The notes under the pieces are model-generated. The model was not told the origin of the DNA and made no database searches. It saw only the letters and a program-made list of their open reading frames with translations. A program made the translations under genes and the position numbers. This document shows positions 1-64,000 of a stretch of DNA of 64,000 bases, piece after piece. The DNA is taken from assembly GCA_964393205.1 (NCBI GenBank), contig CAYMSV010000001.1, forward strand, positions 244,581 through 308,580, written 5' to 3'. Origin of the DNA: an uncultured Pseudomonadales bacterium. Its GTDB lineage: Bacteria; Patescibacteriota; Microgenomatia; UBA1400; PJMF01. Within the stretch, counting starts at the first letter, position 1, and the number at the start of each line of letters is the position of its first letter.

Positions 1-1673
1 CCAATCGCATCATCATCAATGTTGCAATCAAGTGAGTACATGTCGAGCTGAGTAAGAGTTTTTCCTGATCTAGAGTCTTTTTGAATAGGAGTGTAATTCG
101 ATAATGGTTTGTCAGCGATGATGACTGCGCAAGCGTGCATACCAGCTTGACGAATAGTGCCCTCAACCTTCATGGCCAAGTCAAGTAGTTTTCTAAATCT
201 ACTTTGTTGATAATAATTGCCTAATTCAGGCACAGAATTAATGGCTTGTTTGATAGAGACACGATGACCAGGGTCATTGGGAATAAGTTTGGCGATTTTA
301 TCTGGTTCCTCATAAGGCATGCCCAGAACTCTGCCAATGTCACGAACAGCTACTCTAGCCTCCATTCGACCAAAGGTAATGACTGCTGCTACATGATCTT
401 CACCATATTTTTCAGCTACGTATTTTAAAACTTCATCACGCTTAATATCAGCAAAATCAATATCTATATCGGGAGGGGTTGGTCTTTCTGGATTAAGAAA
501 ACGCTCAAAAGGTAGGCCATGTTTAATTGGATCAAGAGCGGTAATATTTAAACAATAGGAAACTAAAGAACCTGCCGCACTACCTCTGCCTGGTCCAACT
601 GCAATACCCTGTTCTTTAGCCCAGTTAACAAAATCCTGAGTAATTAAAAAATATGCTGGATAACCTTTGTCGTTAATGATTTTAATTTCATAATCTAATC
701 GCTCTTTAATTTCTTTGGAAATTTTCTTGAATTTTTTCTTAGCTGCTTGATAGACCATTTTTTCTAAATAGCTAGCGTAAGTTTCACCCTTTGGTAATTC
801 AAAAGTTGGGAAAATTAAATTGCCAGTAGGTATAGTCAGGTCACACTGATCAGCAATTTTTTTAGTATTACTAATCGCCTCAGGAATATCACTAAAAGCT
901 TCAATCATTTCTTGACTAGATTTAAAATAAAAATCAGGCTGATCAATCATCTTCATTCTTTTGGTGTCGCTAATAAGTTTTCTAGTCTGTACACAAAGTA
1001 AAGCATCTTGAGCAACAGCGTCTTCTTTATTTAAATAGTGAGAGTCATTGGTAGCTACCAAAGGTAGTTTAAGTTGACGAGCAATATTAATTAGTTTCTT
1101 TGTTAGATCATAACTTTCTGGAATGTGGGGGTGTCTTTGAATTTCTAGATAAAAACGATCTTTAAAGATTTTTTTATATTTTTTAAAAATTTCTATAGCT
1201 TGCTGATCCTTATCCTCTAGCAACAAGCGACTAGTGTAACTACTCATGCAGCCACTCAGTAAGATCAAACCTTCGTTATATTTTTCTAAAAGTTCATGAT
1301 CAATGCGGGCTTTATAAGAAAAACCCTCAAAATTAGCTAGGGAAATTAACTTCATTAAGTTTTGATAACCAGTAAAATCTTTAGCGAGTAGAGTTAAGTG
1401 ATATTGATCACTGCCCATTCTAATCTGTTTATCAAATCGAGAGTTTTTGGCTAAGTAAAGCTCAGCTCCAATAATGGCTTTGATACCAGCTTCTTTACAA
1501 GCGTTATAAAAAACAATATGGCCATGCATGTTGCCATGATCGGTGATAGCAACAGCCTCTTGCTCAAATTTTTTAGCTTTTTTAATCAGATCAGGAATTT
1601 TAGTTAGACCATCAAGTATTGAGTATTCAGTGTGGACGTGGAGATGAACAAAGTCATTTTTTTGCAGAGCCAT
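1..1673 (-). CDS. dnaE: DNA polymerase III alpha subunit (DnaE), N-terminal portion; gene continues beyond window start
   Basis: Minus-strand frame is open from the ATG at 1673 to the window edge (not in the ORF track because it is unbounded). Own translation: MALQKNDFVHLHVHTEYS (PHP domain), ...AVAITDHGNMHG..., ...VGPGRGSAAGSLVSYCLNIT, all characteristic Pol III alpha motifs. Confidence 0.85.
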   Translation of the reverse strand, partial: MALQKNDFVHLHVHTEYSILDGLTKIPDLIKKAKKFEQEAVAITDHGNMHGHIVFYNACKEAGIKAIIGAELYLAKNSRFDKQIRMGSDQYHLTLLAKDFTGYQNLMKLISLANFEGFSYKARIDHELLEKYNEGLILLSGCMSSYTSRLLLEDKDQQAIEIFKKYKKIFKDRFYLEIQRHPHIPESYDLTKKLINIARQLKLPLVATNDSHYLNKEDAVAQDALLCVQTRKLISDTKRMKMIDQPDFYFKSSQEMIEAFSDIPEAISNTKKIADQCDLTIPTGNLIFPTFELPKGETYASYLEKMVYQAAKKKFKKISKEIKERLDYEIKIINDKGYPAYFLITQDFVNWAKEQGIAVGPGRGSAAGSLVSYCLNITALDPIKHGLPFERFLNPERPTPPDIDIDFADIKRDEVLKYVAEKYGEDHVAAVITFGRMEARVAVRDIGRVLGMPYEEPDKIAKLIPNDPGHRVSIKQAINSVPELGNYYQQSRFRKLLDLAMKVEGTIRQAGMHACAVIIADKPLSNYTPIQKDSRSGKTLTQLDMYSLDCNIDDDAI

Positions 1674-1727
1674 AACTAGGTTTTAGTATATCTTATTTTG
1701 TGTTAATTTTGCTTTCTAGACTCAGGT

Positions 1728-3056
1728 TTAGCTTTTAAGTTGATCAATCAAAGCTTGTCTTAGCAAATTAACATCAACTTTTTTAGCAATTTTTTTCATA
1801 CTTTGACCAATTAAGAAAGCTAAAACTTCTTTTTTACCTGCCTGATATTTTTTAACCGCGTCTTGATTTTCTGTTAAAACAGAGTCAACAGTTTTTTCAA
1901 TTAATTGATCATCAACATCCTCGATTTTGTTGGCTTGTTGATAGCGCTCAACTATTTGTTCAGGACTATCAGTAAGCTGATAGCTAATTTTTTTATTAAG
2001 TAGATCATTAATAATTTTCACGCTTTTAATTTTTTCTTTCTGTGCCAATATTAATATCTGCTCAAAAAACTCAGCTTTAGTTTTGCTTTTTACCAAGCGC
2101 TTGCTTAAGGCAAGATCCAAGTCAAATTCCTGACTTAGGCGTTGAGCATACTGATCAGGCAGTTCCACTAAACTTTGTCTGATTTCTTCAATTTCTTCTG
2201 GTTTAAATTCTAGTGGAGGTAGGTCTGGGTCTGGGAAATAACGATAATCTTGTGCTTCTTCTTTACTGCGCTGACTAAAGGTTTTTCCAAGCTGGGCATT
2301 GAAACCTCTAGTTTCTTGTTGAGGAGTTTTACCTTGATCAAGTAATTTAGCTTGACGTTCCATCTCATAATTAATAGCTGCCTCCATAAATTTAAAAGAG
2401 TTAATATTTTTACACTCTACTTTATAATTGGGTAAAAAAGTTTCTGAGTCAGTATCTTTTTTTAAAGAAATGTTGGCTTCGAGACGCATCCCTCCCTTTT
2501 CCATATCACAATCGGCGACTTCTAAATAGCGCAAAATTTGTCTTAATTTTTGGCTATACTCTTTGGCTTGTGTAGGAGTTTTAATATCTGTTTCAGTCAC
2601 AATTTCTACCAGTGGCACACCAGAGCGATTGAAATCAATTAAAGTTTGACTACCCTGATGAATGAGCTTAGCTGTGTCTTCTTCTAGATGAATACGATGA
2701 ATTCCCACCCTGCCCTCACTAGTATCTAGCCAACCATCATAACAAAAAGGAATATCATACTGACTGATCTGATAACCCTTTGGTAAGTCAGGATAAAAAT
2801 AATTTTTACGATCAAATTTAGAAAACAAATTAATTTTACAGTTGAGAGCTAAACCAATTTTAATAGTCCATTCAATTGCTTTTTTATTAGCCAAAGGTAA
2901 AGCTCCGGGCATGCCTAAACAAACTGGACAAGTATGAATGTTGGGTTCGGTGGCGCCAAAAGGATCATTCTTACAAGCACAAAACATTTTAGATTGAGTT
3001 TTGAGTTCAGCGTGAACCTCTAAACCACAAACCAACTGATAATTAGTTTTTGACAT
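1728..3056 (-). CDS. gatB: Asp-tRNA(Asn)/Glu-tRNA(Gln) amidotransferase subunit B
   Basis: GatB-like sequence (MSKTNYQLVCGLEVHAELKT...). The start is taken at the ATG that overlaps the gatA stop (TAATG at 3054-3058), not the upstream track start at 3080. Confidence 0.85.
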   Translation of the reverse strand: MSKTNYQLVCGLEVHAELKTQSKMFCACKNDPFGATEPNIHTCPVCLGMPGALPLANKKAIEWTIKIGLALNCKINLFSKFDRKNYFYPDLPKGYQISQYDIPFCYDGWLDTSEGRVGIHRIHLEEDTAKLIHQGSQTLIDFNRSGVPLVEIVTETDIKTPTQAKEYSQKLRQILRYLEVADCDMEKGGMRLEANISLKKDTDSETFLPNYKVECKNINSFKFMEAAINYEMERQAKLLDQGKTPQQETRGFNAQLGKTFSQRSKEEAQDYRYFPDPDLPPLEFKPEEIEEIRQSLVELPDQYAQRLSQEFDLDLALSKRLVKSKTKAEFFEQILILAQKEKIKSVKIINDLLNKKISYQLTDSPEQIVERYQQANKIEDVDDQLIEKTVDSVLTENQDAVKKYQAGKKEVLAFLIGQSMKKIAKKVDVNLLRQALIDQLKS

Positions 3057-4438
3057 TAGCGATTTCTCCAGGTATTCCAAGTAGTATTTTTTTCAAAAGC
3101 ATCAGCTATTTTGATGACTAAATCCTCTCGCCACATTGGGGCAACAAAATTAGCACCCAAAAATAAATTGGTTTTGGGATCTCGATAATAAGGAACACTA
3201 GCGCCTGGTAAACCAGTGACCGAACTAGCTTCGAGCAACATATCTTCTAGCTCTCCAAACATTGGTGAATTAGCAGAAGCGCCAAGTTTTTTAGCAAATC
3301 CAGGAGAGGTTGGGCTAACTAGCACATCATATTTCTTGAACAATTCTTTAAAATCATTTAAATAAAGGGTACGAACTTTTTGCGCTAAATTATAGTATTG
3401 TTCGGCATATCCTTTAGATAAGGTATAAGTGCCAAGCATAATACGTCTTTTAGCTTCATCACCAAAATGTGAACGGTCTTTGCCATAGCGTACTCCGTCA
3501 AAGCGAGCCAGGTTGCTGCTGACTTCGGCACGCTGAACCACAGTATAGACACCAATTGAATAATGAGGGTCAAGGGCTTGAGCCTTTTCAACTTTAGCTC
3601 CTAGCTGACTCAAAATGGCTAGCTCTTGTGCTAATTTTTCATTAGCTTCTTCTACTCCCTTGACATCATGATAAATGACTCCAATCTTTAGACCCTTAAT
3701 ATCTTTGTCCAGAAAACTAGTAAAATCGGGAGCCGCTTCTTGATTGCAAGTACTATCCTTTGAATCTGGTCCAGCAAAAGTATTGAGCACTAAGCAAGCA
3801 TCCTCAATTGTTTTAGCAATTACTCCTGGACTGTCGGTTGAAGAAGCCATAGCAATGACTCCAAAGCGACTCACACGGCCATAACTGGGTTTTAAACCAA
3901 CTGTGCCACACCAGGCCGAAGGTTGTCTAATGGAGCCGGCTGTTTCACTACCTATAGCGGCTAAACACAAATCCGCTGCCACTGCAGCTGCACTGCCACC
4001 AGAAGATCCTCCTGGTAGATAATCGGGATTACGAGGGTTAAGAGTGGGGCCAAAATCACTAGTTTCGGTAGATGAACCATGAGCCCAAGCATCTAAGTTA
4101 GTTTTACCAACAACAACTCCACCTGCTTTTTGTAAACGCTTAGTAACAGTAGATTCATATGGGGGAATAAAGTCTTCTAATATTTTTGAAGAAGCAGTAG
4201 TACGTAAATTCTTAGTACAAAAATTATCTTTGACAGCAATTGGCAAACCTTTTAACAAGCCAGAATTAGCTTGTTGGCTTTGTTCTGTTGCTTGAGTGTT
4301 TAGATTTACATAAATATTGTAAAGTTTATTTTTATCTTCAATTGCTAAATTTAAATCTCGATATAAATGATCGAGTTCCAGTGAACCCTTGCTCAAGCCA
4401 TCAAGAGCTTCTTTAAGTGTTAGTTGATTAAGAGTCAT
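3056..4438 (-). CDS. gatA: Glu-tRNA(Gln) amidotransferase subunit A (amidase family)
   Basis: Amidase signature GGSSGGSAAAVAA. Sits in a gatC-gatA-gatB arrangement. Confidence 0.9.
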   Translation of the reverse strand: MTLNQLTLKEALDGLSKGSLELDHLYRDLNLAIEDKNKLYNIYVNLNTQATEQSQQANSGLLKGLPIAVKDNFCTKNLRTTASSKILEDFIPPYESTVTKRLQKAGGVVVGKTNLDAWAHGSSTETSDFGPTLNPRNPDYLPGGSSGGSAAAVAADLCLAAIGSETAGSIRQPSAWCGTVGLKPSYGRVSRFGVIAMASSTDSPGVIAKTIEDACLVLNTFAGPDSKDSTCNQEAAPDFTSFLDKDIKGLKIGVIYHDVKGVEEANEKLAQELAILSQLGAKVEKAQALDPHYSIGVYTVVQRAEVSSNLARFDGVRYGKDRSHFGDEAKRRIMLGTYTLSKGYAEQYYNLAQKVRTLYLNDFKELFKKYDVLVSPTSPGFAKKLGASANSPMFGELEDMLLEASSVTGLPGASVPYYRDPKTNLFLGANFVAPMWREDLVIKIADAFEKNTTWNTWRNR

Positions 4439-4463
4439 TATTTTATTTTGTCTTTATTGAATG

Positions 4464-4778
4464 TTAATAATCTTCGGTATTTAAAACTTGTGGTACTAAA
4501 AAAAATCCATCTTTTTGTTGAGGAGCATTAGCTAAGGCTTCTTCTTGAGTAAAACTTTGTTTTTCGTCTACCCTATCTTCTCTAGTTACATTTTTGAAAC
4601 CAGTTACCTGATGGGTAGTTTCAACCTGACTGACATCAGCAGTTTTGAGCTGATCGATAACATCTAGAGTTTCTGCAAAATCTTTGGCCAGTTGCTTACT
4701 TTCAGCTTCACTAATAGGAATGTGAGCTAGTTGAGCGATATGTTTGACCTGGTCTTGACTAACTTGGTTTTTTGACAC
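4464..4778 (-). CDS. gatC: Asp/Glu-tRNA amidotransferase subunit C
   Basis: 104 aa with a GatC-like sequence, immediately upstream of gatA. Confidence 0.8.
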   Translation of the reverse strand: MSKNQVSQDQVKHIAQLAHIPISEAESKQLAKDFAETLDVIDQLKTADVSQVETTHQVTGFKNVTREDRVDEKQSFTQEEALANAPQQKDGFFLVPQVLNTEDY

Positions 4779-4833
4779 AATAAGGATTAGTTTAACAGAA
4801 TTTACTTATTTTTTGAGGGGGAATTGTACTTTT

Positions 4834-5739
4834 TTAGCCAGCAATAGCTCTTAGTGCTGCTACTCTTTCAGCTACTGGTGGATGAGTTTGAAAAAGTTTT
4901 TTAAAGTTGGCAACGCTACCCTTAGTATTTTTGAGAGGATCAGCGATATACATATGAGCGGTAGCTTTATTAGCTGCTTCTAAGGGTTCATGATCTTGAC
5001 TAATTTTAATTAATGCCCTAGCTAAACCCTCAGGGTTTTTTGTCATAGCAGCAGCATTAGCATCGGCTAAAAACTCATAGCGTCTAGAAATAGCCAGTTT
5101 GATTAATTGACTAATAATTGGCGCCAAGATAGCCATAAGAATCGCTAGAAAAAAGAAAATAACATCTAGTTGACCGCGATCTCGATCATCTCTTCTTTTG
5201 CCGAACATGGAGGTACGCAAGACCCAGTCTCCCAGCAAAGCTATAAAACCAACCAAAATTGAAACAATGGACATTAACAAAATGTCATAGTTTTTGATAT
5301 GACCAATTTCATGAGCTATAACGCCTTCTATCTCACTGCGATTAAGTCTAGTTAACAAGCCAGTGGTGGCACAAATAACTCCATTTTTAGGATTACGGCC
5401 AGTGGCAAAGGCATTCATAGCGCTATCATCGATGACATAAAGTTTAGGCATCGGTAATCCTTGGCCATTAACAATGTTTTCGGTTACAGTATAAAAATCG
5501 AAATGTTCTTTACGATTAGCGGGTTTAGCTCTAGAAATAGCTAAGACAATTTTGTCAGAAAAAAAGTAACTAAAAAAACTGGTAATTCCTGAGAAAATTA
5601 AAGCCAGTCCAACCATAGAAAGCGGATAATCAAAGCCAATAGCAATAATATAGCTAACGACAGTGACAAAGACGATAAAGCCCAACATTACTAGGAAAGA
5701 GCGACGCTTATTACTGGCTACCAATTGATAATGAGTCAT
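4834..5739 (-). CDS. htpX: Zn-dependent membrane protease HtpX (M48 family)
   Basis: N-terminal TM helices and an HEIGH zinc motif (AHEIGHIKNYD). Confidence 0.85.
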   Translation of the reverse strand: MTHYQLVASNKRRSFLVMLGFIVFVTVVSYIIAIGFDYPLSMVGLALIFSGITSFFSYFFSDKIVLAISRAKPANRKEHFDFYTVTENIVNGQGLPMPKLYVIDDSAMNAFATGRNPKNGVICATTGLLTRLNRSEIEGVIAHEIGHIKNYDILLMSIVSILVGFIALLGDWVLRTSMFGKRRDDRDRGQLDVIFFFLAILMAILAPIISQLIKLAISRRYEFLADANAAAMTKNPEGLARALIKISQDHEPLEAANKATAHMYIADPLKNTKGSVANFKKLFQTHPPVAERVAALRAIAG

Positions 5740-5780
5740 GTTTCAATTATAGCATCTACATAGCTGTATAATAATCATAA

Positions 5781-6488
5781 ATGTGGATAAAAATTTGGCA
5801 AAAAATTATTGAGCGCTGGACCTTTCTACTTGTTCCCTATGGGCAAATTGCTTATGGTCAGAACGCTGAAGATATAGTGCTAGCAAAATTTTTAGATGAG
5901 CGTTTAAAGAATAAACAAAAGCCAGGTTTTTATATTGATATAGGCGCTCACCACCCTTTTCGTTATTCAAATACTTATTATTTTTACAAAAAAGGTTGGA
6001 GGGGTTTAAATATTGATGCTGATGATAAGGCAATTAAATTATTCGAACTTTTTCGCCCCAGAGATATTAATGTTCAGGCTTTAGTAGCAACTCAGAACAA
6101 GGCCTTAACTTATTTTGTTTTTAGTGATCGAGCTTTTAATACTTGTAATTCACTTTTAGCTAAAGAGTTGATAAAAAATAAGCGAGCCAAACTAATTAAA
6201 AAAATCAAAATTAAGCCTCAAAATTTAAAGAACTTGCTTAAAAAATATCTAAAGAAAGAACAAAAAGTTGATTTTTTATCAATTGATGTTGAGGGCATGG
6301 ACGAGAGTGTTTTGCAAGCTTATGATTTTGCTAATTTTGCGCCCGATTTTATTTTGATTGAAGACTTAAGCTTTGTAACTGATGTCTCTCAGCAAAAGTC
6401 TAAAAAAATAGCCCGCTTTTTAAAAAAGCAGGGCTATCATTTTGTTTCTCAAGTTTTTAATACTGCCTTTTGGCAGAAGAAGAATTAA
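5781..6488 (+). CDS. FkbM-family SAM-dependent methyltransferase
   Basis: YIDIGAHHPF...SIDVEGMDESVL pattern typical of Methyltransf_21/FkbM. Confidence 0.6.
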   Translation: MWIKIWQKIIERWTFLLVPYGQIAYGQNAEDIVLAKFLDERLKNKQKPGFYIDIGAHHPFRYSNTYYFYKKGWRGLNIDADDKAIKLFELFRPRDINVQALVATQNKALTYFVFSDRAFNTCNSLLAKELIKNKRAKLIKKIKIKPQNLKNLLKKYLKKEQKVDFLSIDVEGMDESVLQAYDFANFAPDFILIEDLSFVTDVSQQKSKKIARFLKKQGYHFVSQVFNTAFWQKKN

Positions 6489-6489
6489 T

Positions 6490-7068
6490 TTAAAGATCTA
6501 CCTTGGGAGTTTTCATTTCTTCTTGACTAACACTGACGTGTTCGCCAGTCATAGCTGTTTCTAAACCCTTTTCTTCTTTAAAACCGAAGAGTCCAGCAAC
6601 AATGTTTGATGGAAATACCACTAATTTCTCATTGTAACTTTGAGATAAATCAATGACACTGCGTCGAGCATAGGTTAGCTTGTCAGCTGTGTCAGTTAGC
6701 TCATCCATAAACTTTGTGATCGCTTCATTAGCCTTAAGTTCTGGATTGCTTTCAACAACCACCTGAATTTGAGGAATAAGTTTTTGAATGTCAGTAATTG
6801 CTTGATTAATATCTTTACTATTGCCTGTTTTTTCTGCTTTGACAGTTGATTTACGAGCATCGGTTAGCATCTGATAAATGCCTTTTTCGTGCTTCAACTG
6901 GCCCTTAACCGCAGTTTCTAGGCTGGGAATCAAACCAGCTTGGCGCTTCAGTTGATTGCCAATTTCTTGAATACTGGCTTTAATTTGTGTCTTTAAGCGC
7001 TGTAGTCCGTTGTAGATGCTCATAACATAAAGAGCGATAACAACTAGAGCGATTATGATATATAACAT
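6490..7068 (-). CDS. lemA: LemA family membrane protein
   Basis: 192 aa with an N-terminal TM helix and a LemA-like sequence (NGLQRLKTQIKASIQEIGNQLKRQAGLIPSL). Confidence 0.8.
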   Translation of the reverse strand: MLYIIIALVVIALYVMSIYNGLQRLKTQIKASIQEIGNQLKRQAGLIPSLETAVKGQLKHEKGIYQMLTDARKSTVKAEKTGNSKDINQAITDIQKLIPQIQVVVESNPELKANEAITKFMDELTDTADKLTYARRSVIDLSQSYNEKLVVFPSNIVAGLFGFKEEKGLETAMTGEHVSVSQEEMKTPKVDL

Positions 7069-7130
7069 AAAAGTTCCTTTCTTCTATTATTTTTTCATTA
7101 TAGCTTATTTTACAAATTTTGGCTTGTTTA

Positions 7131-7159
7131 TTGCAGTTTTGTTGATTTCCTTTTATAAT
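7131..7159 (+). promoter_or_regulatory. Sigma70-like promoter for tRNA-Asp (-35 TTGCAG, 17-nt spacer, -10 TATAAT)
   Basis: TTGCAG at 7131-7136 and TATAAT at 7154-7159. The tRNA 5' end lies 19 nt downstream. Confidence 0.45.
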
Positions 7160-7177
7160 CCAAGCGCAGATTAAAAA

Positions 7178-7253
7178 GGCCCCGTGGTGTAGCGGTTAAC
7201 ATGTCTCCCTGTCACGGAGAAGATCGTCGGTTCGAATCCGATCGGGGTCGCCA
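7178..7253 (+). tRNA. tRNA-Asp (anticodon GUC), CCA encoded
   Basis: Hand-folded cloverleaf: acceptor GGCCCCG/CGGGGUC, anticodon loop CUGUCAC, T-loop TTCGAAT, discriminator G, then CCA. Confidence 0.85.
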
Positions 7254-7260
7254 AGCAATT

Positions 7261-7287
7261 AAAAAAGACCATTTGGTCTTTTTTTTA
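7261..7287. terminator. Bidirectional intrinsic terminator (A-tract, GACC-ATTT-GGTC hairpin, T-tract)
   Basis: aaaaaaGACCatttGGTCtttttttt lies between the tRNA-Asp 3' end and the stop of the convergent MFS gene. Confidence 0.6.
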
Positions 7288-8475
7288 TTTATTCTCCTTT
7301 GATTTCAATGTTTTTAAAAAACTAATTATCACTGCAATTAATAAAGCCCAACCTAAGCCTCCAACTACTCTAGCTACTGAATAATTGTCTATTAAGCTAC
7401 CCAGCACATAAGCGAAAAGGATATAAGGAATGTTGATTAGCATATTATAAGTAGACAAAGTGGTAGCTCGATACTTTGAGGAAATACTGTTATTGATTTT
7501 ATTACTTACCGAATTAAAAAATATTTCATTGAGTCCATTTCTCAGAACGATTAAGGCTGTAGTGACGAGTATGCCCAAATAAGGAGAAATTAGCATGTTA
7601 ATACTAATTAAAAGAGCTGAAAAAATAATACTAAGCCATTGTCCAAGCAATCTATTTAAATAATTGCTGAGTTGGCTAATTGCAGCAGCTAAGACAAAAC
7701 TAATTGAAAAGATTAGTCCCAATTGTGTTTCTGTCCAACCTTGGGCCACGAGCTGAATGTCTATTAGTGAGTGAACATTGATTATAACAACTAGGCCCAT
7801 CAAGACCATTAGAATATTTTGTCTGATGTTTTTGTTTGTGCTGAATAATTCTTGAAAACCCCTGCTAACTTGTTGACGGTAATTTTTCCAAGAGAATATC
7901 TCGCTATCTATTGGAGGCTCTTTTAGGTAGAAGGTAAAAAAGACAGCAACCAATTGAAGAGCTGCTACAAAGATAAAGGGTAAACCAGGAAAAACCTTAT
8001 ACATTATTCCACCAGCTATGCTTGCTATAGCAAAACTGAGCATCTTAATGCTAGAGATATTGGCTAAAACTTTTTGATACTTTTTTTCCTGATTGTTTGT
8101 CAGTAAAGAATCGTAAATTAAGGCCTCGATGGTGCCAGAGCTTAGAACGCTGGCTAGGGTAATGATAGTGACAGCAATAATCAATAATGAAAAAGAAGGG
8201 GCAAGTCCCATGGTTAAATTTCCCAAAAAACTACATATAAATGCCAAAGTTAATGTGTTTTTTTTACCAATCAAATCAGCAATTGCTCCCGTAGGGATTT
8301 CTCCAGCGACCATAATTAGAACCATAGTCGATTCCAAAAGACCAATACCGGCGTAATCAGTAAATCTTAGATAGAACAACACCCAGATTGCTATCCAAAA
8401 TAAACTGTGTTGGAGAGCAGTCAGGATGTATATTATAGAAATATTATTTTTTAATTTTTTGTCTATTTCTTGCAC
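7285..8475 (-). CDS. MFS family transporter
   Basis: 396 aa, about 12 predicted TM helices, MFS-like N-terminal half. Confidence 0.7.
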   Translation of the reverse strand: MQEIDKKLKNNISIIYILTALQHSLFWIAIWVLFYLRFTDYAGIGLLESTMVLIMVAGEIPTGAIADLIGKKNTLTLAFICSFLGNLTMGLAPSFSLLIIAVTIITLASVLSSGTIEALIYDSLLTNNQEKKYQKVLANISSIKMLSFAIASIAGGIMYKVFPGLPFIFVAALQLVAVFFTFYLKEPPIDSEIFSWKNYRQQVSRGFQELFSTNKNIRQNILMVLMGLVVIINVHSLIDIQLVAQGWTETQLGLIFSISFVLAAAISQLSNYLNRLLGQWLSIIFSALLISINMLISPYLGILVTTALIVLRNGLNEIFFNSVSNKINNSISSKYRATTLSTYNMLINIPYILFAYVLGSLIDNYSVARVVGGLGWALLIAVIISFLKTLKSKENK

Positions 8476-8563
8476 GGTTTAATTGTATCATTTAGTAGAG
8501 ATGATCTGCTTAAAAATTTTCAAATATTTAGATTAATAAAAAATGCTAAAATATAATCTGATA

Positions 8564-8634
8564 GCGACCGTAGTTCAGCGGTAGAATGCGAGCTTCCCAA
8601 GCTTGAGGTGAGGGTTCGACTCCCTTCGGTCGCT
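8564..8634 (+). tRNA. tRNA-Gly (anticodon CCC), no CCA encoded
   Basis: Acceptor GCGACCG/CGGUCGC, anticodon stem CGAGC/GCUUG with loop UUCCCAA, T-loop TTCGACT. Confidence 0.8.
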
Positions 8635-8654
8635 CAGCACACTGTTATTTAAAA

Positions 8655-8728
8655 GCCAAAGTAGCTCAGCTGGCTAGAGCAGCGGTATCGTAAACCGCAG
8701 GTCGTGGGTTCGATTCCCACCTTTGGCT
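8655..8728 (+). tRNA. tRNA-Thr (anticodon CGU), no CCA encoded
   Basis: Acceptor GCCAAAG/CUUUGGC, D-stem GCUC/GAGC, anticodon stem GCGGU/ACCGC with loop AUCGUAA, T-loop TTCGATT. Confidence 0.8.
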
Positions 8729-8762
8729 CATCTAATTTTTTTATCTTTATGTTATTATTAAA

Positions 8763-9536
8763 TTGATAAATATGCCAAGATCACGTCGTTATTCTGCAGT
8801 TTATAAGAGCAAAAGTCGCTCAAAAAAGGGTAGCTCTCGCTTGTTAAAAAAGCAGGAAAAAGAGATGCGCAAGCAAACCCTCTTTTTTATTGTTTTATCA
8901 ATAGCCTTATTATTGTTTTTTATTTTCATTATTATTCCCAATTTGATTAGATTATTTTTTAATTTTTTTGATAATGACGTTAATTTTAATGTTGAAGACG
9001 ATTTGCCCCCACAAGCTCCAGTTTTATCCTCACCTCCTCCAGAGGCCACTTTTAGTGCTCAATTAAAGCTAGAAGGTTTCGCTGATCCAGAATCAAAGGT
9101 AGTCTTTGTCTTGAATGGCGAACAAGTAGAAGAAAAACAAGTTAATGATGAAGGTGAATTTGATCAAGAAATTAGCTTAGAAAAAGGAGAAAATCAACTG
9201 ACTGTTTATTCTATTAACGAGGCTGGTACGGAATCTTTGCAAAGTAAAACTTATCAAATTGTTTATGATGATGAGGCGCCAATTATCAGCATTATTGAGC
9301 CAGAGCCAGACAGTGTTATTGAGTTAAAACGCAACCGCAACACGCAGATAGTTGGAGAAACCGAGCCTCTTTCTAGAGTCTATTTAAACGATCGCTTAAT
9401 TTTAGTTGATGAGGATGGTCAATTTAGCAGCAACTATTACTTGGATGAAGGTGAAAATGTCTTAAAATTTTTGGCCATTGATAAAGCTGGAAATGAAAGT
9501 GAGCTGGAAATTAAAGTCGAGTTTCTCAATAATTAA
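8763..9536 (+). CDS. Membrane-anchored hypothetical protein with Ig-like (Big-type) extracellular repeats
   Basis: Basic N-terminus, one TM helix, a PPQAPVLSSPPPEA linker, then about two beta-rich repeats. Confidence 0.55.
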   Translation: MINMPRSRRYSAVYKSKSRSKKGSSRLLKKQEKEMRKQTLFFIVLSIALLLFFIFIIIPNLIRLFFNFFDNDVNFNVEDDLPPQAPVLSSPPPEATFSAQLKLEGFADPESKVVFVLNGEQVEEKQVNDEGEFDQEISLEKGENQLTVYSINEAGTESLQSKTYQIVYDDEAPIISIIEPEPDSVIELKRNRNTQIVGETEPLSRVYLNDRLILVDEDGQFSSNYYLDEGENVLKFLAIDKAGNESELEIKVEFLNN

Positions 9537-10651
9537 AGATACAGTCCCCAAAATAATAAGCTAATAAAAGCTTGAGTAATGTTGTTGTTGAAGAGACTAT
9601 GAGTTAATAGGGCTATTAGCAGAGAGATTTTAAAATGATTGTCGCTGCTAATTTGTTTTTTAGATTCTTGTGCTAGCAAAATTAAAATTAAAATTCCACC
9701 AAAAAGACCAAAACCATTGTAGAGAAAAATTAAAAAGTTATCGGCAAAGCGAGCGTGACTAATCAAGCCCTCTTTGTTTGTTTGATATTGAGGTGTAAAA
9801 GGCCCTTGCCCGACAATGACAGTTAAACCCTGGTTTTTGTTGATAAATTGTTTAGCAGTGACAATTCTTGCTTCAATGGAGCTAGTGCGTTGTAAATTAA
9901 CTCCTTCTCCACCACTCTTTTTTGGTAGAAAGGGAATGAGGGTTAGAAACAAAGTCACTGTTAGCAAGATAAACAACTTATGTGTTTTTTTACTTTTTAA
10001 CAATAAATAGCAGGAAGCTAAAATTAGACTTAAATAAGCAGCTCTAGAGTAAGTTAAAGCAATTCCAATTAAAAAAACGATGGCTAAAAAAACAGTTTTT
10101 TTATTAAGCTTTGGCTGTTTGGCGTAATAGAGCCAATTAAAAACAAAAAGCAGACCAGTAAAATTTGGATCCAACAGGGTGCCAGTGAGGCGATAGAAAT
10201 GATCATCAAAACCTAAGTGGTATAGGCTGGTTAAATCTGGCAAAAACAAGTATTGAAGAAAAGCGATTGCAAGCATAATTAGAGAAGCATTCAAAAAAAC
10301 CTGAATTATTTTTTTTTGACCAAACTCTTTTTTTAAGAATAATACAAAAAGAAAATAAGCACTCGCTCTTGCTAAATATAGCAGGCTGGTGAATGCAAAT
10401 TCTTTTTGCCAAAGCGCATAAATTGTGGCTAGAAAAATATTTAGAAAAAGAAGTAAAAATATTTTTTTATTAAAATTTTTTATTTTTTTTATATTTTTAA
10501 TAATTTTTTTAAGTTGAGTTAAATTGAAAAATAAATAAGCAATGACTAAAATATCATGCAAATAAATAGTGAGGTATTGATTAGGATTGATTCTCCCCAA
10601 CTCTCCTCCCGCAAAAAGTAATAAAAAGCTAATTAATAAAATATTTTTCAT
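9533..10651 (-). CDS. O-antigen ligase/polymerase family (Wzy_C) membrane protein
   Basis: Polytopic membrane protein with TYSRAAY and H..FL...NGFGLFGG motifs typical of Wzy_C. Confidence 0.6.
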   Translation of the reverse strand: MKNILLISFLLLFAGGELGRINPNQYLTIYLHDILVIAYLFFNLTQLKKIIKNIKKIKNFNKKIFLLLFLNIFLATIYALWQKEFAFTSLLYLARASAYFLFVLFLKKEFGQKKIIQVFLNASLIMLAIAFLQYLFLPDLTSLYHLGFDDHFYRLTGTLLDPNFTGLLFVFNWLYYAKQPKLNKKTVFLAIVFLIGIALTYSRAAYLSLILASCYLLLKSKKTHKLFILLTVTLFLTLIPFLPKKSGGEGVNLQRTSSIEARIVTAKQFINKNQGLTVIVGQGPFTPQYQTNKEGLISHARFADNFLIFLYNGFGLFGGILILILLAQESKKQISSDNHFKISLLIALLTHSLFNNNITQAFISLLFWGLYL

Positions 10652-11417
10652 AGAGATAAATTCTAACTAGTAAAGAGTGAAAACTCATCACAACAGCATA
10701 GCTTAGCCCAGCAAAACCATCCAAAAAACCCAGTTTAAATAGATAATTGACTAAGAATTTAGCAGGAGGATAGAAAAAAAGTTGCAGGCACAAAGCTAAT
10801 TTTGACTGCTTTTGCTTTTTTGATAAACGATAGATAGCTTCCAGTTGGGCATAGCGATCAATTGCTTTTAAAAACTCTTCCAGATTTTTATGGGCCAAAT
10901 GTTTAATAAGTAAATAACTCTGCTCTACTCGACCATTAATTAGAGCTATTTCATGAATGCTGCGTTGATATTTAATTCTATCACTTCTGGCTAAACGAAT
11001 TGGCTGACAGTTACCTGCCTCACCAAAACGGAGTTTTTGACCATGGAAAAAATCGAGTCTTTTAATTTTGTAAGCAGCAACCTTTTTCTTTTTAAGCAAG
11101 TTGGGCAATTGTGCTAAGTTTTTAGAACTGAGAATTTCATCGCTATCTAGAAACATTAACCAAGGGGTTTTCACCATTTTAACAGCTTTGTTGCGCAGCT
11201 CAGCGAAGTCTTTAATAGGATACTTTCTAAAGATTAGGCGTAGTTTTAATTGAGGATTAATTTTTTTTAGTTTTTTTTCTAACTTTGGCCAATCATTATT
11301 AATATCTTGTTCAAAGACAATTAATTCTTGAGCAATAGCTGCACTCAATAGCGCTTCATGAAAAATTTGATCGTGGCGATCATTGAGAATGACAATGCTT
11401 AAACCTTTAATTAACAT
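10629..11417 (-). CDS. Glycosyltransferase family 2
   Basis: GT2 fold with a DXD motif (LDSDE). Confidence 0.7.
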   Translation of the reverse strand: MLIKGLSIVILNDRHDQIFHEALLSAAIAQELIVFEQDINNDWPKLEKKLKKINPQLKLRLIFRKYPIKDFAELRNKAVKMVKTPWLMFLDSDEILSSKNLAQLPNLLKKKKVAAYKIKRLDFFHGQKLRFGEAGNCQPIRLARSDRIKYQRSIHEIALINGRVEQSYLLIKHLAHKNLEEFLKAIDRYAQLEAIYRLSKKQKQSKLALCLQLFFYPPAKFLVNYLFKLGFLDGFAGLSYAVVMSFHSLLVRIYLYEKYFIN

Positions 11418-12635
11418 TTAGTTCTTTTTAATAGTCAGTAAGCTAATAGGTAGACTGATTAATCTAGCCAGCAGAATGCCTAAACAGGCGCCAAACAAAC
11501 CATAAATAGGAGTTAAGAGAAGAATGCCCAGCACCATCAAAATTAAAGAAATAAAGAGATGGAGATTCATTGGTAGATATTTTTTTTGACTAATTAATAA
11601 AGCATAAACGATATTAGATAAACTATGGATCAAACCAGCTAATACCAAAACTGGGATAATTTGAACAGCTTCTAGCCATTGGTCTCCCAGTATGAGATTA
11701 ACAAAAAATTCTGGCCAAATTAGCAGTGGTAAACTAAAGGTAAAACTTAGCAACAGCGTTGTTAAAATTGATTTTTTAAAAGCCCTACCAAGCCTTGTTT
11801 CTTGTTTTTCTTTGTGTAACTTAGCAAAAACTGGCATTAGACCATGATGAGCTGATTTTGAAAGTTCATAATTAACTTTATGGCTCAATGAATAGGAATT
11901 ATGATAAATACCTAGCTGGTGAGCGCCGAGTAATTTACCTATGACAAAGTCATCGGCATTATCATTAAGATAGGAAAAGAAACTGGCCAACATTAGGGAC
12001 TTGGCGTTATAAAAAATGTATTTAGCACGTTTTGAGTGATAATGAAATTTGGGTTTTTCTTGATTCATGATAAAGGAAATTAAAACTTCAAAAAAAGCGG
12101 CAAAAATGACCCCCAGTACCAGCGCCCAAACAGATCGTAAAAAATAAGCGAGTACAATTTGAACTAAAACTTCTGCGCCTAAATGCAGAGCATGATAAAA
12201 ACCTTCTCGACCAAAACGAAAAGTTTTTTGCCATTTGGCAATGGCTGGGTTTATAAAACCTTTAATAATTGGAATGAGAGCAGCGAGGGTAATTAGAGGG
12301 AGCAAAATCTCTTCTTGGTAAAAATCTTTCATCACAAAGCCCAATAAGAGCATAATTAAAGCAATGAAAAAACCACGAACTATGGCAATCACCCAAGCAG
12401 TGTCTAGAAAATAATCAATGCTTTTTTTAGATTGAACAATAGTGATATTAATACCGGTTTGAGTGAAGCTTTCGGTCAGACCAATAGCAATCATCACTAG
12501 AGAAAAAAGACCAAAATCATTAGGTTGAAGTAATCTGGCTAAAATAATAATTTTGCCAAAATTTAGTGCAAAAACAAAGACTTTTTGCAAGCTTTGTACA
12601 GAAAAACCAGCAACAGCATGGTGTTTATAGCCCAT
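11418..12635 (-). CDS. Oligosaccharide flippase (Wzx/MOP superfamily)
   Basis: 405 aa, 10-12 TM helices, polysaccharide-biosynthesis-protein-like. Confidence 0.65.
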   Translation of the reverse strand: MGYKHHAVAGFSVQSLQKVFVFALNFGKIIILARLLQPNDFGLFSLVMIAIGLTESFTQTGINITIVQSKKSIDYFLDTAWVIAIVRGFFIALIMLLLGFVMKDFYQEEILLPLITLAALIPIIKGFINPAIAKWQKTFRFGREGFYHALHLGAEVLVQIVLAYFLRSVWALVLGVIFAAFFEVLISFIMNQEKPKFHYHSKRAKYIFYNAKSLMLASFFSYLNDNADDFVIGKLLGAHQLGIYHNSYSLSHKVNYELSKSAHHGLMPVFAKLHKEKQETRLGRAFKKSILTTLLLSFTFSLPLLIWPEFFVNLILGDQWLEAVQIIPVLVLAGLIHSLSNIVYALLISQKKYLPMNLHLFISLILMVLGILLLTPIYGLFGACLGILLARLISLPISLLTIKKN

Positions 12636-12701
12636 GATCTAATTATAAAGTAATCTTTGCTGCTTGCCAGCTAGTAACTATCGGCGTTAGAATAAAAAGT
12701 T

Positions 12702-13289
12702 ATGGCAAAAGTTTTACATAAAATTGGCAGCGGATTTCTAGATTTAATAGAAACGATAGCTATCTCTTTATCAATTTTTTTGGTAGTTTATTTATTTTTG
12801 ATGCAACCTCATCAGGTTAATGGTCAATCAATGGTACCTAACTTCCAAAATGGTGAACACGTGATGACAGATAAGATTACTTATAAAATGCGAGATCCAC
12901 TACGGGGTGAAATAGTGGTTTTTCATGCACCACCAGCAGCAGGTTGTGCTGAAGGAACTGGCTGTGATTTTATTAAAAGAATTATTGCTATACCTGGAGA
13001 CACTATTGCTGTTAAAGATAACGCTGTGTGGGTTAATGGAGAAAAATTACCAGAACCCTATATTCCTGCAGATTATGAAATCTTGGCTGGCAGGGCAACA
13101 CTCAATCAAGAAATCTATTTAGGGTCAAACGAATATTTTGTAGTTGGAGATAATCGACCTCACTCAAGTGATTCTCGATCTTGGGGAGCAATCACAAAAG
13201 ACGATATTGTTGGACGAGTGTTTTTGCGCTATTGGCCACCCAAAGAGATTTCTCTAATTCAAAAAGCTGACTATCCAATGAATTTTTAA
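12702..13289 (+). CDS. lepB: Signal peptidase I
   Basis: N-terminal TM helix; catalytic motifs GQSMVPNF and GDNRPHSSDSRSWG. Confidence 0.85.
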   Translation: MAKVLHKIGSGFLDLIETIAISLSIFLVVYLFLMQPHQVNGQSMVPNFQNGEHVMTDKITYKMRDPLRGEIVVFHAPPAAGCAEGTGCDFIKRIIAIPGDTIAVKDNAVWVNGEKLPEPYIPADYEILAGRATLNQEIYLGSNEYFVVGDNRPHSSDSRSWGAITKDDIVGRVFLRYWPPKEISLIQKADYPMNF

Positions 13290-13380
13290 TTAATCAGTGT
13301 TTTTACTTCTTCCTTATTTTTAAATGATTTTGTATATTGAACTTGAGTAATTGCTAGTAAAGCAAGTACAATAGGCGCTA

Positions 13381-14367
13381 ATGACAAAAAACCAAACATT
13401 GTTGAAAGAACAATTTCCCGCAGTGGACTGGTCTTTTGATTTAATCCTAGCTAACAAAACCTATTTTAGATTGGGTGGTTGCGCAGAGATTTTTTATAAA
13501 GTGAAAGAAATTGACTTATTAAAAAAAATCTTAGTCTTTTGTGACGAGCAATCAATTCCTTGGATTGTGGTTGGTGGTTTAAGTAACGTGGTGGTTGCCG
13601 ATTCTGGAATTAAGGGCTTGGTTCTGCAAATGGCTTGTGATACTTTCTCTTTAATTCAAGAAGATGATCAAGGAGTAACTTTTCAGGCTGAGGCCGGTAT
13701 TAAGACCAATCAATTGGTAATGAAAGCTGCCAAGCTGAGCGGTACGGGTTTAGAAGGTTTTATCGGGGTGCCAGGCACTTTGGGCGGAGCTATTTATAAC
13801 AATGCTCATTATTTAGATTTTTTAATTGGAGATTATATTAAAGAAGTCACTGTTTTTCATGTGAAAAACAATAAAGAAATAATACTTTCACATGAAAATT
13901 GTAAATTTGCTTATGAACATTCGATTTTTCAAGAAGATAGTCAATTAGTTATTTTGTCTGCTGAATTTTCCTTGAACAAAGATGATTCAAACAAAATTGA
14001 GGAAAAAATCAAGGAGGCACAGATTAGGCGGTTAAATACTCAGCCCCTCAATTATCCCAGTTCTGGTTGTATTTTTCGCAATCCCCATAACACAGAATAT
14101 TTAAAAAAAATATTTCCTCAATTTGCCAATCAAGAATTTATACCGGCTGGTTTTTTAATTGATCAAGCAGGCTTAAAAGAACAAAAACGAGGAGCAATTG
14201 TGGTTAGTGACAAACATGCTGCTTTTTTAGTTAATATGACTGAACAGTTAAAAGTGGCCGCTAAGACCAGCGATTTAAAAAAACTAATTGCCTTAATTCG
14301 CTCAACAGTTAAAGAAAAATTTCAAGTAGAATTAGAAGAAGAGGTTTTTTATTTAGGTAAAGATTAA
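13381..14367 (+). CDS. murB: UDP-N-acetylenolpyruvoylglucosamine reductase
   Basis: MurB-like FAD-binding domain and C-terminal domain; sits in the dcw gene context. Confidence 0.8.
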   Translation: MTKNQTLLKEQFPAVDWSFDLILANKTYFRLGGCAEIFYKVKEIDLLKKILVFCDEQSIPWIVVGGLSNVVVADSGIKGLVLQMACDTFSLIQEDDQGVTFQAEAGIKTNQLVMKAAKLSGTGLEGFIGVPGTLGGAIYNNAHYLDFLIGDYIKEVTVFHVKNNKEIILSHENCKFAYEHSIFQEDSQLVILSAEFSLNKDDSNKIEEKIKEAQIRRLNTQPLNYPSSGCIFRNPHNTEYLKKIFPQFANQEFIPAGFLIDQAGLKEQKRGAIVVSDKHAAFLVNMTEQLKVAAKTSDLKKLIALIRSTVKEKFQVELEEEVFYLGKD

Positions 14368-14380
14368 TAGAAAGTTTATT

Positions 14381-15730
14381 ATGAGTGACAAATCCAAATC
14401 TGCTTTCATTATCAAGGGCAACACTCCTCTACATGGTAGTGTTAGAGTAGGTGGCGCTAAAAATGCTTCTTATAAACTCATGATTGCTTCGTTGTTAGCG
14501 AGTAGCGAGTGTCGTTTGTTAAATTTACCCAATATTGCAGATGTAGAAATGGTAAAAAAAATTATCAATGAATTGGGAGCCAGAGCTTATGATGCTGGAG
14601 AACACACCTTATTTATTGATCCTCAAAACTTTCGTTTTAGTCGGGTGGATGGTCAATATGGTAAGCGATCTAGAGCTTCGTCTTTATTTTTGCCAGTATT
14701 ATTAGCTAAGTTTGGTGAGGCTGCTGTTCCCCTACCCGGTGGTGATCAAATTGGTAAACGTCCTTTGGATAGGCACATGCAAGGTTTAGAAAAAATGGGA
14801 GTGAAGTTTTCACAAGATGGTGAAATGTTAGTAGCAAGAATTAATACTAATGGTCCGAAAAAGAGATTAAAAGCTTGTCACTATAAGTTTGAAAAAAACA
14901 CTCACACTGGTACTGAAACTTTGATTATGGCAGCAGCATTGGCTGAGGGAAAAACAGTTTTAGAAAATGCGGCGCTGGAACCTGAAATTGATGATTTGAT
15001 AACTTTTCTAAATGCTATGGGAGCCAAAATTCGTCGTCGCTCTTTTCGTAAAATTGAGATTGAAGGAGTGGAGCGTTTAAATGGAGCCATTCATCGAGTA
15101 ATGCCCGATCGAAATGAGGCGGTGAGCTATGCTTGCGCAGCTATTATTACTAGAGGTGATATTGTTGTTGAAAATGCTCAGCATCAAGATTTAACTGCTT
15201 TTTTGGAAAAATTAGATGAAGTCGGAGCTGGTTATGAAATAGGTACTTACGGAATTCGTTTTTATTATAAGGGTGCACTGCGAGCCACAGATATTGAAAC
15301 AGAGATTCATCCAGGCTTTATGACTGATTGGCAACCCCTCTTTGCCACTTTGCTCTGTCGCAGTCATGGTGAAAGCATTATCCATGAAACTGTTATGCAG
15401 AGTCGTTTTCAATATGTGGAACATCTTAGAGAGATGGGCGCTAAAATTGAATACTTTAATCCTGAAGTGAAGCACCCAGAAAAAACTTATAATTTTAATT
15501 GGGCAGATAATCGAGCAGAAGATTACCACGCTATTAAAATTTTTGGTCCCTGTGATTTTAAGGCTGGGAAATTTGAGGTTCATGATTTAAGAGCTGGAGC
15601 AACTATCATGTTGGCAGCCATTGCAGCCAAAGGTGAAACTGTATTGACTAATATTGAGCAAATTGAGCGTGGTTATCAATCTATTGAACAAAAACTCATT
15701 TCTATGGGTGCCGTAATCGAAAGGAAATAA
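14381..15730 (+). CDS. murA: UDP-N-acetylglucosamine 1-carboxyvinyltransferase
   Basis: FIIKGNTPLHGSVRVGGAKNA... EPSP-synthase-fold MurA, 449 aa. Confidence 0.9.
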   Translation: MSDKSKSAFIIKGNTPLHGSVRVGGAKNASYKLMIASLLASSECRLLNLPNIADVEMVKKIINELGARAYDAGEHTLFIDPQNFRFSRVDGQYGKRSRASSLFLPVLLAKFGEAAVPLPGGDQIGKRPLDRHMQGLEKMGVKFSQDGEMLVARINTNGPKKRLKACHYKFEKNTHTGTETLIMAAALAEGKTVLENAALEPEIDDLITFLNAMGAKIRRRSFRKIEIEGVERLNGAIHRVMPDRNEAVSYACAAIITRGDIVVENAQHQDLTAFLEKLDEVGAGYEIGTYGIRFYYKGALRATDIETEIHPGFMTDWQPLFATLLCRSHGESIIHETVMQSRFQYVEHLREMGAKIEYFNPEVKHPEKTYNFNWADNRAEDYHAIKIFGPCDFKAGKFEVHDLRAGATIMLAAIAAKGETVLTNIEQIERGYQSIEQKLISMGAVIERK

Positions 15731-15731
15731 A

Positions 15732-16775
15732 ATGGGATCAATTGTTTTGTTTTTAGGAATTTTACTGTTTTCTTTTATTTTAACTAGCATGGCAGTTGTG
15801 CCCTTTATTAACTTGCTTTACAAATTAAAATTTCGTCGAGCCAAACAAGAAACCAAGGATGCTTTTGGTAAGAGAACACCTATTTTCGATAAGTTTCACG
15901 GCAAAAAGGCCGGTGTGCCAGTGGGTGGAGGTTTATTGATTGTTTTATTAGTTTCAATTTTATTTGCCCTTATGATTCCTTTGCTGAATTATTTTGGGAT
16001 AGAGATTACTTCTATTCACCAAAATAACCAAGTGGAGATCAATGTTTTATTTTTTACTTTTTTATCTTTTGCTATTTTGGGTCTATATGATGATTTAAAA
16101 AAACTTTTCTCTTTTGAAAAGAGTAAGTTTTTTGGCTTGAGGTTGAGACAAAAATTAATTTTACAATTAATTTTGGCTTCGATTATTTCTTTAATGCTCT
16201 ATTATCAGTTGGGAATTTCTATTTTGCATGTTCCTTTTGTTGGTACTTTTGAATTAGGTTGGGCATATATTCCTTTTGCTAGTTTTGTCATTATCGCTTT
16301 TACCAATGCCGTTAATATTACTGACGGTTTAGATGGTTTAGCGTCTGGTTTATTAATGATCGGTTTGTTTGGTTTGTGGATTTTGTCTTCTAGTATTTTA
16401 GATATACCACTTTCGATATTCATTGCTTTATGGCTAGGTTCCTTAATCTCTATGCTTTACTTCAATGTTTTTCCAGCTCGTTTATTTATGGGAGATGTAG
16501 GTTCCCTAGCTTTTGGAGCAACTCTAGCTGTTATTGGATTATTGTTGGGCAAGGTTTTTACTCTACTCATCATTGGTTTTATTTTCGTTTTAGAGATCAG
16601 TAGTTCTTTGTTACAGCTATTGTCTAAAAAATATTTGAAGCGAAAAATTTTGCCAGCAGCACCTCTACACCTTACCCTGCAAGAGCGTGGTTGGGATGAA
16701 CCAAAAATTGTTCAACGAGCTTGGTTAATACAAATTATGCTAACTCTTTTTGGTCTGTGGTTGGCTTTTATTTAA
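15732..16775 (+). CDS. mraY: Phospho-N-acetylmuramoyl-pentapeptide transferase
   Basis: NAVNITDGLDGLASG motif, polytopic membrane protein. Confidence 0.9.
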   Translation: MGSIVLFLGILLFSFILTSMAVVPFINLLYKLKFRRAKQETKDAFGKRTPIFDKFHGKKAGVPVGGGLLIVLLVSILFALMIPLLNYFGIEITSIHQNNQVEINVLFFTFLSFAILGLYDDLKKLFSFEKSKFFGLRLRQKLILQLILASIISLMLYYQLGISILHVPFVGTFELGWAYIPFASFVIIAFTNAVNITDGLDGLASGLLMIGLFGLWILSSSILDIPLSIFIALWLGSLISMLYFNVFPARLFMGDVGSLAFGATLAVIGLLLGKVFTLLIIGFIFVLEISSSLLQLLSKKYLKRKILPAAPLHLTLQERGWDEPKIVQRAWLIQIMLTLFGLWLAFI

Positions 16776-16778
16776 ACA

Positions 16779-17855
16779 ATGTCAAAAGCAAATTGGAGTT
16801 TTTTAGTACTAGTTTTAGTTTTGTCTTTAACTGGCTTGTTTTTTTTATTTGAAGCCTCAACTGTTCAGAGTGTTAGATTATTTAACCATCCCTATCACTT
16901 CGTCACTCAGCAGGCCAAGTGGTTAGTTTTATCAATAATTTTAGCCAGTATCACCTATTTTCTTAATTTGAGAATTTTTCAAAAGTTGGCTACAGTCTTT
17001 TATTTTCTTGCCTTAGTATTATTACTTCTGCCATTGGTGCCAGGACTAGGTTTAACTCTAAATGGAGCGAGTCGTTGGATTAGTATTCTTGGCTATACTT
17101 TTCAACCAGTAGAAATCTTTAAATTCTTCTTTATCAGTTTTTACGCTAATTTATTGGCAAAAAAAACTAATTTTTTAAGTTTTGTCTTCTTTTTGATTTG
17201 GCCAGCTTTAATTTTACTATTGCAGCCTGACTTTGGTTCACTCTTGGTTTTGGTTTTTAGCGCCATGGTTATGTATTTTTTAGCTGGAGTAGATTTAAAA
17301 ACTTATGCGCTTGTTGTTTTTGGATTTTTTACTTTTGCTTTAATTGCTATTTTATTAATACCCTATCGACGAGAGCGCTTATTGAGTTTTTTCCGCAGCG
17401 ATGTAGATGTGCAGGCTGAGGCTTATCACACCCATCAAGTTTTATTGGCGCTAGGCAGTGGTTCTTGGTTTGGTCGAGGTATTGGTAATTCTCAGCAAAA
17501 GTATGCCTATGTACCAGAAGCTAGTAGTGATTCAATTTTCGCTATAATTGCCGAAGAGGTTGGATTTATTGGATCTTTTATTATTATGTTAATGTTTGCT
17601 GCCTATTTCTTTTTTGCCGAACGAATGATTGAAGTCAAAAAGCTTAATAAATATCAATATTTATTATTTTATGGAATTTTATCTTGGATAGCTGCTCAAC
17701 TACTATTTAATTTGGGAGCGGTGGTAGCACTGTTACCGCTTAGCGGCATGCCTTTGCCCTTTTTCTCTCAAGGAGGTTCTGCGCTCTTGAGTGTCTTTTT
17801 TGTCAGCGCTATATTGCTAAATATTAGTAAAAGTACTAGCAAAATGCTAAGATAA
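16779..17855 (+). CDS. ftsW: SEDS peptidoglycan glycosyltransferase FtsW
   Basis: SEDS-family sequence, positioned between mraY and murG. Confidence 0.75.
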   Translation: MSKANWSFLVLVLVLSLTGLFFLFEASTVQSVRLFNHPYHFVTQQAKWLVLSIILASITYFLNLRIFQKLATVFYFLALVLLLLPLVPGLGLTLNGASRWISILGYTFQPVEIFKFFFISFYANLLAKKTNFLSFVFFLIWPALILLLQPDFGSLLVLVFSAMVMYFLAGVDLKTYALVVFGFFTFALIAILLIPYRRERLLSFFRSDVDVQAEAYHTHQVLLALGSGSWFGRGIGNSQQKYAYVPEASSDSIFAIIAEEVGFIGSFIIMLMFAAYFFFAERMIEVKKLNKYQYLLFYGILSWIAAQLLFNLGAVVALLPLSGMPLPFFSQGGSALLSVFFVSAILLNISKSTSKMLR

Positions 17856-17859
17856 ATTT

Positions 17860-18978
17860 ATGAAAATTTTGATGACTGGAGCCCATTTAACTCCAGCTCT
17901 GGCCATGATTGATTATATTCAAGCTAAACACGCAGCTGATGAAATAGTTTTTGTGGGTCGTTTATTTAGTCAAGAAAAACTTAAGCAAAAAGCAGTTGAG
18001 GCCAGTGAAATTAAAAAACGAGGGATTAAGTTTGTTCCTTTTGAAGCAGTTAAATTTGTTAATCGATCAGTCTTTGATTTCTTTTTATCTCTGTTTATGT
18101 TCCCCAAAACCGTTAAGAGAGCTAAAAATATTTTGCGAACAGAGAAAGTAGAAATTTTACTTTCTTTTGGTTCTTATCTAGCAGTACCTTTTGTTTTGGC
18201 AGCCAAAAGTTTAAAAATCCCTGTGGTTACTCACGAGCAAACCATTGCTATGGGTAAAGCCAATCAATTTATTGCCAATTTAGCAGATAAAGTAGCGATA
18301 TCTTTTCCCGAGACCAAGCAATATTTAAAAAAAGATAATTATTTTTTAACTGGTAATCCAGTTAGGCAGTCGCTATTTCAAAAGGATCTTAAAAAACCCA
18401 GTTATCTTTCAGCTTCTAATAAAAAAATTATTTTAATAATGGGTGGCAATCAGGGCTCTTTTGTTATCAATAATTTATTAAAATCGGTGATAAAGGAATT
18501 ATTAGAAGATTTTACTGTAATTCATCAATGTGGTCGAGCTAATAAGCTCAAAAACTACCCAGCAGAATTAGCTAAAATGAAATCTACCCTTCCAGCTAAT
18601 TTACAGAAAAAATATTTTATTCGTCAGTGGATGGAAGAAGAAGAACTGTTTTGGCTTTACCAGAAAGCTGATTTTGCTATTACTAGAGCTGGAGCCAATA
18701 CCGTTTTAGAAATGTGCTTGGTACCTTTGCCAGCAATCTTAATACCCTTACCCAACACCTACAATGATGAACAAACGCTTAATGCTCAAATGATGGAAAA
18801 AGCAGGTGGAGCGATTACTATTCATCAAAACAACTTGAGTCCAAAAAAATTATTAAGCGCTGTTGAATTAATGAAAAAAGAACATCAACAAATGCGTCGA
18901 AAGCTTGCTCAGGGTCAATTTTATCAACAAGCAGAACCAAAAATTTATCAACTATTAGTCGATGCCCATCAAAAATAA
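17860..18978 (+). CDS. murG: Lipid II synthase MurG (GT28), divergent N-terminal G-loop
   Basis: C-terminal ITRAGANTVLE...NDEQTLNA matches MurG. The N-terminus reads MTGAHLTPALAM where GGTGGH is expected. Confidence 0.75.
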   Translation: MKILMTGAHLTPALAMIDYIQAKHAADEIVFVGRLFSQEKLKQKAVEASEIKKRGIKFVPFEAVKFVNRSVFDFFLSLFMFPKTVKRAKNILRTEKVEILLSFGSYLAVPFVLAAKSLKIPVVTHEQTIAMGKANQFIANLADKVAISFPETKQYLKKDNYFLTGNPVRQSLFQKDLKKPSYLSASNKKIILIMGGNQGSFVINNLLKSVIKELLEDFTVIHQCGRANKLKNYPAELAKMKSTLPANLQKKYFIRQWMEEEELFWLYQKADFAITRAGANTVLEMCLVPLPAILIPLPNTYNDEQTLNAQMMEKAGGAITIHQNNLSPKKLLSAVELMKKEHQQMRRKLAQGQFYQQAEPKIYQLLVDAHQK

Positions 18979-19714
18979 GAATCTTTTTAATTATTTGTAC
19001 TTTTTTTTAGTTATATTAATAACTTCTCTGTTGTTGGTGCTAGGACTCAGGGTTGGAAAAATTACTTGTCATCATCCAAACTCTAACAATCAAGAGTTGA
19101 CGGCAGTTTGTCAGGAACTAGAGACAGCTTTTCTTGGAAAATCTCTTTTGTTTTATGATTTTGAAGGAGCTTCTATCTGGCAAGAGTTAACACAAAAAGC
19201 CGAGTATCAGGAAATATATCGGCCAGTTTCTTTAAGAAAAACGCCACCTCAAGCACTAGCTCTAAATTTAGATAGTAAAACGCCGGATTATCGCCTCATA
19301 ATAGTTGATGAAAACAGGGAACAGAAAAGTTTTATCTTGAATCAAAATAATCATTTGAAAGAAGACTACCATCAGGCTCAGATTTTTGAAATTTTTTATC
19401 AAGGGGAAGAGCAAATATTAGAAAGAAACGATCGTTATTTGCAACTAACTTTTCATCAGTTTTTTTTAAGTCTGCAAGAAAACATTGATAAATATCAAAT
19501 TCCAGCCAAAAGATTAATTTGGCAAAAAGACAATTTATTGGAATTAGACTTAGGCAAATCTTGGTTGGTAATTTTGGATAAGGAGATTGATCCAGAAGAG
19601 ACAATGCAAAAATTATCCGTAATTTTACTTGATGAGGAGGCTTTATTAGACATTCAGGGTCGGAGCTTTTTGGATATGCGCTTTCGTTTGCCAGTGATTA
19701 GAGATCAGCTTTAA
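18962..19714 (+). CDS. FtsQ/DivIB-like bitopic cell-division protein (by position and topology)
   Basis: 250 aa with one N-terminal TM helix, located between murG and ftsA. Confidence 0.5.
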   Translation: MPIKNKNLFNYLYFFLVILITSLLLVLGLRVGKITCHHPNSNNQELTAVCQELETAFLGKSLLFYDFEGASIWQELTQKAEYQEIYRPVSLRKTPPQALALNLDSKTPDYRLIIVDENREQKSFILNQNNHLKEDYHQAQIFEIFYQGEEQILERNDRYLQLTFHQFFLSLQENIDKYQIPAKRLIWQKDNLLELDLGKSWLVILDKEIDPEETMQKLSVILLDEEALLDIQGRSFLDMRFRLPVIRDQL

Positions 19715-19761
19715 CTGCTTTTTGTTCTCGACAGTAATTGTTAAATTCTGTATGATAAAGA

Positions 19762-21084
19762 TTGATTGATATGAGTAAAGAAAATATTATTAGCGCTATT
19801 GATTTAGGAACTGATAAGTGTGTAACTTTGATTGCAAAGCTGAATGAGCTAGATCAATTAGAAGTATTGGGTTTTAGTGTCGTTCCCTCTCGAGGTGTTA
19901 GACGCAGCACAATTGTTAATTTAGAAGAGGCCTTAACCACTGTTGGACAAAGTCTAGATGCTGCAGAAAGGATGGCAGGACTGGCTGTCAAAAATGTTGT
20001 TCTGTCTGTTTCTGGGATTTATATTCGTTATAAAAATTCAAAAGGTGTGGTGCCTGTTGCCTCTCCCAATCAAGAAATTTCCTCTTTAGATGTAGAGCGG
20101 GTTGTTGAGGCAGCGCGGGCTATTTCTTTACCAAGTGAGCGAGAGATTATCCATGTTATTCCGAAAGATTTCAAAGTTGACTCTCAAGAAGGAATAAAAG
20201 ATCCGGTAGGGATGATGGGTGTTCGTCTAGAATCAGAAACGCATATTATTACTGGACTATCTACGAGTTTGCGCAATTTTGAGAAATGTATGGGCGATTT
20301 GGGTTTAAATGTTGATGCTTTTGTTTTTAGTGCTTTGTCTGCTAGTGAGACTGCTTTGACAGAAACGGAAAAGGAGCTGGGAGCAGTTTTGGTGGATATT
20401 GGAGCTGGAACCACCAGTATTTGTGCTTTTGTTGAAGGAGTTTTAGAATTTTCAGCCGTAATTCCGGTTGGAGCAAAATATATTACTCAAGATATTGCTT
20501 CAGGTCTGCGTATTTCTTTGGAGGACGCAGAAAAATTGAAACTGTATCTTAGTGGCGATGAAGAATTAAAACTAGTTCCCTTGCCCGGAGAATCTAAAGC
20601 TGAGTTCACTAAACGCAAAAAAAAGTTTGATTTAATTGATCCAGAAAAAGTTGGGATTAATAATCGTGATCCCATTTCACGAAAATTTGTCACAGATGTG
20701 GTGATGGAGCCTAGGATTAAGGAAATCTTTAGTTTAATTTTGGAAGAATTAGCGAAAGCTGGCTTACTAGAAGGCAATCAATTACCAGCGGGCATGGTGG
20801 TAACTGGCGGCGGAGCTCTGACCTATAATTTAGTTGATGTAGCTCGCTACACCACTAAGATGTCAGTGAGATTGGCTAAGCCAAGCAACATTCTTGGTTT
20901 AACAGAAGATATTAAGCAAGTTAATTTTGCCGTAGCACTAGGTTTACTAGCCTATGCAAAACGCCAAGGCAATATTGGGCAGATTAGTCACGGTGACTTT
21001 TCTTTGAAGAAAATTTTACCTGAGGGTTTATTAAACCAGGTCGCAGAAAAAGGTAAAGCTTTGTTTAAGAAAATTTTCCCATGA
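19762..21084 (+). CDS. ftsA: Cell division protein FtsA (actin-like ATPase)
   Basis: IDLGTDKCVTLIA..., GAGTTSI, VVTGGGA motifs. Ends on a TGA stop. Confidence 0.9.
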   Translation: MIDMSKENIISAIDLGTDKCVTLIAKLNELDQLEVLGFSVVPSRGVRRSTIVNLEEALTTVGQSLDAAERMAGLAVKNVVLSVSGIYIRYKNSKGVVPVASPNQEISSLDVERVVEAARAISLPSEREIIHVIPKDFKVDSQEGIKDPVGMMGVRLESETHIITGLSTSLRNFEKCMGDLGLNVDAFVFSALSASETALTETEKELGAVLVDIGAGTTSICAFVEGVLEFSAVIPVGAKYITQDIASGLRISLEDAEKLKLYLSGDEELKLVPLPGESKAEFTKRKKKFDLIDPEKVGINNRDPISRKFVTDVVMEPRIKEIFSLILEELAKAGLLEGNQLPAGMVVTGGGALTYNLVDVARYTTKMSVRLAKPSNILGLTEDIKQVNFAVALGLLAYAKRQGNIGQISHGDFSLKKILPEGLLNQVAEKGKALFKKIFP

Positions 21085-21184
21085 TTAGTTCTAATAAAAG
21101 AGCTGTTTACTAGTTTACTTTTGTGTTAAAATCAGTTAGTTTAATTGTAATAGTTTGATATAAATAATAGCTATATAAGAACCT

Positions 21185-22492
21185 ATGGGACTAGTTAAAC
21201 CTTCAAATACAACCTTTGCAAAAATTAAAGTAATTGGCGTTGGTGGCGGCGGTAACAATGCTATCAACTCCATGATTCTTTCAAAAGAAATTAAGGGCGT
21301 GGAATTTATTGGCATCAATACTGATGCTCAAGCTTTATTAACTGCTAAAGCTGAAACTAAATTACAAATTGGTACCAATTTTACTAGAGGTTTGGGGGCT
21401 GGAGCCGATCCCGAAGTGGGTCGAACTGCTGCTGAAGAAAGCAGAGAAAAAATTAAGGAATTACTTTTTGATACAGATATGGTTTTTATTACAGCTGGTA
21501 TGGGTGGCGGTACTGGTACTGGCGCCTCACCAGTGATCGCGGAAATTGCTAGAGAGGTTGGTGCTTTGACTGTTTCAGTAGTGACCAAGCCTTTTGCCTT
21601 TGAGGGTATACGCAGAATGCAAACTGCTGAAGAAGGCATCGAATATTTATCAGATACAGTTGATACTTTAATTGTTATTCCCAACCAGCGCTTACTAGAA
21701 GTAGTTGATAAAAAAATGACCTTTATTGATGCTTTTCGTCTAGCTGATAATGTATTGGGCCAAGGCGTAAAAGGTATTTCTGATCTCATTACCATAGCTG
21801 GAATGATCAACGTCGACTTTGCCGATGTTAAAACAATCATGACTGATTCTGGAACGGCCTTGATGGGTATTGGTGAGGCTTCTGGAGAAGATCGTGCAGT
21901 TATGGCTGCCAGAATGGCTGTTTCTTCACCACTACTGGAAGTTTCCATATCTGGAGCTAAAGGTATTCTTTATAATGTTACTGGTGGTCCAGATATGACT
22001 ATGACAGAAGTTTCTGATGCCTCTGCAATAATTGCTGATAGTGCCGATACCGATGCCGATATTATTTTTGGAGCTACTATTGACGAAGATATGGGAGCAA
22101 AAATCAAAATTAGCGTTATAGCAACCGGCTTTAGCGATAACTATAGCGGTGTTGGTCCTCGAGCTTTATTTGGAGCTTATGGTCGAGAATCTAAGAGAAA
22201 AATGACTCATACCCCTACTTCGACTGTAACCAGCATAGAAGAAGAGTCCCCAGAGGAAGACAAAATTGATCGAGCTCCAGAGGGATATACTCAACCTCAA
22301 ACTATGGCTGATCGCAAACCAAAAAAAGAGGAAAAAGTTGAAAGTAACAATCCTTTTGTTCGTAGCGCTTTGTTTAATCTAAAAAAAGATTCTAAAAAGA
22401 AGCAAGAAGATAAATCGGACAAAAAAGAGGATGCAGAGAATAGTGATGAATTTAGTGAGTTTGAAGTGCCTGCTTTTTTAAGACAAAAATAA
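21185..22492 (+). CDS. ftsZ: Cell division GTPase FtsZ
   Basis: [11 protein letters not shown] tubulin signature, followed by a disordered acidic C-terminal tail. Confidence 0.95.
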
Positions 22493-22550
22493 GCTAAGTG
22501 GCAAAAGTTTTTTACAATTTTGGATTTAAATAAAATAGCATTGATTTTCT

Positions 22551-22559
22551 GCTATAATG
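22551..22559 (+). promoter_or_regulatory. Extended -10 promoter element (TGCTATAAT) for the ileS leader
   Basis: Matches TGnTATAAT. No good -35 at 17-nt spacing. Lies about 220 nt upstream of the ileS ATG. Confidence 0.4.
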
Positions 22560-22565
22560 TTCTTG

Positions 22566-22761
22566 TTAATAAAAACCGCTTGAGCTAATAATCAGTTAGC
22601 GAGGTGCTTGAAGAAATTATCCTATTATTAATTAGGATAAAAATAGAACAGGCCGAGTAGACCGCGTAAAAGTCAAAATTGAGGAGCAATAGGGCTGGTA
22701 CCTTTGCTGTAAAGCAAGCCTTATTAAAATCGTTGAAGAACGATTTTAGTGAGGTTTTTTT
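22566..22761 (+). promoter_or_regulatory. Putative T-box leader (Ile specifier) with antiterminator/terminator switch
   Basis: T-box-like AGGGCUGGUACC at 22691-22702 with a UGGU bulge; helix UUGCU-GUAA-AGCAA; downstream GCCUU is shared with a 16-bp terminator stem. Candidate specifier hairpin GCUAA-UAAUCAG-UUAGC at 22584-22600 (AUC+A). Confidence 0.6.
22719..22761 (+). terminator. Strong intrinsic terminator/attenuator 17 nt upstream of the ileS ATG
   Basis: CCUUAUUAAAAUCGUU-GAAG-AACGAUUUUAGUGAGG (16 bp, 2 GU pairs) followed by UUUUUUU. Confidence 0.75.
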
Positions 22762-22777
22762 AAAAATAAAAGGAAAA

Positions 22778-25702
22778 ATGTCTAAAAAAAATATTGACTT
22801 TCGACAAACACCTGATTTGGTTGAATTGGAAAAAGAAATTTTGCAATTTTGGGAAAAAGAAGAAATTTTTGAGCAATCATTAAAAAAAAGAGAAGGAGCA
22901 GAAAACTTTTCTTTTTATGATGGCCCCCCTTTTGCTACTGGTCTACCCCATTACGGCCATTTAATGCAATCGGTTATTAAAGATTTAATACCTCGTTACC
23001 AAACTATGAGAGGTAAATATGTGAGGCGAGTTTGGGGTTGGGATTGTCATGGTTTACCAATTGAGAATTTACTGGAAAAGGAACTAGATTTAGCAGATAA
23101 ACAGGAAATTGAAAAATTTGGAGTTGATGCTTTTAATCAAGCCTGTGAAGCACGAGTTTTAACCTATGCTCAGGATTGGGAAAAAACTATTAGAAGAATT
23201 GGTCGTTTTATAGACATGAAAAACGCTTATAAAACCATGGATAAAGAATACATGGAAAGTGTGTGGTGGGTCTTTAAAGAACTTTACCAAAAGGGTTTAA
23301 TTTATCAGAGTCACAAAGCCATGCATATTTGTCCACGTTGCAGCACGCCCTTGTCTAATTTTGAGGTTACTCAAGGTTATCAAGAAATCAAAGACTTAGC
23401 GGTGACAACTAAATTCAAACTTCTTGGCGAAGCAGAAAACACCTATTTCTTGTCTTGGACGACTACTGCTTGGACTTTGCCAGGCAATATGTTTTTAGCA
23501 GTTAATCCAAAGTTAGACTATGTTCTTCTTGAGTTAAAAGAAAAAAACGAAAAGTATTATTTGGCCAAAAGTCGCGTTGAGGAGGTTTTTGCCGATCAAA
23601 AATACCAAATTTTAAAAACAGTTAAGGGTCAAGAATTAGTCGGTTTGAATTATGAGCCAGTTTTTCCTTACTTTAAGCAATTAAAAGAAGATTCAACCAT
23701 ACCAGATCAAGCTAGAGAAAAAATATTTACAGTACAGGCTGGAGAATTTGTTAATTTAGAAGAAGGTACTGGCATTGTGCATATTGCTCCGGCATTTGGT
23801 GAAGATGATTATCAATTGGGAGAAAGTTTATTAAAGTTTTCACGACTAAGTACTCTGGTGAAAAATAAACTTTTTATTCAACACGTTGACATGAATGGTC
23901 GTTTCACTGCTGAAATAAAAGATTTTGCGGGTTTAGAGGTCAAACCTAAAAATGACCATCAGGCTACAGATGTGGCCATCATTCGCTATCTAGCTAAAGA
24001 AAACTTACTATTTGCTAAAAAGCAATTTAGTCATAGTTATCCTCATTGCTGGCGTTGTGATACACCTCTACTAAATTATGCCACTAGTTCTTGGTTTGTT
24101 GAGGTGACTGCCTTTAAAGATCAATTATTAGAAAACAATCAAGCCGTTAATTGGCAGCCAAATCACATTAAAGATGGTCGATTTGGTAATTGGTTGGCAG
24201 ATGCTAGAGATTGGGCAATTTCACGCAATCGGTTTTGGGGCACTCCTCTGCCTCTTTGGCAAAGTGAAGATGGTGATCTAATTTGTGTGGGCAGCAGTGC
24301 TGAACTAGAAGAATTAACTGGTCAAAAAATCAATAATTTACATAAACAATTCGTTGATGAGTTGGTGATTGAAAAAAATGGTAAAAGCTATAAGCATTTA
24401 CCAGAGGTATTAGATTGTTGGTTTGAATCTGGTTCTATGCCCTATGCTCAATTTAATTATCCACATAGTAATCAGCAATTGTTTTCACAAAATTTCCCAG
24501 CCAACTTTATTTCTGAAGGACAAGATCAGACTCGGGGTTGGTTTTATACTCTCCACGTTCTAGCTACAGCTTTAACCATGAGCAGTGATAAATTTAAGTC
24601 AAGTTTAGACAAGCCGCCTAGCAGTGCTTTTGAAAACGTGATGTGTACTGGTTTGATTATGGCTAGTGATGGTAAAAAAATGAGCAAACGGCTCAAGAAC
24701 TATCCAGAGCCAGAAGCAATTTTAAATAAATATGGCGCGGACAGTTTGCGACTCTATTTAATGTCATCGGCGGTGGTTAAAGCAGAAACACTAAATTTTG
24801 ATGGAAAAGAAGTTAGTGATTTGCGCAGAAGAGTCTTTTTAATCTGGTGGAATGTTTTAGCTTTTTATCAAACTTTTGCCAATAAAGAAGCAGGCTTGTT
24901 AGATTTAAACAAAGAAATTGCTTTAGAAAATGTTTTAGATCGCTGGCTCTTGTCTCGTTTAGCTAATTTACAAAAACAGCTAGTTAAATATTTAGAAAAA
25001 TTTGATGTAATGCGAGCCAGCCGTTTGTTGGCACCTTTTATCAGTGATTTTTCAACCTGGTATTTACGCTTGTCTAGGGATCGTTTAAAAGCTGACGACA
25101 ATCAAGAAAGTAGTCAAGTTTTTGCTAGTGTTTTATATAATTCTGCTCAGCTATTTGCACCAATTGTGCCATTTTTTGCTGAACTCATTCATCAACAGTT
25201 TGTTAATCAGCCAAGCTCAATTCATTTGACCGACTATCCCCAACTTCCTCAATCTTGGATTCAAGATGAATTGGAAGAGCAAATGGAGGAGTTGCGTCAA
25301 CTAGTAGAACTAGGCCACGCTCAGCGAAAACAAGCTCAAGTTTCACTGCGTCAGCCTCTAGCATCAGTAACTTTTAACAAAAAAGCTAGCTTTAGCGATG
25401 ATCAAGAATTACTAGAAATTATAAAACAGGAGTTAAATGTTAAAGAAGTGAACTGGGGTCAGGCAAAAGCAGCAGACTTCGAAGCTGAATTTGATCTTGA
25501 ATTAACAGCAGATCTGGTTGCCGAGGGTGAAGCGCGTAAAGTCATTCGCCGTATTCAAACTTGGCGTAAAGATGCTGGTTTAGATCTTAATCAAGAGGTG
25601 CCAGTTTATTTAAAAACTTGGCCAAACCAATTTACTAAAATGATCGAGGAAAAAACCAACAGTCAACTAATTAGAGCTCAAATTGAAGGTCTTAAAGATT
25701 AG
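22778..25702 (+). CDS. ileS: Isoleucyl-tRNA synthetase
   Basis: HYGH motif (PHYGHLMQ) and KMSKR motif (KMSKRLKNYP). Start taken at ATG 22778 with the AAAGGA RBS; the track's TTG at 22679 would read through the leader and terminator. Confidence 0.9.
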   Translation: MSKKNIDFRQTPDLVELEKEILQFWEKEEIFEQSLKKREGAENFSFYDGPPFATGLPHYGHLMQSVIKDLIPRYQTMRGKYVRRVWGWDCHGLPIENLLEKELDLADKQEIEKFGVDAFNQACEARVLTYAQDWEKTIRRIGRFIDMKNAYKTMDKEYMESVWWVFKELYQKGLIYQSHKAMHICPRCSTPLSNFEVTQGYQEIKDLAVTTKFKLLGEAENTYFLSWTTTAWTLPGNMFLAVNPKLDYVLLELKEKNEKYYLAKSRVEEVFADQKYQILKTVKGQELVGLNYEPVFPYFKQLKEDSTIPDQAREKIFTVQAGEFVNLEEGTGIVHIAPAFGEDDYQLGESLLKFSRLSTLVKNKLFIQHVDMNGRFTAEIKDFAGLEVKPKNDHQATDVAIIRYLAKENLLFAKKQFSHSYPHCWRCDTPLLNYATSSWFVEVTAFKDQLLENNQAVNWQPNHIKDGRFGNWLADARDWAISRNRFWGTPLPLWQSEDGDLICVGSSAELEELTGQKINNLHKQFVDELVIEKNGKSYKHLPEVLDCWFESGSMPYAQFNYPHSNQQLFSQNFPANFISEGQDQTRGWFYTLHVLATALTMSSDKFKSSLDKPPSSAFENVMCTGLIMASDGKKMSKRLKNYPEPEAILNKYGADSLRLYLMSSAVVKAETLNFDGKEVSDLRRRVFLIWWNVLAFYQTFANKEAGLLDLNKEIALENVLDRWLLSRLANLQKQLVKYLEKFDVMRASRLLAPFISDFSTWYLRLSRDRLKADDNQESSQVFASVLYNSAQLFAPIVPFFAELIHQQFVNQPSSIHLTDYPQLPQSWIQDELEEQMEELRQLVELGHAQRKQAQVSLRQPLASVTFNKKASFSDDQELLEIIKQELNVKEVNWGQAKAADFEAEFDLELTADLVAEGEARKVIRRIQTWRKDAGLDLNQEVPVYLKTWPNQFTKMIEEKTNSQLIRAQIEGLKD

Positions 25703-25743
25703 TGACAATTGAAAAATAGTTAACTTTGTTTTAGTCTGAAGGA

Positions 25744-26859
25744 GTGCGAAAATATTTTTTAGCTAGTTTATTGTTTTTATTGATGATCTTAGCTTTGGTT
25801 ACTCTTAAAAGTATTGTTCCTAATTTATTAAATGTTCAATTAATAGCTTATTTAATTGGTTTTCTTTTATTCTTTTTACTTAGTCGAATTTCTTTTGCTT
25901 ATTGGTGGCGACTGAGTCCTTATTTATATTGGGGCTTAAATCTAGTTTTATTGACTCTTTTAATTTGGGGTCAGGCAACCAGAGGAATAGTAGCTTGGAT
26001 TGAATTGCCATTTGGTTTGCGTTTTCAACCATCTCAGTTGGCGGTTCCAATCACAGCCCTATTTTTATCTGCTAGTTTCAAAAATCAAACTCAAAAAAGC
26101 ATCAGTAAAATTTTAACTTGGCCTCAACTCATGAAAATTTTAGGCATAATCTTGCTGCCAGGAATACTAATTAATCTTCAACCAGACTTTGGGACGGCTA
26201 TGGTTTATTTTGCAGCTCTATTGGTTTTTTTGTTTTTTAATCGTTTGGGCTGGCAAAGAATAGTTGGCTTTATTTCTTTGACTGTTTTGACAGCCATTTT
26301 TGCTTGGTTTTTTATCTTAGTCGATTATCAAAAATCTCGATTCACTAGCTTTTTGTTTTTTATTAGTCCAGAAAGAAGTTTAAGCAGTGATTTTCGTCAG
26401 GAAAGCAGTGCAGCTTACAATGCTCGTCAATCAGTGATAGCTATTGGCGCAGGTCAGTTGTGGGGCCAGGGCGTTGGTCAGGGTACTCAATCTCATCTAA
26501 AATTTTTACCAGAAAGACAAACAGATTTTATTTTTGCTTCTTTTGTTGAAGAATGGGGCTTTTTTGGTTCATTATTAATTTTAAGTCTGTATTTTAGTCT
26601 TTTAGCTTTCATTTTATACTTGGTTTATTTTGAAGAAAATCGTGGCAAACAACTTTATGCTCTAAGTATTTTTACTATGTTTTTGGTACAAACTTTTATT
26701 AATATTGGAATGAATTTAGCTCTTTTGCCAATTACCGGTATTACTCTACCCTTTTTATCTTATGGGGGCAGCAGTGTTTTATCCTTATTTTTTAGTTTAG
26801 CGCTTTTGCAAAGTATTATCTTGGAAGGAGAAAAAGCTCCGAGCTCAATCTTTCAATAA
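25744..26859 (+). CDS. Second SEDS-family protein (RodA/FtsW-like)
   Basis: GTG start with an AAGGAG RBS; C-terminal PITGITLPFLSYGGSS SEDS motif. Confidence 0.75.
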   Translation: MRKYFLASLLFLLMILALVTLKSIVPNLLNVQLIAYLIGFLLFFLLSRISFAYWWRLSPYLYWGLNLVLLTLLIWGQATRGIVAWIELPFGLRFQPSQLAVPITALFLSASFKNQTQKSISKILTWPQLMKILGIILLPGILINLQPDFGTAMVYFAALLVFLFFNRLGWQRIVGFISLTVLTAIFAWFFILVDYQKSRFTSFLFFISPERSLSSDFRQESSAAYNARQSVIAIGAGQLWGQGVGQGTQSHLKFLPERQTDFIFASFVEEWGFFGSLLILSLYFSLLAFILYLVYFEENRGKQLYALSIFTMFLVQTFINIGMNLALLPITGITLPFLSYGGSSVLSLFFSLALLQSIILEGEKAPSSIFQ

Positions 26860-26889
26860 CTTCAAGATATGTTATAATCACAAATCGTT

Positions 26890-27201
26890 ATGAAATACGC
26901 AATAATTCAATTACAAGGTAAACAATTTCAAGTCAGTGAAGGCGACCAGATTACTGTCGATCGTTTAGATAAAACTGAGGGTGAAAAGTTTGCTGTTACT
27001 GACGTTTTATTATTGGTTGATGAGGATAAGAAAAAAATTGGCCAACCCATTGTTAAAGATGTAAAAGTCAACTGTGAGGTTTTAAGCAACGACAAAGGTA
27101 AAAAAATTCGAGTTGCTAAATATAAGGCCAAATCTCGTTATCGAAAAGTAATGGGTCATCGTCAATTGCAAAGCGTTTTAAAAATTGTCAGTATTGTTTA
27201 G
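26890..27201 (+). CDS. rplU: 50S ribosomal protein L21
   Basis: MKYAIIQLQGKQFQVSEGD... bL21 signature, 103 aa. Confidence 0.9.
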   Translation: MKYAIIQLQGKQFQVSEGDQITVDRLDKTEGEKFAVTDVLLLVDEDKKKIGQPIVKDVKVNCEVLSNDKGKKIRVAKYKAKSRYRKVMGHRQLQSVLKIVSIV

Positions 27202-27206
27202 GGTCT

Positions 27207-28388
27207 ATGTCCAAATTTTTATTTTTGTTTGGGAACACTCCCCAACTGTCTCATTTGGAGTTTACTACTGTTTATCCAGCACTCAAACTTAATGTTTTTG
27301 CAGGTGGTGAGCTAGCTGGACGCTTAGCTTTAGTTGAAATGGATCAAGAACAACTGGAGAGCAATAATTTTTTTGATAGATTAGGTGGCTTAGTTAAAAT
27401 CTTTCAAGTAGAAAAAATTTTAGATTTTGACAGTGAGCTGAATCAGATCAAGACAGCCATCGTTGATTGTTTACTAGAGAAAAGCCAACAACCTCATTTT
27501 AGTATTTACCAAAAAGGTAAGGGACAAAAGTCAATTAATCATGCTCAGATTAAAGATTTATTAAGACAAAAAGGCCATCGTTCTCGCTATTTTAAAGGTA
27601 CGCTGGATGGCAGTGCTTTTAGTCTTCATCAAGAATCAGCTCAAGAAATATTTCTCTACCATACTGAAGAAGGCATCTTTTTAAGCACCTTGTTGGGAGT
27701 TCAAGACATTGATGATTGGACTAAGAGAGATCGAGCTAAGCCATATTTTAATCGTAAAAAAGGCATGTTGCCTCCAAAAGTAGGCAGAATGCTGGTTAAT
27801 ATTGCTCTAGGACAGTGGCTGGCAGATAATGCTCAACGCTCTATTAGTGAAGCCAAGGTTTTTGATCCTTTTTGTGGGACAGGGACAGTATTAATTGAAG
27901 CTATGGGCTTTGGTTGTCAGGTTTATGGTTCTGACTTAGACGAGCAATCCGTTTGGGGAACTAGAGAAAATCTTCAGTGGTTTGCCGATGAATATCAGGT
28001 GCCCGCTCAAGATTTTAGCAAACAAATTTTTATCAGTGACGTTGGTCAGCTTTCAGCAGATCAATTAGGCAATAATAAAATGGATTTGTTAATTACTGAG
28101 CCTTTTTTGGGTAGACAAACACCTAAAGATGCAGAACTAGCAAATATTTTTAAAGGTTTGGAAAAAATGTATTTAGGAGCTTTTAATAGTTTTAGCAAGA
28201 TTCTCAACCCAGGCGCAAAAGTGGTTATGATTTTTCCCAAAGTTGTGGGTAAAAAAAGAGTCTATGCTCTCGATCATTTAATTGACAAATTGGCCGCAAA
28301 AGGCTACAATCCTTTCGTTTCACCTCTGCTTTATGCAAGAACTGGAGCGAGGGTGCAGCGAGAAGTTTATTTTTTTACTTTTAATTAA
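27207..28388 (+). CDS. Putative RNA methyltransferase (class I SAM-MTase, UPF0020/RlmL-Trm11-like) embedded in the L21-L27 operon
   Basis: Motif I VFDPFCGTGTVLIEA and motif IV-like LLITEPFLG; about 200-aa N-terminal domain of unknown fold. Confidence 0.55.
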   Translation: MSKFLFLFGNTPQLSHLEFTTVYPALKLNVFAGGELAGRLALVEMDQEQLESNNFFDRLGGLVKIFQVEKILDFDSELNQIKTAIVDCLLEKSQQPHFSIYQKGKGQKSINHAQIKDLLRQKGHRSRYFKGTLDGSAFSLHQESAQEIFLYHTEEGIFLSTLLGVQDIDDWTKRDRAKPYFNRKKGMLPPKVGRMLVNIALGQWLADNAQRSISEAKVFDPFCGTGTVLIEAMGFGCQVYGSDLDEQSVWGTRENLQWFADEYQVPAQDFSKQIFISDVGQLSADQLGNNKMDLLITEPFLGRQTPKDAELANIFKGLEKMYLGAFNSFSKILNPGAKVVMIFPKVVGKKRVYALDHLIDKLAAKGYNPFVSPLLYARTGARVQREVYFFTFN

Positions 28389-28400
28389 AACAAAGGACAT

Positions 28401-28661
28401 ATGGCACACGTTAAAGGTTCAGGTAGCGTTACCCAACATTCACAAGGCGCAAGACATGGGCGACGTTTTGGTTTGAAAAAATTTGGTGGAGAGAGCATTA
28501 AAGTTGGTCAGATTATTCTGCGACAAAAAGGGGCCAAGTATAAGGCCGGTCAAGGAACAAAGATGGGTAAAGACTATACGGTTTTTGCCATGATTGACGG
28601 AATCGTAGATTTTACCAAACGTTGGGGCAAAACAGTGGTTAGAGTTTTGGATAAAAACTAA
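28401..28661 (+). CDS. rpmA: 50S ribosomal protein L27 (no N-terminal propeptide)
   Basis: MAHVKGSG...RFGLKKFGGE... bL27, 86 aa. Confidence 0.9.
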   Translation: MAHVKGSGSVTQHSQGARHGRRFGLKKFGGESIKVGQIILRQKGAKYKAGQGTKMGKDYTVFAMIDGIVDFTKRWGKTVVRVLDKN

Positions 28662-28765
28662 AAAAATTCTCATTTTTTTCTGTAAAATATTTTCAATAGT
28701 GTTTTTTTTGTGAAAACTGTGAAAAAACTCTAGGCAAAATTGATCTATTGTGTTATATATAGAGT

Positions 28766-29584
28766 ATGACAGATATCCAAAAACTCCCTTCAAATCACCT
28801 CCAACCCAATCCTTTTCAACCACGAGATAAAGTTAAAAAAGAAGATCTCGCTGACTTAGTTGAATCAATTCGTATTCACGGTATTTTGGAACCCTTGGTA
28901 GTGGCAGAAACTCCGGCTGGTTATCAAATTATTGCTGGAGAAAGACGTTGGCGGGCAGCCAAAGTTTTGGGAATTGAAGAGTTGCCAGTTTACGTGAAAA
29001 AGACCAGTCCTCAAGGGATGTTAGAAATGGCAATTGTGGAAAATGTGCAACGCACAGACTTAAACCCCATTGAAAGAGCTCAATCTTTTTCTCGTTTAAA
29101 TAGAGAATTTGGTTTAGCTATTAATGAACTGGCTGAGAGAATTGGTAAATCTTCTTCTTATATTAGTAACACCATGAGGTTATTAGAATTACCAGACGCA
29201 ATTAATGATGGTTTGTTGAGCGAACAAATTACTGAAGGTCATGCTCGTTCTTTAGTTGGTTTGAAAGATCAATCTTTGATGATTGAATGCTATAAACAAG
29301 TTTTAAAAGAAAATGCTTCGGTGAGACGAACTGAAGAATTAGTCAGACGGATAAAAGCTGGTCAAAATAAAGCTAGCAAAAAAGCCGACGATGGTCGAGG
29401 TCGACCTTTAGCTCAAGACGAACAACAAGTAGCTAAATGGGAAAATCGCTTACAAGAATATTTCAAAAACAATAGTACTCTAAAAGTGGTGCGTTCACGT
29501 AAACAAACCAAGGTGACAATTACTCTCAAGGGTTCACCAGAAAAAACCCAGGATGATTTAGAAAAATTGATGAGTATTAATTAA
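28766..29584 (+). CDS. parB: ParB/Spo0J-like partition protein (no adjacent parA)
   Basis: GILEPLVV...IIAGERRWRAAK ParB box and HTH. Confidence 0.8.
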   Translation: MTDIQKLPSNHLQPNPFQPRDKVKKEDLADLVESIRIHGILEPLVVAETPAGYQIIAGERRWRAAKVLGIEELPVYVKKTSPQGMLEMAIVENVQRTDLNPIERAQSFSRLNREFGLAINELAERIGKSSSYISNTMRLLELPDAINDGLLSEQITEGHARSLVGLKDQSLMIECYKQVLKENASVRRTEELVRRIKAGQNKASKKADDGRGRPLAQDEQQVAKWENRLQEYFKNNSTLKVVRSRKQTKVTITLKGSPEKTQDDLEKLMSIN

Positions 29585-29615
29585 ATAACTTGATTAACTG
29601 TTTTAAAAAATTGTT

Positions 29616-31373
29616 TTATTCCAAGTCAGGAGCTATATTAAATAGCAACATTAATTTATCTGCTGTTTTGTACCAGAGAGGAGCTGCTGTTTCAGCGGCC
29701 CAAGGACTACTTTTAGGATTCTCTAGTTTAACTAACATAGTAAATTTTGCGTGATCTGCTGGAGCAAAACCAATAAAACTAGCAATAGTTTCATCACTTT
29801 TATAGCCACCTTGAGGATCTGGTACTTGAGAAGTGCCGGTTTTAGCAGCAACAGTATAACGTTTAGAAGCTATCCACTGAGCCTCTCCATGAGCAGCGGC
29901 AGAGACCATCATTTTTGTTACTAATTCTGCTGTTTCTTGACTCACAACTCTTTCCCCACTTTCAAGAGATATGTCGATTTCCTGATCGAGTTGGTGATCA
30001 TAAACTTTTTCTAAAATTTTAGTTTCCAGCTTTAAGCCTTTATTGGCTATTACATTGATAGCTTGAATTAGTTGAAGGCTATTAGTATTAATACCTTGAC
30101 CAAAACTAATGGTAGCTAATTCAACAGGACCAATTTTTTTAGGAAAATAAGTACTGCTATCATCTTGTAAGTCTAAATCAAATTTTTGACCAATGCCAAA
30201 TTTTTTTAAGTATTCGCTGAATTTTTCTTGACCCAAGAGTTCAGCTACAAAAATCATAGCGATATTATCTGATTTTTCCAGTGCTTCTGTGATATTAATA
30301 TTAGGATGATACTGGTCGTTCCAAGTTCTAATGGTGTATGAGCCGAATTGCCTGGGACCAGCGCATTTAGTGCAAATAGTTTCTGGATTAATTAAGCCAG
30401 CGTCGATAGCACTAGCTACGGTTAGAACTTTAAAAGTTGATCCTGGTTCGTAAAGCCTAGTTAAACTAGGATTTTTCAAGATTTCAGCCGGGTATTTAAA
30501 ATATTGCCACTGTTGATAATTTGGCCAAGTTGCCAAAGCTAAAATTTTACCAGTTTGACTATCAAGAATAATAATTTCCCCCCGATCAGCGTCATATTGT
30601 TTAATTCCCCAAGCTAGGTTTGTTTCGGCAATATGTTGAATGTCGCGTCGAATGGTAAGAGTTAAATCACGCCCATTCAAATTTTTAAGCTGATAGTTAG
30701 ATCCTGTTAGTAGCGCGCCCAAAGCATCAGTGCGAAACCAACCCTTTTCTTTTCTTGGTTTAAGTTCGTCTTCCAGAGCTCCTTCGATTCCATAACGACC
30801 GACTTCTCCACCCTCTTCATTGCGACCGACAAAACCAGTTAAGTGTGCAGCCATTGAAGCTTCTGGATAAAAACGAGTAAAAGTAGTGTCAAAAGCTAAA
30901 TACGGATTATTAAGTGCAAGAATTTGTTCTTTTGCTTGAGAACTAAGTTGGGCAGCTAGTTTAGGCCAGTTTGCTTGACTGCTAAATTTAGCAATTAGAT
31001 TGCTTTCAATTTGTTGTTGGACTAATAGTTTGCTAGCACTATCTGAAGCATCCTGAAATTGCCAATTTTCTTGAGCAATAATCTCGGCCAATTGTTGGCT
31101 GATTTTTTCGACGTCGCCAGTGAAATTCTTTCGATCAAGTTTTAAATCATAAACCTCTTGATTACCAATTAAGAGATAACCGTCACTAGTTAAAATCTGG
31201 CCGCGTAGTCCTTCTTGAGTTCTGCTGCGGATAGTTTGTAGTTCGCTGAGGTTTTTTAATTCTCGGCCACGTAGTACTTGCCAATAAAACAAACGAATGA
31301 TGATGAGAACGATGGTCAGAGAAACAAAGGCTAAAAAAAACTTTCTTCTGGAGTAGTTTAGTTCTTCAGCCAT
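29616..31373 (-). CDS. ftsI: Class B penicillin-binding protein (FtsI-type transpeptidase)
   Basis: N-terminal TM helix; STFK, SDN and KTGTS motifs; follows the ftsL-like gene. Confidence 0.85.
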   Translation of the reverse strand: MAEELNYSRRKFFLAFVSLTIVLIIIRLFYWQVLRGRELKNLSELQTIRSRTQEGLRGQILTSDGYLLIGNQEVYDLKLDRKNFTGDVEKISQQLAEIIAQENWQFQDASDSASKLLVQQQIESNLIAKFSSQANWPKLAAQLSSQAKEQILALNNPYLAFDTTFTRFYPEASMAAHLTGFVGRNEEGGEVGRYGIEGALEDELKPRKEKGWFRTDALGALLTGSNYQLKNLNGRDLTLTIRRDIQHIAETNLAWGIKQYDADRGEIIILDSQTGKILALATWPNYQQWQYFKYPAEILKNPSLTRLYEPGSTFKVLTVASAIDAGLINPETICTKCAGPRQFGSYTIRTWNDQYHPNINITEALEKSDNIAMIFVAELLGQEKFSEYLKKFGIGQKFDLDLQDDSSTYFPKKIGPVELATISFGQGINTNSLQLIQAINVIANKGLKLETKILEKVYDHQLDQEIDISLESGERVVSQETAELVTKMMVSAAAHGEAQWIASKRYTVAAKTGTSQVPDPQGGYKSDETIASFIGFAPADHAKFTMLVKLENPKSSPWAAETAAPLWYKTADKLMLLFNIAPDLE

Positions 31374-31380
31374 GATTAAC

Positions 31381-31680
31381 TCAACGCAAAGCCACAGCGC
31401 TTGCTTTGCTTTTAACTACTAGCAGATTTTTTATGTCTTTAAAATCCTGATAGTTTTCTAGTTGTTGAATAGAAATTTCTTGAGCAATAGCTTGATCTAA
31501 TTTGCTTTCTCTAGAAAGTAATTCTTCTTGTTTTTGTTTGAGAATTTCTATATGTTGGCCATAAGCAATATTTTGACTAAGAGTGTAAGCGGTGCTGATT
31601 AATTGCAAGAAAACTACTAAGAAGAGAATTCTGTAATAATTTTTGAGCTTTTTTTTCATTGTTTTTCCTTTTTTATACAA
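31381..31680 (-). CDS. FtsL-like bitopic coiled-coil division protein (by position)
   Basis: 99 aa with an N-terminal TM helix and a coiled coil, between rsmH and ftsI. Confidence 0.5.
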   Translation of the reverse strand: MYKKGKTMKKKLKNYYRILFLVVFLQLISTAYTLSQNIAYGQHIEILKQKQEELLSRESKLDQAIAQEISIQQLENYQDFKDIKNLLVVKSKASAVALR

Positions 31681-32590
31681 CTAAGGCTCTCAACTTAGCG
31701 CTGCGAGCTCTTGGATTTATTTTTAACTCTTCATTGTCTGGAACAATGGCTTTTTTAGTTAATAATTTGGCTAAATTTTGATTAGCTTGTTCTCTAAAAA
31801 ATTTCTTGACCAGTCTATCCTCTCCTTCATGAAAAGAAATACAAACCAGTCTTTTGTCCATAGCAGAGCTGGTCTGTAAGGCATTGAAAGCAGCAGGTAA
31901 AGCTTGTTGAATGTTATTTAATTCATCATTAACAGCAATACGCAAAGCTTGAAAAGTTTTGGTAGCTGGATGGAGTTTTCCGGCTTTAGCACCCTTAACT
32001 CGTTCAACTATTTTCAATAATGTGCCAACACGCTGTAGGCTATTGGGGGCTGTCTTTTTGACTTGAGCAACAGCTTTGGCTATTTGTCTAGATTGTTTTT
32101 CTCCACCAAATTCAAAAAGTAAATTAGCCAACTGTTTTTCGCTTAAAACTATGAGTAAGTCTCCGGCTTTTACGCCCAAATCCTGATTCATTCTCATGTC
32201 TAAAATAGCTTCTGGATCTGCACTAAAACTAAAACCTCTTTTGCTAGAAGTTAGCTGTTCAGTAGAGGTGCCAAAGTCAAAGAGCACACCAGCTAAAGAT
32301 ATGTTTTGGGTTTTTTCTAGATTTTCTAAAACAGCGCTCAGTTCTTTGAAGTTTTCTTGGATGAGAATTAGTTTTTTTTGGGCTATTTCTTGTTTAAAAT
32401 TTTCACGAGCTTTTTCAATAGCTTCTTGATCAAAATCTAGAGCAATTACCAAGCCTCCTTGATTTAAAATTGCTCGACTATGCCCTCCTCGACCGAAAGT
32501 AGCATCGAGATAATGTTCTCCTTCTTTAACGGCTAAGAAATCTAAGCTTTCTTTTAGTAAAACTGGTTGATGTTGTTTATTCGATGACAT
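31673..32590 (-). CDS. rsmH: 16S rRNA m4C1402 methyltransferase RsmH (MraW)
   Basis: HYLDATFGRGGHS motif. Start taken at ATG 32590 (MSSNKQHQPVLL); the longer track ORF overlaps mraZ. Confidence 0.85.
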   Translation of the reverse strand: MSSNKQHQPVLLKESLDFLAVKEGEHYLDATFGRGGHSRAILNQGGLVIALDFDQEAIEKARENFKQEIAQKKLILIQENFKELSAVLENLEKTQNISLAGVLFDFGTSTEQLTSSKRGFSFSADPEAILDMRMNQDLGVKAGDLLIVLSEKQLANLLFEFGGEKQSRQIAKAVAQVKKTAPNSLQRVGTLLKIVERVKGAKAGKLHPATKTFQALRIAVNDELNNIQQALPAAFNALQTSSAMDKRLVCISFHEGEDRLVKKFFREQANQNLAKLLTKKAIVPDNEELKINPRARSAKLRALVV

Positions 32591-33002
32591 AAGCCTTTTC
32601 AGCAATTGACTCAGCCTTTTTTTCCAGTTGATCAAGATAGAGATGGTAGTTTTCTTGATCCCATATTTCCAAACGATTAAGACTACCAACAATGACGACA
32701 GATTTTTTCAATTGGGCAAATTCGATCAAGTAATTGGGCAGTTTTACTCGACCATTGTCGTCAGGGATTATCTCACTAGCTTCGTTAGTCATTAATCTGA
32801 CTAGATCTCGATTGGCTTTTTTACTAAATCCGGCTTGATTAATTTTACTTAGCTCTGATTGAAAGTTTTCTTTTTTGAGTAAGAATAAGCAACCATCTAA
32901 ACCTCTGGTAACGATCCAAGATTTACTGCTACTGCGGAATTTTTTGGGTAAAGATATGCGACCTTTACTCTCTAAGTTATGATAATACTTGCCAATTAAC
33001 AT
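32577..33002 (-). CDS. mraZ: Transcriptional regulator MraZ
   Basis: MLIGKYYHNLESKGRISLPKKFR N-terminus; start taken at ATG 33002 (track TTG at 33023 is the alternative). Confidence 0.8.
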   Translation of the reverse strand: MLIGKYYHNLESKGRISLPKKFRSSSKSWIVTRGLDGCLFLLKKENFQSELSKINQAGFSKKANRDLVRLMTNEASEIIPDDNGRVKLPNYLIEFAQLKKSVVIVGSLNRLEIWDQENYHLYLDQLEKKAESIAEKAYVIE

Positions 33003-33177
33003 TATTATGAGCCTATTTACCAATTCCTACCACATATAACTATATATAAGAAAAACAAACTTGTAAATAGTAATTTGTTCATAAATTATTAGATGTAGGT
33101 GAAAAGCTTTTTAAAAGATAAAAAATATCACAAAAAACCCAGTAAACTGAGAATACAAGAACAATAAATCAGAAAAA

Positions 33178-33981
33178 TTATTTAACCAAGAGATAAGCTT
33201 CCATGAAGGCGGCGCTGCCTGAGGCTAGTCCATCTTCAAGTTGAGTTTCAATTTCTTGCCACTCTTCTCCATCAAAGCCCATAATTTGAACACCTTCTTC
33301 TTTAGTATTGAAGCTGACCTCAAATTCAGAGCTAAGAGTTTTTAAGCTTTTTTCTGCGTTAACAGTATAGATGTCGCTAGCAAGCTCGGACTCAAGCTCT
33401 CCTGGATATCCTGGAGTATTAAAAATGATTAAATAAGAATAGTCGCTTAAACTGTCATTGCTAATAGTAAATTTGGTATCTTGAGAGCTAAATTCAGTTT
33501 CTCGATCACTGTTGGTGAAGTAGCGCCAACTATTTTTAAGCGCATAATCTTCTGCTCCCATGAATTCTGCTAAGAGAGTGCCACCCTTAATGTCTTCATG
33601 ATAGGTAATTGCACCACCAGCTGATTGAGAGCCAAATAGTTTGCGATCGCTAACAGGCAAATTATCTAATTCTAAAAAGCCCTGAAAACCTTGTAGCATA
33701 GAGCCAGTTTGATATTCCATTTCATAATTTAGGCTGTTAGCAGCTTTTTTTAGCTCAATAATGTTTAAAACGATGTGTCTGCCATCAGTAGTAGGAGCTA
33801 ATTGGATAAAGGGACTTTCACTAACGGGAATTTGATTATAATTAGCTGATATTTTCTTTTTTACTGCTGTGTCGGTTTCTTTTCCTTGATTGCGATTAGC
33901 TCTTAAATAAAAGAAAGCTCCTATAGCAATTAAAAGGATTAGGGCGCTTACAGTAATGATGGTTTTTTTCTTTTTTGTCAT
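33178..33981 (-). CDS. Membrane-anchored hypothetical protein
   Basis: N-terminal TM helix then a 240-aa extracytoplasmic region with no motif I recognise. Confidence 0.5.
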   Translation of the reverse strand: MTKKKKTIITVSALILLIAIGAFFYLRANRNQGKETDTAVKKKISANYNQIPVSESPFIQLAPTTDGRHIVLNIIELKKAANSLNYEMEYQTGSMLQGFQGFLELDNLPVSDRKLFGSQSAGGAITYHEDIKGGTLLAEFMGAEDYALKNSWRYFTNSDRETEFSSQDTKFTISNDSLSDYSYLIIFNTPGYPGELESELASDIYTVNAEKSLKTLSSEFEVSFNTKEEGVQIMGFDGEEWQEIETQLEDGLASGSAAFMEAYLLVK

Positions 33982-33985
33982 AGTT

Positions 33986-35395
33986 TTAGGCTAGCATAGA
34001 GCTTAAATAATTATCAAGTTCAGTAATGGCGATTCGCTCTTGTTGACTACTGTCTCGATGACGAACTGTAACGGCTTTGTCTTCAAGAGTGTCAAAATCA
34101 ATAGTAATACAAAAAGGCGTACCAATCTCATCTTGAGATAAATAACGTTTACCAATGTTGCCTCTTTCGTCCCAAGTGGCTCTAAATTTTTGATTCAGCT
34201 GCTCATAAACTTCTCTAGCTTTTTTCACTAATTCCTCTTTATTTTTTAAGAGTGGAAAAACGGCCAATTGATAAGGGGCCAATTTGGGTTTAAAAGCCAT
34301 GACAGTGCGCTCTTTGTCTGAATCTTCTCTGTAGGCGTCACAAAGCAGCATTAAAAATAAACGATTAATACCAGCTGCCGGCTCAATAACGTGAGGCAAA
34401 AACTTTTTATTAGTTTGCGGGTCGATATATTCTAGCGATTGTTTAGAAAACTCTTGCTGTTGCTTGAGGTCGTAATCACCTCGATAAGCGATGCCCCAGA
34501 GCTCTTTCCAGCCAAAAGGATAGCGATATTCTAAATCATAGGTTTCTTGACTATAGTGACTGCGTTCTTTATCAGTGTGACGACGCCAACGTAGATTTTC
34601 TTCTCTAATACCTAAGACTTTTGTAACAAAGTCCCACATTTGATTCTGCCAGTCCTTAAATAATTTCTGCCAATCTTCCTTTTCAGGGTCAAAAAAATAC
34701 TCAATCTCACCTTGTTCAAACTCTAAAGTACGAAAAACAAATTGTCCGGTAGTAATTTCGTTGCGAAAGCTCTTACCAATTTGACCAACACCAAAAGGCA
34801 ATTTGTTTCTAGTGCTATTAAGAATTTGTTTAAAATTAGAAAAAATACCTTGAGCTGTTTCTCCGCGCAAATAAACTTGGTTTTTTTTATCAGCTAAAAC
34901 ACCAATAGCAGTTTCAAACAAAATATTAAAGTCTTGGGCTTCAGTAAGAGGATTACCATCAGGAGATTTAATTTGATGTTTATTAATCAAATCATCCAGT
35001 TCTGCTGTTGATAGATTAGCGATAATAACTTCTCCCTGTTTTTCTGGATTTTTGGCAAAATAGTCTTCGATTAAACTGTCAGCTCGATAACGCTTGTGAG
35101 TTACTTTATCTTCAACCAAGGGGTCGGTAAAAGAGTTGACGTGACCAGATGCTACCCAAGTTTGAGGGTGTAAAATGATTTGGCTATCTAGACCAAGCAT
35201 GTCTTCACGGCGTCGGATAAAAAAATCCCACCACAAGCTTTTGATATTTAACAAAAGTTCAGTCCCCAATGGCCCGTAGTCATAAGAATTGGCTAAACCA
35301 CCATAAATTTCACTAGTTTGATAAACAAAACCTCGTCTTTTAGCTAAAGAACTAATAGTTTCGAGACTAACTTGTTGATTTTCTTCAGTTTGCAT
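33986..35395 (-). CDS. glyQS: Glycyl-tRNA synthetase, alpha2-dimer (GlyQS) type
   Basis: N-terminal ...RRGFVYQTSEIYGGLANSYDYGPLGTEL... class II aaRS. Confidence 0.85.
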   Translation of the reverse strand: MQTEENQQVSLETISSLAKRRGFVYQTSEIYGGLANSYDYGPLGTELLLNIKSLWWDFFIRRREDMLGLDSQIILHPQTWVASGHVNSFTDPLVEDKVTHKRYRADSLIEDYFAKNPEKQGEVIIANLSTAELDDLINKHQIKSPDGNPLTEAQDFNILFETAIGVLADKKNQVYLRGETAQGIFSNFKQILNSTRNKLPFGVGQIGKSFRNEITTGQFVFRTLEFEQGEIEYFFDPEKEDWQKLFKDWQNQMWDFVTKVLGIREENLRWRRHTDKERSHYSQETYDLEYRYPFGWKELWGIAYRGDYDLKQQQEFSKQSLEYIDPQTNKKFLPHVIEPAAGINRLFLMLLCDAYREDSDKERTVMAFKPKLAPYQLAVFPLLKNKEELVKKAREVYEQLNQKFRATWDERGNIGKRYLSQDEIGTPFCITIDFDTLEDKAVTVRHRDSSQQERIAITELDNYLSSMLA

Positions 35396-35439
35396 AATTT
35401 ACTCTCAGGCAAAATTATATTATAAAAAGCTGTTTAAGA

Positions 35440-36006
35440 CTAGTTTTGACTTTGGGTATTTAAAAAATCAAAGCTTTTCATCTTTTTTTCACTAATTTCA
35501 GCTACATAATTTTGAATACTTTGGTGTTTAGTGTCTTTAATATCTTGATAACCTAGAAGTTGTAATAATTGGTTGAGGAGTTTTTTAATTTTTGCAGCCT
35601 GATTGTCTTCACTTAAGACTAATTTTTCAATTTTTTTAGCTAATTCAAAACTACCCTCGTCAATAAAGTTTTCCACAAAGAGGCGATCAAAAATTTCTAA
35701 AATTTGTTGAATGTGGCTAATCTTTTTAAGAGCTAATTCTTGAGGAAGATTTTGATAAATTTGGCTAGTATCAAAAAGTAGACGACTTTGAGTGAGTAAA
35801 GGTAAACTTTTAGTTCTAATACAAAAAGCTTGAATGAGATTGCCCGGTTCGAGATTAGCTCTGTTAGAAGAATTGAGGCGGCGCGCCCCTTTAGCCAGTA
35901 CTACCAGTTTTCCTTGATCTTTAGTTAAGAGAGTCAGTAGGCGGTCGGTTTCACCCATAGCGCGCCGCTTAAGAACAATGGCGTGGCTTGAAAATGAGCG
36001 AGACAT
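35440..36006 (-). CDS. recO: DNA repair protein RecO (short form)
   Basis: N-terminal OB-fold sequence (HAIVLKRRAMGETDRLLTLLTKDQGKL); only 188 aa. Confidence 0.65.
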   Translation of the reverse strand: MSRSFSSHAIVLKRRAMGETDRLLTLLTKDQGKLVVLAKGARRLNSSNRANLEPGNLIQAFCIRTKSLPLLTQSRLLFDTSQIYQNLPQELALKKISHIQQILEIFDRLFVENFIDEGSFELAKKIEKLVLSEDNQAAKIKKLLNQLLQLLGYQDIKDTKHQSIQNYVAEISEKKMKSFDFLNTQSQN

Positions 36007-36009
36007 GGT

Positions 36010-38028
36010 TTAAAAAATCGTGGAATATTCTAGATCTTGATCCATTAAGAGTTCCTCTTGCCCACCAGTGACATCAATTAAAACTGGTACAGGATTAATG
36101 CCAGCTTGTTTCCAGAGTCGAAGATTGTAGTTTTCTTGATCTTGATAAGGTACTCGATAGTTCATTCTAATTCGAGCTAGTCCCAAGGGCTCTAATTTAA
36201 AGAAGCCGTCAACAACGGTGTAACCTTCTTCTTCATAGACACTAGCTTCATCTTCCAAACCCTGAATTTCAAGGAGCTCTGAGCCTTGGGGCAAATAGAT
36301 TCTAATCCAGTCATTAAGTGTTGCATTGAGACATAGTAGACCAGCTTCCAAATTACAATTATCTGCTGGAGCAGTATTTTTATAACTAATTTCTAAAGTA
36401 TTTTCAATAAAATTATCTTGAGGCGCACTGACACTAAGTTTAAGATCATAATCAATAAACAAATTAGATTTAGCCCCAGCGAGATTAGTATTAATGATCG
36501 CTAAGAAATCTTGATTTTGGCCAAATTGCCAGTCTTTAAAGCCCTGATTTAATTGATAGAGTCGACCAGCAGCATTAATTTTTTCGGCTGCTATTTGAGA
36601 ACTTTCATCTACAAAATACATTTGCAGGTGGCGGCCCTTGAGGCTGCTGATGCCCACAGTAATTAATTCTGGGAATTTAACTTTATCTAGTTCATAAGTT
36701 TTACTCAAAATAGTGCTCATTAGTGGCCCCAAAACTCCTTTACGATCTTCTCTTAAGTAAGGAGTGGGACGAGTGATAATTTCTGATAAAGCATAAACAA
36801 CTTGAGGGCAATCACAGCGTTTATCAACTTCAGCACTAAAAGTACCGTACCCTGGAACTTGAACAGGACCAATGACTTCCAGCAACCAGGTCAAAACTTG
36901 AGTGTCAACGGCAATGATGCCATCAATATCATCTGGCTCTCCAGGAACAGTTTGATAATTTTCATAAAAAGTCTCCATAGATTTTTTGAAATCTGGATAA
37001 ATATTCATGTCTCGCAAATTCCAATAACGTTCAGTGGTTAAATATTTGCCTAGTTCCTCTGGAATTGCTACATTTTTGCGAAATTTTTGATCTAACTCAT
37101 AGATGTCGCCTGATTTCTCAGGAATGACAGTGCCTTGATCAACCTGAATAATAGAATAAGCAGTTAAAAAGCCACCTGTAGGTCGCAATTCATTATCATT
37201 TTGAAAAAGAATTAAATATTTTTGAGCTTCTCTGGCTCCGGCCATTTTAGCTAGTTCAGCCAAGACTGGTTTGTAATCACTGAAACCATGACTAAAATTG
37301 CTAATTTGTTCTTGAGCATTCAGAATTTGACTGCGAATTTCCTGTTGAGCTAGTTGTTCCGGATATCGCTTAGCATTAATTTCTTGACTGAGGGCCTCAA
37401 TTTCTTGAAGCTTGAGTTCTATTTCATTGATTTCTGGTTGAATTTCTTCTAAAGTTTCCAGCACTAAAACTATACGGTCTTGAGTGGTTCCCCCCTCAAA
37501 ACTGCCTTCACCAGCAAAGCCAAGTAGATCGCTATAAGGCATTAAAGTATTAACAAGTTGGTCAGCTAAATCTAGGCTTTTATGGCCAATCAAAATAACT
37601 GTCTGCCCGTCTTGATAATAATTTCTCACAAAGGGGATGTATTGGTAAATTTTTAGTGCTTGATATTCTTGATCAATGTTTGTTAAGTTTTCTCTAAGAT
37701 CACTAATTTTTTCTGGTAAGGCTGGAAGATTTTGAGTTCTAACTAGGCCAGCGGTTTCCATAGCTAGAGCTTGGGTAGAATTACTCAGGGCCATGATTTT
37801 CTTGACCCGAAAGAAGGTGTAGCTAAAAAGAATGCTAAAGCTTAAGGCCAATATTAACAAGAAAATTAAGGCAATTTTTTGCCATTTTTTTAAGGCCAAG
37901 CGACTTTTTTTATTCATTTTATTCTTTTTACTTTTTTTGAAAAAAGACCAAAAAGGTTTTTTTTCAGGATTTTCTAAAGTTATTTGCTTTTCACCAAATA
38001 ATTGATCAACGCTAGAAAAATTTTCCAT
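36010..38028 (-). CDS. Large membrane-anchored extracytoplasmic protein (possibly DUF4012-like) co-transcribed with the glycan locus
   Basis: N-terminal TM helix, a coiled-coil segment, and conserved-looking NDNELRPTGGFLTAYS and CDCPQ motifs. Confidence 0.5.
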   Translation of the reverse strand: MENFSSVDQLFGEKQITLENPEKKPFWSFFKKSKKNKMNKKSRLALKKWQKIALIFLLILALSFSILFSYTFFRVKKIMALSNSTQALAMETAGLVRTQNLPALPEKISDLRENLTNIDQEYQALKIYQYIPFVRNYYQDGQTVILIGHKSLDLADQLVNTLMPYSDLLGFAGEGSFEGGTTQDRIVLVLETLEEIQPEINEIELKLQEIEALSQEINAKRYPEQLAQQEIRSQILNAQEQISNFSHGFSDYKPVLAELAKMAGAREAQKYLILFQNDNELRPTGGFLTAYSIIQVDQGTVIPEKSGDIYELDQKFRKNVAIPEELGKYLTTERYWNLRDMNIYPDFKKSMETFYENYQTVPGEPDDIDGIIAVDTQVLTWLLEVIGPVQVPGYGTFSAEVDKRCDCPQVVYALSEIITRPTPYLREDRKGVLGPLMSTILSKTYELDKVKFPELITVGISSLKGRHLQMYFVDESSQIAAEKINAAGRLYQLNQGFKDWQFGQNQDFLAIINTNLAGAKSNLFIDYDLKLSVSAPQDNFIENTLEISYKNTAPADNCNLEAGLLCLNATLNDWIRIYLPQGSELLEIQGLEDEASVYEEEGYTVVDGFFKLEPLGLARIRMNYRVPYQDQENYNLRLWKQAGINPVPVLIDVTGGQEELLMDQDLEYSTIF

Positions 38029-38047
38029 AGATTAATAGTATAGCAAA

Positions 38048-38674
38048 TTACCACTTAGAAAACATCGCCATTGGTGTTTTGAGTAAAATCAGCAGATCTT
38101 GGCGAATAGAGTTATTGTTAGCATATTGATAGTCAATTAGTGTGCGTTTTTTAAAAGGAATTTCATTGCGGCCACTAGTCTGCCAAGGACCGGTAATACC
38201 AGGCTTAACTGACAAAATACTTTTGACATATTTTTTAGTTTCTGGATATTTGCTTGTTTGTTCTTCTAGCTCTTTTTTGACATAAGCACGAGGGCCAACG
38301 ATACTCATTTCTCCTTTAAAAACATTGAATATCTGAGGAAATTCGTCAATAGTAAAGGCTCGTAAAAATCGACCAAGGCGAGTAATACGAGGATCATCTT
38401 TAGCGGCAATTTTCCAGTCATTGTTTTTGAATTTGTCTAATAAAATGTGATCTTTGCTGTGTAAAATTTCATCAGCATTTTGTACCATGCTACGAAATTT
38501 AAATAAATTAAATTCTTTGCCATTTTTACCAATTCGTCGATGAGAGAAAAAGATTGGCAGTCCCGAGTCAATCAAAATTAAAATAGGAATAATGATCCAA
38601 AACGGTAAGAATAAAATCAATAAAATACTGGCAACCATGATGTCTAGTAAACGTTTTTTAGCAGCGTAAGTCAT
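38048..38674 (-). CDS. Priming sugar transferase (WbaP/WcaJ C-terminal-domain type undecaprenyl-phosphate phosphoglycosyl transferase)
   Basis: One TM helix; bacterial sugar transferase motifs (FKFRSM, PGITGPWQ). Confidence 0.8.
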   Translation of the reverse strand: MTYAAKKRLLDIMVASILLILFLPFWIIIPILILIDSGLPIFFSHRRIGKNGKEFNLFKFRSMVQNADEILHSKDHILLDKFKNNDWKIAAKDDPRITRLGRFLRAFTIDEFPQIFNVFKGEMSIVGPRAYVKKELEEQTSKYPETKKYVKSILSVKPGITGPWQTSGRNEIPFKKRTLIDYQYANNNSIRQDLLILLKTPMAMFSKW

Positions 38675-38679
38675 TAGAT

Positions 38680-39786
38680 TTAGAGATATTTTTCTCTACC
38701 CTCTTCTTTTAATTGATTAACTAATTTTTTAACATCTTGACCATTGTCCTTGGGGCAAATCAATAAAATTTCTTCTGTATCAACTACAATTAGGTCTTTA
38801 ACACCATAAAGAGCTATTAAGCGATGATTACCATGAATTAAATTTCCGTAAGCTTTTTGAGTGAGGGTTTGAATTTCCCCACTTTCTCCCAGAATAACAT
38901 TGCCAGAATTGTCTTTTTTACCTAATTGATAAACCACTTTCCAATCGCCAACATCATTCCAACCGAAATCTCCAGGAATTAAAACCAAGTTGTCGGCCTT
39001 TTCACTAATAGCATAATCGATTGAGATGGCTTCTGCCTGCTCATAGACCTCTTCAAGAGCTTGATGAAATTCAGTAGATTTCAGTTTTTCTAAGTGTTTG
39101 GTAAGTTTGTGCATACTTGGCATGTGCTTGTCAAAACTTTTTTGAATTTCTTTGGCTGACCAAACGTACATGTTGGCATTCCAAAAATAGCGCCCAGTAG
39201 AAATGAAGGCAGCAGCGGTTGCTAACTTGGGTTTTTCAGTAAAGCTATCAACTTTGAAGAGGCTTAAGTCTCGATCTAATTTTTTAATTTCTTTACCAAC
39301 CTTGATGTAGCCAAAAGCACTAGTCGGATAAGTAGGGGTAATACCAACCGTAATTAGGTAATGATGTTTTTCAGCTGTTTCTACAGCCTTATTCATAACT
39401 CGATCAAACTCTTTGAGATTATTAACAATGTGGTCTGAGGCTGCATTAATAACTACGGCGTTTTTATCCTTGCTTTTGGCATAAAGAGCGCCAACTAGCA
39501 TGGCTAGAGCCGTATCTTTTTTACTTGGTTCAGCAATGATGTTTTCTTTAAGAACTTTAGGTAATTGTTTACTGACTTCCTGTACATATTTTTTATTAGT
39601 GACCACAATGACTTGAGACCAGTCAACCAAGCGATTAATTCTTTCAGCAGCAATTTGCATCATGCTTTGCTTGCCGGTTAATTTCAAGAATTGTTTGGGG
39701 GTGTTATCTCTAGATTTTGGCCAAAGTCTGGTACCACCACCACCAGCTAACAAAACGGCGTAAAGATGCTTGTTTTTATTCATCAA
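38680..39786 (-). CDS. Sugar-1-phosphate nucleotidyltransferase (mannose-1-phosphate guanylyltransferase-like)
   Basis: N-terminal LLAGGGGTRLWP. Confidence 0.75.
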   Translation of the reverse strand: MMNKNKHLYAVLLAGGGGTRLWPKSRDNTPKQFLKLTGKQSMMQIAAERINRLVDWSQVIVVTNKKYVQEVSKQLPKVLKENIIAEPSKKDTALAMLVGALYAKSKDKNAVVINAASDHIVNNLKEFDRVMNKAVETAEKHHYLITVGITPTYPTSAFGYIKVGKEIKKLDRDLSLFKVDSFTEKPKLATAAAFISTGRYFWNANMYVWSAKEIQKSFDKHMPSMHKLTKHLEKLKSTEFHQALEEVYEQAEAISIDYAISEKADNLVLIPGDFGWNDVGDWKVVYQLGKKDNSGNVILGESGEIQTLTQKAYGNLIHGNHRLIALYGVKDLIVVDTEEILLICPKDNGQDVKKLVNQLKEEGREKYL

Positions 39787-40990
39787 ATTTCTTTCTATAA
39801 GCTGCTTCTAATTGTCGATTAAATCTTCTCAAAAAACTAGTAGTATCATATTTTATAGCGTTTTTAGCTAAAATTTCCAGATCAAAATCTGTTTCTTCTA
39901 AAATTTTCATTTTTTGACAGAGTTCCTCTACATATTTTTCACTGTGTTCTTCCAGCATAATTTCTGGAAAATTCAGATGTAGAGAGTATTGGCCATCAGC
40001 TAGAACTTCACTAGCTCCAGCATGTTGGTGAATAAGCACTGGCAGCGAATGCAAACTGGCTTCAAGTCCTACGATGCCAAAATCATCTATACCGGGCATT
40101 AAAAGAGCTCGAGCATGTCCATAAAGTTGACTAAGTTGTTCATTATTAACTTGTTTTTGAAAAATAATTTGCTTAGAATTTTTTGGAAAATCTGCTCTTT
40201 GGCTTAAGAGTTTTTTAGCTAATTTTTTAAGTTGACGATAATCTGGACCATCTCCAACAATGATGAGTTGTCGGCCTAAACGCACGCAGGCTTTGATGGC
40301 TAAATCAATATTTTTATAAGGCACTAGACGACTCACTAATAAATAGTATTGGTTTTTTTGATGATTGGTGCTGGGATGAGCGGCTAGTAAAGCTTGAAAA
40401 ACATCTAGATCGACTGGTGGATAAATAACAGGATGGCTTTCTAGGTGGTAATATTTATGAATTCTGTTGGCTACTGCTTGAGAAATTGGCACAATTACAT
40501 CTGGTCGATGAATAGCCAATTGATCCCATTTTTTTAGATATTGAAGAGCTTTTTTTGATATATGTTTAATAATTGGCCAATTCAAAAAAGCTATTTTGTT
40601 CCAATAATTTTCCTGATAGTGATAAAGATAGCGAGGAGGTGTTAATAAATAACAGAAATGTAATTGGTCACTACGAGTAATTATCCCCTTAGCTTCAGCA
40701 CTGGTAATAGAAATAATGACATCATAATCTCCAAGATCCAGAGTCTCAAAAGCAAGAGGCATTAAGGGAGCTAGCAAGCGATGGTGATGTTTAGCTAGAG
40801 GAAATTTTTGCAAAAAACTAGTTTTGATTTTAAAAACTTTTGCCCATTTAGCTTTGCGTGGGTTGTAAACAGCAGTAAATAAATCGGCTTGTGGATAAAG
40901 TTTTTTGAGGGCTAGTAAAACTTTTTCTGCTCCACCAAAAGGGGTGTTAACTCGGTCATAGACAAGAGCGATTTTTTTATTGTTTAGCAT
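39776..40990 (-). CDS. Glycosyltransferase family 4 (GT-B)
   Basis: GT1/GT4 C-terminal domain. Start taken at ATG 40990, just after the upstream stop. Confidence 0.7.
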   Translation of the reverse strand: MLNNKKIALVYDRVNTPFGGAEKVLLALKKLYPQADLFTAVYNPRKAKWAKVFKIKTSFLQKFPLAKHHHRLLAPLMPLAFETLDLGDYDVIISITSAEAKGIITRSDQLHFCYLLTPPRYLYHYQENYWNKIAFLNWPIIKHISKKALQYLKKWDQLAIHRPDVIVPISQAVANRIHKYYHLESHPVIYPPVDLDVFQALLAAHPSTNHQKNQYYLLVSRLVPYKNIDLAIKACVRLGRQLIIVGDGPDYRQLKKLAKKLLSQRADFPKNSKQIIFQKQVNNEQLSQLYGHARALLMPGIDDFGIVGLEASLHSLPVLIHQHAGASEVLADGQYSLHLNFPEIMLEEHSEKYVEELCQKMKILEETDFDLEILAKNAIKYDTTSFLRRFNRQLEAAYRKKFDE

Positions 40991-40991
40991 T

Positions 40992-42161
40992 TTAGTTATT
41001 TTTAAGGGCAGACACATACACTCGATAAGTTAATTGAGCCAAATCCTGCCAACGATACTTTTTGGCAAATTTAAGATTTTTGGAGATGATGTCTTGCCTC
41101 TTGCTAAATTTTAATTTTTCTAAAGCAGCCAAAAAACTTTCAGGATCTTTTGGATCAAAATAAAAAGCGCTGTCTTGATAAATTTCTTTAAAGATAGGGA
41201 TGTTGCTGGCCAAAACTGCTGTGCCGCTAGCCATAGCTTCAATGCCAGTTAAGCCAAAGCCCTCAGATAGAGAAGGTTGAACGAGAGCCATCGAATTTTG
41301 ATAAATTTTGATAAGTTTTTCGTCTGGCACATAACCCATAAATTTAACTTGACGTTTAACTTTATAGCGAGCCACTAATTTACGCATTTGGGTTTGAAAA
41401 ACATTGCGTGAGCCCACGATCAACAACTGATACTTAGGTAATTTTTTTAAGGCTTTGATGACTAAAACTAAGTTTTTATGTGGATAAAGAGAGCCGGTAT
41501 ATACTAATTGTTTTTTAATTCGCTTTTTAGCTAGATCTTTTTGAGAAATTAACTGTAAATTTTTTTGGTAAGCGCTAGCTAGTCCTTCTCTGGTGACCAC
41601 AATTTTTTCTTGACTATGGCGATAATATTTACTAACCGTTTCTTTAATTGTTTGAGCAGGAACTAAAATAAATTTAGCTTTTTTAATTGCTTGTTTGACT
41701 ACCACTAAATAAGCTAGATACTTAAGATAATAAACTGGTGGTTTAAGGGTGGTCACTCCCATACCTTTTTGTTGGTGCCAGAGTAAATCATGAATAGTAA
41801 TGACCAGCTTTTGTCGATAAAAAACTGGGATGTTGAAATGCGGAACATGTAGGAGATCCAATTTTGCTTGACGATAAACCTTGGGTAAAGTTAATTGTTC
41901 CCTCAAACTGTAGTGGCGAATATCGCTCAAAATAATTTCCAGTTGATACTTTGAAGGTTTTTTATAAATATCTTCACCCAAAACTGAACGGGCTTGATTA
42001 AGATCTCTGAAAAACAAAACAAAGGTAAAAAAGTTTTTATCTTGATTGATTCTAATGATTTCTCTGACAAGATTTTCGCTATAACGACCAATGCCAGCAT
42101 GTTCACTGCCTGCCAAACGGCAGTCAATGCCTAAGCGATACTTTTTTTTCTTTGCCATCAT
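40992..42161 (-). CDS. Glycosyltransferase family 4 (GT-B)
   Basis: EX7E-type motif region SEGFGLTGIEAMASG. Confidence 0.75.
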   Translation of the reverse strand: MMAKKKKYRLGIDCRLAGSEHAGIGRYSENLVREIIRINQDKNFFTFVLFFRDLNQARSVLGEDIYKKPSKYQLEIILSDIRHYSLREQLTLPKVYRQAKLDLLHVPHFNIPVFYRQKLVITIHDLLWHQQKGMGVTTLKPPVYYLKYLAYLVVVKQAIKKAKFILVPAQTIKETVSKYYRHSQEKIVVTREGLASAYQKNLQLISQKDLAKKRIKKQLVYTGSLYPHKNLVLVIKALKKLPKYQLLIVGSRNVFQTQMRKLVARYKVKRQVKFMGYVPDEKLIKIYQNSMALVQPSLSEGFGLTGIEAMASGTAVLASNIPIFKEIYQDSAFYFDPKDPESFLAALEKLKFSKRQDIISKNLKFAKKYRWQDLAQLTYRVYVSALKNN

Positions 42162-42176
42162 TTTTAATTTATCTTT

Positions 42177-43055
42177 CTATCGACCATCTCGTTTGACGAA
42201 AATATATGAGCGCAGTAAACGTCGTAGTAATTTTGGGTAACGAGGAGCGTAATATTTATCATAGTAAGTTAACATTGCATCATAAAAGAAAGCATGGGTT
42301 TTTTTGGCAGTTTTTTTATTAACACTTTTAATGCCCGATTTATATTTATGATGAACTATAGTGACTTGTGGATGAAAGATAATTTGATAACCAGCGTCAC
42401 GAAAGCGTCGACACCAGTCTAAATCCTCACCATACATAAAAAAAGTTTCATCTAACAGGCCAACTTTTTTCATAGCCTTTTGACGAACCATCATGGCTGC
42501 TCCAGAAATAGCATCAACTTGATGAATGACGTCTAGGTTTAGATGACCCAAATGATATTGAGCAAAAAATTTAGAGTTGGGGAAAAATTTTTCTAAGCCA
42601 ATAAAATAGCTAAAAGCAGCCCAAGGGTGTGGTTCACCGCGATGGCTGGCCGGATCTAGCTCGCCATTGCTTAATTCTAGACGAGGGCCAAGGACAGCCA
42701 CTTTGGGGTTTTTGTCTAAATATTTAATTAAAAGGTCTAAATTACTTTTTTCTTCTAAAAATTCTGTATCACTATTAAGTAACATCACATAGCGAGCCTG
42801 ACTTTGGCGCAGTGCCACATTGTTGCCAAAAGCAAAACCACCATTGCGCCCTGACTCTATAACTTTCACCCACTTAAAATTCTTTTTCAAAAAACTCACA
42901 GAATCGTCTTGGCTATCGTTATCAACCACAACCACTTCGACTTTAAATTTTGTGTGTTTGAGATAGTTGTCTTTAATGGTAGGTAGTAACTTTTTGAGCC
43001 AAAAAAGACCGTTGTAGTTGAGGATAATAATACTTAAATCTAATTTTTTTGCCAT
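42177..43055 (-). CDS. Glycosyltransferase family 2
   Basis: LSIIILNYNG...VVVVDNDSQDDS GT2 N-terminus. Confidence 0.75.
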   Translation of the reverse strand: MAKKLDLSIIILNYNGLFWLKKLLPTIKDNYLKHTKFKVEVVVVDNDSQDDSVSFLKKNFKWVKVIESGRNGGFAFGNNVALRQSQARYVMLLNSDTEFLEEKSNLDLLIKYLDKNPKVAVLGPRLELSNGELDPASHRGEPHPWAAFSYFIGLEKFFPNSKFFAQYHLGHLNLDVIHQVDAISGAAMMVRQKAMKKVGLLDETFFMYGEDLDWCRRFRDAGYQIIFHPQVTIVHHKYKSGIKSVNKKTAKKTHAFFYDAMLTYYDKYYAPRYPKLLRRLLRSYIFVKRDGR

Positions 43056-43057
43056 AT

Positions 43058-44257
43058 TTATTTCTTTATTCTACCGATTTTTTGGTAAATTGCATCGAGT
43101 TTTTGAGAAATTGATTGCCAATCATAATGGTCTTTAACAAATTTTTTACCATTGCTTGAGAGTTTATCCCACAATTTCTGATCAGTCAAAACTTGAACAG
43201 TGAATTTAGCTAGTTCTTCGGCATCGTTACTAATTAAAACATCTTTGCCGTGTTCAACTTCTAGACCTTCAACAGCAATTTTACTGGCAACTACTGGTGT
43301 GGAACAAGCCATCGCTTCCAAGATCTTGTAACGAGTGCCCTTGCCGCTAAAAACAGGAGCTAGCAGCAAGTCTGCGCTCTTAAAAGCATAGCGAATATCT
43401 TCAACTTGACCAGCGACAGTAATTTGTGGATCTCTGAGGCCGTAATTAAGCACCTTTTGACTGGGAGCATTACCGACAATTTGGAGGTGAACATTGGCTA
43501 GTTTCTTTTTTACCAAAGGCCAAACTTTTTCCACTAAGAATTCAACTGCTTCTCGATTGGGCAACCATTTAAAAGTCCCAACCGACAGAATAGTTGGTTT
43601 AGTTGTTTTTTTTCTAGCTATTTGATCAAACCAGCTATTGTCTACCCCATTAGCTACGACAGCGATTTTGTCAGCTCTGCCCATTTGTTGAGCAATAAAA
43701 TTTTTATCTTCTTCGCTCATGACAATTAGTTGGTCAGCTTGTTGCCAGTAATGTTTTTCCCAGTTGCGAATTTTCTCAACATCGATGTTGAGAATTGGCC
43801 TTAAGAAAAGTGGGGCTTTTTTGGCATAATTTTCATAACCCAAATATTCAATAGTTTGTTCAACCAAGATACTAGGAATTTTTAGCTTTGGTAAGTGAGA
43901 CATCATATAAAAAGTCTCAGCATGAATGAGGTCGTAATTGCTGCTGGCTAGCTCTTCTTTAATCGCGCCAGTAACAGTTAGTGACTGATTGCGAATTACC
44001 AAAAAAGGATAACTAGAAAAGGCGGTCTTGAAAATATTTTTGAGAGTAAAAGGTTTTTTACTGCGTTTAAAAACTCGAACCTTGTGACAATATTTTTCAA
44101 GCTCACCAATATATTCTTTTTCTTGTTCATCTTTAATGAGAGCAAAGAGCGTAATTTGGTGTTTTTTGGCTAGTTTTTTCAGTAAATTGTAGGTGCGAAT
44201 TTGACCTCCAGACAAGAGTGGATATGGCAAATAGGGAGTCAACATTAAGATTTTCAT
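43058..44257 (-). CDS. Glycosyltransferase family 4 (GT-B)
   Basis: N-terminal Glyco_trans_4-like domain and a C-terminal GT1 domain. Confidence 0.7.
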   Translation of the reverse strand: MKILMLTPYLPYPLLSGGQIRTYNLLKKLAKKHQITLFALIKDEQEKEYIGELEKYCHKVRVFKRSKKPFTLKNIFKTAFSSYPFLVIRNQSLTVTGAIKEELASSNYDLIHAETFYMMSHLPKLKIPSILVEQTIEYLGYENYAKKAPLFLRPILNIDVEKIRNWEKHYWQQADQLIVMSEEDKNFIAQQMGRADKIAVVANGVDNSWFDQIARKKTTKPTILSVGTFKWLPNREAVEFLVEKVWPLVKKKLANVHLQIVGNAPSQKVLNYGLRDPQITVAGQVEDIRYAFKSADLLLAPVFSGKGTRYKILEAMACSTPVVASKIAVEGLEVEHGKDVLISNDAEELAKFTVQVLTDQKLWDKLSSNGKKFVKDHYDWQSISQKLDAIYQKIGRIKK

Positions 44258-45711
44258 GGATTATTTTTTTCTTTAGTTAAATCTAATATTAAATAACGAT
44301 CGGTTTTGTCAATGCTTTGATACTTTTCTTCGAGTTGACGACGTTCTTTATCATCACTAGTACTAACATAGATAGTGGCACCAGCCTGGATTTTTTCTTC
44401 AATGTTATGACCAATGGGCCAGCCACGCCGATTAGTTTGAAATAAAAAGGCGGTATCTCCCATGGCTGGAGCAATAACTAAAGCATCAGCTGGAGTTAAG
44501 CGATCAATAGCTTGGCCAGCTTCAATATATTCCCAATTATTGACATTAAAGAAGCCAGCAACTTGTCTGGCTGACAAAGACCAAGCGCTAAACAAAAGTA
44601 GAGCAAGAAAAATTTTCCCTAAAAGAGCTTTTTTGAATTTTTCTTGGATAATTAAACTGCCTCTCGCTACACTAACGGCAACAATCGGAATCATTAGGTT
44701 CTGATAATAATCATGTTGAATGTTGCCACTAGCGAGCACTATAAAATAAAAAACAATGCTCAGCCACCAACTAGCATAAATTAAAGTCTTTTTATTAATT
44801 TGCCATAGATTAGCAAGAAGCAAGATTGTGCCAGTAAAACCAAGAACAAGTTTAATCAGGCGCTCATAGAATAACCAACGCCACCAAGCTGGTTTAAGGC
44901 GAATATTATTTTTATTAAACAACCAATCGGAAACAGGAATACCTGTGGGAAAATTTTCAATCCAGTCTCGCCATAACCAAAAAGGAATGAAGGCTAAAAT
45001 AGGAAAAAGATAAATGCTTAGTTTTCTAAAAAGCTTGTTGCCTAAATAATGCCAAGCAATAGCTAAATAAATTGGGGCTAAAAAGAGGACAAAAGGTTTG
45101 AGCAAAGCAGCTAAAGCTAAAGAGATAAGGCTGAGCAAATAGTGACTTATTCCTTTGGCTTTTTTTTGACAAAAAACTGCCCACTGCCAAAGTGATAACA
45201 AGCTCAAGGCCAACATAAAAGGTTCGGGCAAAATAGCTCGGCCATAAAAGACCGCATAAGGCAAAATTGCGTAAACAAAGGCACTAAATAGAGCTAGTTT
45301 TTCATCATCAAAAACCTTAATTAAGCGATAAAGTGAATAAATGGCTAGCAGTGAAGCCAGAATAGAAAAAGCTCGACTGGTCATCACCAAATCAAGATTG
45401 AGACCTAGACTTTGACTAAACAATAAAAAATGAGCAATTAAACCATTGATTAGAGGAAATTCTACCATTCGATAACCCTCTGGGTTAGCTAAACCAGACT
45501 GAATATCAGAAAGGTCTTGATATTGAGGTCTCAACCAATCGACTTGCCCACTTTTAACATATTCTCTAGTGACAGAAGCAGTATCAGCTTGACGAAAACT
45601 GTGCCAATCAGCTAAGGGATAGTGAAAGCGATAGAGGCGCAAGACAAGCGCCAATAATAAAATAGCAAGAATTAACCAGCTATTTTTTTGCTTTTTTGCT
45701 TTTTTTATCAT
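44254..45711 (-). CDS. GT-C fold membrane glycosyltransferase (ArnT/PMT-like, GT39/GT83-type)
   Basis: About 11 TM helices; first periplasmic loop HSFRQADTASV is typical of polyprenyl-phosphate-sugar-dependent GT-C enzymes. Confidence 0.6.
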   Translation of the reverse strand: MIKKAKKQKNSWLILAILLLALVLRLYRFHYPLADWHSFRQADTASVTREYVKSGQVDWLRPQYQDLSDIQSGLANPEGYRMVEFPLINGLIAHFLLFSQSLGLNLDLVMTSRAFSILASLLAIYSLYRLIKVFDDEKLALFSAFVYAILPYAVFYGRAILPEPFMLALSLLSLWQWAVFCQKKAKGISHYLLSLISLALAALLKPFVLFLAPIYLAIAWHYLGNKLFRKLSIYLFPILAFIPFWLWRDWIENFPTGIPVSDWLFNKNNIRLKPAWWRWLFYERLIKLVLGFTGTILLLANLWQINKKTLIYASWWLSIVFYFIVLASGNIQHDYYQNLMIPIVAVSVARGSLIIQEKFKKALLGKIFLALLLFSAWSLSARQVAGFFNVNNWEYIEAGQAIDRLTPADALVIAPAMGDTAFLFQTNRRGWPIGHNIEEKIQAGATIYVSTSDDKERRQLEEKYQSIDKTDRYLILDLTKEKNNP

Positions 45712-47341
45712 GATAATGTTGATGATTGATGGCGAGTATTGCTCCAGCTAGGGCCCAATAAATGAAGGCTACTTTGGAAGAGGCAAAGACATCAATGTAA
45801 AGAGCATTGACCAAGAGGCCAATGGTAGCTGCCAAAAAGGCTAAATTAAGGTTTTTGAGCCAAGGACTGGCAGATTTATTTTTCTTGATTTGATAAAAGA
45901 TTACCCAAAAAATACCATAGAAACTAATAAAACCTAGCAAACCAGTTTCACCCAAGGTACGCAAGAAATTATTATCAGTGCTTTCGGCTTCAGTGAAGTG
46001 ATAAAAATCTTTTTTATTGAGGGTGGCATAGGCACTACCCACGACAGGATTGGCAACAAAACCATCGATGGCATTGGGCCAAAGCTCATCGAGGCGAATA
46101 GCCAAGGACAAACCATATTTCATGGCATTGGGTGACCAAGTGCGCTCTTTTTCTACCTCAACCATTTCGCCAAATTCATTCTCCTCTTTTACTATGTCTG
46201 GGACATCGACATACACATCAACCGGTCTAGTGGTGGTGGGTCGCTCATCAGTTTTGACTAAGGTGTTTTCATCGACAGCAATGCCATCATCCGGCGGTCG
46301 ACCTCGGCGTTGAATATAAGTGGCTAACTTTTCATATTTTTCTTCAAAAATTTCCATTTGAGTTTCGCTAAATTCTTCAGCATCTTCATAAACTAGATAA
46401 GCTTCTGGATAAGCTCGCAAGATTTGCACAAAACGGTCTTGCATATCGCCACCAAAGACGAAAATCATTAGGATTAATAAAATGCTAAAAGCAGTACCTC
46501 GACGCAGAAGTGCCCATAAGCGTTTAATAAATTTTTGCTCTTGCCAAGCTAACATAATGATAGCGGCAGCCATGGCAGCAAGATAAGCTGCAAAAGAAAT
46601 TCGTGAAGCGGAAACAACCAAAAGCCATAGACCAAGCAAATGCAAAACTTTAAATAAACCCTTACCCCATTTGTTTTGGCTTTTCATACCAAGAACATAA
46701 AAAATTGGCAAAACCATGACCAAAAAGGCAGCCAAATCATAATGACCGGCAAAGGTAGATTGGACTCGAGCGTGTTCGGTTAAATATAAAACCATACCCT
46801 TGCTAAATTCTCGATTCATGGTCGAAAAAACTGGCCAATAAAGATATTTTTGACCATACCCGTAAACTGTGACTAAAACCAAAGTGAGGGCTAAGCTGGC
46901 AAGGACTAGGCGCACATCTTTTTCTGAGCGAACGCTAGAGTAAAGAATAAATAGCAAAGAAAAATATTCAATATAGCGCAGCAGGTGTAAAAATGATTTA
47001 GCAAAGTGAATGCTTTCCAAAGGAATGGTGCGAATGATAAATAAACCTGAGATAATCGATAAAAAAGCAATTGCAATGTAGGCAAAAATCCATTTAGCAG
47101 CTGGATTTTGCCAGTCAACTTTTTTGCGCTTTACTTGAATTAGATAAAACAGAGACACTAGGGCTACCAAGATATCTTCTAAGCGAACCCGGACAATGTA
47201 GCCAGGAATGGCCTCAAAAAGTGGCACTTTTGGATAGAGGGGAATAAAAATTAACAGAAATAAGCTAGCAAATAACATTAAGCGATTGTCAACAAAATTC
47301 AGTAATTTTTTAGCAAAAGTTGATTTTTTAGCCATATTCAA
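45680..47341 (-). CDS. O-antigen ligase/polymerase family (Wzy_C) membrane protein with a large periplasmic loop
   Basis: SASRISFAAYL and DNNFLRTLGETGLLG motifs. Confidence 0.6.
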   Translation of the reverse strand: MNMAKKSTFAKKLLNFVDNRLMLFASLFLLIFIPLYPKVPLFEAIPGYIVRVRLEDILVALVSLFYLIQVKRKKVDWQNPAAKWIFAYIAIAFLSIISGLFIIRTIPLESIHFAKSFLHLLRYIEYFSLLFILYSSVRSEKDVRLVLASLALTLVLVTVYGYGQKYLYWPVFSTMNREFSKGMVLYLTEHARVQSTFAGHYDLAAFLVMVLPIFYVLGMKSQNKWGKGLFKVLHLLGLWLLVVSASRISFAAYLAAMAAAIIMLAWQEQKFIKRLWALLRRGTAFSILLILMIFVFGGDMQDRFVQILRAYPEAYLVYEDAEEFSETQMEIFEEKYEKLATYIQRRGRPPDDGIAVDENTLVKTDERPTTTRPVDVYVDVPDIVKEENEFGEMVEVEKERTWSPNAMKYGLSLAIRLDELWPNAIDGFVANPVVGSAYATLNKKDFYHFTEAESTDNNFLRTLGETGLLGFISFYGIFWVIFYQIKKNKSASPWLKNLNLAFLAATIGLLVNALYIDVFASSKVAFIYWALAGAILAINHQHYHDKKSKKAKK

Positions 47342-47344
47342 AAT

Positions 47345-48358
47345 TCATTTAATAATTGCTAAAGCTTCACGATAGATTGTCGCTTGTCTCTCTTTACCAG
47401 TCAAGCGATAAATTAAATAACGCCAGAATGCACCAGCTTTAAGAATCAAGCGCAGTAGCGATTGTTGCCAGGCTGGAAAATGCTTTTTCCAAATATATAA
47501 ATAACTTTTAAACTCACCAAGAATAGCATTTTTACTAGAAGAGCTAGCGCTACCCAAGTGAACAATTTTGGCGCCGGGATGAATGGCAATGTCAAAATGA
47601 TGGTTTTTAGCTCGTAGACAAAATTCTTGATCCTCACCGTACATAAAGATATTTTTGTCTAGATAGCCAATGCGATCGATGACGCTTTTTTTAATCAGCA
47701 TGGCTGTACCAGCTACCCAATCTTTATGGATGAGAGCTGTTTTTTGATTTTTTCGATCAAGAAAGAGTTTTTGTAAGGGGCGTTGATTACGACCTGTGTG
47801 TTGAGTAGAAGGCAAAAAGCGACCCAGCACCGGAATGTCATCTAAAAAAAACATTTGGTTAAAAACGGCACAGAGTGATAATTGTGAACCACCCTGAGGT
47901 TGAAGGGAGCCATCAGGATTGAGTAAAGTGGGGCTTAAAATACCCAGATAATCAACGATTTTTTCACTATCTTGAGTGGTAGCAGTGGCTAGTTGATCAG
48001 GATGATTAATAAAGGTTTTGACTAAAGTTTCTAGAGTGCCCTGTTGGACAATGGTGTCAGAGTTAAGCAACATCAAATATTCACCCTTGGCATTTTTGAG
48101 CGCTTGGTTATTAGCTTTAGCAAAGCCCAAGTTTTGTTTATTGGCAATGAGTTGGTAATTGCGAAATTTTGCCTTGTTAAAAAACTTCTTCACGGCATCT
48201 AAGCTGCCATCTTGGCTATTGTTATCAACCACATAGATTTCGCTATCTTTTTTTAGTAAGTCGCTACTTTTGATATCAGCTAACAAGCTCTCCAATGTCT
48301 GGAGGGTTAATTCTTGAGTGTTATAAGAAACAACAATGACGGATAAAAGCTTTTGCAT
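47345..48358 (-). CDS. Glycosyltransferase family 2
   Basis: LSVIVVSYN...YVVDNNSQDGS GT2 N-terminus. Confidence 0.75.
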   Translation of the reverse strand: MQKLLSVIVVSYNTQELTLQTLESLLADIKSSDLLKKDSEIYVVDNNSQDGSLDAVKKFFNKAKFRNYQLIANKQNLGFAKANNQALKNAKGEYLMLLNSDTIVQQGTLETLVKTFINHPDQLATATTQDSEKIVDYLGILSPTLLNPDGSLQPQGGSQLSLCAVFNQMFFLDDIPVLGRFLPSTQHTGRNQRPLQKLFLDRKNQKTALIHKDWVAGTAMLIKKSVIDRIGYLDKNIFMYGEDQEFCLRAKNHHFDIAIHPGAKIVHLGSASSSSKNAILGEFKSYLYIWKKHFPAWQQSLLRLILKAGAFWRYLIYRLTGKERQATIYREALAIIK

Positions 48359-48369
48359 AATTTTTTAAC

Positions 48370-49011
48370 TTATTGAAATAAGCGGGGGCGTCCTAGGCGA
48401 TAATTGCTAGCAGTTTGTGGTCGTTGATCAATAACTTTAGCTGGCACGCCAGCCACAATGTCATAGGGAGCCACATCTTTGGTGACAATAGCGCCAGCAG
48501 CAATCACTGCTCCCTCACCAATCTTAACACCAGGCATAATAATAGCTCTGGGGCCAATAAAAACGTAGTCGCCAATAGTGACCTTTTCTTCAATAGTAGT
48601 CATTTCGCTAGATTTAACATCGTGCTCACTAGTCCAAATCATTACTTCTGAGGCAATATCGACGTGATTGCCAATTTCTAGTCCGCCTCGAGAATTTTCC
48701 AGTTGACGGCGGCCATCCAGCGTGGCTTTTTCACCAATGAGAGTGCCAGCACCAATCTTAATTCCCGATGGATAATAAATTCTAGCCATCATGTGAATAG
48801 TGGAGCCTTTGCCAATTTTTATGCCAGAGAGTCGATAAAAGAATCTTCGCCAACAATGAAAAGGTAAAAAACCCACTCCCCACCAGAGGAAACCAGTCCA
48901 TATTTCTAAAAGAATAGTTTTCACTCGTCTTTTGGCTTTAGAGCGAATTTGACTAGAATTTAAGACACGTCCATGTTTATCTGTAATAGGCATGAGACTA
49001 GTATACAACAC
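48370..49011 (-). CDS. Hexapeptide-repeat (LbH) sugar O-acetyltransferase, membrane-anchored
   Basis: N-terminal TM helix; left-handed beta-helix repeats [13 protein letters not shown]. Confidence 0.7.
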
Positions 49012-49040
49012 AGAGCGAAAACTGTTGAGGTGCGAGTGAT

Positions 49041-50072
49041 TTAGTTCTTTTCTTTAGGCGGGGTGATACCAAAATATTGATAAGCCTTATGAGAGACAAT
49101 CCGTCCTTTAGGGGTACGGCGAATGAAACCAATCTGTAATAAATAGGGTTCCAAAACTTCTTCAATGGTACCGGCATCTTCGCTGATACTGGCAGAAAGA
49201 GTTTTAAGCCCCACCGCTTTACCATCATGTTTTTTAATCAAAGCCATCAGTAGGCGGCGATCGTTTTCATCTAAACCCAGCTCATCGATTTCAAAAATTT
49301 CCAGGGCTTTAGTAACGAGGGCCGAATCAATACTGGCTTTTTCCAAAACTTGAGCAAAATCACGCACGCGCTTAAGTAGTTTAAGGGCAATTCTTGGTGT
49401 GCCTCGGGAGCGTTCAGCCAAAGAGAGGCGAGCGGGACGATCAATAGTGCAGTGTAATTTATCACTGGCATATTTAATAATTTTTTCTAGTTCCTGTGGC
49501 TGATAAAATTCCAAGCGATGAATTAGGCCAAAACGATCACGAAATGGCCCGGTCAGCAAACCAAAGCGAGTGGTAGCTCCGACCAGGGTAAATTTTGCCA
49601 AATCTAAGCGCACAGTGCGAGCGCTGGGACCTTTGCCAATGACAATATCTAGAGCAAAATCTTCCATAGCTGGATAAAGAGTTTCTTCAACGGCTTTGGG
49701 TAAGCGATGAATTTCATCAATAAATAAAATATCTCCATCTTCTAAATTAGTTAAAATAGCAGCCAAATCACTGGTTTTGGAGAGGGCGGTGCCTGAGGTA
49801 ATGCGAAAATTAACGCCCATTTCTTTAGCGATTAATTGAGCCAAGGTCGTCTTACCCAATCCTGGGGGGCCGTAAAAAAGGACATGATCGATGGCTTCTT
49901 TTCTTTGAGCAGCTGCATCAATGGCAATTTTTAGAGATTTTTTAATATTTTCTTGACCCAAGAACTCCTGCCAATTACTGGCACGCAGCGAGGTAAAAAG
50001 TAATTCTTCCTCATCATCCTTGATGAGACGAGGATCAATATCAGTTTTTGTCATAATTTTTTCCACTAGCAA
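49041..50072 (-). CDS. ruvB: Holliday junction branch-migration ATPase RuvB
   Basis: Walker [13 protein letters not shown]+ domain. Confidence 0.95.
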
Positions 50073-50637
50073 TTTTTAGAGCCTGTTTGATGGCCACTGC
50101 CAAATCCAAGCTTTCAATATCAATTTTTTCCAAGGCAAAATTAATGCTTTGATCATCAAAACCCAAGCCCAAAAGTGCATCATAAACATCTTGTTTTTTT
50201 GGTGAGAGCGTGGCGAGGTTAAGTTCTTTGAGCCCACCTAGTTTACTCTTTAATTCAATAATGATTTTTTGGGCTAGTTTTTTGCCGACTCGTGGTATAG
50301 CAGTGAAAAAACTTAAATTAGCTTCTTGTACAGCACTAATTAGTTTTTCTGCTCCAGCATTAACGATGGCTAGAGCAGTTTTAGGCCCAACCCCAGAAAC
50401 GGTCAAAACTAGTTGAAAGAGAGCCAATTCTTTTTCTTGGGCAAAACCATAAAGTTCTAATCGATCTTCTTTGACGTGAGTAAAGATATGAGCTTCGAGC
50501 TCTTCGCCCTTTAATTCATTTTGACTAGCACTTTGCAAAAAGTTGCTAGTAGCCTGAACCTGATAACCAACTCCCCCACAAATAATAATCAGATAGTTTT
50601 TTTTGACAGTAACTTGACCTTTGAGATAAGCAATCAT
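50041..50637 (-). CDS. ruvA: Holliday junction DNA helicase subunit RuvA
   Basis: MIAYLKGQV...GVGYQVQ OB fold plus helix-hairpin-helix. Confidence 0.9.
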   Translation of the reverse strand: MIAYLKGQVTVKKNYLIIICGGVGYQVQATSNFLQSASQNELKGEELEAHIFTHVKEDRLELYGFAQEKELALFQLVLTVSGVGPKTALAIVNAGAEKLISAVQEANLSFFTAIPRVGKKLAQKIIIELKSKLGGLKELNLATLSPKKQDVYDALLGLGFDDQSINFALEKIDIESLDLAVAIKQALKIASGKNYDKN

Positions 50638-51134
50638 AAATTTTTTAACTTTCTGGCAGCTTGATGGCAGATGAGTAGAGCTAGCGCATCAAAAGTATCA
50701 TCTAGGATCTCTTCTGTGCCTTTTTGATCAATTGCTAACTCCATCCGTACCATCTTTTCTACAGCTTTTTTGTCCGCTCGTCCATAGCCAGTTACAGCTT
50801 GCTTGATTTGTAGTGGCGTATATTGGCTAATTTTTAAACCAGCACTGAGCAAGGTAGCCATAATTAAACCCCGAGCCTCACTGACTTTCATGGCTGTACT
50901 CTGATTTTTAAACCAAAAGAGGGTTTCAATGGCGGCTTCTTGGGGCTGAAGCTGATCTACGATGTCTTTTAATTCGCTCAAAATTTGTTGATAGCGATCC
51001 TCAATTTCTCCTTGTCGATCAGTAGTGATGCAGCCATGGCCAAAAATCTGCCAACCACTTTTCAATTGTTGAGCCACTGCCCAACCCAGGCGATCATAAC
51101 CTGGATCAATGCCAATAATAATCGGATTAGGCAT
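50634..51134 (-). CDS. ruvC: Crossover junction endodeoxyribonuclease RuvC
   Basis: IIIGIDPGYDRLGWAV catalytic N-terminus. Start taken at ATG 51134, two nt after the upstream stop. Confidence 0.85.
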   Translation of the reverse strand: MPNPIIIGIDPGYDRLGWAVAQQLKSGWQIFGHGCITTDRQGEIEDRYQQILSELKDIVDQLQPQEAAIETLFWFKNQSTAMKVSEARGLIMATLLSAGLKISQYTPLQIKQAVTGYGRADKKAVEKMVRMELAIDQKGTEEILDDTFDALALLICHQAARKLKNL

Positions 51135-52320
51135 TTTTACTTTCGCTAGCTGTTTTTTTAATGAGAGCAAGAATTTTTGAAGCAGATTTTTGCCAAGTAA
51201 AGCGCTTAGCATATCTTTGTCTAGCGTTGATCAGGCTTTGATATTTTTTGCTACTTAGTTTATTGAAATCAAGCATTTTTTGAGCAATAGCTTGGTGATC
51301 TTGGGGGTCAACACTGAGCTTAGCCTCGGCAACCACTTCATTGAGGCTGGAATTGTCAGCGACAATTGGCAAGCAACCGGCTTCAATTGATTCTAGGGCT
51401 GGAATACCAAAACCCTCATAAAGAGAGAGTAAAAAGCTTAATTTGGCTCGCTGGTAAAGAGCTTTTTTAAACTTACTGGGCACAAAACCGGTGACAATAA
51501 TTTTTTCTTTAAAGATAAATTTATCAATTTGCTTGAGTAAATCATCACTTAGCCAACCAACTTTGCCAGCAATGACTAGTTGTGGCGCTTGAGCTAGAGC
51601 TCGATCTTTATTATTGTTGGTTTGAGCTAGAGTTTCTAGTAAAAAGATTTCATAAGCTCTGATGAGTGAAGACAGATTTTTTCTTGGCTGAAGAGTGCCC
51701 AAATAGAGAAAACAATTGTTCTTGATGTCGTGTTGGCGGAAAAATTGCTTGCTTTCTTCTTGTTTGGCACTTTTGGCAAAGCGATTAGCTGGTGGGGCAA
51801 CCAAAATATCTTTTGCCGATCGGCCATAATGCTTAATAATTTCTTGTTTGGAAAAATCACTAATAGTTAAAACCTTTTTAGCATTTTTGACACTATATTT
51901 TGTCCAAGATTTTAGTTGCAAAAGATCTTCGGGACGAAATTGTTGAGGAAAGTGCAAATAAGCCAAATCCATAACACTACTAATATATGGCACGCTAGAA
52001 AAGCGTGGCGCATAGTGACCAGGTGTAAAAAAGAGATCATAGTCCTTGCGGTGCAAAAACAAATGAATCGGTAGTGCCCATTGAGTCCAGAGTTTTTGGG
52101 GCTGCAGGTAAACATAAGTCCAATTTTTTCTAGTTTCTGGTAGATCAGCAACTTTTTCTCTGGCTAACAAGACAGTAATTTGCCACTGACTAGATTTTTT
52201 ACACTGCTTATAAAATTGCTGAAGAATTTCAAAAGCATAGACATTGCTGCCAACACGTTTTTCAACATTAGCTTCATTGCCGTCAATAGCTAGGTAGATA
52301 GTTTTTTTGTTTTTAGTCAT
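51127..52320 (-). CDS. Glycosyltransferase family 4 (GT-B)
   Basis: GT1/GT4 C-terminal domain with E..GFG.P..E. Confidence 0.7.
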   Translation of the reverse strand: MTKNKKTIYLAIDGNEANVEKRVGSNVYAFEILQQFYKQCKKSSQWQITVLLAREKVADLPETRKNWTYVYLQPQKLWTQWALPIHLFLHRKDYDLFFTPGHYAPRFSSVPYISSVMDLAYLHFPQQFRPEDLLQLKSWTKYSVKNAKKVLTISDFSKQEIIKHYGRSAKDILVAPPANRFAKSAKQEESKQFFRQHDIKNNCFLYLGTLQPRKNLSSLIRAYEIFLLETLAQTNNNKDRALAQAPQLVIAGKVGWLSDDLLKQIDKFIFKEKIIVTGFVPSKFKKALYQRAKLSFLLSLYEGFGIPALESIEAGCLPIVADNSSLNEVVAEAKLSVDPQDHQAIAQKMLDFNKLSSKKYQSLINARQRYAKRFTWQKSASKILALIKKTASESKNA

Positions 52321-53456
52321 TTTTTCTCTTCAATAGCTCGGCGATAAACTTCCAAGGTAGTGCGAGCAGTTTTGGACCAGTTAAAAAGATGCAGGCGAAT
52401 TATCATGCGCTGGAGGCGGGTGGCGCTAGCAGCCTTGTCTTCACCAAGTAACTTTTTTAAACCACTGCGAATATCTTCAATACTATTGGGATTAACTAAA
52501 AGAGCGGCATTACCAGCCACTTCTTTAATCACAGGAATATCGCTACTCAGCACTGGCACACCATGAGAAAAGGCTTCCAAAATAGGTAAGCCAAAACCTT
52601 CATCAAGGCTGGGATAAGCTAGTAATTCGGCATAATGGTAAAGGGCAGCTAAAGCTAAATCATCAACTTGGCCCATAAAGCGCAAGTGCTCTTGATGAAG
52701 CTGACGACTCTTATCCCAAGCTTTTTCACCAGCGACAATTAAGTCAAAATCTCCAGCCAAAGGTTCCCAAGCTTTAATCAGGCGCTCTAAGTTTTTGCGT
52801 GGCTCCCGACTACCCACAAAGAGAATATAAGGACGAGTCAATTTAAGCTTTTTTTTCAGCTGAACACGCAATTCGTCACTGGCACTCAAGCGATCACTAG
52901 TTTCCTTAATGGCTCGTGGCAGAGCTTCATAAGTGACAGTAATGCGTTCGGGCGGAATTTGCAGTAGTTTAACAATCTCATTTTTACTAGCTTGAGTAAC
53001 GGTTAAAATTTGCGCACTTCGCTCTTTTAAAATTTTCCAAGAGCGCTGGTGAGCAGCTAAGACTCGAGGATGAGCCGTCTCTGGATATTTGAGAATAGCT
53101 AAATCATGAATGGTGGAAACCAGTGGCAGATCTTTATCTGGTGGTTGTAGCCAATCCCAACTGTGAAAAACCTCTACCCCAGGCATAGTGTTAGTGATTG
53201 GTCGCAGACCCAGAGACCATAGTTTAGCTAAGATTGAGGGCGGAATTTTACCTAAAAAAAGATCATATTTGTCTGGAGTGGTGCTTTTTAATTGCTCTTT
53301 TAACTCTTCACTTAGCTGAGCGTGAGCCCTGAGGGAATTGCCATAAAGTAAGAGTTCGACATTGGGTAATTCAAGTAAAGCCAGCATTAAATTACTGGTA
53401 TAGCGAGAGACCCCGCGCCGATAAACTAAACTACTGACATCCAAGCCGATTTTCAT
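52317..53456 (-). CDS. Glycosyltransferase family 4 (GT-B)
   Basis: MKIGLDVSSL N-terminus and C-terminal EGFGLPILEA. Confidence 0.75.
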   Translation of the reverse strand: MKIGLDVSSLVYRRGVSRYTSNLMLALLELPNVELLLYGNSLRAHAQLSEELKEQLKSTTPDKYDLFLGKIPPSILAKLWSLGLRPITNTMPGVEVFHSWDWLQPPDKDLPLVSTIHDLAILKYPETAHPRVLAAHQRSWKILKERSAQILTVTQASKNEIVKLLQIPPERITVTYEALPRAIKETSDRLSASDELRVQLKKKLKLTRPYILFVGSREPRKNLERLIKAWEPLAGDFDLIVAGEKAWDKSRQLHQEHLRFMGQVDDLALAALYHYAELLAYPSLDEGFGLPILEAFSHGVPVLSSDIPVIKEVAGNAALLVNPNSIEDIRSGLKKLLGEDKAASATRLQRMIIRLHLFNWSKTARTTLEVYRRAIEEKK

Positions 53457-54915
53457 AGGCCATCACACTTTCTTTACTATACATTCTAACAAAACCAATA
53501 TTAGGATAATCTAGTACACCAATATTTTCAAAACCCAAATCTTGAATAAGTTTGGGCAGTTGATCATTAGGATCAGTTAAATCACGCAGATAATCAAAGA
53601 GTAAGACATATTCATAATCACTCAAGGTTTTGAGTCGATTAGCCAAATCCGTTTCAGCTGGCAAATAGTAGCTTTGGGTGGCAAAAGCATCGATCCAAGC
53701 CTCGCTGTAATAAACCCAAGGGGCAAAAGGAGCGCTAAAAGAAAAAACAGCCACTGATTTGCCTCGACCATAAGCTAGCTCCACTTCTTCAACTAGGGAG
53801 CGCCAATTTTCGCGTTGCAGTTTGGGTTGCAGCCAATAACTAACTAGAGCAAACAAATGAATGGCAAAGAGGCTAAAGAAAAGAATTTTAGCCAAGACCA
53901 TTAAGCGGCCTTTGGCTTCAATAATTAAGTGACTGATGAAAATAAAGAAGGCGGGTAGTAAAAATAAGACGCGCTTGGGCTGTAGCACCGGAATAAAAAA
54001 GGAAAAGACCCAGATTAAAAGCAAGGGAGCAAGAAAAAAATAAAGAGCAAAAGTTAGTGCAGTTTGAGTGTTTTTGTTAGAGCGCTGATCATAAAAGAGC
54101 TTGGTGACTAGAACCAGCAAGAGTAAAAAACTAGCAATAAAAAAGAGATTGGGCTCTAAATCAAGCAAGCCATAAATAAATTTGAGTGGCACTAGCGGCA
54201 AACTTTTGAGCTGAGGTAGGCTAACCACCTCTGCCCAACCCGGCATTTGTAAGCGCAGAGCTTGACCGACAGTTAATTGCTGCCAAAACTTAGGCAGCCA
54301 AGGTAGAAAAGCCAAAACAATTAGGCCGAGAGGCGCTAGCAACTTTTTGATTTTAATTTTTTTAACTAGAGTCAAATAAGCCAGCTGGCAGAGCAAGAAA
54401 AAGGGATATAAATAACTAGAATAAAGACCAAAGATAGAACTAAGTATAAAAGTGAGTTGAGAGCGCTTTTTGGGCCAGTTGAGCATGGCCAGGGTGCCTA
54501 AACTAGCCCACATCATCGCTAAACTATAAGGCCTGAGTTCTTGGGAGAAGAAAATATGCAAGGGCGAAGTAGCCAGAAACAGAGCACTTAAAAAAGCAAT
54601 GGCTCTAGCCTGCTTTTTTTTAGCAAAAAGTTGCAGGGCAATTTGGTAAGTAGCCCAAACACTAATGAGGCCAGGAATGACACTGGGTAGTAAGCGCAAG
54701 AGGGCTTCATTTTGTCCCAAACCAAAAACACTGAGCAAGCGCAGCCAAAAAAAAGTTAGCAAGTGCATCAGTGGTGGTTGAAAGTCAGCAGCAATTTGCA
54801 GTTGCTGGCTGAGTGGACGAGCACTTTCCAAAATTTGAGCAGCTTCATCTAGCCAAAAAGAATCATTGAGTCTGACTAAACGCAAAAGTAAAGCTAGGAA
54901 TAAAATAGCCTTCAT
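53431..54915 (-). CDS. GT-C fold membrane glycosyltransferase, PMT_2 (GT39/GT83) family
   Basis: FWLDEA motif in the first extracytoplasmic loop, followed by about 12 TM helices. Confidence 0.7.
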   Translation of the reverse strand: MKAILFLALLLRLVRLNDSFWLDEAAQILESARPLSQQLQIAADFQPPLMHLLTFFWLRLLSVFGLGQNEALLRLLPSVIPGLISVWATYQIALQLFAKKKQARAIAFLSALFLATSPLHIFFSQELRPYSLAMMWASLGTLAMLNWPKKRSQLTFILSSIFGLYSSYLYPFFLLCQLAYLTLVKKIKIKKLLAPLGLIVLAFLPWLPKFWQQLTVGQALRLQMPGWAEVVSLPQLKSLPLVPLKFIYGLLDLEPNLFFIASFLLLLVLVTKLFYDQRSNKNTQTALTFALYFFLAPLLLIWVFSFFIPVLQPKRVLFLLPAFFIFISHLIIEAKGRLMVLAKILFFSLFAIHLFALVSYWLQPKLQRENWRSLVEEVELAYGRGKSVAVFSFSAPFAPWVYYSEAWIDAFATQSYYLPAETDLANRLKTLSDYEYVLLFDYLRDLTDPNDQLPKLIQDLGFENIGVLDYPNIGFVRMYSKESVMAYENRLGCQ

Positions 54916-54933
54916 CTCTCCTATTATGGCAAT

Positions 54934-55611
54934 TTAGAGGGTGAGGCGCAAATGTAAAATTCTACCGATGATCTTGAAACCGTCTAAAAGTTCCATCTTT
55001 TGGTCGGTGGGATGATAAATGGTCTTGATAGGTACGGTAGCAAAAGGTAAGTAGTTGCGAGCGGTGCGGCAAGAAATTTCGACTTCAACACTATAATTAT
55101 TACTCTGCCAGCGCAGTTTAGGATAAACTTCTTTGCTGATCGCTTTATAACCGGACAGCGAATCGGAAATGTAAAAGTCATAAAGTGCCCAGATCAAAAA
55201 AGAAATGGCACGATTGCCGGCTACTCGCCCCAGTGACATGCCTTGTTTGAGGTTGCGAAGGCCAAAAATTAATTGTGGTGGTTTTTTTTGATCAAGCAGG
55301 GCAAAAAAGTGTTGCAAATCACTTGGATCGTGCTGGCCATCACCATCCATAAAAATCACATACTTGGCATCGAGTTCGTTGAAAGCAAAGTCAGCCCCTT
55401 TGCGCATGCTAGCGCCTTTACCCAAGTTAGTCTCATTAATTAAGCAGTGTTTAACATATTTTTTGGCAATTTTACAGGTGCTGTCACTAGAGCCATCGTC
55501 AACGAGAACAATGTTTTTAGTAATAGTTCTTAGTTTTTTGAGTAAAGGATGGAGGTGGCGAGCTTCGTTGTGGGCAGCGATAACGATATAAGTATGATTA
55601 TTTGCTGTCAT
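54934..55611 (-). CDS. GT2 polyprenyl-phosphate glycosyltransferase, DPM1-like soluble form
   Basis: VIAAHNEA...VLVDDGSSD...FMDGDGQHDP. Confidence 0.7.
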   Translation of the reverse strand: MTANNHTYIVIAAHNEARHLHPLLKKLRTITKNIVLVDDGSSDSTCKIAKKYVKHCLINETNLGKGASMRKGADFAFNELDAKYVIFMDGDGQHDPSDLQHFFALLDQKKPPQLIFGLRNLKQGMSLGRVAGNRAISFLIWALYDFYISDSLSGYKAISKEVYPKLRWQSNNYSVEVEISCRTARNYLPFATVPIKTIYHPTDQKMELLDGFKIIGRILHLRLTL

Positions 55612-55671
55612 TGCTCGCTATTATGCCTATTTTGCTCTGCGCTGACAAGCGAAATTTGCTAGAATAAAGAT

Positions 55672-56718
55672 ATGGAAGACATAATTATTGAGCATTATTT
55701 AGCAAAAAAAACGGTATTAATTACTGGCGCTGCTGGCTTTATTGGCTCTCACCTGGTAGATAAGTGTCTGAGTTTGGGGGCGGTGGTGATTGGTGTGGAT
55801 AACTTTATCACTGGTCGGCGAGTGAATTTGAGTCACTTAGAAGACAATCCAGATTTTTATTTGGTAGAAGCTGATGTTAGTCAGACAGCTGAGCAATATT
55901 TGACCTTAGCCCTCGATCAACTAGAAGCTGAGAGACCAGAAACGGCCAAAATTGATGTGCTTTTTCACCTAGCCTCTCCAGCTAGCCCACCAGCCTATCA
56001 GGAACAACCAATTGAAACTTATTTAGTCAATTCGATTGGTACCCATAATCTATTGAGTTTTTTACAAAGCCACTACCCTAGTGCGTGTTTGGTTTATGCC
56101 AGCACCAGTGAGGTTTATGGTGATCCCCTAGTTCATCCCCAAAGTGAAGATTATTGGGGCAATGTTAATCCCAATGGGCCGCGCTCTTGCTATGATGAGA
56201 GTAAGCGCTTGGGTGAAACTATTTGTGGGGTGTTTACTCGCCTCTACCAAATGGATATTCGCTTAGCCAGAATTTTTAATACCTATGGCCCGAGAATGCG
56301 TCCTGATGATGGACGGATTCTACCCAACTTCATCAATCAAGCCCTAAAAAAAGAGCCCCTAACTGTCTATGGTGATGGCAAGCAAAGTCGCTCTTATTGT
56401 TTTGTCAGTGATTTAGTAGAGGCTTTAGTGGAGCTAGGTAGTAAAGAAGATTTGGCTGGTGAGACAATTAATTTAGGTAATAATGAAGAATTTACCGTTT
56501 TGCAAACTGCGCTCTTGGTGCAAAAGATGATTAATGAGCAAGTTGCCAAAGGTGATGTTGTTTTTGAAAAATTACCAACCGATGATCCAACTCGCAGACA
56601 GCCAGATATTAGCAAGGCAGAGAAATTACTCAATTGGCAGCCAAAAATTGAATTTAGAGATGGTTTGAGAAGAACCATTGAGTATTTTCAGACTAGCGAA
56701 GCGCATATTTTGGAGTAA
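55672..56718 (+). CDS. UDP-glucuronate decarboxylase (UDP-xylose synthase, UXS/ArnA-decarboxylase-domain-like SDR)
   Basis: GAAGFIGSH, HLASPASPP, ASTSEVYGDPLVHPQSEDYWGNVNPNGPRSCYDESKR and RIFNTYGPRM read as near-identical to UXS blocks as I recall them (human UXS1 used as reference). Confidence 0.85.
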   Translation: MEDIIIEHYLAKKTVLITGAAGFIGSHLVDKCLSLGAVVIGVDNFITGRRVNLSHLEDNPDFYLVEADVSQTAEQYLTLALDQLEAERPETAKIDVLFHLASPASPPAYQEQPIETYLVNSIGTHNLLSFLQSHYPSACLVYASTSEVYGDPLVHPQSEDYWGNVNPNGPRSCYDESKRLGETICGVFTRLYQMDIRLARIFNTYGPRMRPDDGRILPNFINQALKKEPLTVYGDGKQSRSYCFVSDLVEALVELGSKEDLAGETINLGNNEEFTVLQTALLVQKMINEQVAKGDVVFEKLPTDDPTRRQPDISKAEKLLNWQPKIEFRDGLRRTIEYFQTSEAHILE

Positions 56719-58020
56719 TTAGGATTTAAACTCTCTTTTCCACTCAATTTTAAGCATTAGCCAGGTGAATAACAGTAATCCAGCTCGAGTAATCAGCCGT
56801 ACCCAAGCACTAGCGATAATGCCATATTGAGGCACAAAGATCATATTACCAAACAAGATGATGATCAGTTGCAAAATAGCACTCAGGCTAAAGTAGCGAT
56901 TGTTTTTGAAGGCATAAAAAGGACTAATAAAAGGCATTAGGGCCACACTGATAAAGCCAGCACCAAGTAAAATATGCAAAACATTGAGGGCACTTAAATA
57001 GTCACTACCAATAGTAAAGCGAATTAAATATGGGGCGAAAGGTAAACTGAGAGCAAAAGCTAAAACACTCAGAGCAAAAATTAGCCAAGCTTTGCCAATA
57101 AAGATCTTCAAATCTTTAGCTTTTTTGTAAGCAGCTACCCGAGGATTAAGGACATTAGCCATGGCATAGGCTACCACATAAAGGAGCATGGCAATGCGAC
57201 TCACTCCAGCCAGCAAACCGGTTTCAAAATCTGTCAAATAGTGTTTGGCAAAGAGAATATCCAAATTTTCAATCAGTCCAGCGACTATGACGCTCAAGGC
57301 ACTATGGCGCAAGATCGCTTTTAGTTGAGACTGAGCTTTGGGTTTTTTGATCTTGAGATCATAAGCTAGCCAGCGGGGCTTAAAGAAATGAAAGAGCAAT
57401 AAACTGGGCAGAGCAGCTAAAAGATAAAGACTAATAATTAAATTAATATCAGTAATCCCCTGCCAATAAACAAAAATGGCTAAAAGTAATTTAAATAGGC
57501 TGGGAAAAAAATATGAAAAAGCAGCCAACTTATTGTTTCCCAAACTTTGCAGGGTAGCCAAACTACTTTCAAAAAAGGTAGTAGACATTGAAACAAGAAA
57601 AGTTAAGGGAATCAAGGCAGGATTGTCGATATTGAGCAGTGCAGAAATTTGACTACTAAAAATTAAGCCAAGTGCCGTAATCAGTAGCACCAATACCAAG
57701 CGATATTTCAAACAGAGTGAGAGAAAAATATTGATTTTTTTCTTTTTACTAGTACCACCAACTAATTTTTGCAAAGCAATATTCAGGCCACTATCTTGAA
57801 GGCGATTGAGAATCAAAGACAGAGAAAAAGCGCTAGAAAAATAGGCAAAACTAATGGGACCAAGCAAGCGAGAAATTAAAATAATAGCAACAGCGCTAAA
57901 AGCGGAAGCAATCAGCGAGCTAGTGATCATCAAGAGCGAACCAGCGATACCTTGATGCCGGCGTAAATAGCGATTAAAAAACATCCTTTTTATTTTACTA
58001 GATAGTGAGAGGAGAAACAA
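56719..58020 (-). CDS. Oligosaccharide flippase (Wzx/MOP superfamily)
   Basis: 433 aa, about 12 TM helices. Confidence 0.65.
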   Translation of the reverse strand: MFLLSLSSKIKRMFFNRYLRRHQGIAGSLLMITSSLIASAFSAVAIILISRLLGPISFAYFSSAFSLSLILNRLQDSGLNIALQKLVGGTSKKKKINIFLSLCLKYRLVLVLLITALGLIFSSQISALLNIDNPALIPLTFLVSMSTTFFESSLATLQSLGNNKLAAFSYFFPSLFKLLLAIFVYWQGITDINLIISLYLLAALPSLLLFHFFKPRWLAYDLKIKKPKAQSQLKAILRHSALSVIVAGLIENLDILFAKHYLTDFETGLLAGVSRIAMLLYVVAYAMANVLNPRVAAYKKAKDLKIFIGKAWLIFALSVLAFALSLPFAPYLIRFTIGSDYLSALNVLHILLGAGFISVALMPFISPFYAFKNNRYFSLSAILQLIIILFGNMIFVPQYGIIASAWVRLITRAGLLLFTWLMLKIEWKREFKS

Positions 58021-58055
58021 TTAAACTTTTTTCTAGATCATGCTAAGATAATTCT

Positions 58056-58616
58056 ATGCTTTTTTATCTAGTTTTAATTTTCTTCAGTTTATCCCTAGTT
58101 AACTTTGTTTATTGGCCTGTACAAGACTACTTTGTTAGGCAAGAATTATTAATTACCAGTATCCCTAGTATTTACCCCACTCTTTTCATATTGTTAAGTA
58201 TTATTGTTTTGACCTTGTTACAAAATAAATTAAAAAAAATTTCAGCAGGCTTATTATTGGCTATCTCAGTAGTAGGTTTAGTAGGATCTTTATTGGTTTT
58301 TGATAAATTTTATTTAAAAAATAGAGATTTTTATCAAAGTCCAGTAATTTATCAAATTTCAGAACCATGGCTTATTCAAGGTAGTACGGTAAAAATCACT
58401 GGCATTAGGTTTTTTGATTCAAATCAGGAGCGAGGAAGGGTTATAATAGGAGATCAAGAATTATTAATTGTGGATTGGCGAGATTATGGAATTATTGCTA
58501 GATTGCCAGTGCCACACAGTTTTGGTGATCGGAAAATACAAGTCATTCGCTCTGATCAAAAACTAAGCAATCAAGTTATGGTAAAAATTAAAGATCCAGC
58601 AACTTTAGGAAATTAA
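58056..58616 (+). CDS. Small membrane protein with a C-terminal Ig/IPT-like beta domain
   Basis: Three N-terminal TM helices followed by a beta-rich 90-aa domain. Confidence 0.5.
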   Translation: MLFYLVLIFFSLSLVNFVYWPVQDYFVRQELLITSIPSIYPTLFILLSIIVLTLLQNKLKKISAGLLLAISVVGLVGSLLVFDKFYLKNRDFYQSPVIYQISEPWLIQGSTVKITGIRFFDSNQERGRVIIGDQELLIVDWRDYGIIARLPVPHSFGDRKIQVIRSDQKLSNQVMVKIKDPATLGN

Positions 58617-58620
58617 AAAT

Positions 58621-59556
58621 ATGAAATTAATTATCATGATTCCCTGCTTTAATGAAGAGAAAACTCTTCCTTTGGTAATTAACTCAATTCCTAAAAAAAT
58701 AGTTGGCATTGATAAAATTGAAACATTAATCGTGGATGATGGTTCTAGTGATCAAACAGTGCTTGTCGCTAAAAAACTCAAAGTCAACCACATCATTCAA
58801 CACAAAAATAATAAGGGTTTAGCTAGAGCTTTTGAAACTGGTTTAAACGCCTGTTTGGATAAAGGCGCAGATATTATTGTCAATACAGATGGAGACAATC
58901 AATATCCTCAACAAGATATAACTCGTTTAATAAAACCGATTTTAGATGGCAGTGCTGAAATTGTTATTGCTGATCGCCAAACAGATAAGATTAGTCACTT
59001 TTCTCCTCTTAAAAAGTTTTTGCAAAAATTTGGTAGCTGGTGGGTACAGTTTTTATCTGGTACAAAGATTCCTGATGCAGTGTCAGGTTTTCGAGCCTAT
59101 AGCCGTGAAGCAGCACAACAGCTAAATGTAGTTACCGATTTTTCATATGTAATTGAAACCATCATTCAAGCTAGTAAGAAAAAAATTGCAATTACTTCAG
59201 TTCCTGTTATTACTAATCCAAAAACCAGAGAATCTAGATTATTCAATAGCATGTGGGGACATGTTAAAAAATCTGGAGCAACCATGGTAAGAGTATTTGC
59301 CATGTATGAGCCGCTCAAAACTTTTAGTTTTTTGGCACTAGTGATGTTATTGCCAGGATTATTCTTAGCAGGTCGATTTTTATATTTTTATTTTATTGAA
59401 GGAACTGGTACTGGTCACCTACAATCTTTGTTGCTGTCGGCTGTGTTAATTATTGTGGGTTTTCAAATATTCTTAATTGGTTTAGTGGCAGATTTGATTG
59501 CAAGTAATAGGAAATTAATAGAAAAAATAATTAAGAAAACTAAAAGTGCATCCTAA
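58621..59556 (+). CDS. GT2 polyprenyl-phosphate glycosyltransferase (GtrB/ArnC/DPM1-like) with two C-terminal TM helices
   Basis: IMIPCFNEE, IVDDGSSD, NTDGDNQYP motifs plus a C-terminal TM pair. Confidence 0.75.
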   Translation: MKLIIMIPCFNEEKTLPLVINSIPKKIVGIDKIETLIVDDGSSDQTVLVAKKLKVNHIIQHKNNKGLARAFETGLNACLDKGADIIVNTDGDNQYPQQDITRLIKPILDGSAEIVIADRQTDKISHFSPLKKFLQKFGSWWVQFLSGTKIPDAVSGFRAYSREAAQQLNVVTDFSYVIETIIQASKKKIAITSVPVITNPKTRESRLFNSMWGHVKKSGATMVRVFAMYEPLKTFSFLALVMLLPGLFLAGRFLYFYFIEGTGTGHLQSLLLSAVLIIVGFQIFLIGLVADLIASNRKLIEKIIKKTKSAS

Positions 59557-60616
59557 TTCTCGTCAAGTTTTATTTGTAACAAGAAAGTATCCTCCTGCTG
59601 TGGGCGGTATGGAAAAAATGCATTTCGAATTATCTAAATCATTGGAAAAAGTACGCTCAACAAAAATTATTGCATATGGTGGCAGTCAAAAATTTTTACC
59701 AGTTATTTTACCAATTTTGTTTTTCCGAACAATTTTGTTTATTTTTAAATATAAGTCAGCAGATATTATTTTAGGTGATGCTTTACTTAGTATTTTTATT
59801 CCTATTTTAAAATTGTTTGGTAAGAACAAAATTATGGTAATCGCTCACGGTTTAGATATTACCTATAATCGTTTTTTTTATCAACAAATAGTCATACCTA
59901 ATCTGAAGAGGGCCAACATTGTTGTTAGTATTAGTAATGCTACTAAAAAGGAACTCATAAAAAGAGGAATTTCAGAAACACAAGTTAATGTGATACCCGT
60001 TGGTATTAATATTAGTAATTATCAAAAAGAGATTAATTTAAAACTAGTAAAGAATGAATTAGCAAAAAAAATTAATTTAAATTTATCTAATAAAAAATTG
60101 TTATTGACGGTTGGTAGATTAGTTGAAAGGAAGGGACATGCTTGGTTTATAAACCAAGTTATGCCACTTCTAGATGATGATTTTATTTATTTAATTATCG
60201 GAGAAGGTGAACAAAGAAAAAATATTGAAGAATTGATTGCTCACAAAAAATTACAAAAAAGAGTTTTTTTGCTTGGGAAAGTTAATGAGAACTATAAGAT
60301 TGAATTATTGAGATTAGCTGATGTTTTTATCATGCCCAATATTGAAGTTAAAAATGACCCTGAGGGTTTTGGTATTGTGGCTTTAGAAGCAGCAGCAGCT
60401 GGTTTGCCAATTATAGCAACCAAACTGGAAGGTATAAAAGATTCAATTGCAAACAATTTGAGTGGTTATTTAATAAAGTATATTAACGCCGACATATTTG
60501 TTAAAAAAATAATTAAAGCGATAAAAAACAAAAAATTAAAAAATTCTTCAATAAAATATGCTTATCAATTTTCATGGGATCTTATAATTAATAATTACTT
60601 AAAAGTGCTAGTGTAA
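59546..60616 (+). CDS. Glycosyltransferase family 4 (GT-B)
   Basis: C-terminal EGFGIVALEAAAAGLP motif. Confidence 0.75.
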   Translation: MHPNSRQVLFVTRKYPPAVGGMEKMHFELSKSLEKVRSTKIIAYGGSQKFLPVILPILFFRTILFIFKYKSADIILGDALLSIFIPILKLFGKNKIMVIAHGLDITYNRFFYQQIVIPNLKRANIVVSISNATKKELIKRGISETQVNVIPVGINISNYQKEINLKLVKNELAKKINLNLSNKKLLLTVGRLVERKGHAWFINQVMPLLDDDFIYLIIGEGEQRKNIEELIAHKKLQKRVFLLGKVNENYKIELLRLADVFIMPNIEVKNDPEGFGIVALEAAAAGLPIIATKLEGIKDSIANNLSGYLIKYINADIFVKKIIKAIKNKKLKNSSIKYAYQFSWDLIINNYLKVLV

Positions 60617-60625
60617 CTATAAAAC

Positions 60626-61456
60626 ATGAAAGCTTCTGTTTGTATTACTAGATATTGTGAGTCAGATTCTATATTAATTAGATGTCTTAACAGTATTTTT
60701 AATCAAAAAAGCATTTTTTTAGAAGTTGTAGTAATTGATCAAAAACCAACAAAAAAAATTGAAAATTTTTGTTTAAAAAACAAAAACAAATTACCAATTA
60801 TTTATAGGAAAACAAAACCATTGGGTTTGTCTGTTGCAAGAAATGTTGGCATCACTGAATCAAGTAATGATTTTATTTTATATCTAGATGCTGACGCTAC
60901 GGCAGAAGAAAATTGGGCTTATTTTTTAACAAAAACTCTCAATAGAGATAGAGTTGCAATAGCAGGAAGTAGAATACTTCCTTTGTGGGGGGAACGAGAA
61001 CCTATTTTTTTAAAATCGAAAGTAATTTGGGAACAATATTCAATGCTTGATTTTGGTGAATTAGAAAAAGAAACCACTAAAATAATTGGTGCTGGATTTG
61101 GTATTGATAGAAAAAAAACGAAAAATCTAGTATTTAATACTAGGCTTGGAAGATTTAATGGAAATCTTTTAGGCGGTGAAGAAACAGAATTCTGTAAGAA
61201 GATGAGAAACAAGGGATTTTTAATTTTCTATAATGGAAAATCATTGGTTTATCATCATGTATCTAAAGAAAGAACTACCTTAAATTGGCTAATTAAAAGA
61301 CTTTTTGCGGCAGGAAGAAGCCGTTTAAATCAAGGGGGGTATCCAAAATCCACTCATAAAAAGAATGTTTATGACCTTGTTTTTATGCCTCTAATTGTTG
61401 TTCCCTATATTTGTGGTTTAATATTTCAAAAACTAATTACTATCAATAATGATTAA
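60626..61456 (+). CDS. Glycosyltransferase family 2
   Basis: GT2 fold (VVVIDQ, YLDADA). Confidence 0.65.
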   Translation: MKASVCITRYCESDSILIRCLNSIFNQKSIFLEVVVIDQKPTKKIENFCLKNKNKLPIIYRKTKPLGLSVARNVGITESSNDFILYLDADATAEENWAYFLTKTLNRDRVAIAGSRILPLWGEREPIFLKSKVIWEQYSMLDFGELEKETTKIIGAGFGIDRKKTKNLVFNTRLGRFNGNLLGGEETEFCKKMRNKGFLIFYNGKSLVYHHVSKERTTLNWLIKRLFAAGRSRLNQGGYPKSTHKKNVYDLVFMPLIVVPYICGLIFQKLITINND

Positions 61457-63344
61457 GACTATAATAGACTATTTTCTAGCAAATTCGCCAATAAGAGGTT
61501 TTCCTGGAAACTCAGTCCTTGGAACTTTTTTAATTATTATTATTCCATTATTAATAGGGATTTTTATTAAACATTTATTTTATAAGAACAAGTGTTTACA
61601 AAAAAATATTTCAAACTTGATTTTTGCTATTCTTATCTTAATTCTTTTATATTTTATTTTTTTAAACAAGTTTGATGTATACCATTACTATATTTTTTTT
61701 ACCATAACCTTTGTTTTATCTCTATTGTATTGGGGATATATTTTATTGATAAAAAAGGATAACTCTATTTATTTAAAATCTTTTCTTAATGAAAAACTCA
61801 ATGAAAAAATTGAGGTATCTAGAAACAAATCACGTTTTCAATTTATTTATTTAGTTATAGTGGTCACATCACTTGCATTTATCAACATACTCTTAATAGG
61901 TGGAGATTTTAAAAAGGTTGTTGGAGCTGATACTTGGTGGCATATTGCTTCTTCTATAAGAATTAATGATGTGCTTAGATTTAGAAATCCATTATTTAAC
62001 AATGCAATTAATCATTATCCACCCTTATCATATATTTTACCGAATATATTAAGTAAAATTGGGTTGTCAATTACTCAAAGTTTTAATTTTTTAGCAATAT
62101 TATTTAATATTTTGAATACACTTTTATTTTATCTTGTTCACATAAAAATTATTAAAAATAAACAAGCAGCCTTGGTTTCAGCTTTATTAACATCAAAAAT
62201 AATTGCTGATTATACACCCGCGGTTTTAGGTTACTTTTTATTAAATTTATCATTATTGGTTTTTTATAAATTCCTTCTGTCTTCCAAAAAAATAATATAC
62301 TTATTTTTTTATCTAATAACAATAACTTTAATTTTACTAACTCATTATGAGTTTTTTATAATTTCTTTAGTGATACAATTTTTTTTCTTAGTTTTTTATG
62401 TATTATTAAAAATAAAATTAACCAAACAAATTATAAAACAACTAAACCAACTTTTTCTTTATGCTGAAAAATATATTTATTTTCCAAACGAGTATATTAT
62501 TATTATTTTAGGAATACTCATATCAATTTATTTAAACTTTGTTAACAAAGAAGCTCTTGTTTTAAAATCAGAACTTCCCATGAATCTATATAATAACATC
62601 TCAATATTAAGTTTTTTCTTTATAATCTATATACCAATTTATTTAATAAAAGAAAAAATTATAATTCATCATAAAATTTTATTTATTTCTGTTTTATTTC
62701 TTTCTACAAATACTTTTTTTTACTTTATTCGTATTTTTAATATTCATCATGTTCGTTTTTCAGAATATGCTTTTAGTGTCATTGCTTATCCAATAATAGT
62801 TAATGAACTTTTTAAAAAATTTTCAAGAACAATTAACAAACTTTCTTTTACGATAGTTTCCATATTAGTTCCATATTCTATAATATCTTCTTTTTATCCA
62901 AATTATATAAAAGCATCTGAATCCGCATATATTAACAAAATTAAACAAACATCGGCCTTGGGTTTGGAAAGGATTGATAGCGAAGCAGTTGTTTTTATTG
63001 AGCCAAGTGATCTTCTTATTAGGTTCTTTGCTCTTAATTATAATTTTAAAATTTTTGCTGTTAGCCTAAATAACAATGCTGGATCAAGACCTTTGACAAC
63101 AATTCCTGATTTGGTTGAAACTTTTGGTTTTTTTGACATAAAAAAGAGATTAAAATTAACTGAAAAATTTTTGGATACTGGGGATGTGAATTTATTAAAA
63201 AATAGTAAATATAAAATTAATTATCTCTTATTTAGTCATGATTATTTTAACAAGGTAAACAAAAAACGATTATTTGAAATTAATGATGTTAGTATTATTA
63301 ACCAAAACAGCTTTTACGTTTTGATAAAAATTACAGACTTATAA
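61449..63344 (+). CDS. Large polytopic membrane protein (about 14+ TM helices), possibly a GT-C-like glycosyltransferase or polymerase; markedly AT-rich
   Basis: Hydrophobic throughout. GADTWWHIASS loop. Ile/Lys/Asn/Phe/Leu/Tyr codon bias unlike the neighbouring genes. Confidence 0.45.
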   Translation: MIKTIIDYFLANSPIRGFPGNSVLGTFLIIIIPLLIGIFIKHLFYKNKCLQKNISNLIFAILILILLYFIFLNKFDVYHYYIFFTITFVLSLLYWGYILLIKKDNSIYLKSFLNEKLNEKIEVSRNKSRFQFIYLVIVVTSLAFINILLIGGDFKKVVGADTWWHIASSIRINDVLRFRNPLFNNAINHYPPLSYILPNILSKIGLSITQSFNFLAILFNILNTLLFYLVHIKIIKNKQAALVSALLTSKIIADYTPAVLGYFLLNLSLLVFYKFLLSSKKIIYLFFYLITITLILLTHYEFFIISLVIQFFFLVFYVLLKIKLTKQIIKQLNQLFLYAEKYIYFPNEYIIIILGILISIYLNFVNKEALVLKSELPMNLYNNISILSFFFIIYIPIYLIKEKIIIHHKILFISVLFLSTNTFFYFIRIFNIHHVRFSEYAFSVIAYPIIVNELFKKFSRTINKLSFTIVSILVPYSIISSFYPNYIKASESAYINKIKQTSALGLERIDSEAVVFIEPSDLLIRFFALNYNFKIFAVSLNNNAGSRPLTTIPDLVETFGFFDIKKRLKLTEKFLDTGDVNLLKNSKYKINYLLFSHDYFNKVNKKRLFEINDVSIINQNSFYVLIKITDL

Positions 63345-64000
63345 GAGAACTTAAAAAAATTACATTCTTTTTTTTTAAAAACTTTTTAGTTACTTTATCT
63401 ATTTTAATCTCATCGAATAGTGGAAAAAGATATATTTTTTTATTTATTTTAACGTTTAGTAAAGAAGATGAACTAATTGTAACTCCTAAGCTTTTTTTAT
63501 CGAATGTAATCAACTCAGCGGGAATATTACTTAATAATGTACAATTAATGTTTTTAAAAATCATTCTATTCTCTCTTGGATGGGGTTTTATATAAAGATG
63601 ATAACTATAATTTTTACAATATTTTTCTAGTGTTTCTAATAAATTTAAAAATGTGCTTTTTGAAACTCCTCGTAATTCATCATATGGCTGAGAGAAAAAA
63701 ACAACTCCTTTTTTTGATATATCAAAATTAAATAAAGATTTTTTAAATAAACTCTTAATTTTATCTTTATTTTTTTCAACAAAATAAAAAGAATTTTCAT
63801 TATAAATATGATCAATACCTTTTTTATTTATTAAGGAAACTTCACTAACATACAAGCTTTGATTTAATTTTAATTCACCAATATATTTTAATTTTTTCAT
63901 TTTAAAAATGATATCTAAGAACAAATCAATTAATTTTTTTTTGTTTTGATTTAGTGTGCTGGAATAAATGCCAACCCCTTCTTCTAAAAGGAAAAATTTA
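63331..64000 (-). CDS. AT-rich hypothetical protein; frame stays open to the window end (possibly partial)
   Basis: Track ORF is 63331..63924, but the in-frame minus-strand reading has no stop up to position 64000. Confidence 0.4.
   Translation of the reverse strand, partial: KFFLLEEGVGIYSSTLNQNKKKLIDLFLDIIFKMKKLKYIGELKLNQSLYVSEVSLINKKGIDHIYNENSFYFVEKNKDKIKSLFKKSLFNFDISKKGVVFFSQPYDELRGVSKSTFLNLLETLEKYCKNYSYHLYIKPHPRENRMIFKNINCTLLSNIPAELITFDKKSLGVTISSSSLLNVKINKKIYLFPLFDEIKIDKVTKKFLKKKNVIFLSSLISL

Follow-up and report, generated by a model that had tools for sequence, protein, structure and literature searches.

A probable isoleucine-specific T-box leader with an ultrashort Stem I upstream of ileS in a CPR/Patescibacteria genome

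The stretch of DNA analysed here (64 kb, hereafter the window) contains a leader at 22573-22761, situated between a promoter-like -10 box and ileS and on the same (+) strand as ileS, that is very probably a tRNA-Ile-sensing T-box riboswitch for this gene, acting by transcription attenuation. Its anatomy, conservation, covariation, mutually exclusive folds, relative fold stability and homology to T-box leaders are matters of direct observation. The initial annotation had proposed an Ile-specific T-box combining an ultrashort Stem I with a terminator/antiterminator platform, a proposal that anatomy, covariation and homology to an independent model of related leaders now support. Its conjecture of a CPR/Patescibacteria-like organism is also borne out, the organism being Paceibacterota-like. 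Beside textbook T-boxes the leader is minimal: the distal platform of Stem I is missing, and so, in the clade of the window, is the Stem III helix.

The upstream neighbours of the leader are the ftsA-ftsZ operon. With the ftsZ stop at 22492 and the ileS ATG at 22778, the intergenic gap measures 285 nt, as first annotated. The extended -10 element reported within it is present, although its coordinates had been placed one base too high, at 22551-22559. The string TTTTCTGYTATAAT is unchanged throughout a 7-sequence alignment of close relatives, and TG-n-TATAAT is also found in the related locus L005, ~20 nt upstream of its leader. The transcript probably starts near 22565-22567. Among PDB entries, the encoded enzyme matches cytoplasmic IleRS and IleRS2 best (650-757 bits), with the type-1 S. 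aureus IleRS at 295 bits. The features of the locus are as follows.

22550-22558, + strand: extended -10 promoter element TGCTATAAT, read from the sequence
22770-22774, + strand: Shine-Dalgarno sequence AAGGA of ileS, downstream of the terminator and not sequestered
22778-25702, + strand: ileS, type-2 (eukaryote-like) isoleucyl-tRNA synthetase, 974 aa, with Pfam domains tRNA-synt_1, Anticodon_1 and DUF5915

Evidence that the leader belongs to a family comes from R1, a covariance model trained on 26 ileS leaders of the Saccharibacteria type and on none from the clade of the window. Across the 64 kb, R1 gives a single strong match, full-length, at 22573-22724 (37.2 bits, E ~1.5e-8, a rough value, as are all R1 E-values, owing to a shortened calibration). 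The window and 67 of 80 related CPR loci each contain exactly one match, upstream of ileS and on its strand. Pair counts were taken from a covariance-model alignment of these 68 leaders, as plain MAFFT alignments slip by 1 nt at the S-turn and between Stem I variants of 4 and 5 bp. Pairing holds in 96.1% of its cells, compared with 66.3% for shuffles (0/500) and 27-50% when partners are slid. The covariation sought in homologous ileS leaders is present, with double-sided changes in 29 of 31 pairs, and the AGGGCUGGUACC element is clearly conserved in related ileS leaders.

This conservation is observed at several evolutionary distances. Six close relatives, with IleRS identities of 74-93%, show hardly any variation over the full length of the leader and its -10 box; compensatory changes are seen among them in Stem I, in the C-stem of the K-turn, in IIB and in the terminator. 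Eight helices or motifs keep their order and spacing across lineages with IleRS only 38-60% identical. Run on 13 leaders of the Paceibacteria type, RNAalifold arrives independently at the K-turn stem, Stems I and II, IIA and the core of A1.

The 5' half of the leader is built around Stem I, which presents the specifier in an apical loop.

22575-22605, + strand: Stem I, ultrashort, a 5-bp helix (22584-88/22596-600) on a K-turn-like base
22575-77 with 22603-05, + strand: K-turn-like base of Stem I, consisting of a C-stem (ACC with GGU), a 4-nt bulge at 22578-81 and tandem GA at 22582-83 and 22601-02
22589-22595, + strand: apical specifier loop UAAUCAG, 7 nt
22591-22594, + strand: specifier AUC (Ile codon, C in the third position) with the 3' purine A22594

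The hairpin GCUAA-UAAUCAG-UUAGC described in the initial annotation is confirmed at 22584-22600; AUC occupies 22591-22593, and GA flanks the hairpin on each side. Stem I pairs are 100% canonical across the 68 leaders and all four covary. The C-stem ACC/GGU of the window becomes GCC/GGC in L008 and L009, a compensatory change. AUC occupies loop positions 3-5 in every one of the 65 leaders with a complete Stem I, is followed by A in 60 of them, and agrees with the amino acid of the downstream IleRS gene. The K-turn of the window leader carries a bulge of 4 nt, and conservation of its 5' G does not extend across the family. With only a 5-bp hairpin and a 7-nt loop, Stem I of the window lacks the long class I Stem I with its specifier internal loop, AG bulge and distal interdigitated T-loop platform (IDTM), to which the tRNA elbow binds. 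The resemblance drawn earlier to the ultrashort Stem I of actinobacterial ileS T-boxes holds: the specifier lies in an apical loop above a K-turn-like base, and there is no IDTM.

Stem I is followed by Stem II and by a IIA/B pseudoknot, elements common to all T-box classes except glycine.

22606-22653, + strand: Stem II, lower helix GCUUG 22606-10/CAGGC 22649-53, upper helix 22617-24/22633-40
22611-16 opposite 22641-48, + strand: S-turn internal loop of Stem II, AAGAAA opposite AAAUAGAA
A22614, A22615, A22645, G22646 and A22647, + strand: purine string of the S-turn
22654-22674, + strand: Stem IIA/B pseudoknot, IIA CGA 22654-56/GCG 22664-66, IIB GAC 22660-62/GUC 22672-74
22662-22669, + strand: F-box-like CCGCGUAA (CGUAA)
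22675-22690, + strand: linker with the discriminator purines RAG (GAG 22681-83) and AA (22688-89)

The lower helix of Stem II is 96.6% paired in the 68 leaders and covaries at five of its five pairs. Within the S-turn, GAA opposite UAGA is invariant, and A22615, U22644, A22645 and A22647 are unchanged in 47 leaders. IIA is 98.9% paired in the same 68-leader alignment. IIB, which lies outside the covariance model, is 80.8% paired, compared with 54.7% in shuffles and 21-31% with slid partners, and accounts for 55 double-change cells; its GAC/GUC pairing in the window becomes GGC/GCC in L028.

In the linker the RAG purines are invariant among aligned leaders, while the Stem III helix is absent from the window, with only GC (22686-87) in its place. 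T-box discriminators otherwise include a Stem III set between conserved purines, 5'-RRRxG-Stem III-AA-3'. The R1 alignment assigns 2 nt to the 22-position Stem III block. Across the family, Stem III is missing in 16 of the 68 members and present in the other 52, and the members without it keep the purines that flank it. A mini-hairpin, AUUG/CAAU (22678-81/22687-90, 4 bp), was considered as a vestigial Stem III and rejected, since it would bury RAG in a loop.

The 3' half of the leader contains two structures that compete for one strand.

22688-22725, + strand: antiterminator, comprising A1, a 7-nt bulge and A2
22691-95/22718-22, + strand: A1, AGGGC with GCCUU, extendable to 8 bp (22688-95/22718-25)
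22696-22702, + strand: T-box bulge UGGUACC, 7 nt, between A1 and A2
22704-08/22713-17, + strand: A2, UUGCU with AGCAA, closed by a GUAA loop
22716-22761, + strand: intrinsic terminator, a 19-bp hairpin (22716-34/22739-57, loop GAAG) followed by U7 at 22755-61

The T-box core-like element AGGGCUGGUACC is located at 22691-22702 and the small helix UUGCU-GUAA-AGCAA at 22704-22717, both as first described, and GCCUU (22718-22722) is complementary to AGGGC (22691-22695), as required of the antiterminator proposed there. A1 is 97.7% and A2 95% paired in the 68 leaders, with 11 of 12 pairs covarying. The bulge reads UGGUACC in 58 of 66 leaders and starts with UGGU in 62; UGGC and UGGA variants are found in L039, L050, L049 and L056. 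A single instance of the pattern GG(N0-2)TGGNACC is present on the + strand of the window. The sequence flanking the bulge departs from the consensus (AGGGC-UGGUACC-UUUGC). At the A2 pair beside the bulge, one of two arrangements stands in place of the canonical G.U: U22704-A22717, which leaves an additional U22703 bulged out, or a reversed U22703.G22718, which costs the C22695-G22718 pair. An A2-closing G.U wobble, the steric sensor of the aminoacyl group in T-boxes, is present in 25 of the 68 family members.

The terminator hairpin, initially given as 16 bp at 22719-22754 followed by U7, is likewise present and is extended by RNAfold to 19 bp. Because its 5' arm contains the A1 3' strand, terminator and antiterminator exclude each other, and folding agrees: 22718-25 pairs with either 22688-95 or 22748-55. 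The antiterminator (-12.2 kcal/mol) is the MFE fold for a transcript ending at 22726, before the terminator 3' arm, and the complete terminator reaches -22.7 kcal/mol. The leader as a whole folds with z = -5.1 against dinucleotide shuffles, and the terminator is kept with compensatory changes in close relatives. These sequence features of the leader are far beyond chance.

The nature of the competing helix also bears on the level of control. An ultrashort Stem I, Stem II and IIA/B together form the architecture of the translational actinobacterial ileS T-boxes, and the window leader could by analogy be a translational T-box in which alternative helices control access to the Shine-Dalgarno sequence. 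We consider this very unlikely. The helix competing with A1 is a 19-bp hairpin running directly into U7, a classic intrinsic terminator, and a U-tract follows the competing hairpin in nearly all of 53 leaders examined. The AAGGA sequence (22770-74), moreover, lies 9 nt past the U tract and is left without a partner in the MFE structure.

Scoring against Rfam gives a different impression from R1. A significant match of the leader to the T-box model RF00230, as the initial reading would suggest, is not obtained: the score is 12.8 bits (E 1.1) compared with a gathering score of 93, and at the gathering threshold RF00230 has no match in the window or in 17 related loci. Three tRNAs are all that a screen of the window against every Rfam family returns at the gathering threshold, and the 17 related loci give no match. 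Low-scoring matches to tsr26, rli56, psRNA14, a leu/phe leader and miRNAs were dismissed, having picked up only the terminator hairpin. The low RF00230 score results from two large deletions, in Stem I and Stem III. When the window is aligned to RF00230, 6 nt stand for 75 model positions of Stem I and 2 nt for 17 of Stem III; the K-turn consensus falls on the Stem I base and the other elements are placed as expected. In L020, 76 Stem I positions are deleted. RF00230 nevertheless matches the relatives L020, L071, L027 and L061, scoring between 30.8 and 41.8 bits (E-values from 6e-6 to 4e-3) and covering the coordinates that R1 also finds. Since the independent R1 model links both, the window is tied to these RF00230-matching CPR leaders. 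The RF00230 miss on the window is a limit of the Rfam model and not evidence against the RNA.

That miss, together with an AT-rich region that readily yields hairpins and U runs, is what would favour reading the gap as no riboswitch at all, with coincidental or vestigial motifs. The region would then be a structured spacer carrying a constitutive terminator or insulator after ftsA-ftsZ and a promoter, or the relic of a decayed T-box. However, the terminator lies downstream of a conserved promoter and thus cannot simply end the ftsZ transcript. The eight ordered elements, the compensatory changes and the invariant AUC argue in the same direction, and a relic would not keep 96% pairing. This reading is accordingly given hardly any weight.

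Sherwood and colleagues reportedly described actinobacterial ileS T-boxes with an ultrashort Stem I in 2015. These class II leaders (M. tuberculosis, M. smegmatis, N. farcinica), represented by structure 6UFG and related structures (PMC7583486, PMC11297988), are one of the closest comparisons. The regulated gene is the same, ileS encoding the type-2 enzyme. Like the window leader, they carry AUC followed by A in the apical loop of a short Stem I without a distal platform, and a Stem II S-turn with GAA opposite (G)UAGA and a string of five purines (in N. farcinica G37 A38 A39 / G67..A69 G70 A71; PMC7583486). They also share RAG 16-17 nt after the F-box and a 7-nt UGGNACC bulge between A1 and A2. 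The F-box of the IIA/B pseudoknot reads CGUAA in the window, CGUCA in M. tuberculosis and CCGUCA in N. farcinica. The spacing of codon, S-turn and F-box is within 1-2 nt of the N. farcinica numbering, as compared by published motif positions and not by alignment. Despite these similarities, the output differs, the window having an intrinsic terminator where the actinobacterial ileS leaders sequester the Shine-Dalgarno sequence. RAG and the bulge are 15 nt apart in the window and 31 nt apart in M. tuberculosis (G94 to U125), Stem III being absent in the window's clade. The phyla also differ, class II ileS T-boxes belonging to Actinobacteria and the window to CPR/Patescibacteria; TBDB sought short-Stem-I T-boxes only in Actinobacteria.

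Like the window leader, class I leaders (RF00230; B. subtilis tyrS and ileS) set a terminator against an antiterminator over the A1 3' strand. In contrast, the ~75 Stem I positions that hold their specifier side-bulge context, AG bulge and distal loop/IDTM are reduced to a 7-nt loop in the window, Stem III is missing, and the T-box sequence reads AGGGCUGGUACCUUUGC in place of the canonical AGGGUGGNACCGCG. The glyQS T-box, an earlier "minimal" T-box, is similarly compact (~190 nt), works by transcription attenuation and follows the same discriminator logic. It drops Stem II and IIA/B and keeps the long Stem I elbow platform and Stem III, whereas the window leader does the reverse.

These reductions bear on function, which cannot be taken for granted here because the IDTM and Stem III, both deemed necessary in PMC7583486, are missing. 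According to that work, transcriptional T-boxes generally need a long Stem I/IDTM for fast tRNA capture; an antiterminator without Stem III cannot bind tRNA appreciably; Stem III is indispensable for binding of the tRNA 3' end; and K-turn-binding proteins may aid suboptimal K-turns (PMC7583486). The leader could then be a T-box by descent that is unable to work alone, either needing a helper (an L7Ae-family K-turn-binding protein, another CPR-specific factor, or a slow or pausing RNA polymerase) or sensing only the abundance of tRNA-Ile through the anticodon. The absence of both the IDTM, which transcriptional T-boxes reportedly cannot do without, and the Stem III helix, reported as essential for binding the tRNA 3' end, is consistent with such dependence, as is the 4-nt bulge of a suboptimal K-turn that a protein might assist. 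Nonetheless we judge it improbable. The full NCCA-sensing core (UGGU bulge, RAG/AA, A1/A2) is under strong purifying selection, which would be pointless if the 3' end were unread; actinobacterial ileS T-boxes bind tRNA without an IDTM, and no candidate helper was identified.

For the preferred reading, a self-sufficient T-box acting by attenuation, we infer from the established T-box mechanism that tRNA is bound, that its charging is sensed and how readthrough results. Transcription would start just downstream of the extended -10 box, and the nascent RNA would fold a decoding module consisting of Stem I presenting AUC-A, Stem II and the IIA/B pseudoknot. This module is predicted to pair with the GAU anticodon of tRNA-Ile, with the S-turn purine string of Stem II clamping the codon-anticodon helix. 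The A1/UGGUACC/A2 antiterminator would then form by default. If the tRNA is uncharged, its 3'-ACCA could pair with the UGGU of the bulge and stack on the helix, so that the A1 3' strand (GCCUU...) would be held and RNA polymerase would read through into ileS. With charged tRNA, or with none, the stabler 19-bp terminator would capture the A1 3' strand, and transcription would stop at U7.

The identity of the partner tRNA enters this scheme as an assumption. No tRNA-Ile gene was found in the window, which has only Asp, Gly and Thr tRNAs, or in 60 related loci, and the GAU anticodon and A73 discriminator are therefore assumed. The last base of UGGN is expected to complement the discriminator base of the cognate tRNA, and UGGU fits A73, the usual one in bacterial tRNA-Ile. 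Other candidates for T-box control in the window were rejected. A second R1 match at 47299-47394 on the - strand (17.5 bits) covers Stem I only and lies inside a coding region; TGGTACC at 12832 falls inside a signal peptidase gene; and the GlyRS-like gene at 33986-35395 on the - strand has an upstream gap of only 44 nt.

Extended to the family, the interpretation becomes considerably less certain, and we see it as having an even chance of being correct. It holds that CPR carry phylum-wide, previously unannotated minimal transcriptional ileS T-boxes, which would decide co-transcriptionally through anticodon and NCCA contacts only, with no elbow platform and, in several clades including that of the window, no Stem III, against the view that both are required. 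In most Saccharibacteria, on the same proposal, a terminator formed from the 3' half of Stem III would enclose an intact A1/bulge/A2, so that Stem III, and not A1, would compete with termination.

The literature search found no report of a native T-box in CPR/Patescibacteria, and a 2024 perspective describes gene regulation in Patescibacteria as virtually unknown. Judged from its sequence, the leader offers a concrete proposal for a cis-regulatory mechanism in this group. It also exposes an annotation blind spot, as none of the 18 sequences tested, from the window and 17 related loci, reaches the RF00230 gathering score. The ileS leaders of CPR and Actinobacteria share their architecture and both precede a type-2 IleRS. 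This prompts one to ask whether Saccharibacteria and the Actinobacteria that host them exchanged gene and leader together, and which T-box class came first, the latter an open question according to PMC7583486. The family constitutes a natural experiment on the T-box minimum, combining an ultrashort Stem I with a terminator and, in 16 of 68 members, dispensing with Stem III. If such leaders work, models of kinetic control and discriminator architecture would need revising, and at ~190 nt a functional leader would lend itself well, as a minimal scaffold, to structural studies and engineering. For the organisms themselves, isoleucine sensing would be relevant to a life as epibionts that need amino acids from their hosts.

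The ileS leader (22573-22761, forward strand) lies in a cell-division gene cluster, in the following setting:

19762-21084: ftsA, part of the cell-division gene cluster
21185-22492: ftsZ, part of the same cluster
Between ftsZ and ileS: intergenic gap of 285 nt
22778-25702: ileS, downstream of the 285-nt gap
3' of ileS: ftsW/rodA, followed by rplU

The window DNA is low in GC (~36%) and comes from a CPR/Patescibacteria bacterium. The nearest relatives of its IleRS (74-93% identity) come from MAGs labelled Candidatus Paceibacterota, with remoter ones in Parcubacteria, Moraniibacteria and many Saccharibacteria. The enzyme is a type-2, eukaryote-like IleRS; it carries a C-terminal DUF5915 domain, and in the PDB it matches cytoplasmic IleRS and IleRS2 best. 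Some record taxonomy labels look unreliable. Locus L007 (CP011212.1) is titled 'candidate division TM6', yet its IleRS is 60% identical to that of the window and its leader is Paceibacteria-type, while many TPA assemblies (e.g. L001, L002, L009) are titled 'uncultured Pseudomonadales' or 'Gammaproteobacteria' and encode IleRS up to 93% identical to that of the CPR window. Elsewhere in the window, a 250-aa ORF adjoining ftsA upstream (18962-19714, forward strand) matches no Pfam family at E<=1e-3 and, from its position, could encode a divergent FtsQ/DivIB-like division protein. Positions 60001-64000 have a GC content of 24%, against ~36% elsewhere, and could represent a surface-polysaccharide island that was acquired horizontally or evolves fast; GT2 and GT4 glycosyltransferases are encoded at 58621-61456, and a 631-aa ORF without a Pfam match at 61449-63344.

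All sequence features listed for the ileS leader in the initial annotation are present. This holds without change for the T-box-like core AGGGCUGGUACC, for the UUGCU-GUAA-AGCAA helix and for the GCCUU strand common to antiterminator and terminator; the extended -10 element TGCTATAAT also exists, at 22550-22558, one base lower than originally placed. The Rfam T-box model RF00230 gives no match on the window at its gathering score (93 bits), and a permissive search reaches 12.8 bits (E ~1). Taken alone, this would speak against a T-box on the initial annotation's own terms. The RF00230 alignment places the K-turn, Stem II with GAA...AGUA and IIA with CGUUA on matching window residues, and its AGuG, AA and GGGUGGUACC-GCG columns likewise fall on corresponding residues. 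The low score is due to the cost of deleting 75 distal Stem I positions and 17 Stem III positions. Permissive RF00230 matches were obtained in related loci found via IleRS (L020, 41.8 bits, E 6e-6, again with distal Stem I deleted; L071, 38.5; L027, 37.0; L061, 30.8). These coincide exactly with matches of R1, a covariance model of CPR ileS leaders, and no other Rfam family rivals them there. Together with the R1 match of the window, they link the window by homology, via the CPR ileS leaders, to the T-box.

Comparative evidence came from 80 related loci, collected in one genome-collection scan with the window IleRS. The regular expression GG(N)TGGNACC occurs ~80-130 nt upstream of ileS in about half of these loci, spanning several CPR classes. 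In 52 loci UGGNACC is preceded, at a distance of 95-140 nt, by a hairpin of 4-6 bp that is flanked by GA...GA and capped by a 7-nt NNAUCNN loop. In the six closest relatives the leader is nearly invariant, including the -10 box. Compensatory changes among them turn GCUAA/UUAGC into GUCAG/CUGAC in Stem I, ACC/GGU into GCC/GGC in the K-turn C-stem and GAC/GUC into GGC/GCC in the pseudoknot; such changes are seen in the terminator too. To avoid circularity, R1 was trained on 26 Saccharibacteria-type leaders only; neither the window's clade nor any Paceibacteria-type sequence entered it. It matches the window at full length (22573-22724, 37.2 bits, E ~1.5e-8, R1 E-values being rough), the sole strong match in 64 kb. 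Over 81 sources it has a single match in the window and a single one in each of 67 of the 80 related loci, and every one of these precedes ileS on the same strand; the 13 loci lacking a match mostly have a truncated upstream region.

Across the resulting 68-sequence alignment, standard pairs fill 96.1% of cells, compared with 66.3% after column shuffling (0/500 shuffles attain the observed value), and two-sided changes affect 29 of the 31 pairs (538 cells). The bulge begins UGGU in 62/66 leaders. The alignment behind most of these counts was fitted to R1. Three observations argue against a model-fitting artefact. Sliding the partners by 1-3 columns lowers pairing to 27-50%. The IIB pseudoknot helix, which is absent from R1 and to which the alignment was thus not fitted, is 80.8% paired (54.7% shuffled, 21-31% slid), with 55 double-change cells. 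RNAalifold, applied to 13 Paceibacteria-type leaders, which are of the window's own kind and played no part in building R1, arrives independently at the K-turn stem, Stem I, both Stem II parts, IIA and the A1 core. Anatomy, comparative data and the homology link support the Ile-specific T-box reading of the initial annotation.

R1 also gives a weak partial match at 47299-47394 on the reverse strand (17.5 bits, E ~0.003, equally rough). It comprises a Stem I-like hairpin only (GCGA-CAAUCUA-UCGU, AUC in the loop) and sits without a T-box core in the 3' end of a coding region (47345-48358, reverse strand); being partial, intragenic and coreless, it is judged a chance match. A second aaRS gene (33986-35395, reverse strand; class II, HGTP anticodon domain, GlyRS-like) is preceded by a recO-like gene (35440-36006, reverse strand) across a gap of just 44 nt. 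It has no T-box-like leader, leaving ileS as the sole predicted T-box-controlled gene in 64 kb.

The leader folds far more stably than shuffled sequence (z = -5.1). Antiterminator and terminator compete for the A1 3' strand, 22718-25, as the initial annotation had proposed. This strand pairs with 22688-95 in the antiterminator (A1 plus A2, -12.2 kcal/mol), which is the MFE fold of a transcript ending at 22726, or with 22748-55 within the terminator (-22.7 kcal/mol). The terminator comprises a 19-bp hairpin (22716-34 with 22739-57) and, behind it, U7 at 22755-61. In computed folds the terminator prevails once its 3' arm is transcribed. The SD (22770-74) lies unpaired past the U tract. This competition, together with the free SD, points to classic T-box transcription attenuation as the most likely mode of action, in which uncharged tRNA-Ile, held at AUC and pairing through its 3'-ACCA end with UGGU of the bulge, would stabilise the antiterminator and let RNA polymerase read through into ileS. 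Beyond the observed anatomy, conservation and fold competition, tRNA binding and charge sensing would follow the established T-box mechanism. No tRNA-Ile gene was found in the window or among 60 related loci searched.

The CPR leaders closely resemble actinobacterial ileS T-boxes when compared by published motif positions (PMC7583486, PMC11297988) rather than by sequence alignment. The specifier is AUC, C third, in 65/65 complete Stem I loops, followed by A in 60/65. As in the solved structures, an S-turn is formed, GAA opposite (G/A)UAGA, and the five-purine string is conserved. The F-box reads CGUAA, compared with CGUCA in Mtb and CCGUCA in N. farcinica, and is followed by RAG after 16 nt (17 nt in Mtb); codon, S-turn and F-box spacing deviate from N. 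farcinica numbering by 1-2 nt or less.

The family departs from known T-boxes in several respects. According to a 2020 review (PMC7583486), transcriptional T-boxes generally need a long Stem I with an elbow-binding IDTM, and an ultrashort Stem I is a trait of translational T-boxes, a difference attributed to the kinetic demands of co-transcriptional sensing. Unlike the former, the CPR family joins an ultrashort Stem I to an intrinsic terminator. The same review counts Stem III as integral to the discriminator and indispensable. Its helix is missing in the window's clade and in 16/68 family members overall (in the CPR leader family alignment, the window clade, L005, L006, L016, L025, L029, L034, L058 and L072), representing at least three separate lineages, with at most 2 nt in its place and the flanking RAG and AA purines retained. 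The searchable open literature yielded no account of a natural T-box without Stem III. A1 of the window leader is extended to 8 bp and may, speculatively, replace Stem III as a stacking platform. The window T-box sequence also has an additional C ahead of UGG, and its A2 closing pair differs from the canonical G.U.

Further variation was observed across the family. In ~33 Saccharibacteria-type loci (e.g. L063:2860-2945; also L038, L039, L045, L049, L056, L060, L067, L075 and others), the segment between the A1 3' strand and the U tract can pair with the Stem III loop and 3' strand (10-16 bp, -9 to -21 kcal/mol, shuffle-based z of -3 to -8), and Stem III itself is weaker (-6 to -8 kcal/mol). 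Since the segment pairs more strongly with the Stem III loop and 3' strand, the terminator would enclose A1, bulge and A2 as an intact module, and its competitor in most Saccharibacteria ileS T-boxes would be Stem III rather than A1. This complementarity is absent in the canonical-terminator leaders L004, L007, L017, L024, L035, L037 and L074; we met no description of such a topology in the literature. In ~14 loci (L049:2339-2899, L045:2414-2968, L024, L035, L037, L044, L050, L062, L067, L070, L074, L077, L079, L080), a variable small gene stands between the T-box and the downstream ileS, the two being 500-900 nt apart (in L035 and L077 up to ~1,300 nt), so that the leader apparently controls a two-gene operon. 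The intervening gene encodes a DNA-3-methyladenine glycosylase (Tag, PF03352) in L049 and L045, and a conserved ~140-aa protein starting MTDYT(I/V) in Moraniibacteria-type loci. Bulge variants include UGGCACC (L039, L050), UGGAACC (L049, L056) and UGGUAAC (L045, L067); UGGC and UGGA would predict the tRNA-Ile discriminators G73 and U73, respectively, in those genomes, or a mismatch.

We found no report of a T-box in Patescibacteria, the candidate phyla radiation, Saccharibacteria or TM7 in the searchable open literature or Rfam release 15. In a 2024 Patescibacteria perspective, riboswitches come up solely as a potential synthetic tool, and TBDB sought short-Stem-I T-boxes in Actinobacteria only, relying otherwise on RF00230, which at threshold misses the CPR ileS leaders (the window and 17 related loci). 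Judged by homology and conserved anatomy, the leader in the window is a true T-box, and in this analysis it is the founding example of an apparently CPR-wide family of ileS leaders. It is best classed among the transcriptional T-boxes, as a form whose Stem I is ultrashort and which, in this clade, lacks Stem III.

Follow-up and report, generated by a model that had tools for sequence, protein, structure and literature searches.

A collinear, vertically inherited gene block that may build a lineage-wide envelope glycan in Microgenomates

In the 64-kb stretch of DNA analysed here (the window), the genes at 36010–49011 are, as judged from their sequences, sugar-polymer assembly genes that form the core of a block of ≈20 kb. 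Tentatively, with a probability of roughly 45%, we propose that this block (≈35440–54915, together with an epimerase and a Wzx flippase reaching to 58020) builds one lineage-wide envelope glycan of the Microgenomates, a group of tiny, uncultured CPR/Patescibacteria, on a polyprenyl-phosphate carrier. The predicted glycan is probably mannose-containing and O-acetylated.

Gene content of the 13-kb array

The minus strand of 36010–49011 holds exactly 11 ORFs with junctions of −32 to +19 nt, confirming the eleven tightly packed genes described in an earlier note on this DNA. Families were assigned with Pfam and NCBIfam profile searches. The order is a left-handed β-helix (hexapeptide) acetyltransferase (LbH, WcaF-like), GT2, Wzy_C, GT-C, GT4, GT2, GT4, GT4, ManC, a phosphoglycosyl transferase (PGT) and DUF4012. 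All gene-family calls of the earlier note hold, and the profile matches are consistent with its glycosyltransferase assignments, which favours its reading on this point.

LbH (48370–49011, −; Hexapep, 59 bits) scores 99 bits against the WcaF-family model NF007797, which is under the cut-off. The ManC-like mannose-1-phosphate guanylyltransferase (38680–39786, −; NTP_transferase and ManC_GMP_beta-helix) matches TIGR01479 across positions 2–352 of 467, and no PMI domain was found in it with Pfam or NCBIfam. The predicted priming enzyme is a small monotopic PGT of 208 aa (38048–38674, −; Bac_transf, 202 bits), whose match to the WbaP and EPS_sugtrans models is confined to their C-terminal ≈190 positions. 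Searches against the PDB gave E-values of 8e-40 for WbaP and 1e-25 for PglC, and the segment TIDEFPQ, with its DE dyad, aligns with SLDELPQ of WbaP. The earlier designation as WbaP-type is thus right for the catalytic domain, which is closest to WbaP, but not for the whole protein, since the N-terminal ≈275 residues of WbaP, with their membrane and accessory region, are absent. By its architecture the protein is a small, PglC-size PGT.

The glycosyltransferases of the array, all on the minus strand, are GT4a (39776–41017; Glycos_transf_1, 68.5 bits), GT4b (40992–42161; Glycos_transf_1, 112 bits), GT2a (42177–43055; Glycos_transf_2, 62 bits), GT4c (43058–44257; Glyco_trans_1_4, 94 bits) and GT2b (47345–48358; Glycos_transf_2, 90.8 bits). 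GT2a is predicted to be soluble, as no TM helix was found in it. GT4c, which reaches 222 bits against TIGR03087 (stp1-like), under the cut-off of that model, is better conserved than any other glycosyltransferase of the block, with a median identity of 63.4% in distant relatives. GT2b and the Wzy_C protein are fused in one metagenome protein (P0319). Two further minus-strand enzymes, GT4d (51127–52320; Glycos_transf_1, 88.6 bits) and GT4e (52317–53456; Glycos_transf_1, 96.5 bits), belong by synteny to the upstream part of the block. The top NCBIfam matches of GT2c (54934–55611, −; Glycos_transf_2, 72.7 bits) are AglJ, PpgS and dolichyl-P hexose transferase, all under their cut-offs. This polyprenyl-phosphate-sugar-synthase-like protein keeps its position only in close relatives (for example L007) and is a candidate for making the donors that the GT-C enzymes use.

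GT-C1 (44254–45711, −), a PMT_2/ArnT-like protein of 485 aa with a C-terminal soluble domain, scores 43.6 bits against a PMT_2 cut-off of 26.1 and has at least seven TM helices and more than 1200 homologues. The HSFRQADTA loop reported earlier is present at residues 37–45; in the first-loop motif WHxFRQADTA, residues W36, H37, R40, Q41, D43, T44 and A45 do not vary among 27 homologues. GT-C2 (53431–54915, −), polytopic, 494 aa long and with at least six TM helices, has zero Pfam or NCBIfam matches for its window copy and was identified by synteny and hhalign. Its orthologues share an invariant first loop, SFWLDEAAQ, their alignment (A3) matches the GT-C1 profile with a probability of 96.3% (E 1.7e-9), and one of them shows a weak PMT_2 match.

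With ManC, five GT4s, two GT-Cs and here also a polyprenyl-P-sugar-synthase-like GT2, the gene set has an analogue in the LM/LAM pathways. The product might accordingly be a membrane lipoglycan of the mycobacterial PIM/LM/LAM kind, in which GT4s using GDP-mannose act inside and GT-Cs using polyprenyl-P-mannose extend a mannan outside. We consider this improbable, as the PGT and the Wzy_C/WaaL-fold protein are conserved core members, which points to an Und-PP-linked intermediate and not a glycolipid primer, and enzymes for a phosphatidylinositol or glycolipid anchor are absent from the block.

The Wzy_C protein and protein glycosylation

The Wzy_C protein (45680–47341, −; ≈551 aa) is a polytopic membrane protein of predicted WaaL fold, with a Wzy_C score under the Pfam cut-off and a large extracytoplasmic loop at ≈297–466. 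No significant match to E. coli WaaL was obtained with hhalign, and, judging from an alignment by eye, an invariant Asp seems to stand here in place of the His of the WaaL/PglL motif HNxxLxxxxExG. From its sequence the protein could act as a polymerase or a ligase. The repeat-unit pathway proposed in the earlier note is only putative: the protein could also be an en-bloc ligase, and profile searches found no Wzz/PCP protein in the 64-kb window.

The same fold would suit a PglL/WsaB-type O-oligosaccharyltransferase in a general O-glycosylation system for S-layer, pilin or other surface proteins, with the GT-Cs as protein O-mannosyltransferases. Wzy_C-domain O-oligosaccharyltransferases occur in Neisseria, and the slg loci of Geobacillus pair one with a WbaP-like initiator. 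Such a system would account for several features: no chain-length regulator was found in the window, five to seven glycosyltransferases suit a defined oligosaccharide, ManC and a PMT_2-family GT-C are present, and strong conservation of glycan genes is expected of general glycosylation. We nevertheless hold it to be rather unlikely, given that the block has no linked gene for a target protein, that the motif His seems to be replaced, and that the DUF4012 protein with its LCP-like fold would have no obvious role.

The DUF4012 protein

The 672-aa membrane-anchored protein of the earlier note is this DUF4012 protein (36010–38028, −), which has one N-terminal TM helix (residues 52–70). It comprises a helical region (48–262), an LCP-like α/β region (≈265–500) and a C-terminal β-sandwich. 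The likeness to LCP is at fold level only, with hhalign probabilities of 0.8% and 2.4%. Unlike the LCP transferases Cps2A, TagTUV and LcpA, the protein has no PF03816 match and no significant profile–profile similarity, its helical region of ≈210 residues and its β-sandwich are missing from those enzymes, and the catalytic, pyrophosphate-binding Arg/Asp set could not be mapped onto it and is not demonstrably conserved. Profile searches found no canonical LCP (PF03816) in the 64-kb window. Adjacent PGT and DUF4012 genes also occur in the EPS locus of Bifidobacterium longum (PMC5412050).

Extent of the block

ruvCAB, two GT4 genes and GT-C2 belong to the collinear block of the array. The full order is GT-C2, GT4, GT4, ruvC, ruvA, ruvB, LbH, GT2, Wzy_C, GT-C, GT4, GT2, GT4, GT4, ManC, PGT, DUF4012, recO. 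The Holliday-junction resolution genes ruvB, ruvA and ruvC (49041–51134, −; RuvB_N, RuvA_N, RuvC) are embedded in it, and recO (35440–36006, −; RecO_N) forms its downstream end; in 46 loci it comes after DUF4012 at a median distance of 8.5 nt. Peptidoglycan and division genes adjoin the block in the window, which fits a walled cell.

Upstream lies an NAD-dependent sugar-nucleotide epimerase/dehydratase (55672–56718, +; Epimerase, GDP_Man_Dehyd), which is a neighbour of GT-C2 in almost every long metagenome locus, usually in divergent orientation. At the upstream edge lies a candidate Wzx-type (MOP) flippase (56719–58020, −) with at least nine TM helices and a Polysacc_synt score of 27.4 bits, just under the gathering score. 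By BLASTP it matches the Wzx at 11418–12635 (Polysacc_synt_3, E 1e-59) over its full length (E 1e-6, 417 aa). Of 45 long metagenome loci, ≈20 carry a Wzx homologue upstream of the block, 18 of them on the same strand as the block; some relatives have an EamA transporter within the block. As the earlier note said, these two Wzx genes lie outside 36010–49011, which has no flippase. Its view of the 13-kb block as a complete pathway fails on this point and also because the evolutionary unit extends upstream.

Conservation and inheritance

Most of 80 species-level genomes of Patescibacteria (Microgenomates) share this collinear order from GT-C2 to recO. The loci were sampled by the presence of GT-C, so Microgenomates lacking the block fall outside these counts. 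GT-C to DUF4012 is complete and ordered in 50 of the 54 species-level genomes with sufficient flank, and at least 32 of 48 have the whole stretch from GT-C2 to GT-C. The same order was found in metagenome contigs seeded with GT-C2 and, with independent gene calls, in a relative that shares 52% identity in GT-C. Chance does not account for the array, since most related genomes preserve its gene order, and this strong linkage again favours the earlier reading. All block junctions in the window are ≤44 nt, and median junctions across loci are −4 to +32 nt.

Protein identities across the block, at 40–70%, match those of RuvB. Medians over 63 distant loci were 65.5% for PGT, 66.7% for LbH, 63.4% for GT4c and 61.7% for ManC, against 66.6% for RuvB and 42–49% for RuvA, RuvC and RecO. 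Where RuvB identity is higher, that of the glycan genes tends to be higher too (rho 0.40–0.74), much as for RuvA, RuvC and RecO. This collinearity and RuvB-level identity favour a lineage-wide envelope glycan that is inherited vertically over a hypervariable island for O-antigen or capsule.

By default, such genes would be read as an ordinary Wzx/Wzy-type island for a strain-variable O-antigen, capsule or exopolysaccharide, as PGT, the GT2/GT4 set, acetyltransferase, Wzy_C and a nearby Wzx are typical of these loci. This reading is very improbable here: the same genes occur in the same order in dozens of species, and their divergence tracks that of housekeeping genes. The block is not a mobile island. 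Its G+C content is about that of the surrounding window, and no flanking repeats, border tRNA or regulatory RNA were found at it. It differs from a separate low-GC glycosyltransferase island at 58–64 kb, which looks like the variable locus.

As ruvCAB and recO are equally collinear, synteny alone is no proof of one shared pathway. The block might simply be a region frozen in place in a streamlined genome and carry at least two pathways, for example GT-C2/GT4/GT4 and LbH to DUF4012. Interruptions are commonest at the ruvB–LbH junction (gap >300 nt in 21 of 102 loci), and L024, which ends within DUF4012, L076 and L084 keep the core from GT2b to PGT/DUF4012 without adjoining LbH, ruv genes or upstream part. 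Yet 14–16 of the ≈20 genes fall in one functional class, synteny decays just beyond the block in metagenome loci, and the core junctions are overlaps of ≈4 nt in nearly all loci, and we judge such a lack of functional unity to have a low probability.

A possible route to the glycan

If the block does build one envelope glycan, the small WbaP-like PGT, identified by family and dyad, would load a sugar-1-phosphate onto undecaprenyl phosphate, and ManC would supply GDP-mannose. Five cytoplasmic GT2/GT4 enzymes, probably with the two upstream GT4s, would lengthen the lipid-linked oligosaccharide in an order and with sugars that we can only infer, and the acetyltransferase, WcaF-like by family, would O-acetylate it. 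Synteny suggests the upstream-edge Wzx for outward transport. Outside the cell, the WaaL-fold Wzy_C protein may polymerise the unit or transfer it en bloc, and the two GT-Cs may attach sugars from polyprenyl-P-sugar donors, possibly made by GT2c. In the weakest step, DUF4012 might pass the finished glycan to an acceptor, most likely peptidoglycan. For the wall polysaccharides of Gram-positive bacteria, Wzx, GT-Cs with polyprenyl-P-sugar donors and ligation to peptidoglycan by LCP enzymes are all established (PMC9574508).

Comparison with known systems

Like Wzx/Wzy pathways, the block has an initiating PGT, cytoplasmic GT2/GT4 enzymes, an acetyltransferase, a nearby MOP/Wzx and a Wzy_C-superfamily protein. 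Enterobacterial common antigen (ECA) is a lineage-conserved, Wzx/Wzy-dependent example, and the block is likewise conserved lineage-wide. It differs from these systems in lacking Wzz/PCP, in having the flippase outside the core, in holding two GT-Cs and DUF4012 with ruvCAB inside, and in that polymerisation by Wzy_C is only putative. Compared with WaaL/PglL (Wzy_C, PF04932), the block protein falls under the Pfam cut-off and shows the apparent His-to-Asp difference, and lipid A-core is absent in a monoderm-like CPR cell.

The rhamnose-rich wall polysaccharides of lactococci and streptococci, an essential wall component and not a facultative capsule, use a lipid-linked oligosaccharide, Wzx, extracytoplasmic GT-C-fold enzymes with polyprenyl-P donors and LCP attachment to peptidoglycan (PMC9574508). 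In contrast, the block lacks rml genes, a rhamnan ABC transporter, canonical LCP and GtrA, primes with a Bac_transf PGT instead of WecA/GacO, and has a Wzy_C/WaaL-fold protein. Side chains of the rhamnose-rich polysaccharides differ among strains, whereas the Microgenomates block is invariant. Three- and four-component extracytoplasmic glycosylation systems combine a GT2 polyprenyl-P-sugar synthase, a flippase and a GT-C (PMC9574508). The GT-Cs and the adjacent AglJ/PpgS-like GT2c of the source genome resemble these, but a GtrA-family flippase is lacking, the GT2 synthase is non-syntenic in distant relatives, and the GT-Cs form part of an Und-PP-type pathway that is much larger.

The product would thus be better likened to a conserved "common antigen" or a secondary cell-wall polymer than to a strain-variable O-antigen or capsule. 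What the earlier note did not contain is the collinear, vertical inheritance of the block across a whole CPR lineage, which sets it apart from ordinary O-antigen and capsule loci.

Organization of the glycan block

Eleven minus-strand ORFs lie between 36010 and 49011 of the window, exactly the number counted in an earlier note made from the sequence alone, and their junctions range from -32 to +19 nt. Pfam and NCBIfam matches agree gene by gene with the families named there. In transcription order the array opens with a hexapeptide (WcaF-like) LbH acetyltransferase (48370–49011), a GT2 (GT2b, 47345–48358), a Wzy_C protein (45680–47341) and a PMT_2 GT-C enzyme (44254–45711). These are followed by a GT4 (GT4c, 43058–44257), a GT2 (GT2a, 42177–43055) and two more GT4 genes (GT4b, 40992–42161; GT4a, 39776–41017). 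The array ends with a ManC-type guanylyltransferase without an isomerase domain (38680–39786), a Bac_transf phosphoglycosyl transferase (PGT, 38048–38674) and a DUF4012 protein (36010–38028). Weak "GT4-conflict" Pfam matches were also obtained; a defence-system reading of these was rejected, as generic GT4 models score far higher.

The co-directional run far exceeds 13 kb, all junctions from 55611 down to 33178 being at most 44 nt. Upstream of LbH come ruvB, ruvA and ruvC (49041–51134), two GT4 genes (GT4d, 51127–52320; GT4e, 52317–53456), a 494-aa polytopic protein without a Pfam match (53431–54915) and a 225-aa GT2 (54934–55611), whose best matches, below the cut-offs, are the polyprenyl-phosphate-sugar synthases AglJ and PpgS. 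Beyond this GT2 are a divergent sugar-nucleotide epimerase/dehydratase and the second Wzx of the window. Downstream of DUF4012 are recO, a class II aminoacyl-tRNA synthetase and mraZ-mraW-ftsI, while murB-murA-mraY-ftsW-murG-ftsA-ftsZ is found elsewhere in the window. The division and cell-wall genes (13381–33023) are thus spread over two strands: murB-murA-mraY-ftsW-murG, a gene for a 250-aa unknown protein and ftsA-ftsZ on the plus strand, and mraZ-mraW-ftsI on the minus strand directly after the glycan block, with ileS, a second SEDS gene and parB between the two sets. The ruv genes overlap their neighbors by 4–32 nt, and most relatives have them at this position too. No function that would account for ruvCAB within a glycan block is apparent.

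A repeat search of the window found no flanking repeats or marks of mobile elements, and no border tRNAs or regulatory RNAs were found at the block, Rfam giving three tRNAs only. Scanning 33–52.9 kb for promoters and terminators carried no information on operon structure, since promoter-like counts equaled those of shuffled sequences and terminator-like sites fell inside ORFs.

Two other glycan loci are present in the window. A small one on the minus strand (9533–12635) has a clear MOP/Wzx flippase gene (Polysacc_synt_3, E 1e-59), together with a weak GT2 and a gene whose 372-aa product resembles Wzy_C but, at 25.4 bits, falls short of the cut-off. The other is a glycosyltransferase island on the plus strand (58056–63924), in which G+C drops from 32% to 21%. 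Its products are a TIG-domain protein, a GT2, a GT4, a GT2, a 631-aa protein without Pfam matches and, on the minus strand, a polysialyltransferase-like ORF. In contrast to the conserved block, this island looks like a strain-variable glycan locus.

Conservation of the block among relatives

An identical GT-C protein is encoded on 23 metagenome contigs, each time among the same neighbors. The GT-C, Wzy_C and DUF4012 proteins each have more than 1000 homologs, and the named sources (Pacebacteria, Woesebacteria, Beckwithbacteria and "Patescibacteria group") represent the Microgenomates part of the CPR. Eighty species-level genome loci, each encoding a GT-C relative, were fetched and their ORFs matched to the window proteins by BLASTP; as the loci were picked for carrying GT-C, all conservation counts hold among GT-C-bearing loci. 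Nearly all 80 show the one-strand order GT-C2 (the 494-aa protein), GT4e, GT4d, ruvC, ruvA, ruvB, LbH, GT2b, Wzy_C, GT-C, GT4c, GT2a, GT4b, GT4a, ManC, PGT, DUF4012, recO. Among the 54 loci with enough flank, 50 have every gene from GT-C to DUF4012 in collinear order; the upstream half is present in full in at least 32 of 48. The same order, with the epimerase added in nearly all cases, was obtained with 80 metagenome loci seeded on the 494-aa protein. For a relative with a 52% identical GT-C, independent gene calls and precomputed Pfam matches give an agreeing order.

The core is tightly packed in the relatives as well, with median junctions of -4 to +9 nt and a Wzy_C/GT-C gap above 300 nt in none of 103 loci. 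The stretch from GT2b to DUF4012 is unbroken in three relatives' loci (L047, L076, and L084) that have lost the upstream link, and in L024 it is unbroken up to the contig end. The linkage that synteny could have disproved is therefore strong, and the order is collinear in most loci. Collinearity without functional unity is another, less likely way to read this order; the short junctions inside the core speak against it.

In 63 distant loci the median identities are 65.5% for PGT, 66.7% for LbH, 63.4% for GT4c and 61.7% for ManC, compared with 66.6% for RuvB and 42–49% for RuvA, RuvC and RecO. The identities of the glycan genes co-vary with that of RuvB (rho 0.40–0.74). This housekeeping-level conservation and co-variation, together with the lack of flanking repeats, border tRNAs and regulatory RNAs, argues for a vertically inherited pathway that would make one fixed product. 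Such a pattern is contrary to that of a hypervariable O-antigen or capsule island, and an ordinary variable island is a poorly supported explanation of the block.

Some relatives carry additional genes. The GT2a/GT4b gap exceeds 300 nt in 39 of 66 relatives, and an ORF of ∼100–170 aa is present there in all 38 loci examined (e.g., L168:13540–13980; also L026–L039 and others), and neither the window nor its close relatives have this gene. The encoded protein has two hydrophobic segments and a tail that is first acidic, then basic; the L168 copy has no Pfam match in the precomputed gene table. Speculatively, it might be analogous to the small activator proteins of GT2 synthases. The LbH/GT2b gap is above 300 nt in ∼17 of 102 relatives. 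In L168 it holds a gene for an EamA (DMT-superfamily) transporter (6286–7245), possibly for a lipid-linked sugar or nucleotide-sugar, which is missing from the window; gaps of like size (∼400–980 nt) are seen in L014, L017, L019, L022, L023, L062, L068, L085, L100 and others. A second Wzy_C paralog (35–44% identity) is located just upstream of GT-C2 or the epimerase in the metagenome loci L104, L111, L128, L135, L163, and L165. Many evident Patescibacteria MAG contigs among L007–L086 are titled "uncultured Pseudomonadales bacterium," and single records "Vitreimonas sp." (L085) and "Limisphaerales bacterium" (L037); such titles probably reflect mislabelling or mis-binning.

Priming, translocation and the Wzy_C protein

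The PGT belongs to the polyprenyl-phosphate phosphoglycosyl transferase family (Bac_transf, 202 bits), and its catalytic domain is closest to WbaP (E 8e-40, versus 1e-25 for PglC). Its "TIDEFPQ" aligns with "SLDELPQ" of WbaP, the catalytic Asp-Glu dyad, and it has one hydrophobic segment (17–35) with a Pro, as expected for the re-entrant helix of the monotopic superfamily. The protein is only 208 aa long and aligns solely to positions 256–446 of the WbaP/EPS_sugtrans models and to residues 278–467 or 332–520 of WbaP chains. WbaP is a large PGT (about 450–530 aa) with an N-terminal four-helix membrane region and an accessory domain, and these ∼275 N-terminal residues are missing here. The label of WbaP-type priming transferase thus fits the catalytic domain but not the full architecture.

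The block has no internal flippase, and both Wzx genes lie where they had been placed (11418–12635 and 56719–58020). The candidate at 56719–58020 scores just below the Pfam cut-off and is homologous to the clear Wzx of the window. A Wzx homolog was found in ∼20 of 45 long metagenome loci, in 18 of them on the strand of the block. No Wzz, GNVR or CpsC/D domains were found in the scanned window ORFs of at least 120 aa, a set that leaves out three short antisense ORFs nested in annotated genes.

The Wzy_C protein had been called ligase/polymerase-like. Its WaaL-type fold agrees with this, but its PF04932 match (28.2 bits) is under the gathering score of 31.7; precomputed PF04932 matches are present in nearly all of the homologs listed. 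In E. coli WaaL, the last large periplasmic loop carries the catalytic His, H337. When STDNNFLRTLGETGLLG is aligned with HLHNEIIEAGSLKGLMG, the invariant D456 of Wzy_C falls at the WaaL His position. This alignment was made by eye because hhalign gave no significant match between the Wzy_C profile and E. coli WaaL. For comparison, SEDS polymerases employ an Asp in a similar loop. Residues 452–470 contain the motif ESTDNNFLRTLGETGLLG, which resembles "HNxxLxxxxExG" of WaaL/PglL with D456 replacing the His. One 889-aa metagenome protein from a Logan contig, P0319, combines GT2b (residues 3–330) and Wzy_C (339–871) orthologs; a true fusion would explain this single occurrence, as would the loss of a stop codon, the two genes being just 3 nt apart.

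The Wzy_C protein may be a polymerase or a ligase, neither being favored by sequence or predicted fold. The main rival to a wall glycan, less likely but plausible, enters here: a general system of protein O-glycosylation in which Wzy_C would act as O-oligosaccharyltransferase, a role compatible with a WaaL-type fold.

Two GT-C enzymes

The GT-C enzyme scores 43.6 bits with PMT_2 (gathering score 26.1) and has at least seven TM helices. The HSFRQADTA loop that had been read in it is present, with core residues invariant among homologs, including D43 in "FRQADTA" of the first extracytoplasmic loop. The 494-aa protein has no Pfam match, except for a weak PMT_2 match in one ortholog. Its profile nevertheless matches that of GT-C (hhalign probability 96.3%), and "SFWLDEAAQ" in its first loop, with D23 and E24, is invariant among orthologs; the "FRQADTA" and "FWLDEAAQ" motifs align with each other. 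By profile comparison the 494-aa protein is a second GT-C (GT-C2). The AglJ/PpgS-like GT2 stands beside the GT-C enzymes in the window genome only. Neither the proteins nor the profiles of GT-C, Wzy_C and GT-C2 gave usable matches among PDB sequences.

The DUF4012 protein

The DUF4012 protein has one membrane helix, at the N-terminal. In the predicted model (pLDDT 79.8), a helical region of ∼210 residues, an alpha/beta domain and a beta-sandwich follow, so that, as in LCP proteins, an extracytoplasmic alpha/beta fold would lie behind an N-terminal anchor. Foldseek matched the model to four LCP entries (E 2–4e-3, probability 1.0, 236–244 columns). Sequence profiles do not support homology: Pfam gives DUF4012 alone and no PF03816, the DUF4012 profile found coiled-coil noise but no LCP chain among PDB sequences, and hhalign against LCP sequences from PDB alignments gave a probability of 0.8%, or 2.4% with an 82-sequence domain alignment. 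The best local hhalign match, IDGIIAVDTQVLTWLLEVIGPVQV of DUF4012 to the LCP element IDKYVTVDFDGFKDVINEVGGIDV, is not significant; it coincides with the beta-alpha-beta unit judged equivalent by eye. LCP enzymes bind pyrophosphate and Mg2+ through conserved Arg and Asp residues; in DUF4012, D278, E280, R282, R339, D340, D428, and R429 are invariant. A regex search across all fetched loci found no canonical LCP proteins.

The DUF4012 domain family comprises 7,204 clusters (50% identity) at E ≤ 1e-3. DUF4012 is listed as a CPR-enriched family (PMC6744442), and in Bifidobacterium longum a DUF4012 gene adjoins a priming transferase gene (PMC5412050).

A possible wall glycan pathway

From the families, folds, topology and linkage of these proteins we infer a pathway, including its sugars, the order of its steps, polymerase or ligase action, the acceptor and the role of DUF4012. 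PGT would prime undecaprenyl phosphate, ManC would supply GDP-mannose, and a lipid-linked oligosaccharide would arise through the action of the acetyltransferase with the GT2 and GT4 enzymes, for translocation by a Wzx flippase. The WaaL-fold Wzy_C protein would then polymerize or transfer the glycan, the GT-C enzymes would add sugars from polyprenyl-P-sugar donors on the outer side of the membrane, and DUF4012 may deliver the glycan to the wall. This logic parallels that of Gram-positive wall polysaccharide pathways (PMC9574508). A lipoglycan is another, less likely candidate product.

We give roughly a one in five chance to a further reading, in which the product is an essential wall glycopolymer that defines the Microgenomates lineage and DUF4012 catalyzes the last step, transfer of this Und-PP-linked glycan to peptidoglycan or a different acceptor in the envelope. 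The type of pathway is already known, and full-text literature searches found no description of the conserved block. What is new is its lineage-wide invariance, the two GT-C enzymes alongside a WaaL-fold protein, the embedded ruvCAB genes, and DUF4012 at the place expected for a co-polymerase or ligase.

The composition of the CPR/Patescibacteria cell envelope is largely unknown because almost none of these organisms are in culture. Their genomes are probably only about 1 Mb in size, and a block of ∼20 kb takes up a sizeable share. Its gene-for-gene retention over many species, with enzymes conserved at the level of RuvB, points to a single, unvarying glycan of the surface or wall. Such a glycan could be required structurally, could mark the lineage for capture by lectins or antibodies, or could be a receptor in contacts between host and symbiont or with phages. 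The block also provides functional hypotheses open to test for DUF4012 and for an unannotated GT-C family. If the proposed transfer is true, DUF4012, which is found in CPR and Gram-positive lineages, would be a second, so far unrecognized LCP-fold family of glycopolymer ligases.

Follow-up and report, generated by a model that had tools for sequence, protein, structure and literature searches.

Do the glycan genes at positions 51127-61456 of a 64,000-nucleotide stretch of DNA (the window) form one complete extracytoplasmic glycosylation module, as an earlier sequence-only reading proposed? The sugar-polymer genes are genuine, and an ORF check confirmed the coordinates of all ten genes of the interval exactly (Table 1). 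Their source is an uncultured, ultrasmall Patescibacteria bacterium; the system itself is of an ordinary kind, and its host organism is little studied. The interval is a junction, at which a lineage-wide surface-glycan gene string meets a strain-specific, low-GC add-on cassette.

Table 1. Positions of the features discussed, with strand and supporting evidence
Feature	Position	Strand	Evidence or remark
Bac_transf phosphoglycosyltransferase	38048-38674	(-)	Pfam/NCBIfam
Remainder of conserved string	38048-51212	(-)	Pfam and NCBIfam; beyond the interval, functionally continuous with it
Second GT-C of the string, PMT_2	44254-45711	(-)	Pfam/NCBIfam
GT4_b glycosyltransferase	51127-52320	(-)	Pfam Glycos_transf_1 4.5e-25
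GT4_a glycosyltransferase	52317-53456	(-)	Glycos_transf_1 1.6e-27, Glyco_transf_4 3e-8
GT-C_B, GT-C fold membrane glycosyltransferase, 494 aa	53431-54915	(-)	PMT_2 homologues and predicted fold
Soluble DPM1/PpgS-like GT2, 225 aa, candidate polyprenyl-phosphate-sugar synthase	54934-55611	(-)	Glycos_transf_2 4.6e-20
Predicted UDP-glucuronate decarboxylase/UDP-xylose synthase (UXS), extended SDR	55672-56718	(+)	Similarity to human UXS1
Probable MOP-family (Wzx-like) flippase	56719-58020	(-)	Polysacc_synt 27.4 bits (cut-off 28.2)
Breakpoint	58030-58055		Homology ends at 58029; low-GC strain-specific island starts
Small membrane protein, 186 aa, 3 N-terminal TM helices and C-terminal IPT/TIG (Ig-like) domain	58056-58616	(+)	TIG E 2e-4
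GtrB/ArnC/DPMS-type GT2, candidate polyprenyl-phosphate-sugar synthase	58621-59556	(+)	Glycos_transf_2 2.1e-24
Island GT4 glycosyltransferase	59546-60616	(+)	Glycos_transf_1 1.5e-36; GC 0.277
Island GT2, AglG/HpsE-like, not DPM1-type	60626-61456	(+)	Glycos_transf_2 8.2e-17; GC 0.289
GT-C_C, 631-aa orphan GT-C fold membrane protein	61449-63344	(+)	Structure comparison

The interval is chimeric

When the related loci L001 and L007 were compared with the window by blastn, alignment was confined to 43462-58029, and the DNA homology to the closest relative (85%) ended at 58029. Per-gene GC was 0.37-0.43 to the left of this position and 0.20-0.33 to its right, so the end of homology coincides with the fall in GC. 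Because both break at 58029, we conclude that the interval is chimeric. The proposal of a single complete module was not borne out: in addition to the chimeric structure, the genes left of the break open a longer string with an initiating phosphoglycosyltransferase, a Wzy_C-like protein and a second GT-C of its own, the pairing of GT2 with GT-C is not conserved among relatives, and a third GT-C lies outside the interval, in the operon of the GtrB-like GT2. The proposed co-location of candidate polyprenyl-phosphate-sugar synthases with GT-C enzymes did hold, on the strength of DDxS/DxDxQ motifs and GT-C folds. Most of the gene families that had been named also held; Wzx and TIG score close to their cut-offs, and PMT_2 applies to the 494-aa protein only via its homologues.

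A glycan gene string is collinear across the lineage

Orthologues were counted among species representatives (up to 80 species), at ≥35% identity for the two candidate-synthase GT2s, the flippase and the island GT4. The string left of the breakpoint spans ~19 kb from UXS through the phosphoglycosyltransferase, is collinear in about 60 species, and passes through ruvCAB into what had been described as 'locus I'. UXS adjoins GT-C_B in 61 of 63 species and GT4_a follows GT-C_B in all 64 of 64. In the window, GT4_a shares 26 nt with GT-C_B and 4 nt with GT4_b. GT4_b is the last glycan gene ahead of ruvC, and 60 of 63 species have an orthologue at the corresponding place; its stop codon probably falls within the beginning of ruvC (~51134), RuvC in relatives being 166 aa long. 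Downward from 51212 the order is ruvC, ruvA, ruvB, a WcaF-like acetyltransferase, a GT2, a Wzy_C-like protein and the PMT_2 GT-C, followed by GT4, GT2, GT4, GT4, ManC and the Bac_transf phosphoglycosyltransferase. The counts were 61/63 for RuvC, 56/58 for the acetyltransferase, 53/58 for the GT2 and 51/54 for the Wzy_C-like protein, and on ~40 long metagenome contigs the string extends to ManC, the phosphoglycosyltransferase and DUF4012. Two loci (L061 and L159) have no ruvCAB at this position, and their glycan genes are still contiguous. Collinearity also takes in housekeeping genes (ruvCAB, recO and an aminoacyl-tRNA synthetase); in such small syntenic genomes, adjacency, for example of UXS with GT-C_B, is therefore weak evidence of functional coupling.

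The final gene of the block common to the closest relative encodes a probable, borderline Wzx-like flippase, judged from its sequence. It has at least 10 hydrophobic segments (12-14 TM helices are expected of MOP proteins) and aligns over its full length with the window's clear MOP flippase at 11418-12635 (residues 21-412 against 4-391; E 1e-6); NCBIfam and PDB returned no match. An orthologue was found in 23 of 57 species.

In content, the string resembles Wzx/Wzy clusters of the O-antigen, capsule or teichuronic acid type, with which it shares Bac_transf as the initiating enzyme, several GT4s and GT2s, the nucleotide-sugar genes ManC and UXS, and a WcaF-like acetyltransferase, together with a probable MOP flippase and a membrane protein of Wzy_C-like type. 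It differs from them in having a core that is invariant lineage-wide rather than hypervariable, ruvCAB inside it and two GT-Cs. No chain-length regulator was recognised in the string, and the Wzx and Wzy_C calls stand at or below Pfam cut-offs (the TIG call on the island is also near its cut-off).

The SDR is a predicted UDP-xylose synthase

The SDR at 55672-56718 matched human UXS1 (2b69) with 310 bits (E 2.5e-91), as against 155 bits for the next family and 113 bits for the best dTDP-glucose 4,6-dehydratase (RmlB), and thus groups with UXS1, not with the dTDP-sugar 4,6-dehydratases. The catalytic positions of the family (Thr/Glu, Tyr-x3-Lys and Arg) line up with those of UXS1, as TSE, YDExK and R(R/K)PD in the stretches 'astsevygdp', 'cydeskr' and 'rrqpdi', and on this similarity we predict the activity of a true UDP-xylose synthase. 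The gene had been taken to imply either xylose or an ArnA-like 4-keto-pentose; xylose is plausible, whereas the ArnA-like option fared poorly (88 bits against the model for 4-keto-pentose synthase; 82 bits to ArnA, cut-off 777). A UDP-glucose dehydrogenase gene (ugd), suggested earlier as something to look for, was not found: no UDPG_MGDP_dh family member occurred among the scanned window ORFs, nor the motif GG.C[FLYIW].KD in the window or 86 loci. The supply of UDP-GlcA for UXS is thus unaccounted for among the genes of the window and these loci.

These results bear on the self-contained, ArnA/ArnC/ArnT-like module of the sequence-only reading, in which a UDP-pentose from UXS would pass via the GT2 to GT-C_B and on to protein, lipoglycan or an S-layer. 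We consider it unlikely. The interval is broken at 58029 in homology and GC, GT2 partners occur near GT-C_B in just one or two of 80 species, and the UXS1-type enzyme is accompanied by no aminotransferase or formyltransferase. Moreover, the adjacency of UXS may merely follow genome collinearity, and the GT4 or GT2 enzymes are equally possible users of UDP-Xyl. The lipid A aminoarabinose pathway also differs in gene content, as ArnB, ArnD, ArnE and ArnF are missing here, and the break in composition separates the ArnC-like gene from the ArnT-like one. Patescibacteria are not known to have a Gram-negative envelope, and so would be without lipid A.

GT-C_B belongs to a divergent PMT_2-like clade

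GT-C_B represents a divergent, Patescibacteria-restricted PMT_2-like clade. Its own sequence matched nothing in Pfam, NCBIfam or PDB, even at E≤10, and it stays below the gathering threshold of PMT_2 (PF13231). That family was matched by 29 of 39 GT-C_B homologues (E≤0.01; best 7.7e-12), so the predicted membership is transitive and holds only through homologues. A family profile aligned by hhalign with the window's bona fide PMT_2 protein (77% probability, E 2e-5). The predicted model (pLDDT 91) matched GT-C enzymes exclusively, placing GT-C_B by its multi-TM architecture in the GT-C superfamily rather than among non-glycosyltransferase membrane proteins; it also has a ~120-aa alpha/beta domain at the C-terminus. 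The FWLDEA motif noted earlier lies at residues 20-25, within SFWLDEAAQ just past TM1, and W21, D23 and E24 are invariant across the 39 homologues (down to 43% identity). As D23/E24 directly follow helix 2-13 of the model, GT-C_B is predicted to carry conserved acidic residues, with a putative catalytic role, in the extracytoplasmic loop that comes directly after TM1. Of the original PMT_2 description, motif and fold thus stand, and the direct family match does not.

Assignment to the better-known PMT and ArnT enzymes, which the sequence-only reading had also raised, was not supported. GT-C_B was rejected as a GT39 PMT for want of a MIR domain and of a PMT (PF02366) match; at 494 aa it also contrasts with the ~500-750 aa, loop-5 MIR-bearing GT39 enzymes of Ppm1/Pmt O-mannosylation in Actinobacteria and eukaryotes. 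The GT39 name carried by GT-C_B homologues comes from automatic annotation only. ArnT (GT83) was rejected as well, with no NCBIfam match and no arnB-, arnD-, arnE- or arnF-type genes in the window scans; the fold likeness to ArnT is general to GT-C.

By Foldseek, the best matches of the model were STT3, PglB and AglB (E 7.6e-7 to 5e-5), which favours an enzyme of the oligosaccharyltransferase or ligase type, moving a polyprenyl-diphosphate glycan en bloc onto protein (a pilin or S-layer) or a wall acceptor. The string's phosphoglycosyltransferase, glycosyltransferases and flippase would supply such a donor, and the neighbourhood has no conserved gene for a dedicated polyprenyl-phosphate-sugar synthase. 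Even so, we rate this reading as rather improbable.

Two GT2s are candidate polyprenyl-phosphate-sugar synthases

Both GT2s proposed as synthases keep the DPM1/GtrB catalytic residues, as DDxS and DxDxQ motifs. The 225-aa GT2, whose gene is separated from that of GT-C_B downstream by 18 nt, has no TM helices; its DDGSSD and DGDGQ motifs align with those of the GtrB-like GT2 (25% identity over 214 residues). Its best NCBIfam scores, to AglJ (87.6 bits; cut-off 325) and then PpgS (70.5 bits; cut-off 370), both fall short, and PDB matches were to generic GT2s only. In mycobacteria, PpgS (Rv3631) and Rv3779 are a polyprenyl-P-GalNAc synthase and a GT-C that decorate arabinogalactan (PMC3485146). 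The juxtaposition of a small soluble DPM1-like GT2 with a PMT_2-like GT-C is similar here; the GT2, however, scores far under the equivalog cut-off, the window has no Rv3632/DUF2304-type partner (locus L002 has one), and the pairing is limited to the closest relatives (2 of 80 species).

The GtrB-like GT2 is, by its sequence features, of the GtrB/ArnC subtype, with a GT-A domain, DxD(xQ) and two C-terminal TM segments (232-250 and 271-289). It matched PfDPMS (5mlz; 4.4e-12) and ArnC (1e-9), TM region included, and its DDGS and DGDNQ are conserved in these alignments. It missed every NCBIfam equivalog cut-off (AglJ, 123 bits against 325) and occurs near GT-C_B in 1 of 80 species. The idea of GT2 and GT-C as a paired unit thus finds no backing in conservation for either enzyme.

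A strain-specific island carries a third GT-C

From 58056 to 63344, genes are spaced or overlap by -11 to +9 nt, which indicates one operon. The island reaches past 63344, with its far end beyond the window. Its genes have orthologues in at most 1 of 80 species (the TIG protein in 1, the island GT4 at ≥35% identity in none), and the island was probably acquired horizontally, judged only by its GC and its absence from relatives. The island GT2 scored 83.9 bits to AglG, below cut-off. GT-C_C, which begins 8 nt inside this GT2 gene, falls outside the originally described interval and had been omitted. Its predicted structure puts it in the GT-C superfamily, and the core's first extracytoplasmic loop holds a conserved acidic residue; it is a likelier partner of the GtrB-like GT2 than is GT-C_B.

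The island resembles the GtrA/GtrB/GtrC O-antigen glucosylation (serotype-conversion) cassettes in that it is strain-specific and foreign in composition, and in that it combines a GT-C fold transferase with a GT2 that has the DxDxQ motif and a pair of TM helices at its C-terminus. Unlike these, it has extra GT4, GT2 and TIG-protein genes and no GtrA-type small flippase (PF04138 was absent from the island ORFs, and the 3-TM plus TIG protein does not have GtrA architecture). GT-C_C is an orphan family without sequence match to known GtrC, and no prophage context was seen.

The TIG protein gene opens the operon that also encodes the GtrB-like GT2 and GT-C_C, which is compatible, by analogy to TMEM260, with a protein O-glycosylation system whose acceptor is the co-encoded TIG/IPT protein. 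TMEM260 is itself a GT-C, and its target domain in plexins, cMET and RON is the IPT domain. It has been described as an O-mannosyltransferase with specificity for a domain common to cMET, RON and plexins (PMC10214176). We regard this reading as very improbable here: the TIG domain clears its cut-off only marginally (21.7 against 20.9 bits), GT-C_C has no sequence link to TMEM260, the TMEM260-like Pfam matches (2 of 39) fall in the other GT-C family, that of GT-C_B, and co-location is the sole evidence.

Proposed working of the two units

With moderate confidence, we favour a lineage-wide Wzx/Wzy-type string (38048-58020) joined to a Gtr-type decoration operon (58030 to beyond 63344). From the observed gene identities, folds, motifs, synteny and breakpoint, we infer a pathway order, donors, an acceptor and an assignment of GT2s to GT-Cs. 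The string would be a single envelope-glycan locus of a Pacebacteria-type Patescibacterium, using a lipid-linked pathway. The small Bac_transf phosphoglycosyltransferase would prime polyprenyl phosphate. Five GT4s and two GT2s would then elongate the unit on the cytoplasmic side, drawing on nucleotide sugars that include GDP-mannose (ManC) and UDP-xylose (UXS). The WcaF-like enzyme may O-acetylate the glycan, the MOP flippase would export it, and the Wzy_C-like protein may polymerise or ligate it.

At the outer face, the two PMT_2-like GT-Cs would most likely add single sugars from polyprenyl-phosphate donors, that for GT-C_B in this strain plausibly being the product of the adjacent 225-aa PpgS-like GT2. 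GT-C_B could alternatively use a polyprenyl-diphosphate oligosaccharide, or a synthase encoded elsewhere could supply it. Counting against a polyprenyl-phosphate-sugar donor, ~78 of 80 species have no DPM1-like synthase alongside GT-C_B. On the island, the GtrB-like GT2 would load a sugar onto polyprenyl phosphate and GT-C_C would transfer it outside the membrane, in a Gtr-type decoration.

A collinear glycan string with ruvCAB inside it

All ten ORFs that the sequence-only reading had named between 51127 and 61456 were recovered with exact coordinates, and its GT4 and GT2 calls were supported by Pfam and NCBIfam scans. Its observations were confirmed; its interpretation, of a complete extracytoplasmic glycosylation module, was partly supported. 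To define neighbourhoods, a GT-C profile scan of one genome per species yielded 80 loci, and each ORF in these loci was paired with the window protein that it matched best. The shared gene order was UXS, GT-C, GT4, GT4, RuvC, RuvA, RuvB, acetyltransferase, GT2, Wzy_C-like, PMT_2 and GT4, and the order from UXS to GT4 held down to 38% GT-C identity. A second synteny scan, anchored on the GT4 at 43058-44257, showed that the string goes on collinearly in ~40 long contigs with GT2, GT4, GT4, ManC, a Bac_transf phosphoglycosyltransferase, DUF4012, RecO and an aminoacyl-tRNA synthetase. The DUF4012 protein is encoded immediately after the priming phosphoglycosyltransferase, a position kept in ~40 contigs, and may act in chain-length control or export of the glycan.

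Coordinates, scan results and occurrence of the features discussed. Occurrence is of orthologues with at least 35% identity: counts over 80 are species with an orthologue nearby; other denominators are loci whose length covers the position.
Feature	Position (strand)	Size and scan result	Occurrence
ORFs beside the clearer flippase	9533-10651; 10629-11417	no Pfam match	
Clearer MOP-family flippase	11418-12635 (-)	PRK10459, 131 bits	
DUF4012 protein	36010-38028 (-)	672 aa	
Wzy_C-like protein		28.2 bits, under cut-off	51/54
GT2 of string			53/58
Hexapeptide acetyltransferase			56/58
RuvC, RuvA, RuvB	49041-51212 (-)		61/63, 61/63, 58/61
GT4_b	51127-52320 (-)		60/63
GT4_a	52317-53456 (-)		64/64
Conserved GT-C	53431-54915 (-)	494 aa	
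225-aa GT2	54934-55611 (-)	soluble	2/80
UXS	55672-56718 (+)	extended SDR (Pfam/NCBIfam)	61/63
Wzx candidate	56719-58020	multi-TM; Polysacc_synt 27.4 bits, slightly under cut-off 28.2	23/57
TIG protein	58056-58616	186 aa; three TM segments; marginal TIG domain, 21.7 bits (cut-off 20.9)	1/80
GtrB-like GT2	58621-59556 (+)	311 aa	1/80
Island GT4	59546-60616		0/80
Island GT2	60626-61456		0/80
Orphan GT-C	61449-63344 (+)	631 aa	0/80
Polysialyltransferase-like ORF	63331-64000 (-)	PF07388, E 1.3e-12 over C-terminal half of model	0/80

The ruvC, ruvA and ruvB genes lie inside the glycan string, an arrangement kept in ~60/63 species (relatives' loci L007-L166), and the GT4_b stop (51127) probably overlaps the ruvC start. 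Two divergent loci (L061 and L159) have no ruvCAB at this position and their glycan genes are directly contiguous, which argues that what had been described as two glycan loci, one across ruvCAB and one at 51127-61456, form one cluster with ruvCAB lodged inside. Since the collinearity takes in housekeeping genes too, the adjacency of UXS and GT-C is weak evidence of coupling. Across the 80 loci, a donor synthase for the conserved GT-C was not found nearby in most species. A promoter and terminator scan gave no enrichment over shuffles. We also rejected a defence-system reading: PADLOC was negative, and the weak 'GT4-conflict' Pfam matches reflect generic GT4 similarity.

By sequence, the SDR is a UDP-xylose synthase

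The SDR matched human UDP-xylose synthase at 310 bits (E 2.5e-91), with the next family at 155 bits, and the UXS1 catalytic stretches TSE, YDExK and R-x-PD were all aligned. Judged by sequence, it is a UXS1-type enzyme, as had been proposed. An RmlB-like dTDP-sugar dehydratase was rejected, the best dTDP-glucose 4,6-dehydratase reaching 113 bits, and the ArnA-like 4-keto-pentose route, suggested earlier as the alternative, fell away on the same comparison (ArnA 82 bits; ArnA and PRK11908 models, 82-88 bits). No ugd was detected by Pfam or catalytic-motif regex in the window and 86 loci. Relative to human UXS1, the protein carries a 17-residue insertion at residues ~73-89, AEQYLTLALDQLEAERPET, between NAD-binding strands.

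A divergent GT-C conserved in Patescibacteria

The conserved GT-C had no Pfam, NCBIfam or PDB sequence match, either as a single sequence or as a 39-sequence profile. Because direct searches matched nothing, we used homologue scanning and fold comparison. All 745 homologues were from Patescibacteria, often annotated GT39, and 29 of the 39 aligned matched PF13231 (PMT_2). Within the FWLDEA motif (residues 20-25), W21, D23 and E24 were invariant, and the AlphaFold model was confident (pLDDT 91.4, pTM 0.90). Together, the homologues' matches, the invariant residues and the model assign the protein to a divergent PMT_2-like clade of GT-Cs, and its predicted fold puts it in the GT-C superfamily. 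The PMT_2 assignment made earlier thus stands through the homologues, although the protein itself has no Pfam match. Its stricter form, a GT39 PMT, was discarded since the protein has neither a MIR domain nor a PF02366 match; ArnT identity was likewise rejected on membership. The Wzx flippase call is borderline: the multi-TM protein is there, but scores under the Polysacc_synt cut-off and had no match in a PDB sequence search.

Candidate polyprenyl-phosphate-sugar synthases and an orphan GT-C

The GtrB-like GT2 aligned with Pyrococcus DPMS (4.4e-12) and with ArnC (1e-9) over the catalytic and TM regions, kept DDGS and DGDNQ, and has two TM helices at its C-terminus; its sequence assigns it to the DPM1/GtrB-type GT2 class. 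The 225-aa GT2 (25% identical to it) has a DGDGQ motif and gave AglJ and PpgS as top matches. The DPM1/GtrB motifs were present in both, and both fell under every NCBIfam equivalog cut-off, including AglJ and PpgS.

The island operon runs on into the orphan GT-C gene (GC 0.225), whose start lies 8 nt inside the last GT2. Its product had no Pfam match and a word-indexed homologue search was empty; an exhaustive search of 1.84 billion representative proteins found only 21 relatives. When 16 of them were aligned, an Asp proved invariant, D161 (VGAD motif), which would lie in the core's first extracytoplasmic loop. Since some relatives begin around residue 127-157, the first three helices resemble an N-terminal extension. 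The structure model (pLDDT 81.7, pTM 0.84) predicts a GT-C fold and membership of that superfamily, and the protein appears to represent an undescribed small GT-C family, with no detectable sequence link to the conserved GT-C family (hhalign probability 8.5%). As the orphan GT-C shares an operon and compositional unit with the GtrB-like synthase, the latter has a candidate GT-C partner there. The conserved GT-C would at most pair with the adjacent, PpgS-like 225-aa GT2, a pairing limited to this strain and those closest to it.

In the variable region of one relative (L002 5088-5768 and 4768-5091; also L003), a 226-aa GT2 stands beside a DUF2304 small membrane protein, resembling mycobacterial PpgS/Rv3632, described as a GT2 synthase paired with an integral membrane protein of small size; Rv3632 is presumably a DUF2304 member. 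The polyprenyl-phosphate-sugar synthase found in this neighbourhood seems to differ from strain to strain.

A breakpoint bounds a low-GC island

Per-gene GC was 0.37-0.43 across 38048-58020, and 0.31, 0.33, 0.28, 0.29, 0.23 and 0.20, in order, in the six genes after 58056. Against the closest relative (L001, L007; 89% identity in GT-C), blastn aligned window 43462-58029 at 85% identity and ended at 58029, past which the relative has unrelated ORFs. The single complete module proposed for 51127-61456 is therefore split by the end of homology and the fall in GC. Island genes are spaced -11 to +9 nt apart. The polysialyltransferase-like ORF (GC 0.20) converges on the orphan GT-C; its frame is still open where the window ends, so that only part of the gene is included.

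The island may work as a Gtr-type decoration cassette, which it resembles in its GtrB-like synthase and GT-C and from which it differs in having no GtrA-type flippase and extra GT4, GT2 and TIG-protein genes. The small Ig-like membrane protein named earlier holds as to its TM segments, its TIG match being marginal. The IPT domain is the domain O-mannosylated by TMEM260. By analogy, the TIG protein might be the acceptor of the island cassette, but the sole basis for this idea is co-location. TMEM260 O-mannosylates a domain common to cMET, RON and plexins, as one report describes (PMC10214176).

Proposed pathway and significance

The string shares with lipid-linked Wzx/Wzy-type pathways a priming phosphoglycosyltransferase (Bac_transf 5e-60; EPS_sugtrans 245 bits), ManC, five GT4s, two GT2s, a WcaF-like acetyltransferase, a probable MOP flippase, a Wzy_C-like protein and two PMT_2-like GT-Cs. 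Beyond the observed gene identities, folds, motifs, synteny and breakpoint, we infer the step order, donors, acceptor and GT2/GT-C pairings. A Man- and Xyl-containing unit would be built in the cytoplasm and exported, then polymerised or ligated, and the GT-Cs would last add single sugars extracytoplasmically. The cluster is one of envelope-glycan genes with polyprenyl-phosphate-sugar/GT-C chemistry, a known type, and the comparisons assigned nothing in it to GT39, ArnT, PpgS, AglJ or Gtr proper. In function it comes closest to Wzx/Wzy-dependent polysaccharide clusters, GtrABC cassettes, the ArnA/ArnC/ArnT pathway, Ppm1/Pmt and the mycobacterial PpgS/Rv3779 pair (PMC3485146). Searches of the available library turned up no literature on this cluster or on patescibacterial GT-C enzymes.

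A fuller joint reading strikes us as rather unlikely: that the invariant ~19-kb string makes a lineage-defining Xyl/Man envelope glycopolymer (secondary wall polymer or lipoglycan) of Pacebacteria-type CPR, finished outside the membrane by two GT-Cs; that UXS is tied to a Patescibacteria-specific GT-C clade, which acts as a polyprenyl-phosphate-xylose transferase; and that a hot spot from 58030 onwards swaps GtrB and orphan GT-C cassettes, giving surface variation for host attachment or phage evasion. To our knowledge, polyprenyl-phosphate-xylose transferase activity is not established in bacteria.

Patescibacteria spend their lives attached to host cells, and as far as we know almost nothing has been learned about the chemistry of their surface. 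What is notable here is a lineage-wide invariant string with ruvCAB embedded, a UXS1-type gene near-universal beside a Patescibacteria-specific GT-C clade, and a low-GC, strain-specific cassette that carries an orphan GT-C family. In one lineage ~15 glycan genes form a fixed set, including a genuine UDP-xylose synthase and two GT-Cs, and strain-specific decoration cassettes sit at the adjoining site, offering concrete candidates for a conserved surface polymer and its variable decoration. Two GT-C families were missed by domain libraries, one large and Patescibacteria-wide, the other with ~20 known members. As bacterial envelope glycans commonly involve these enzyme types and this overall logic, the findings are of use for annotation and for choosing targets and do not amount to a new principle.

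Further observations

The clearer MOP-family flippase adjoins two ORFs, and 9533-12635 (-) may represent another small glycan locus. Annotations of homologues assign the window to Patescibacteria of the Pacebacteria/Paceibacterota type. The window also holds a dcw cluster (murB, murA, mraY, ftsW, murG, ftsA, ftsZ). Many TPA MAG records with this Patescibacteria-type locus (L007-L086) bear the title 'uncultured Pseudomonadales'; the closed genome CP011212.1 goes under 'candidate division TM6', and further records under Vitreimonas, Limisphaerales or Methylococcaceae. Such titles look like the result of mislabelling or of contaminated bins.
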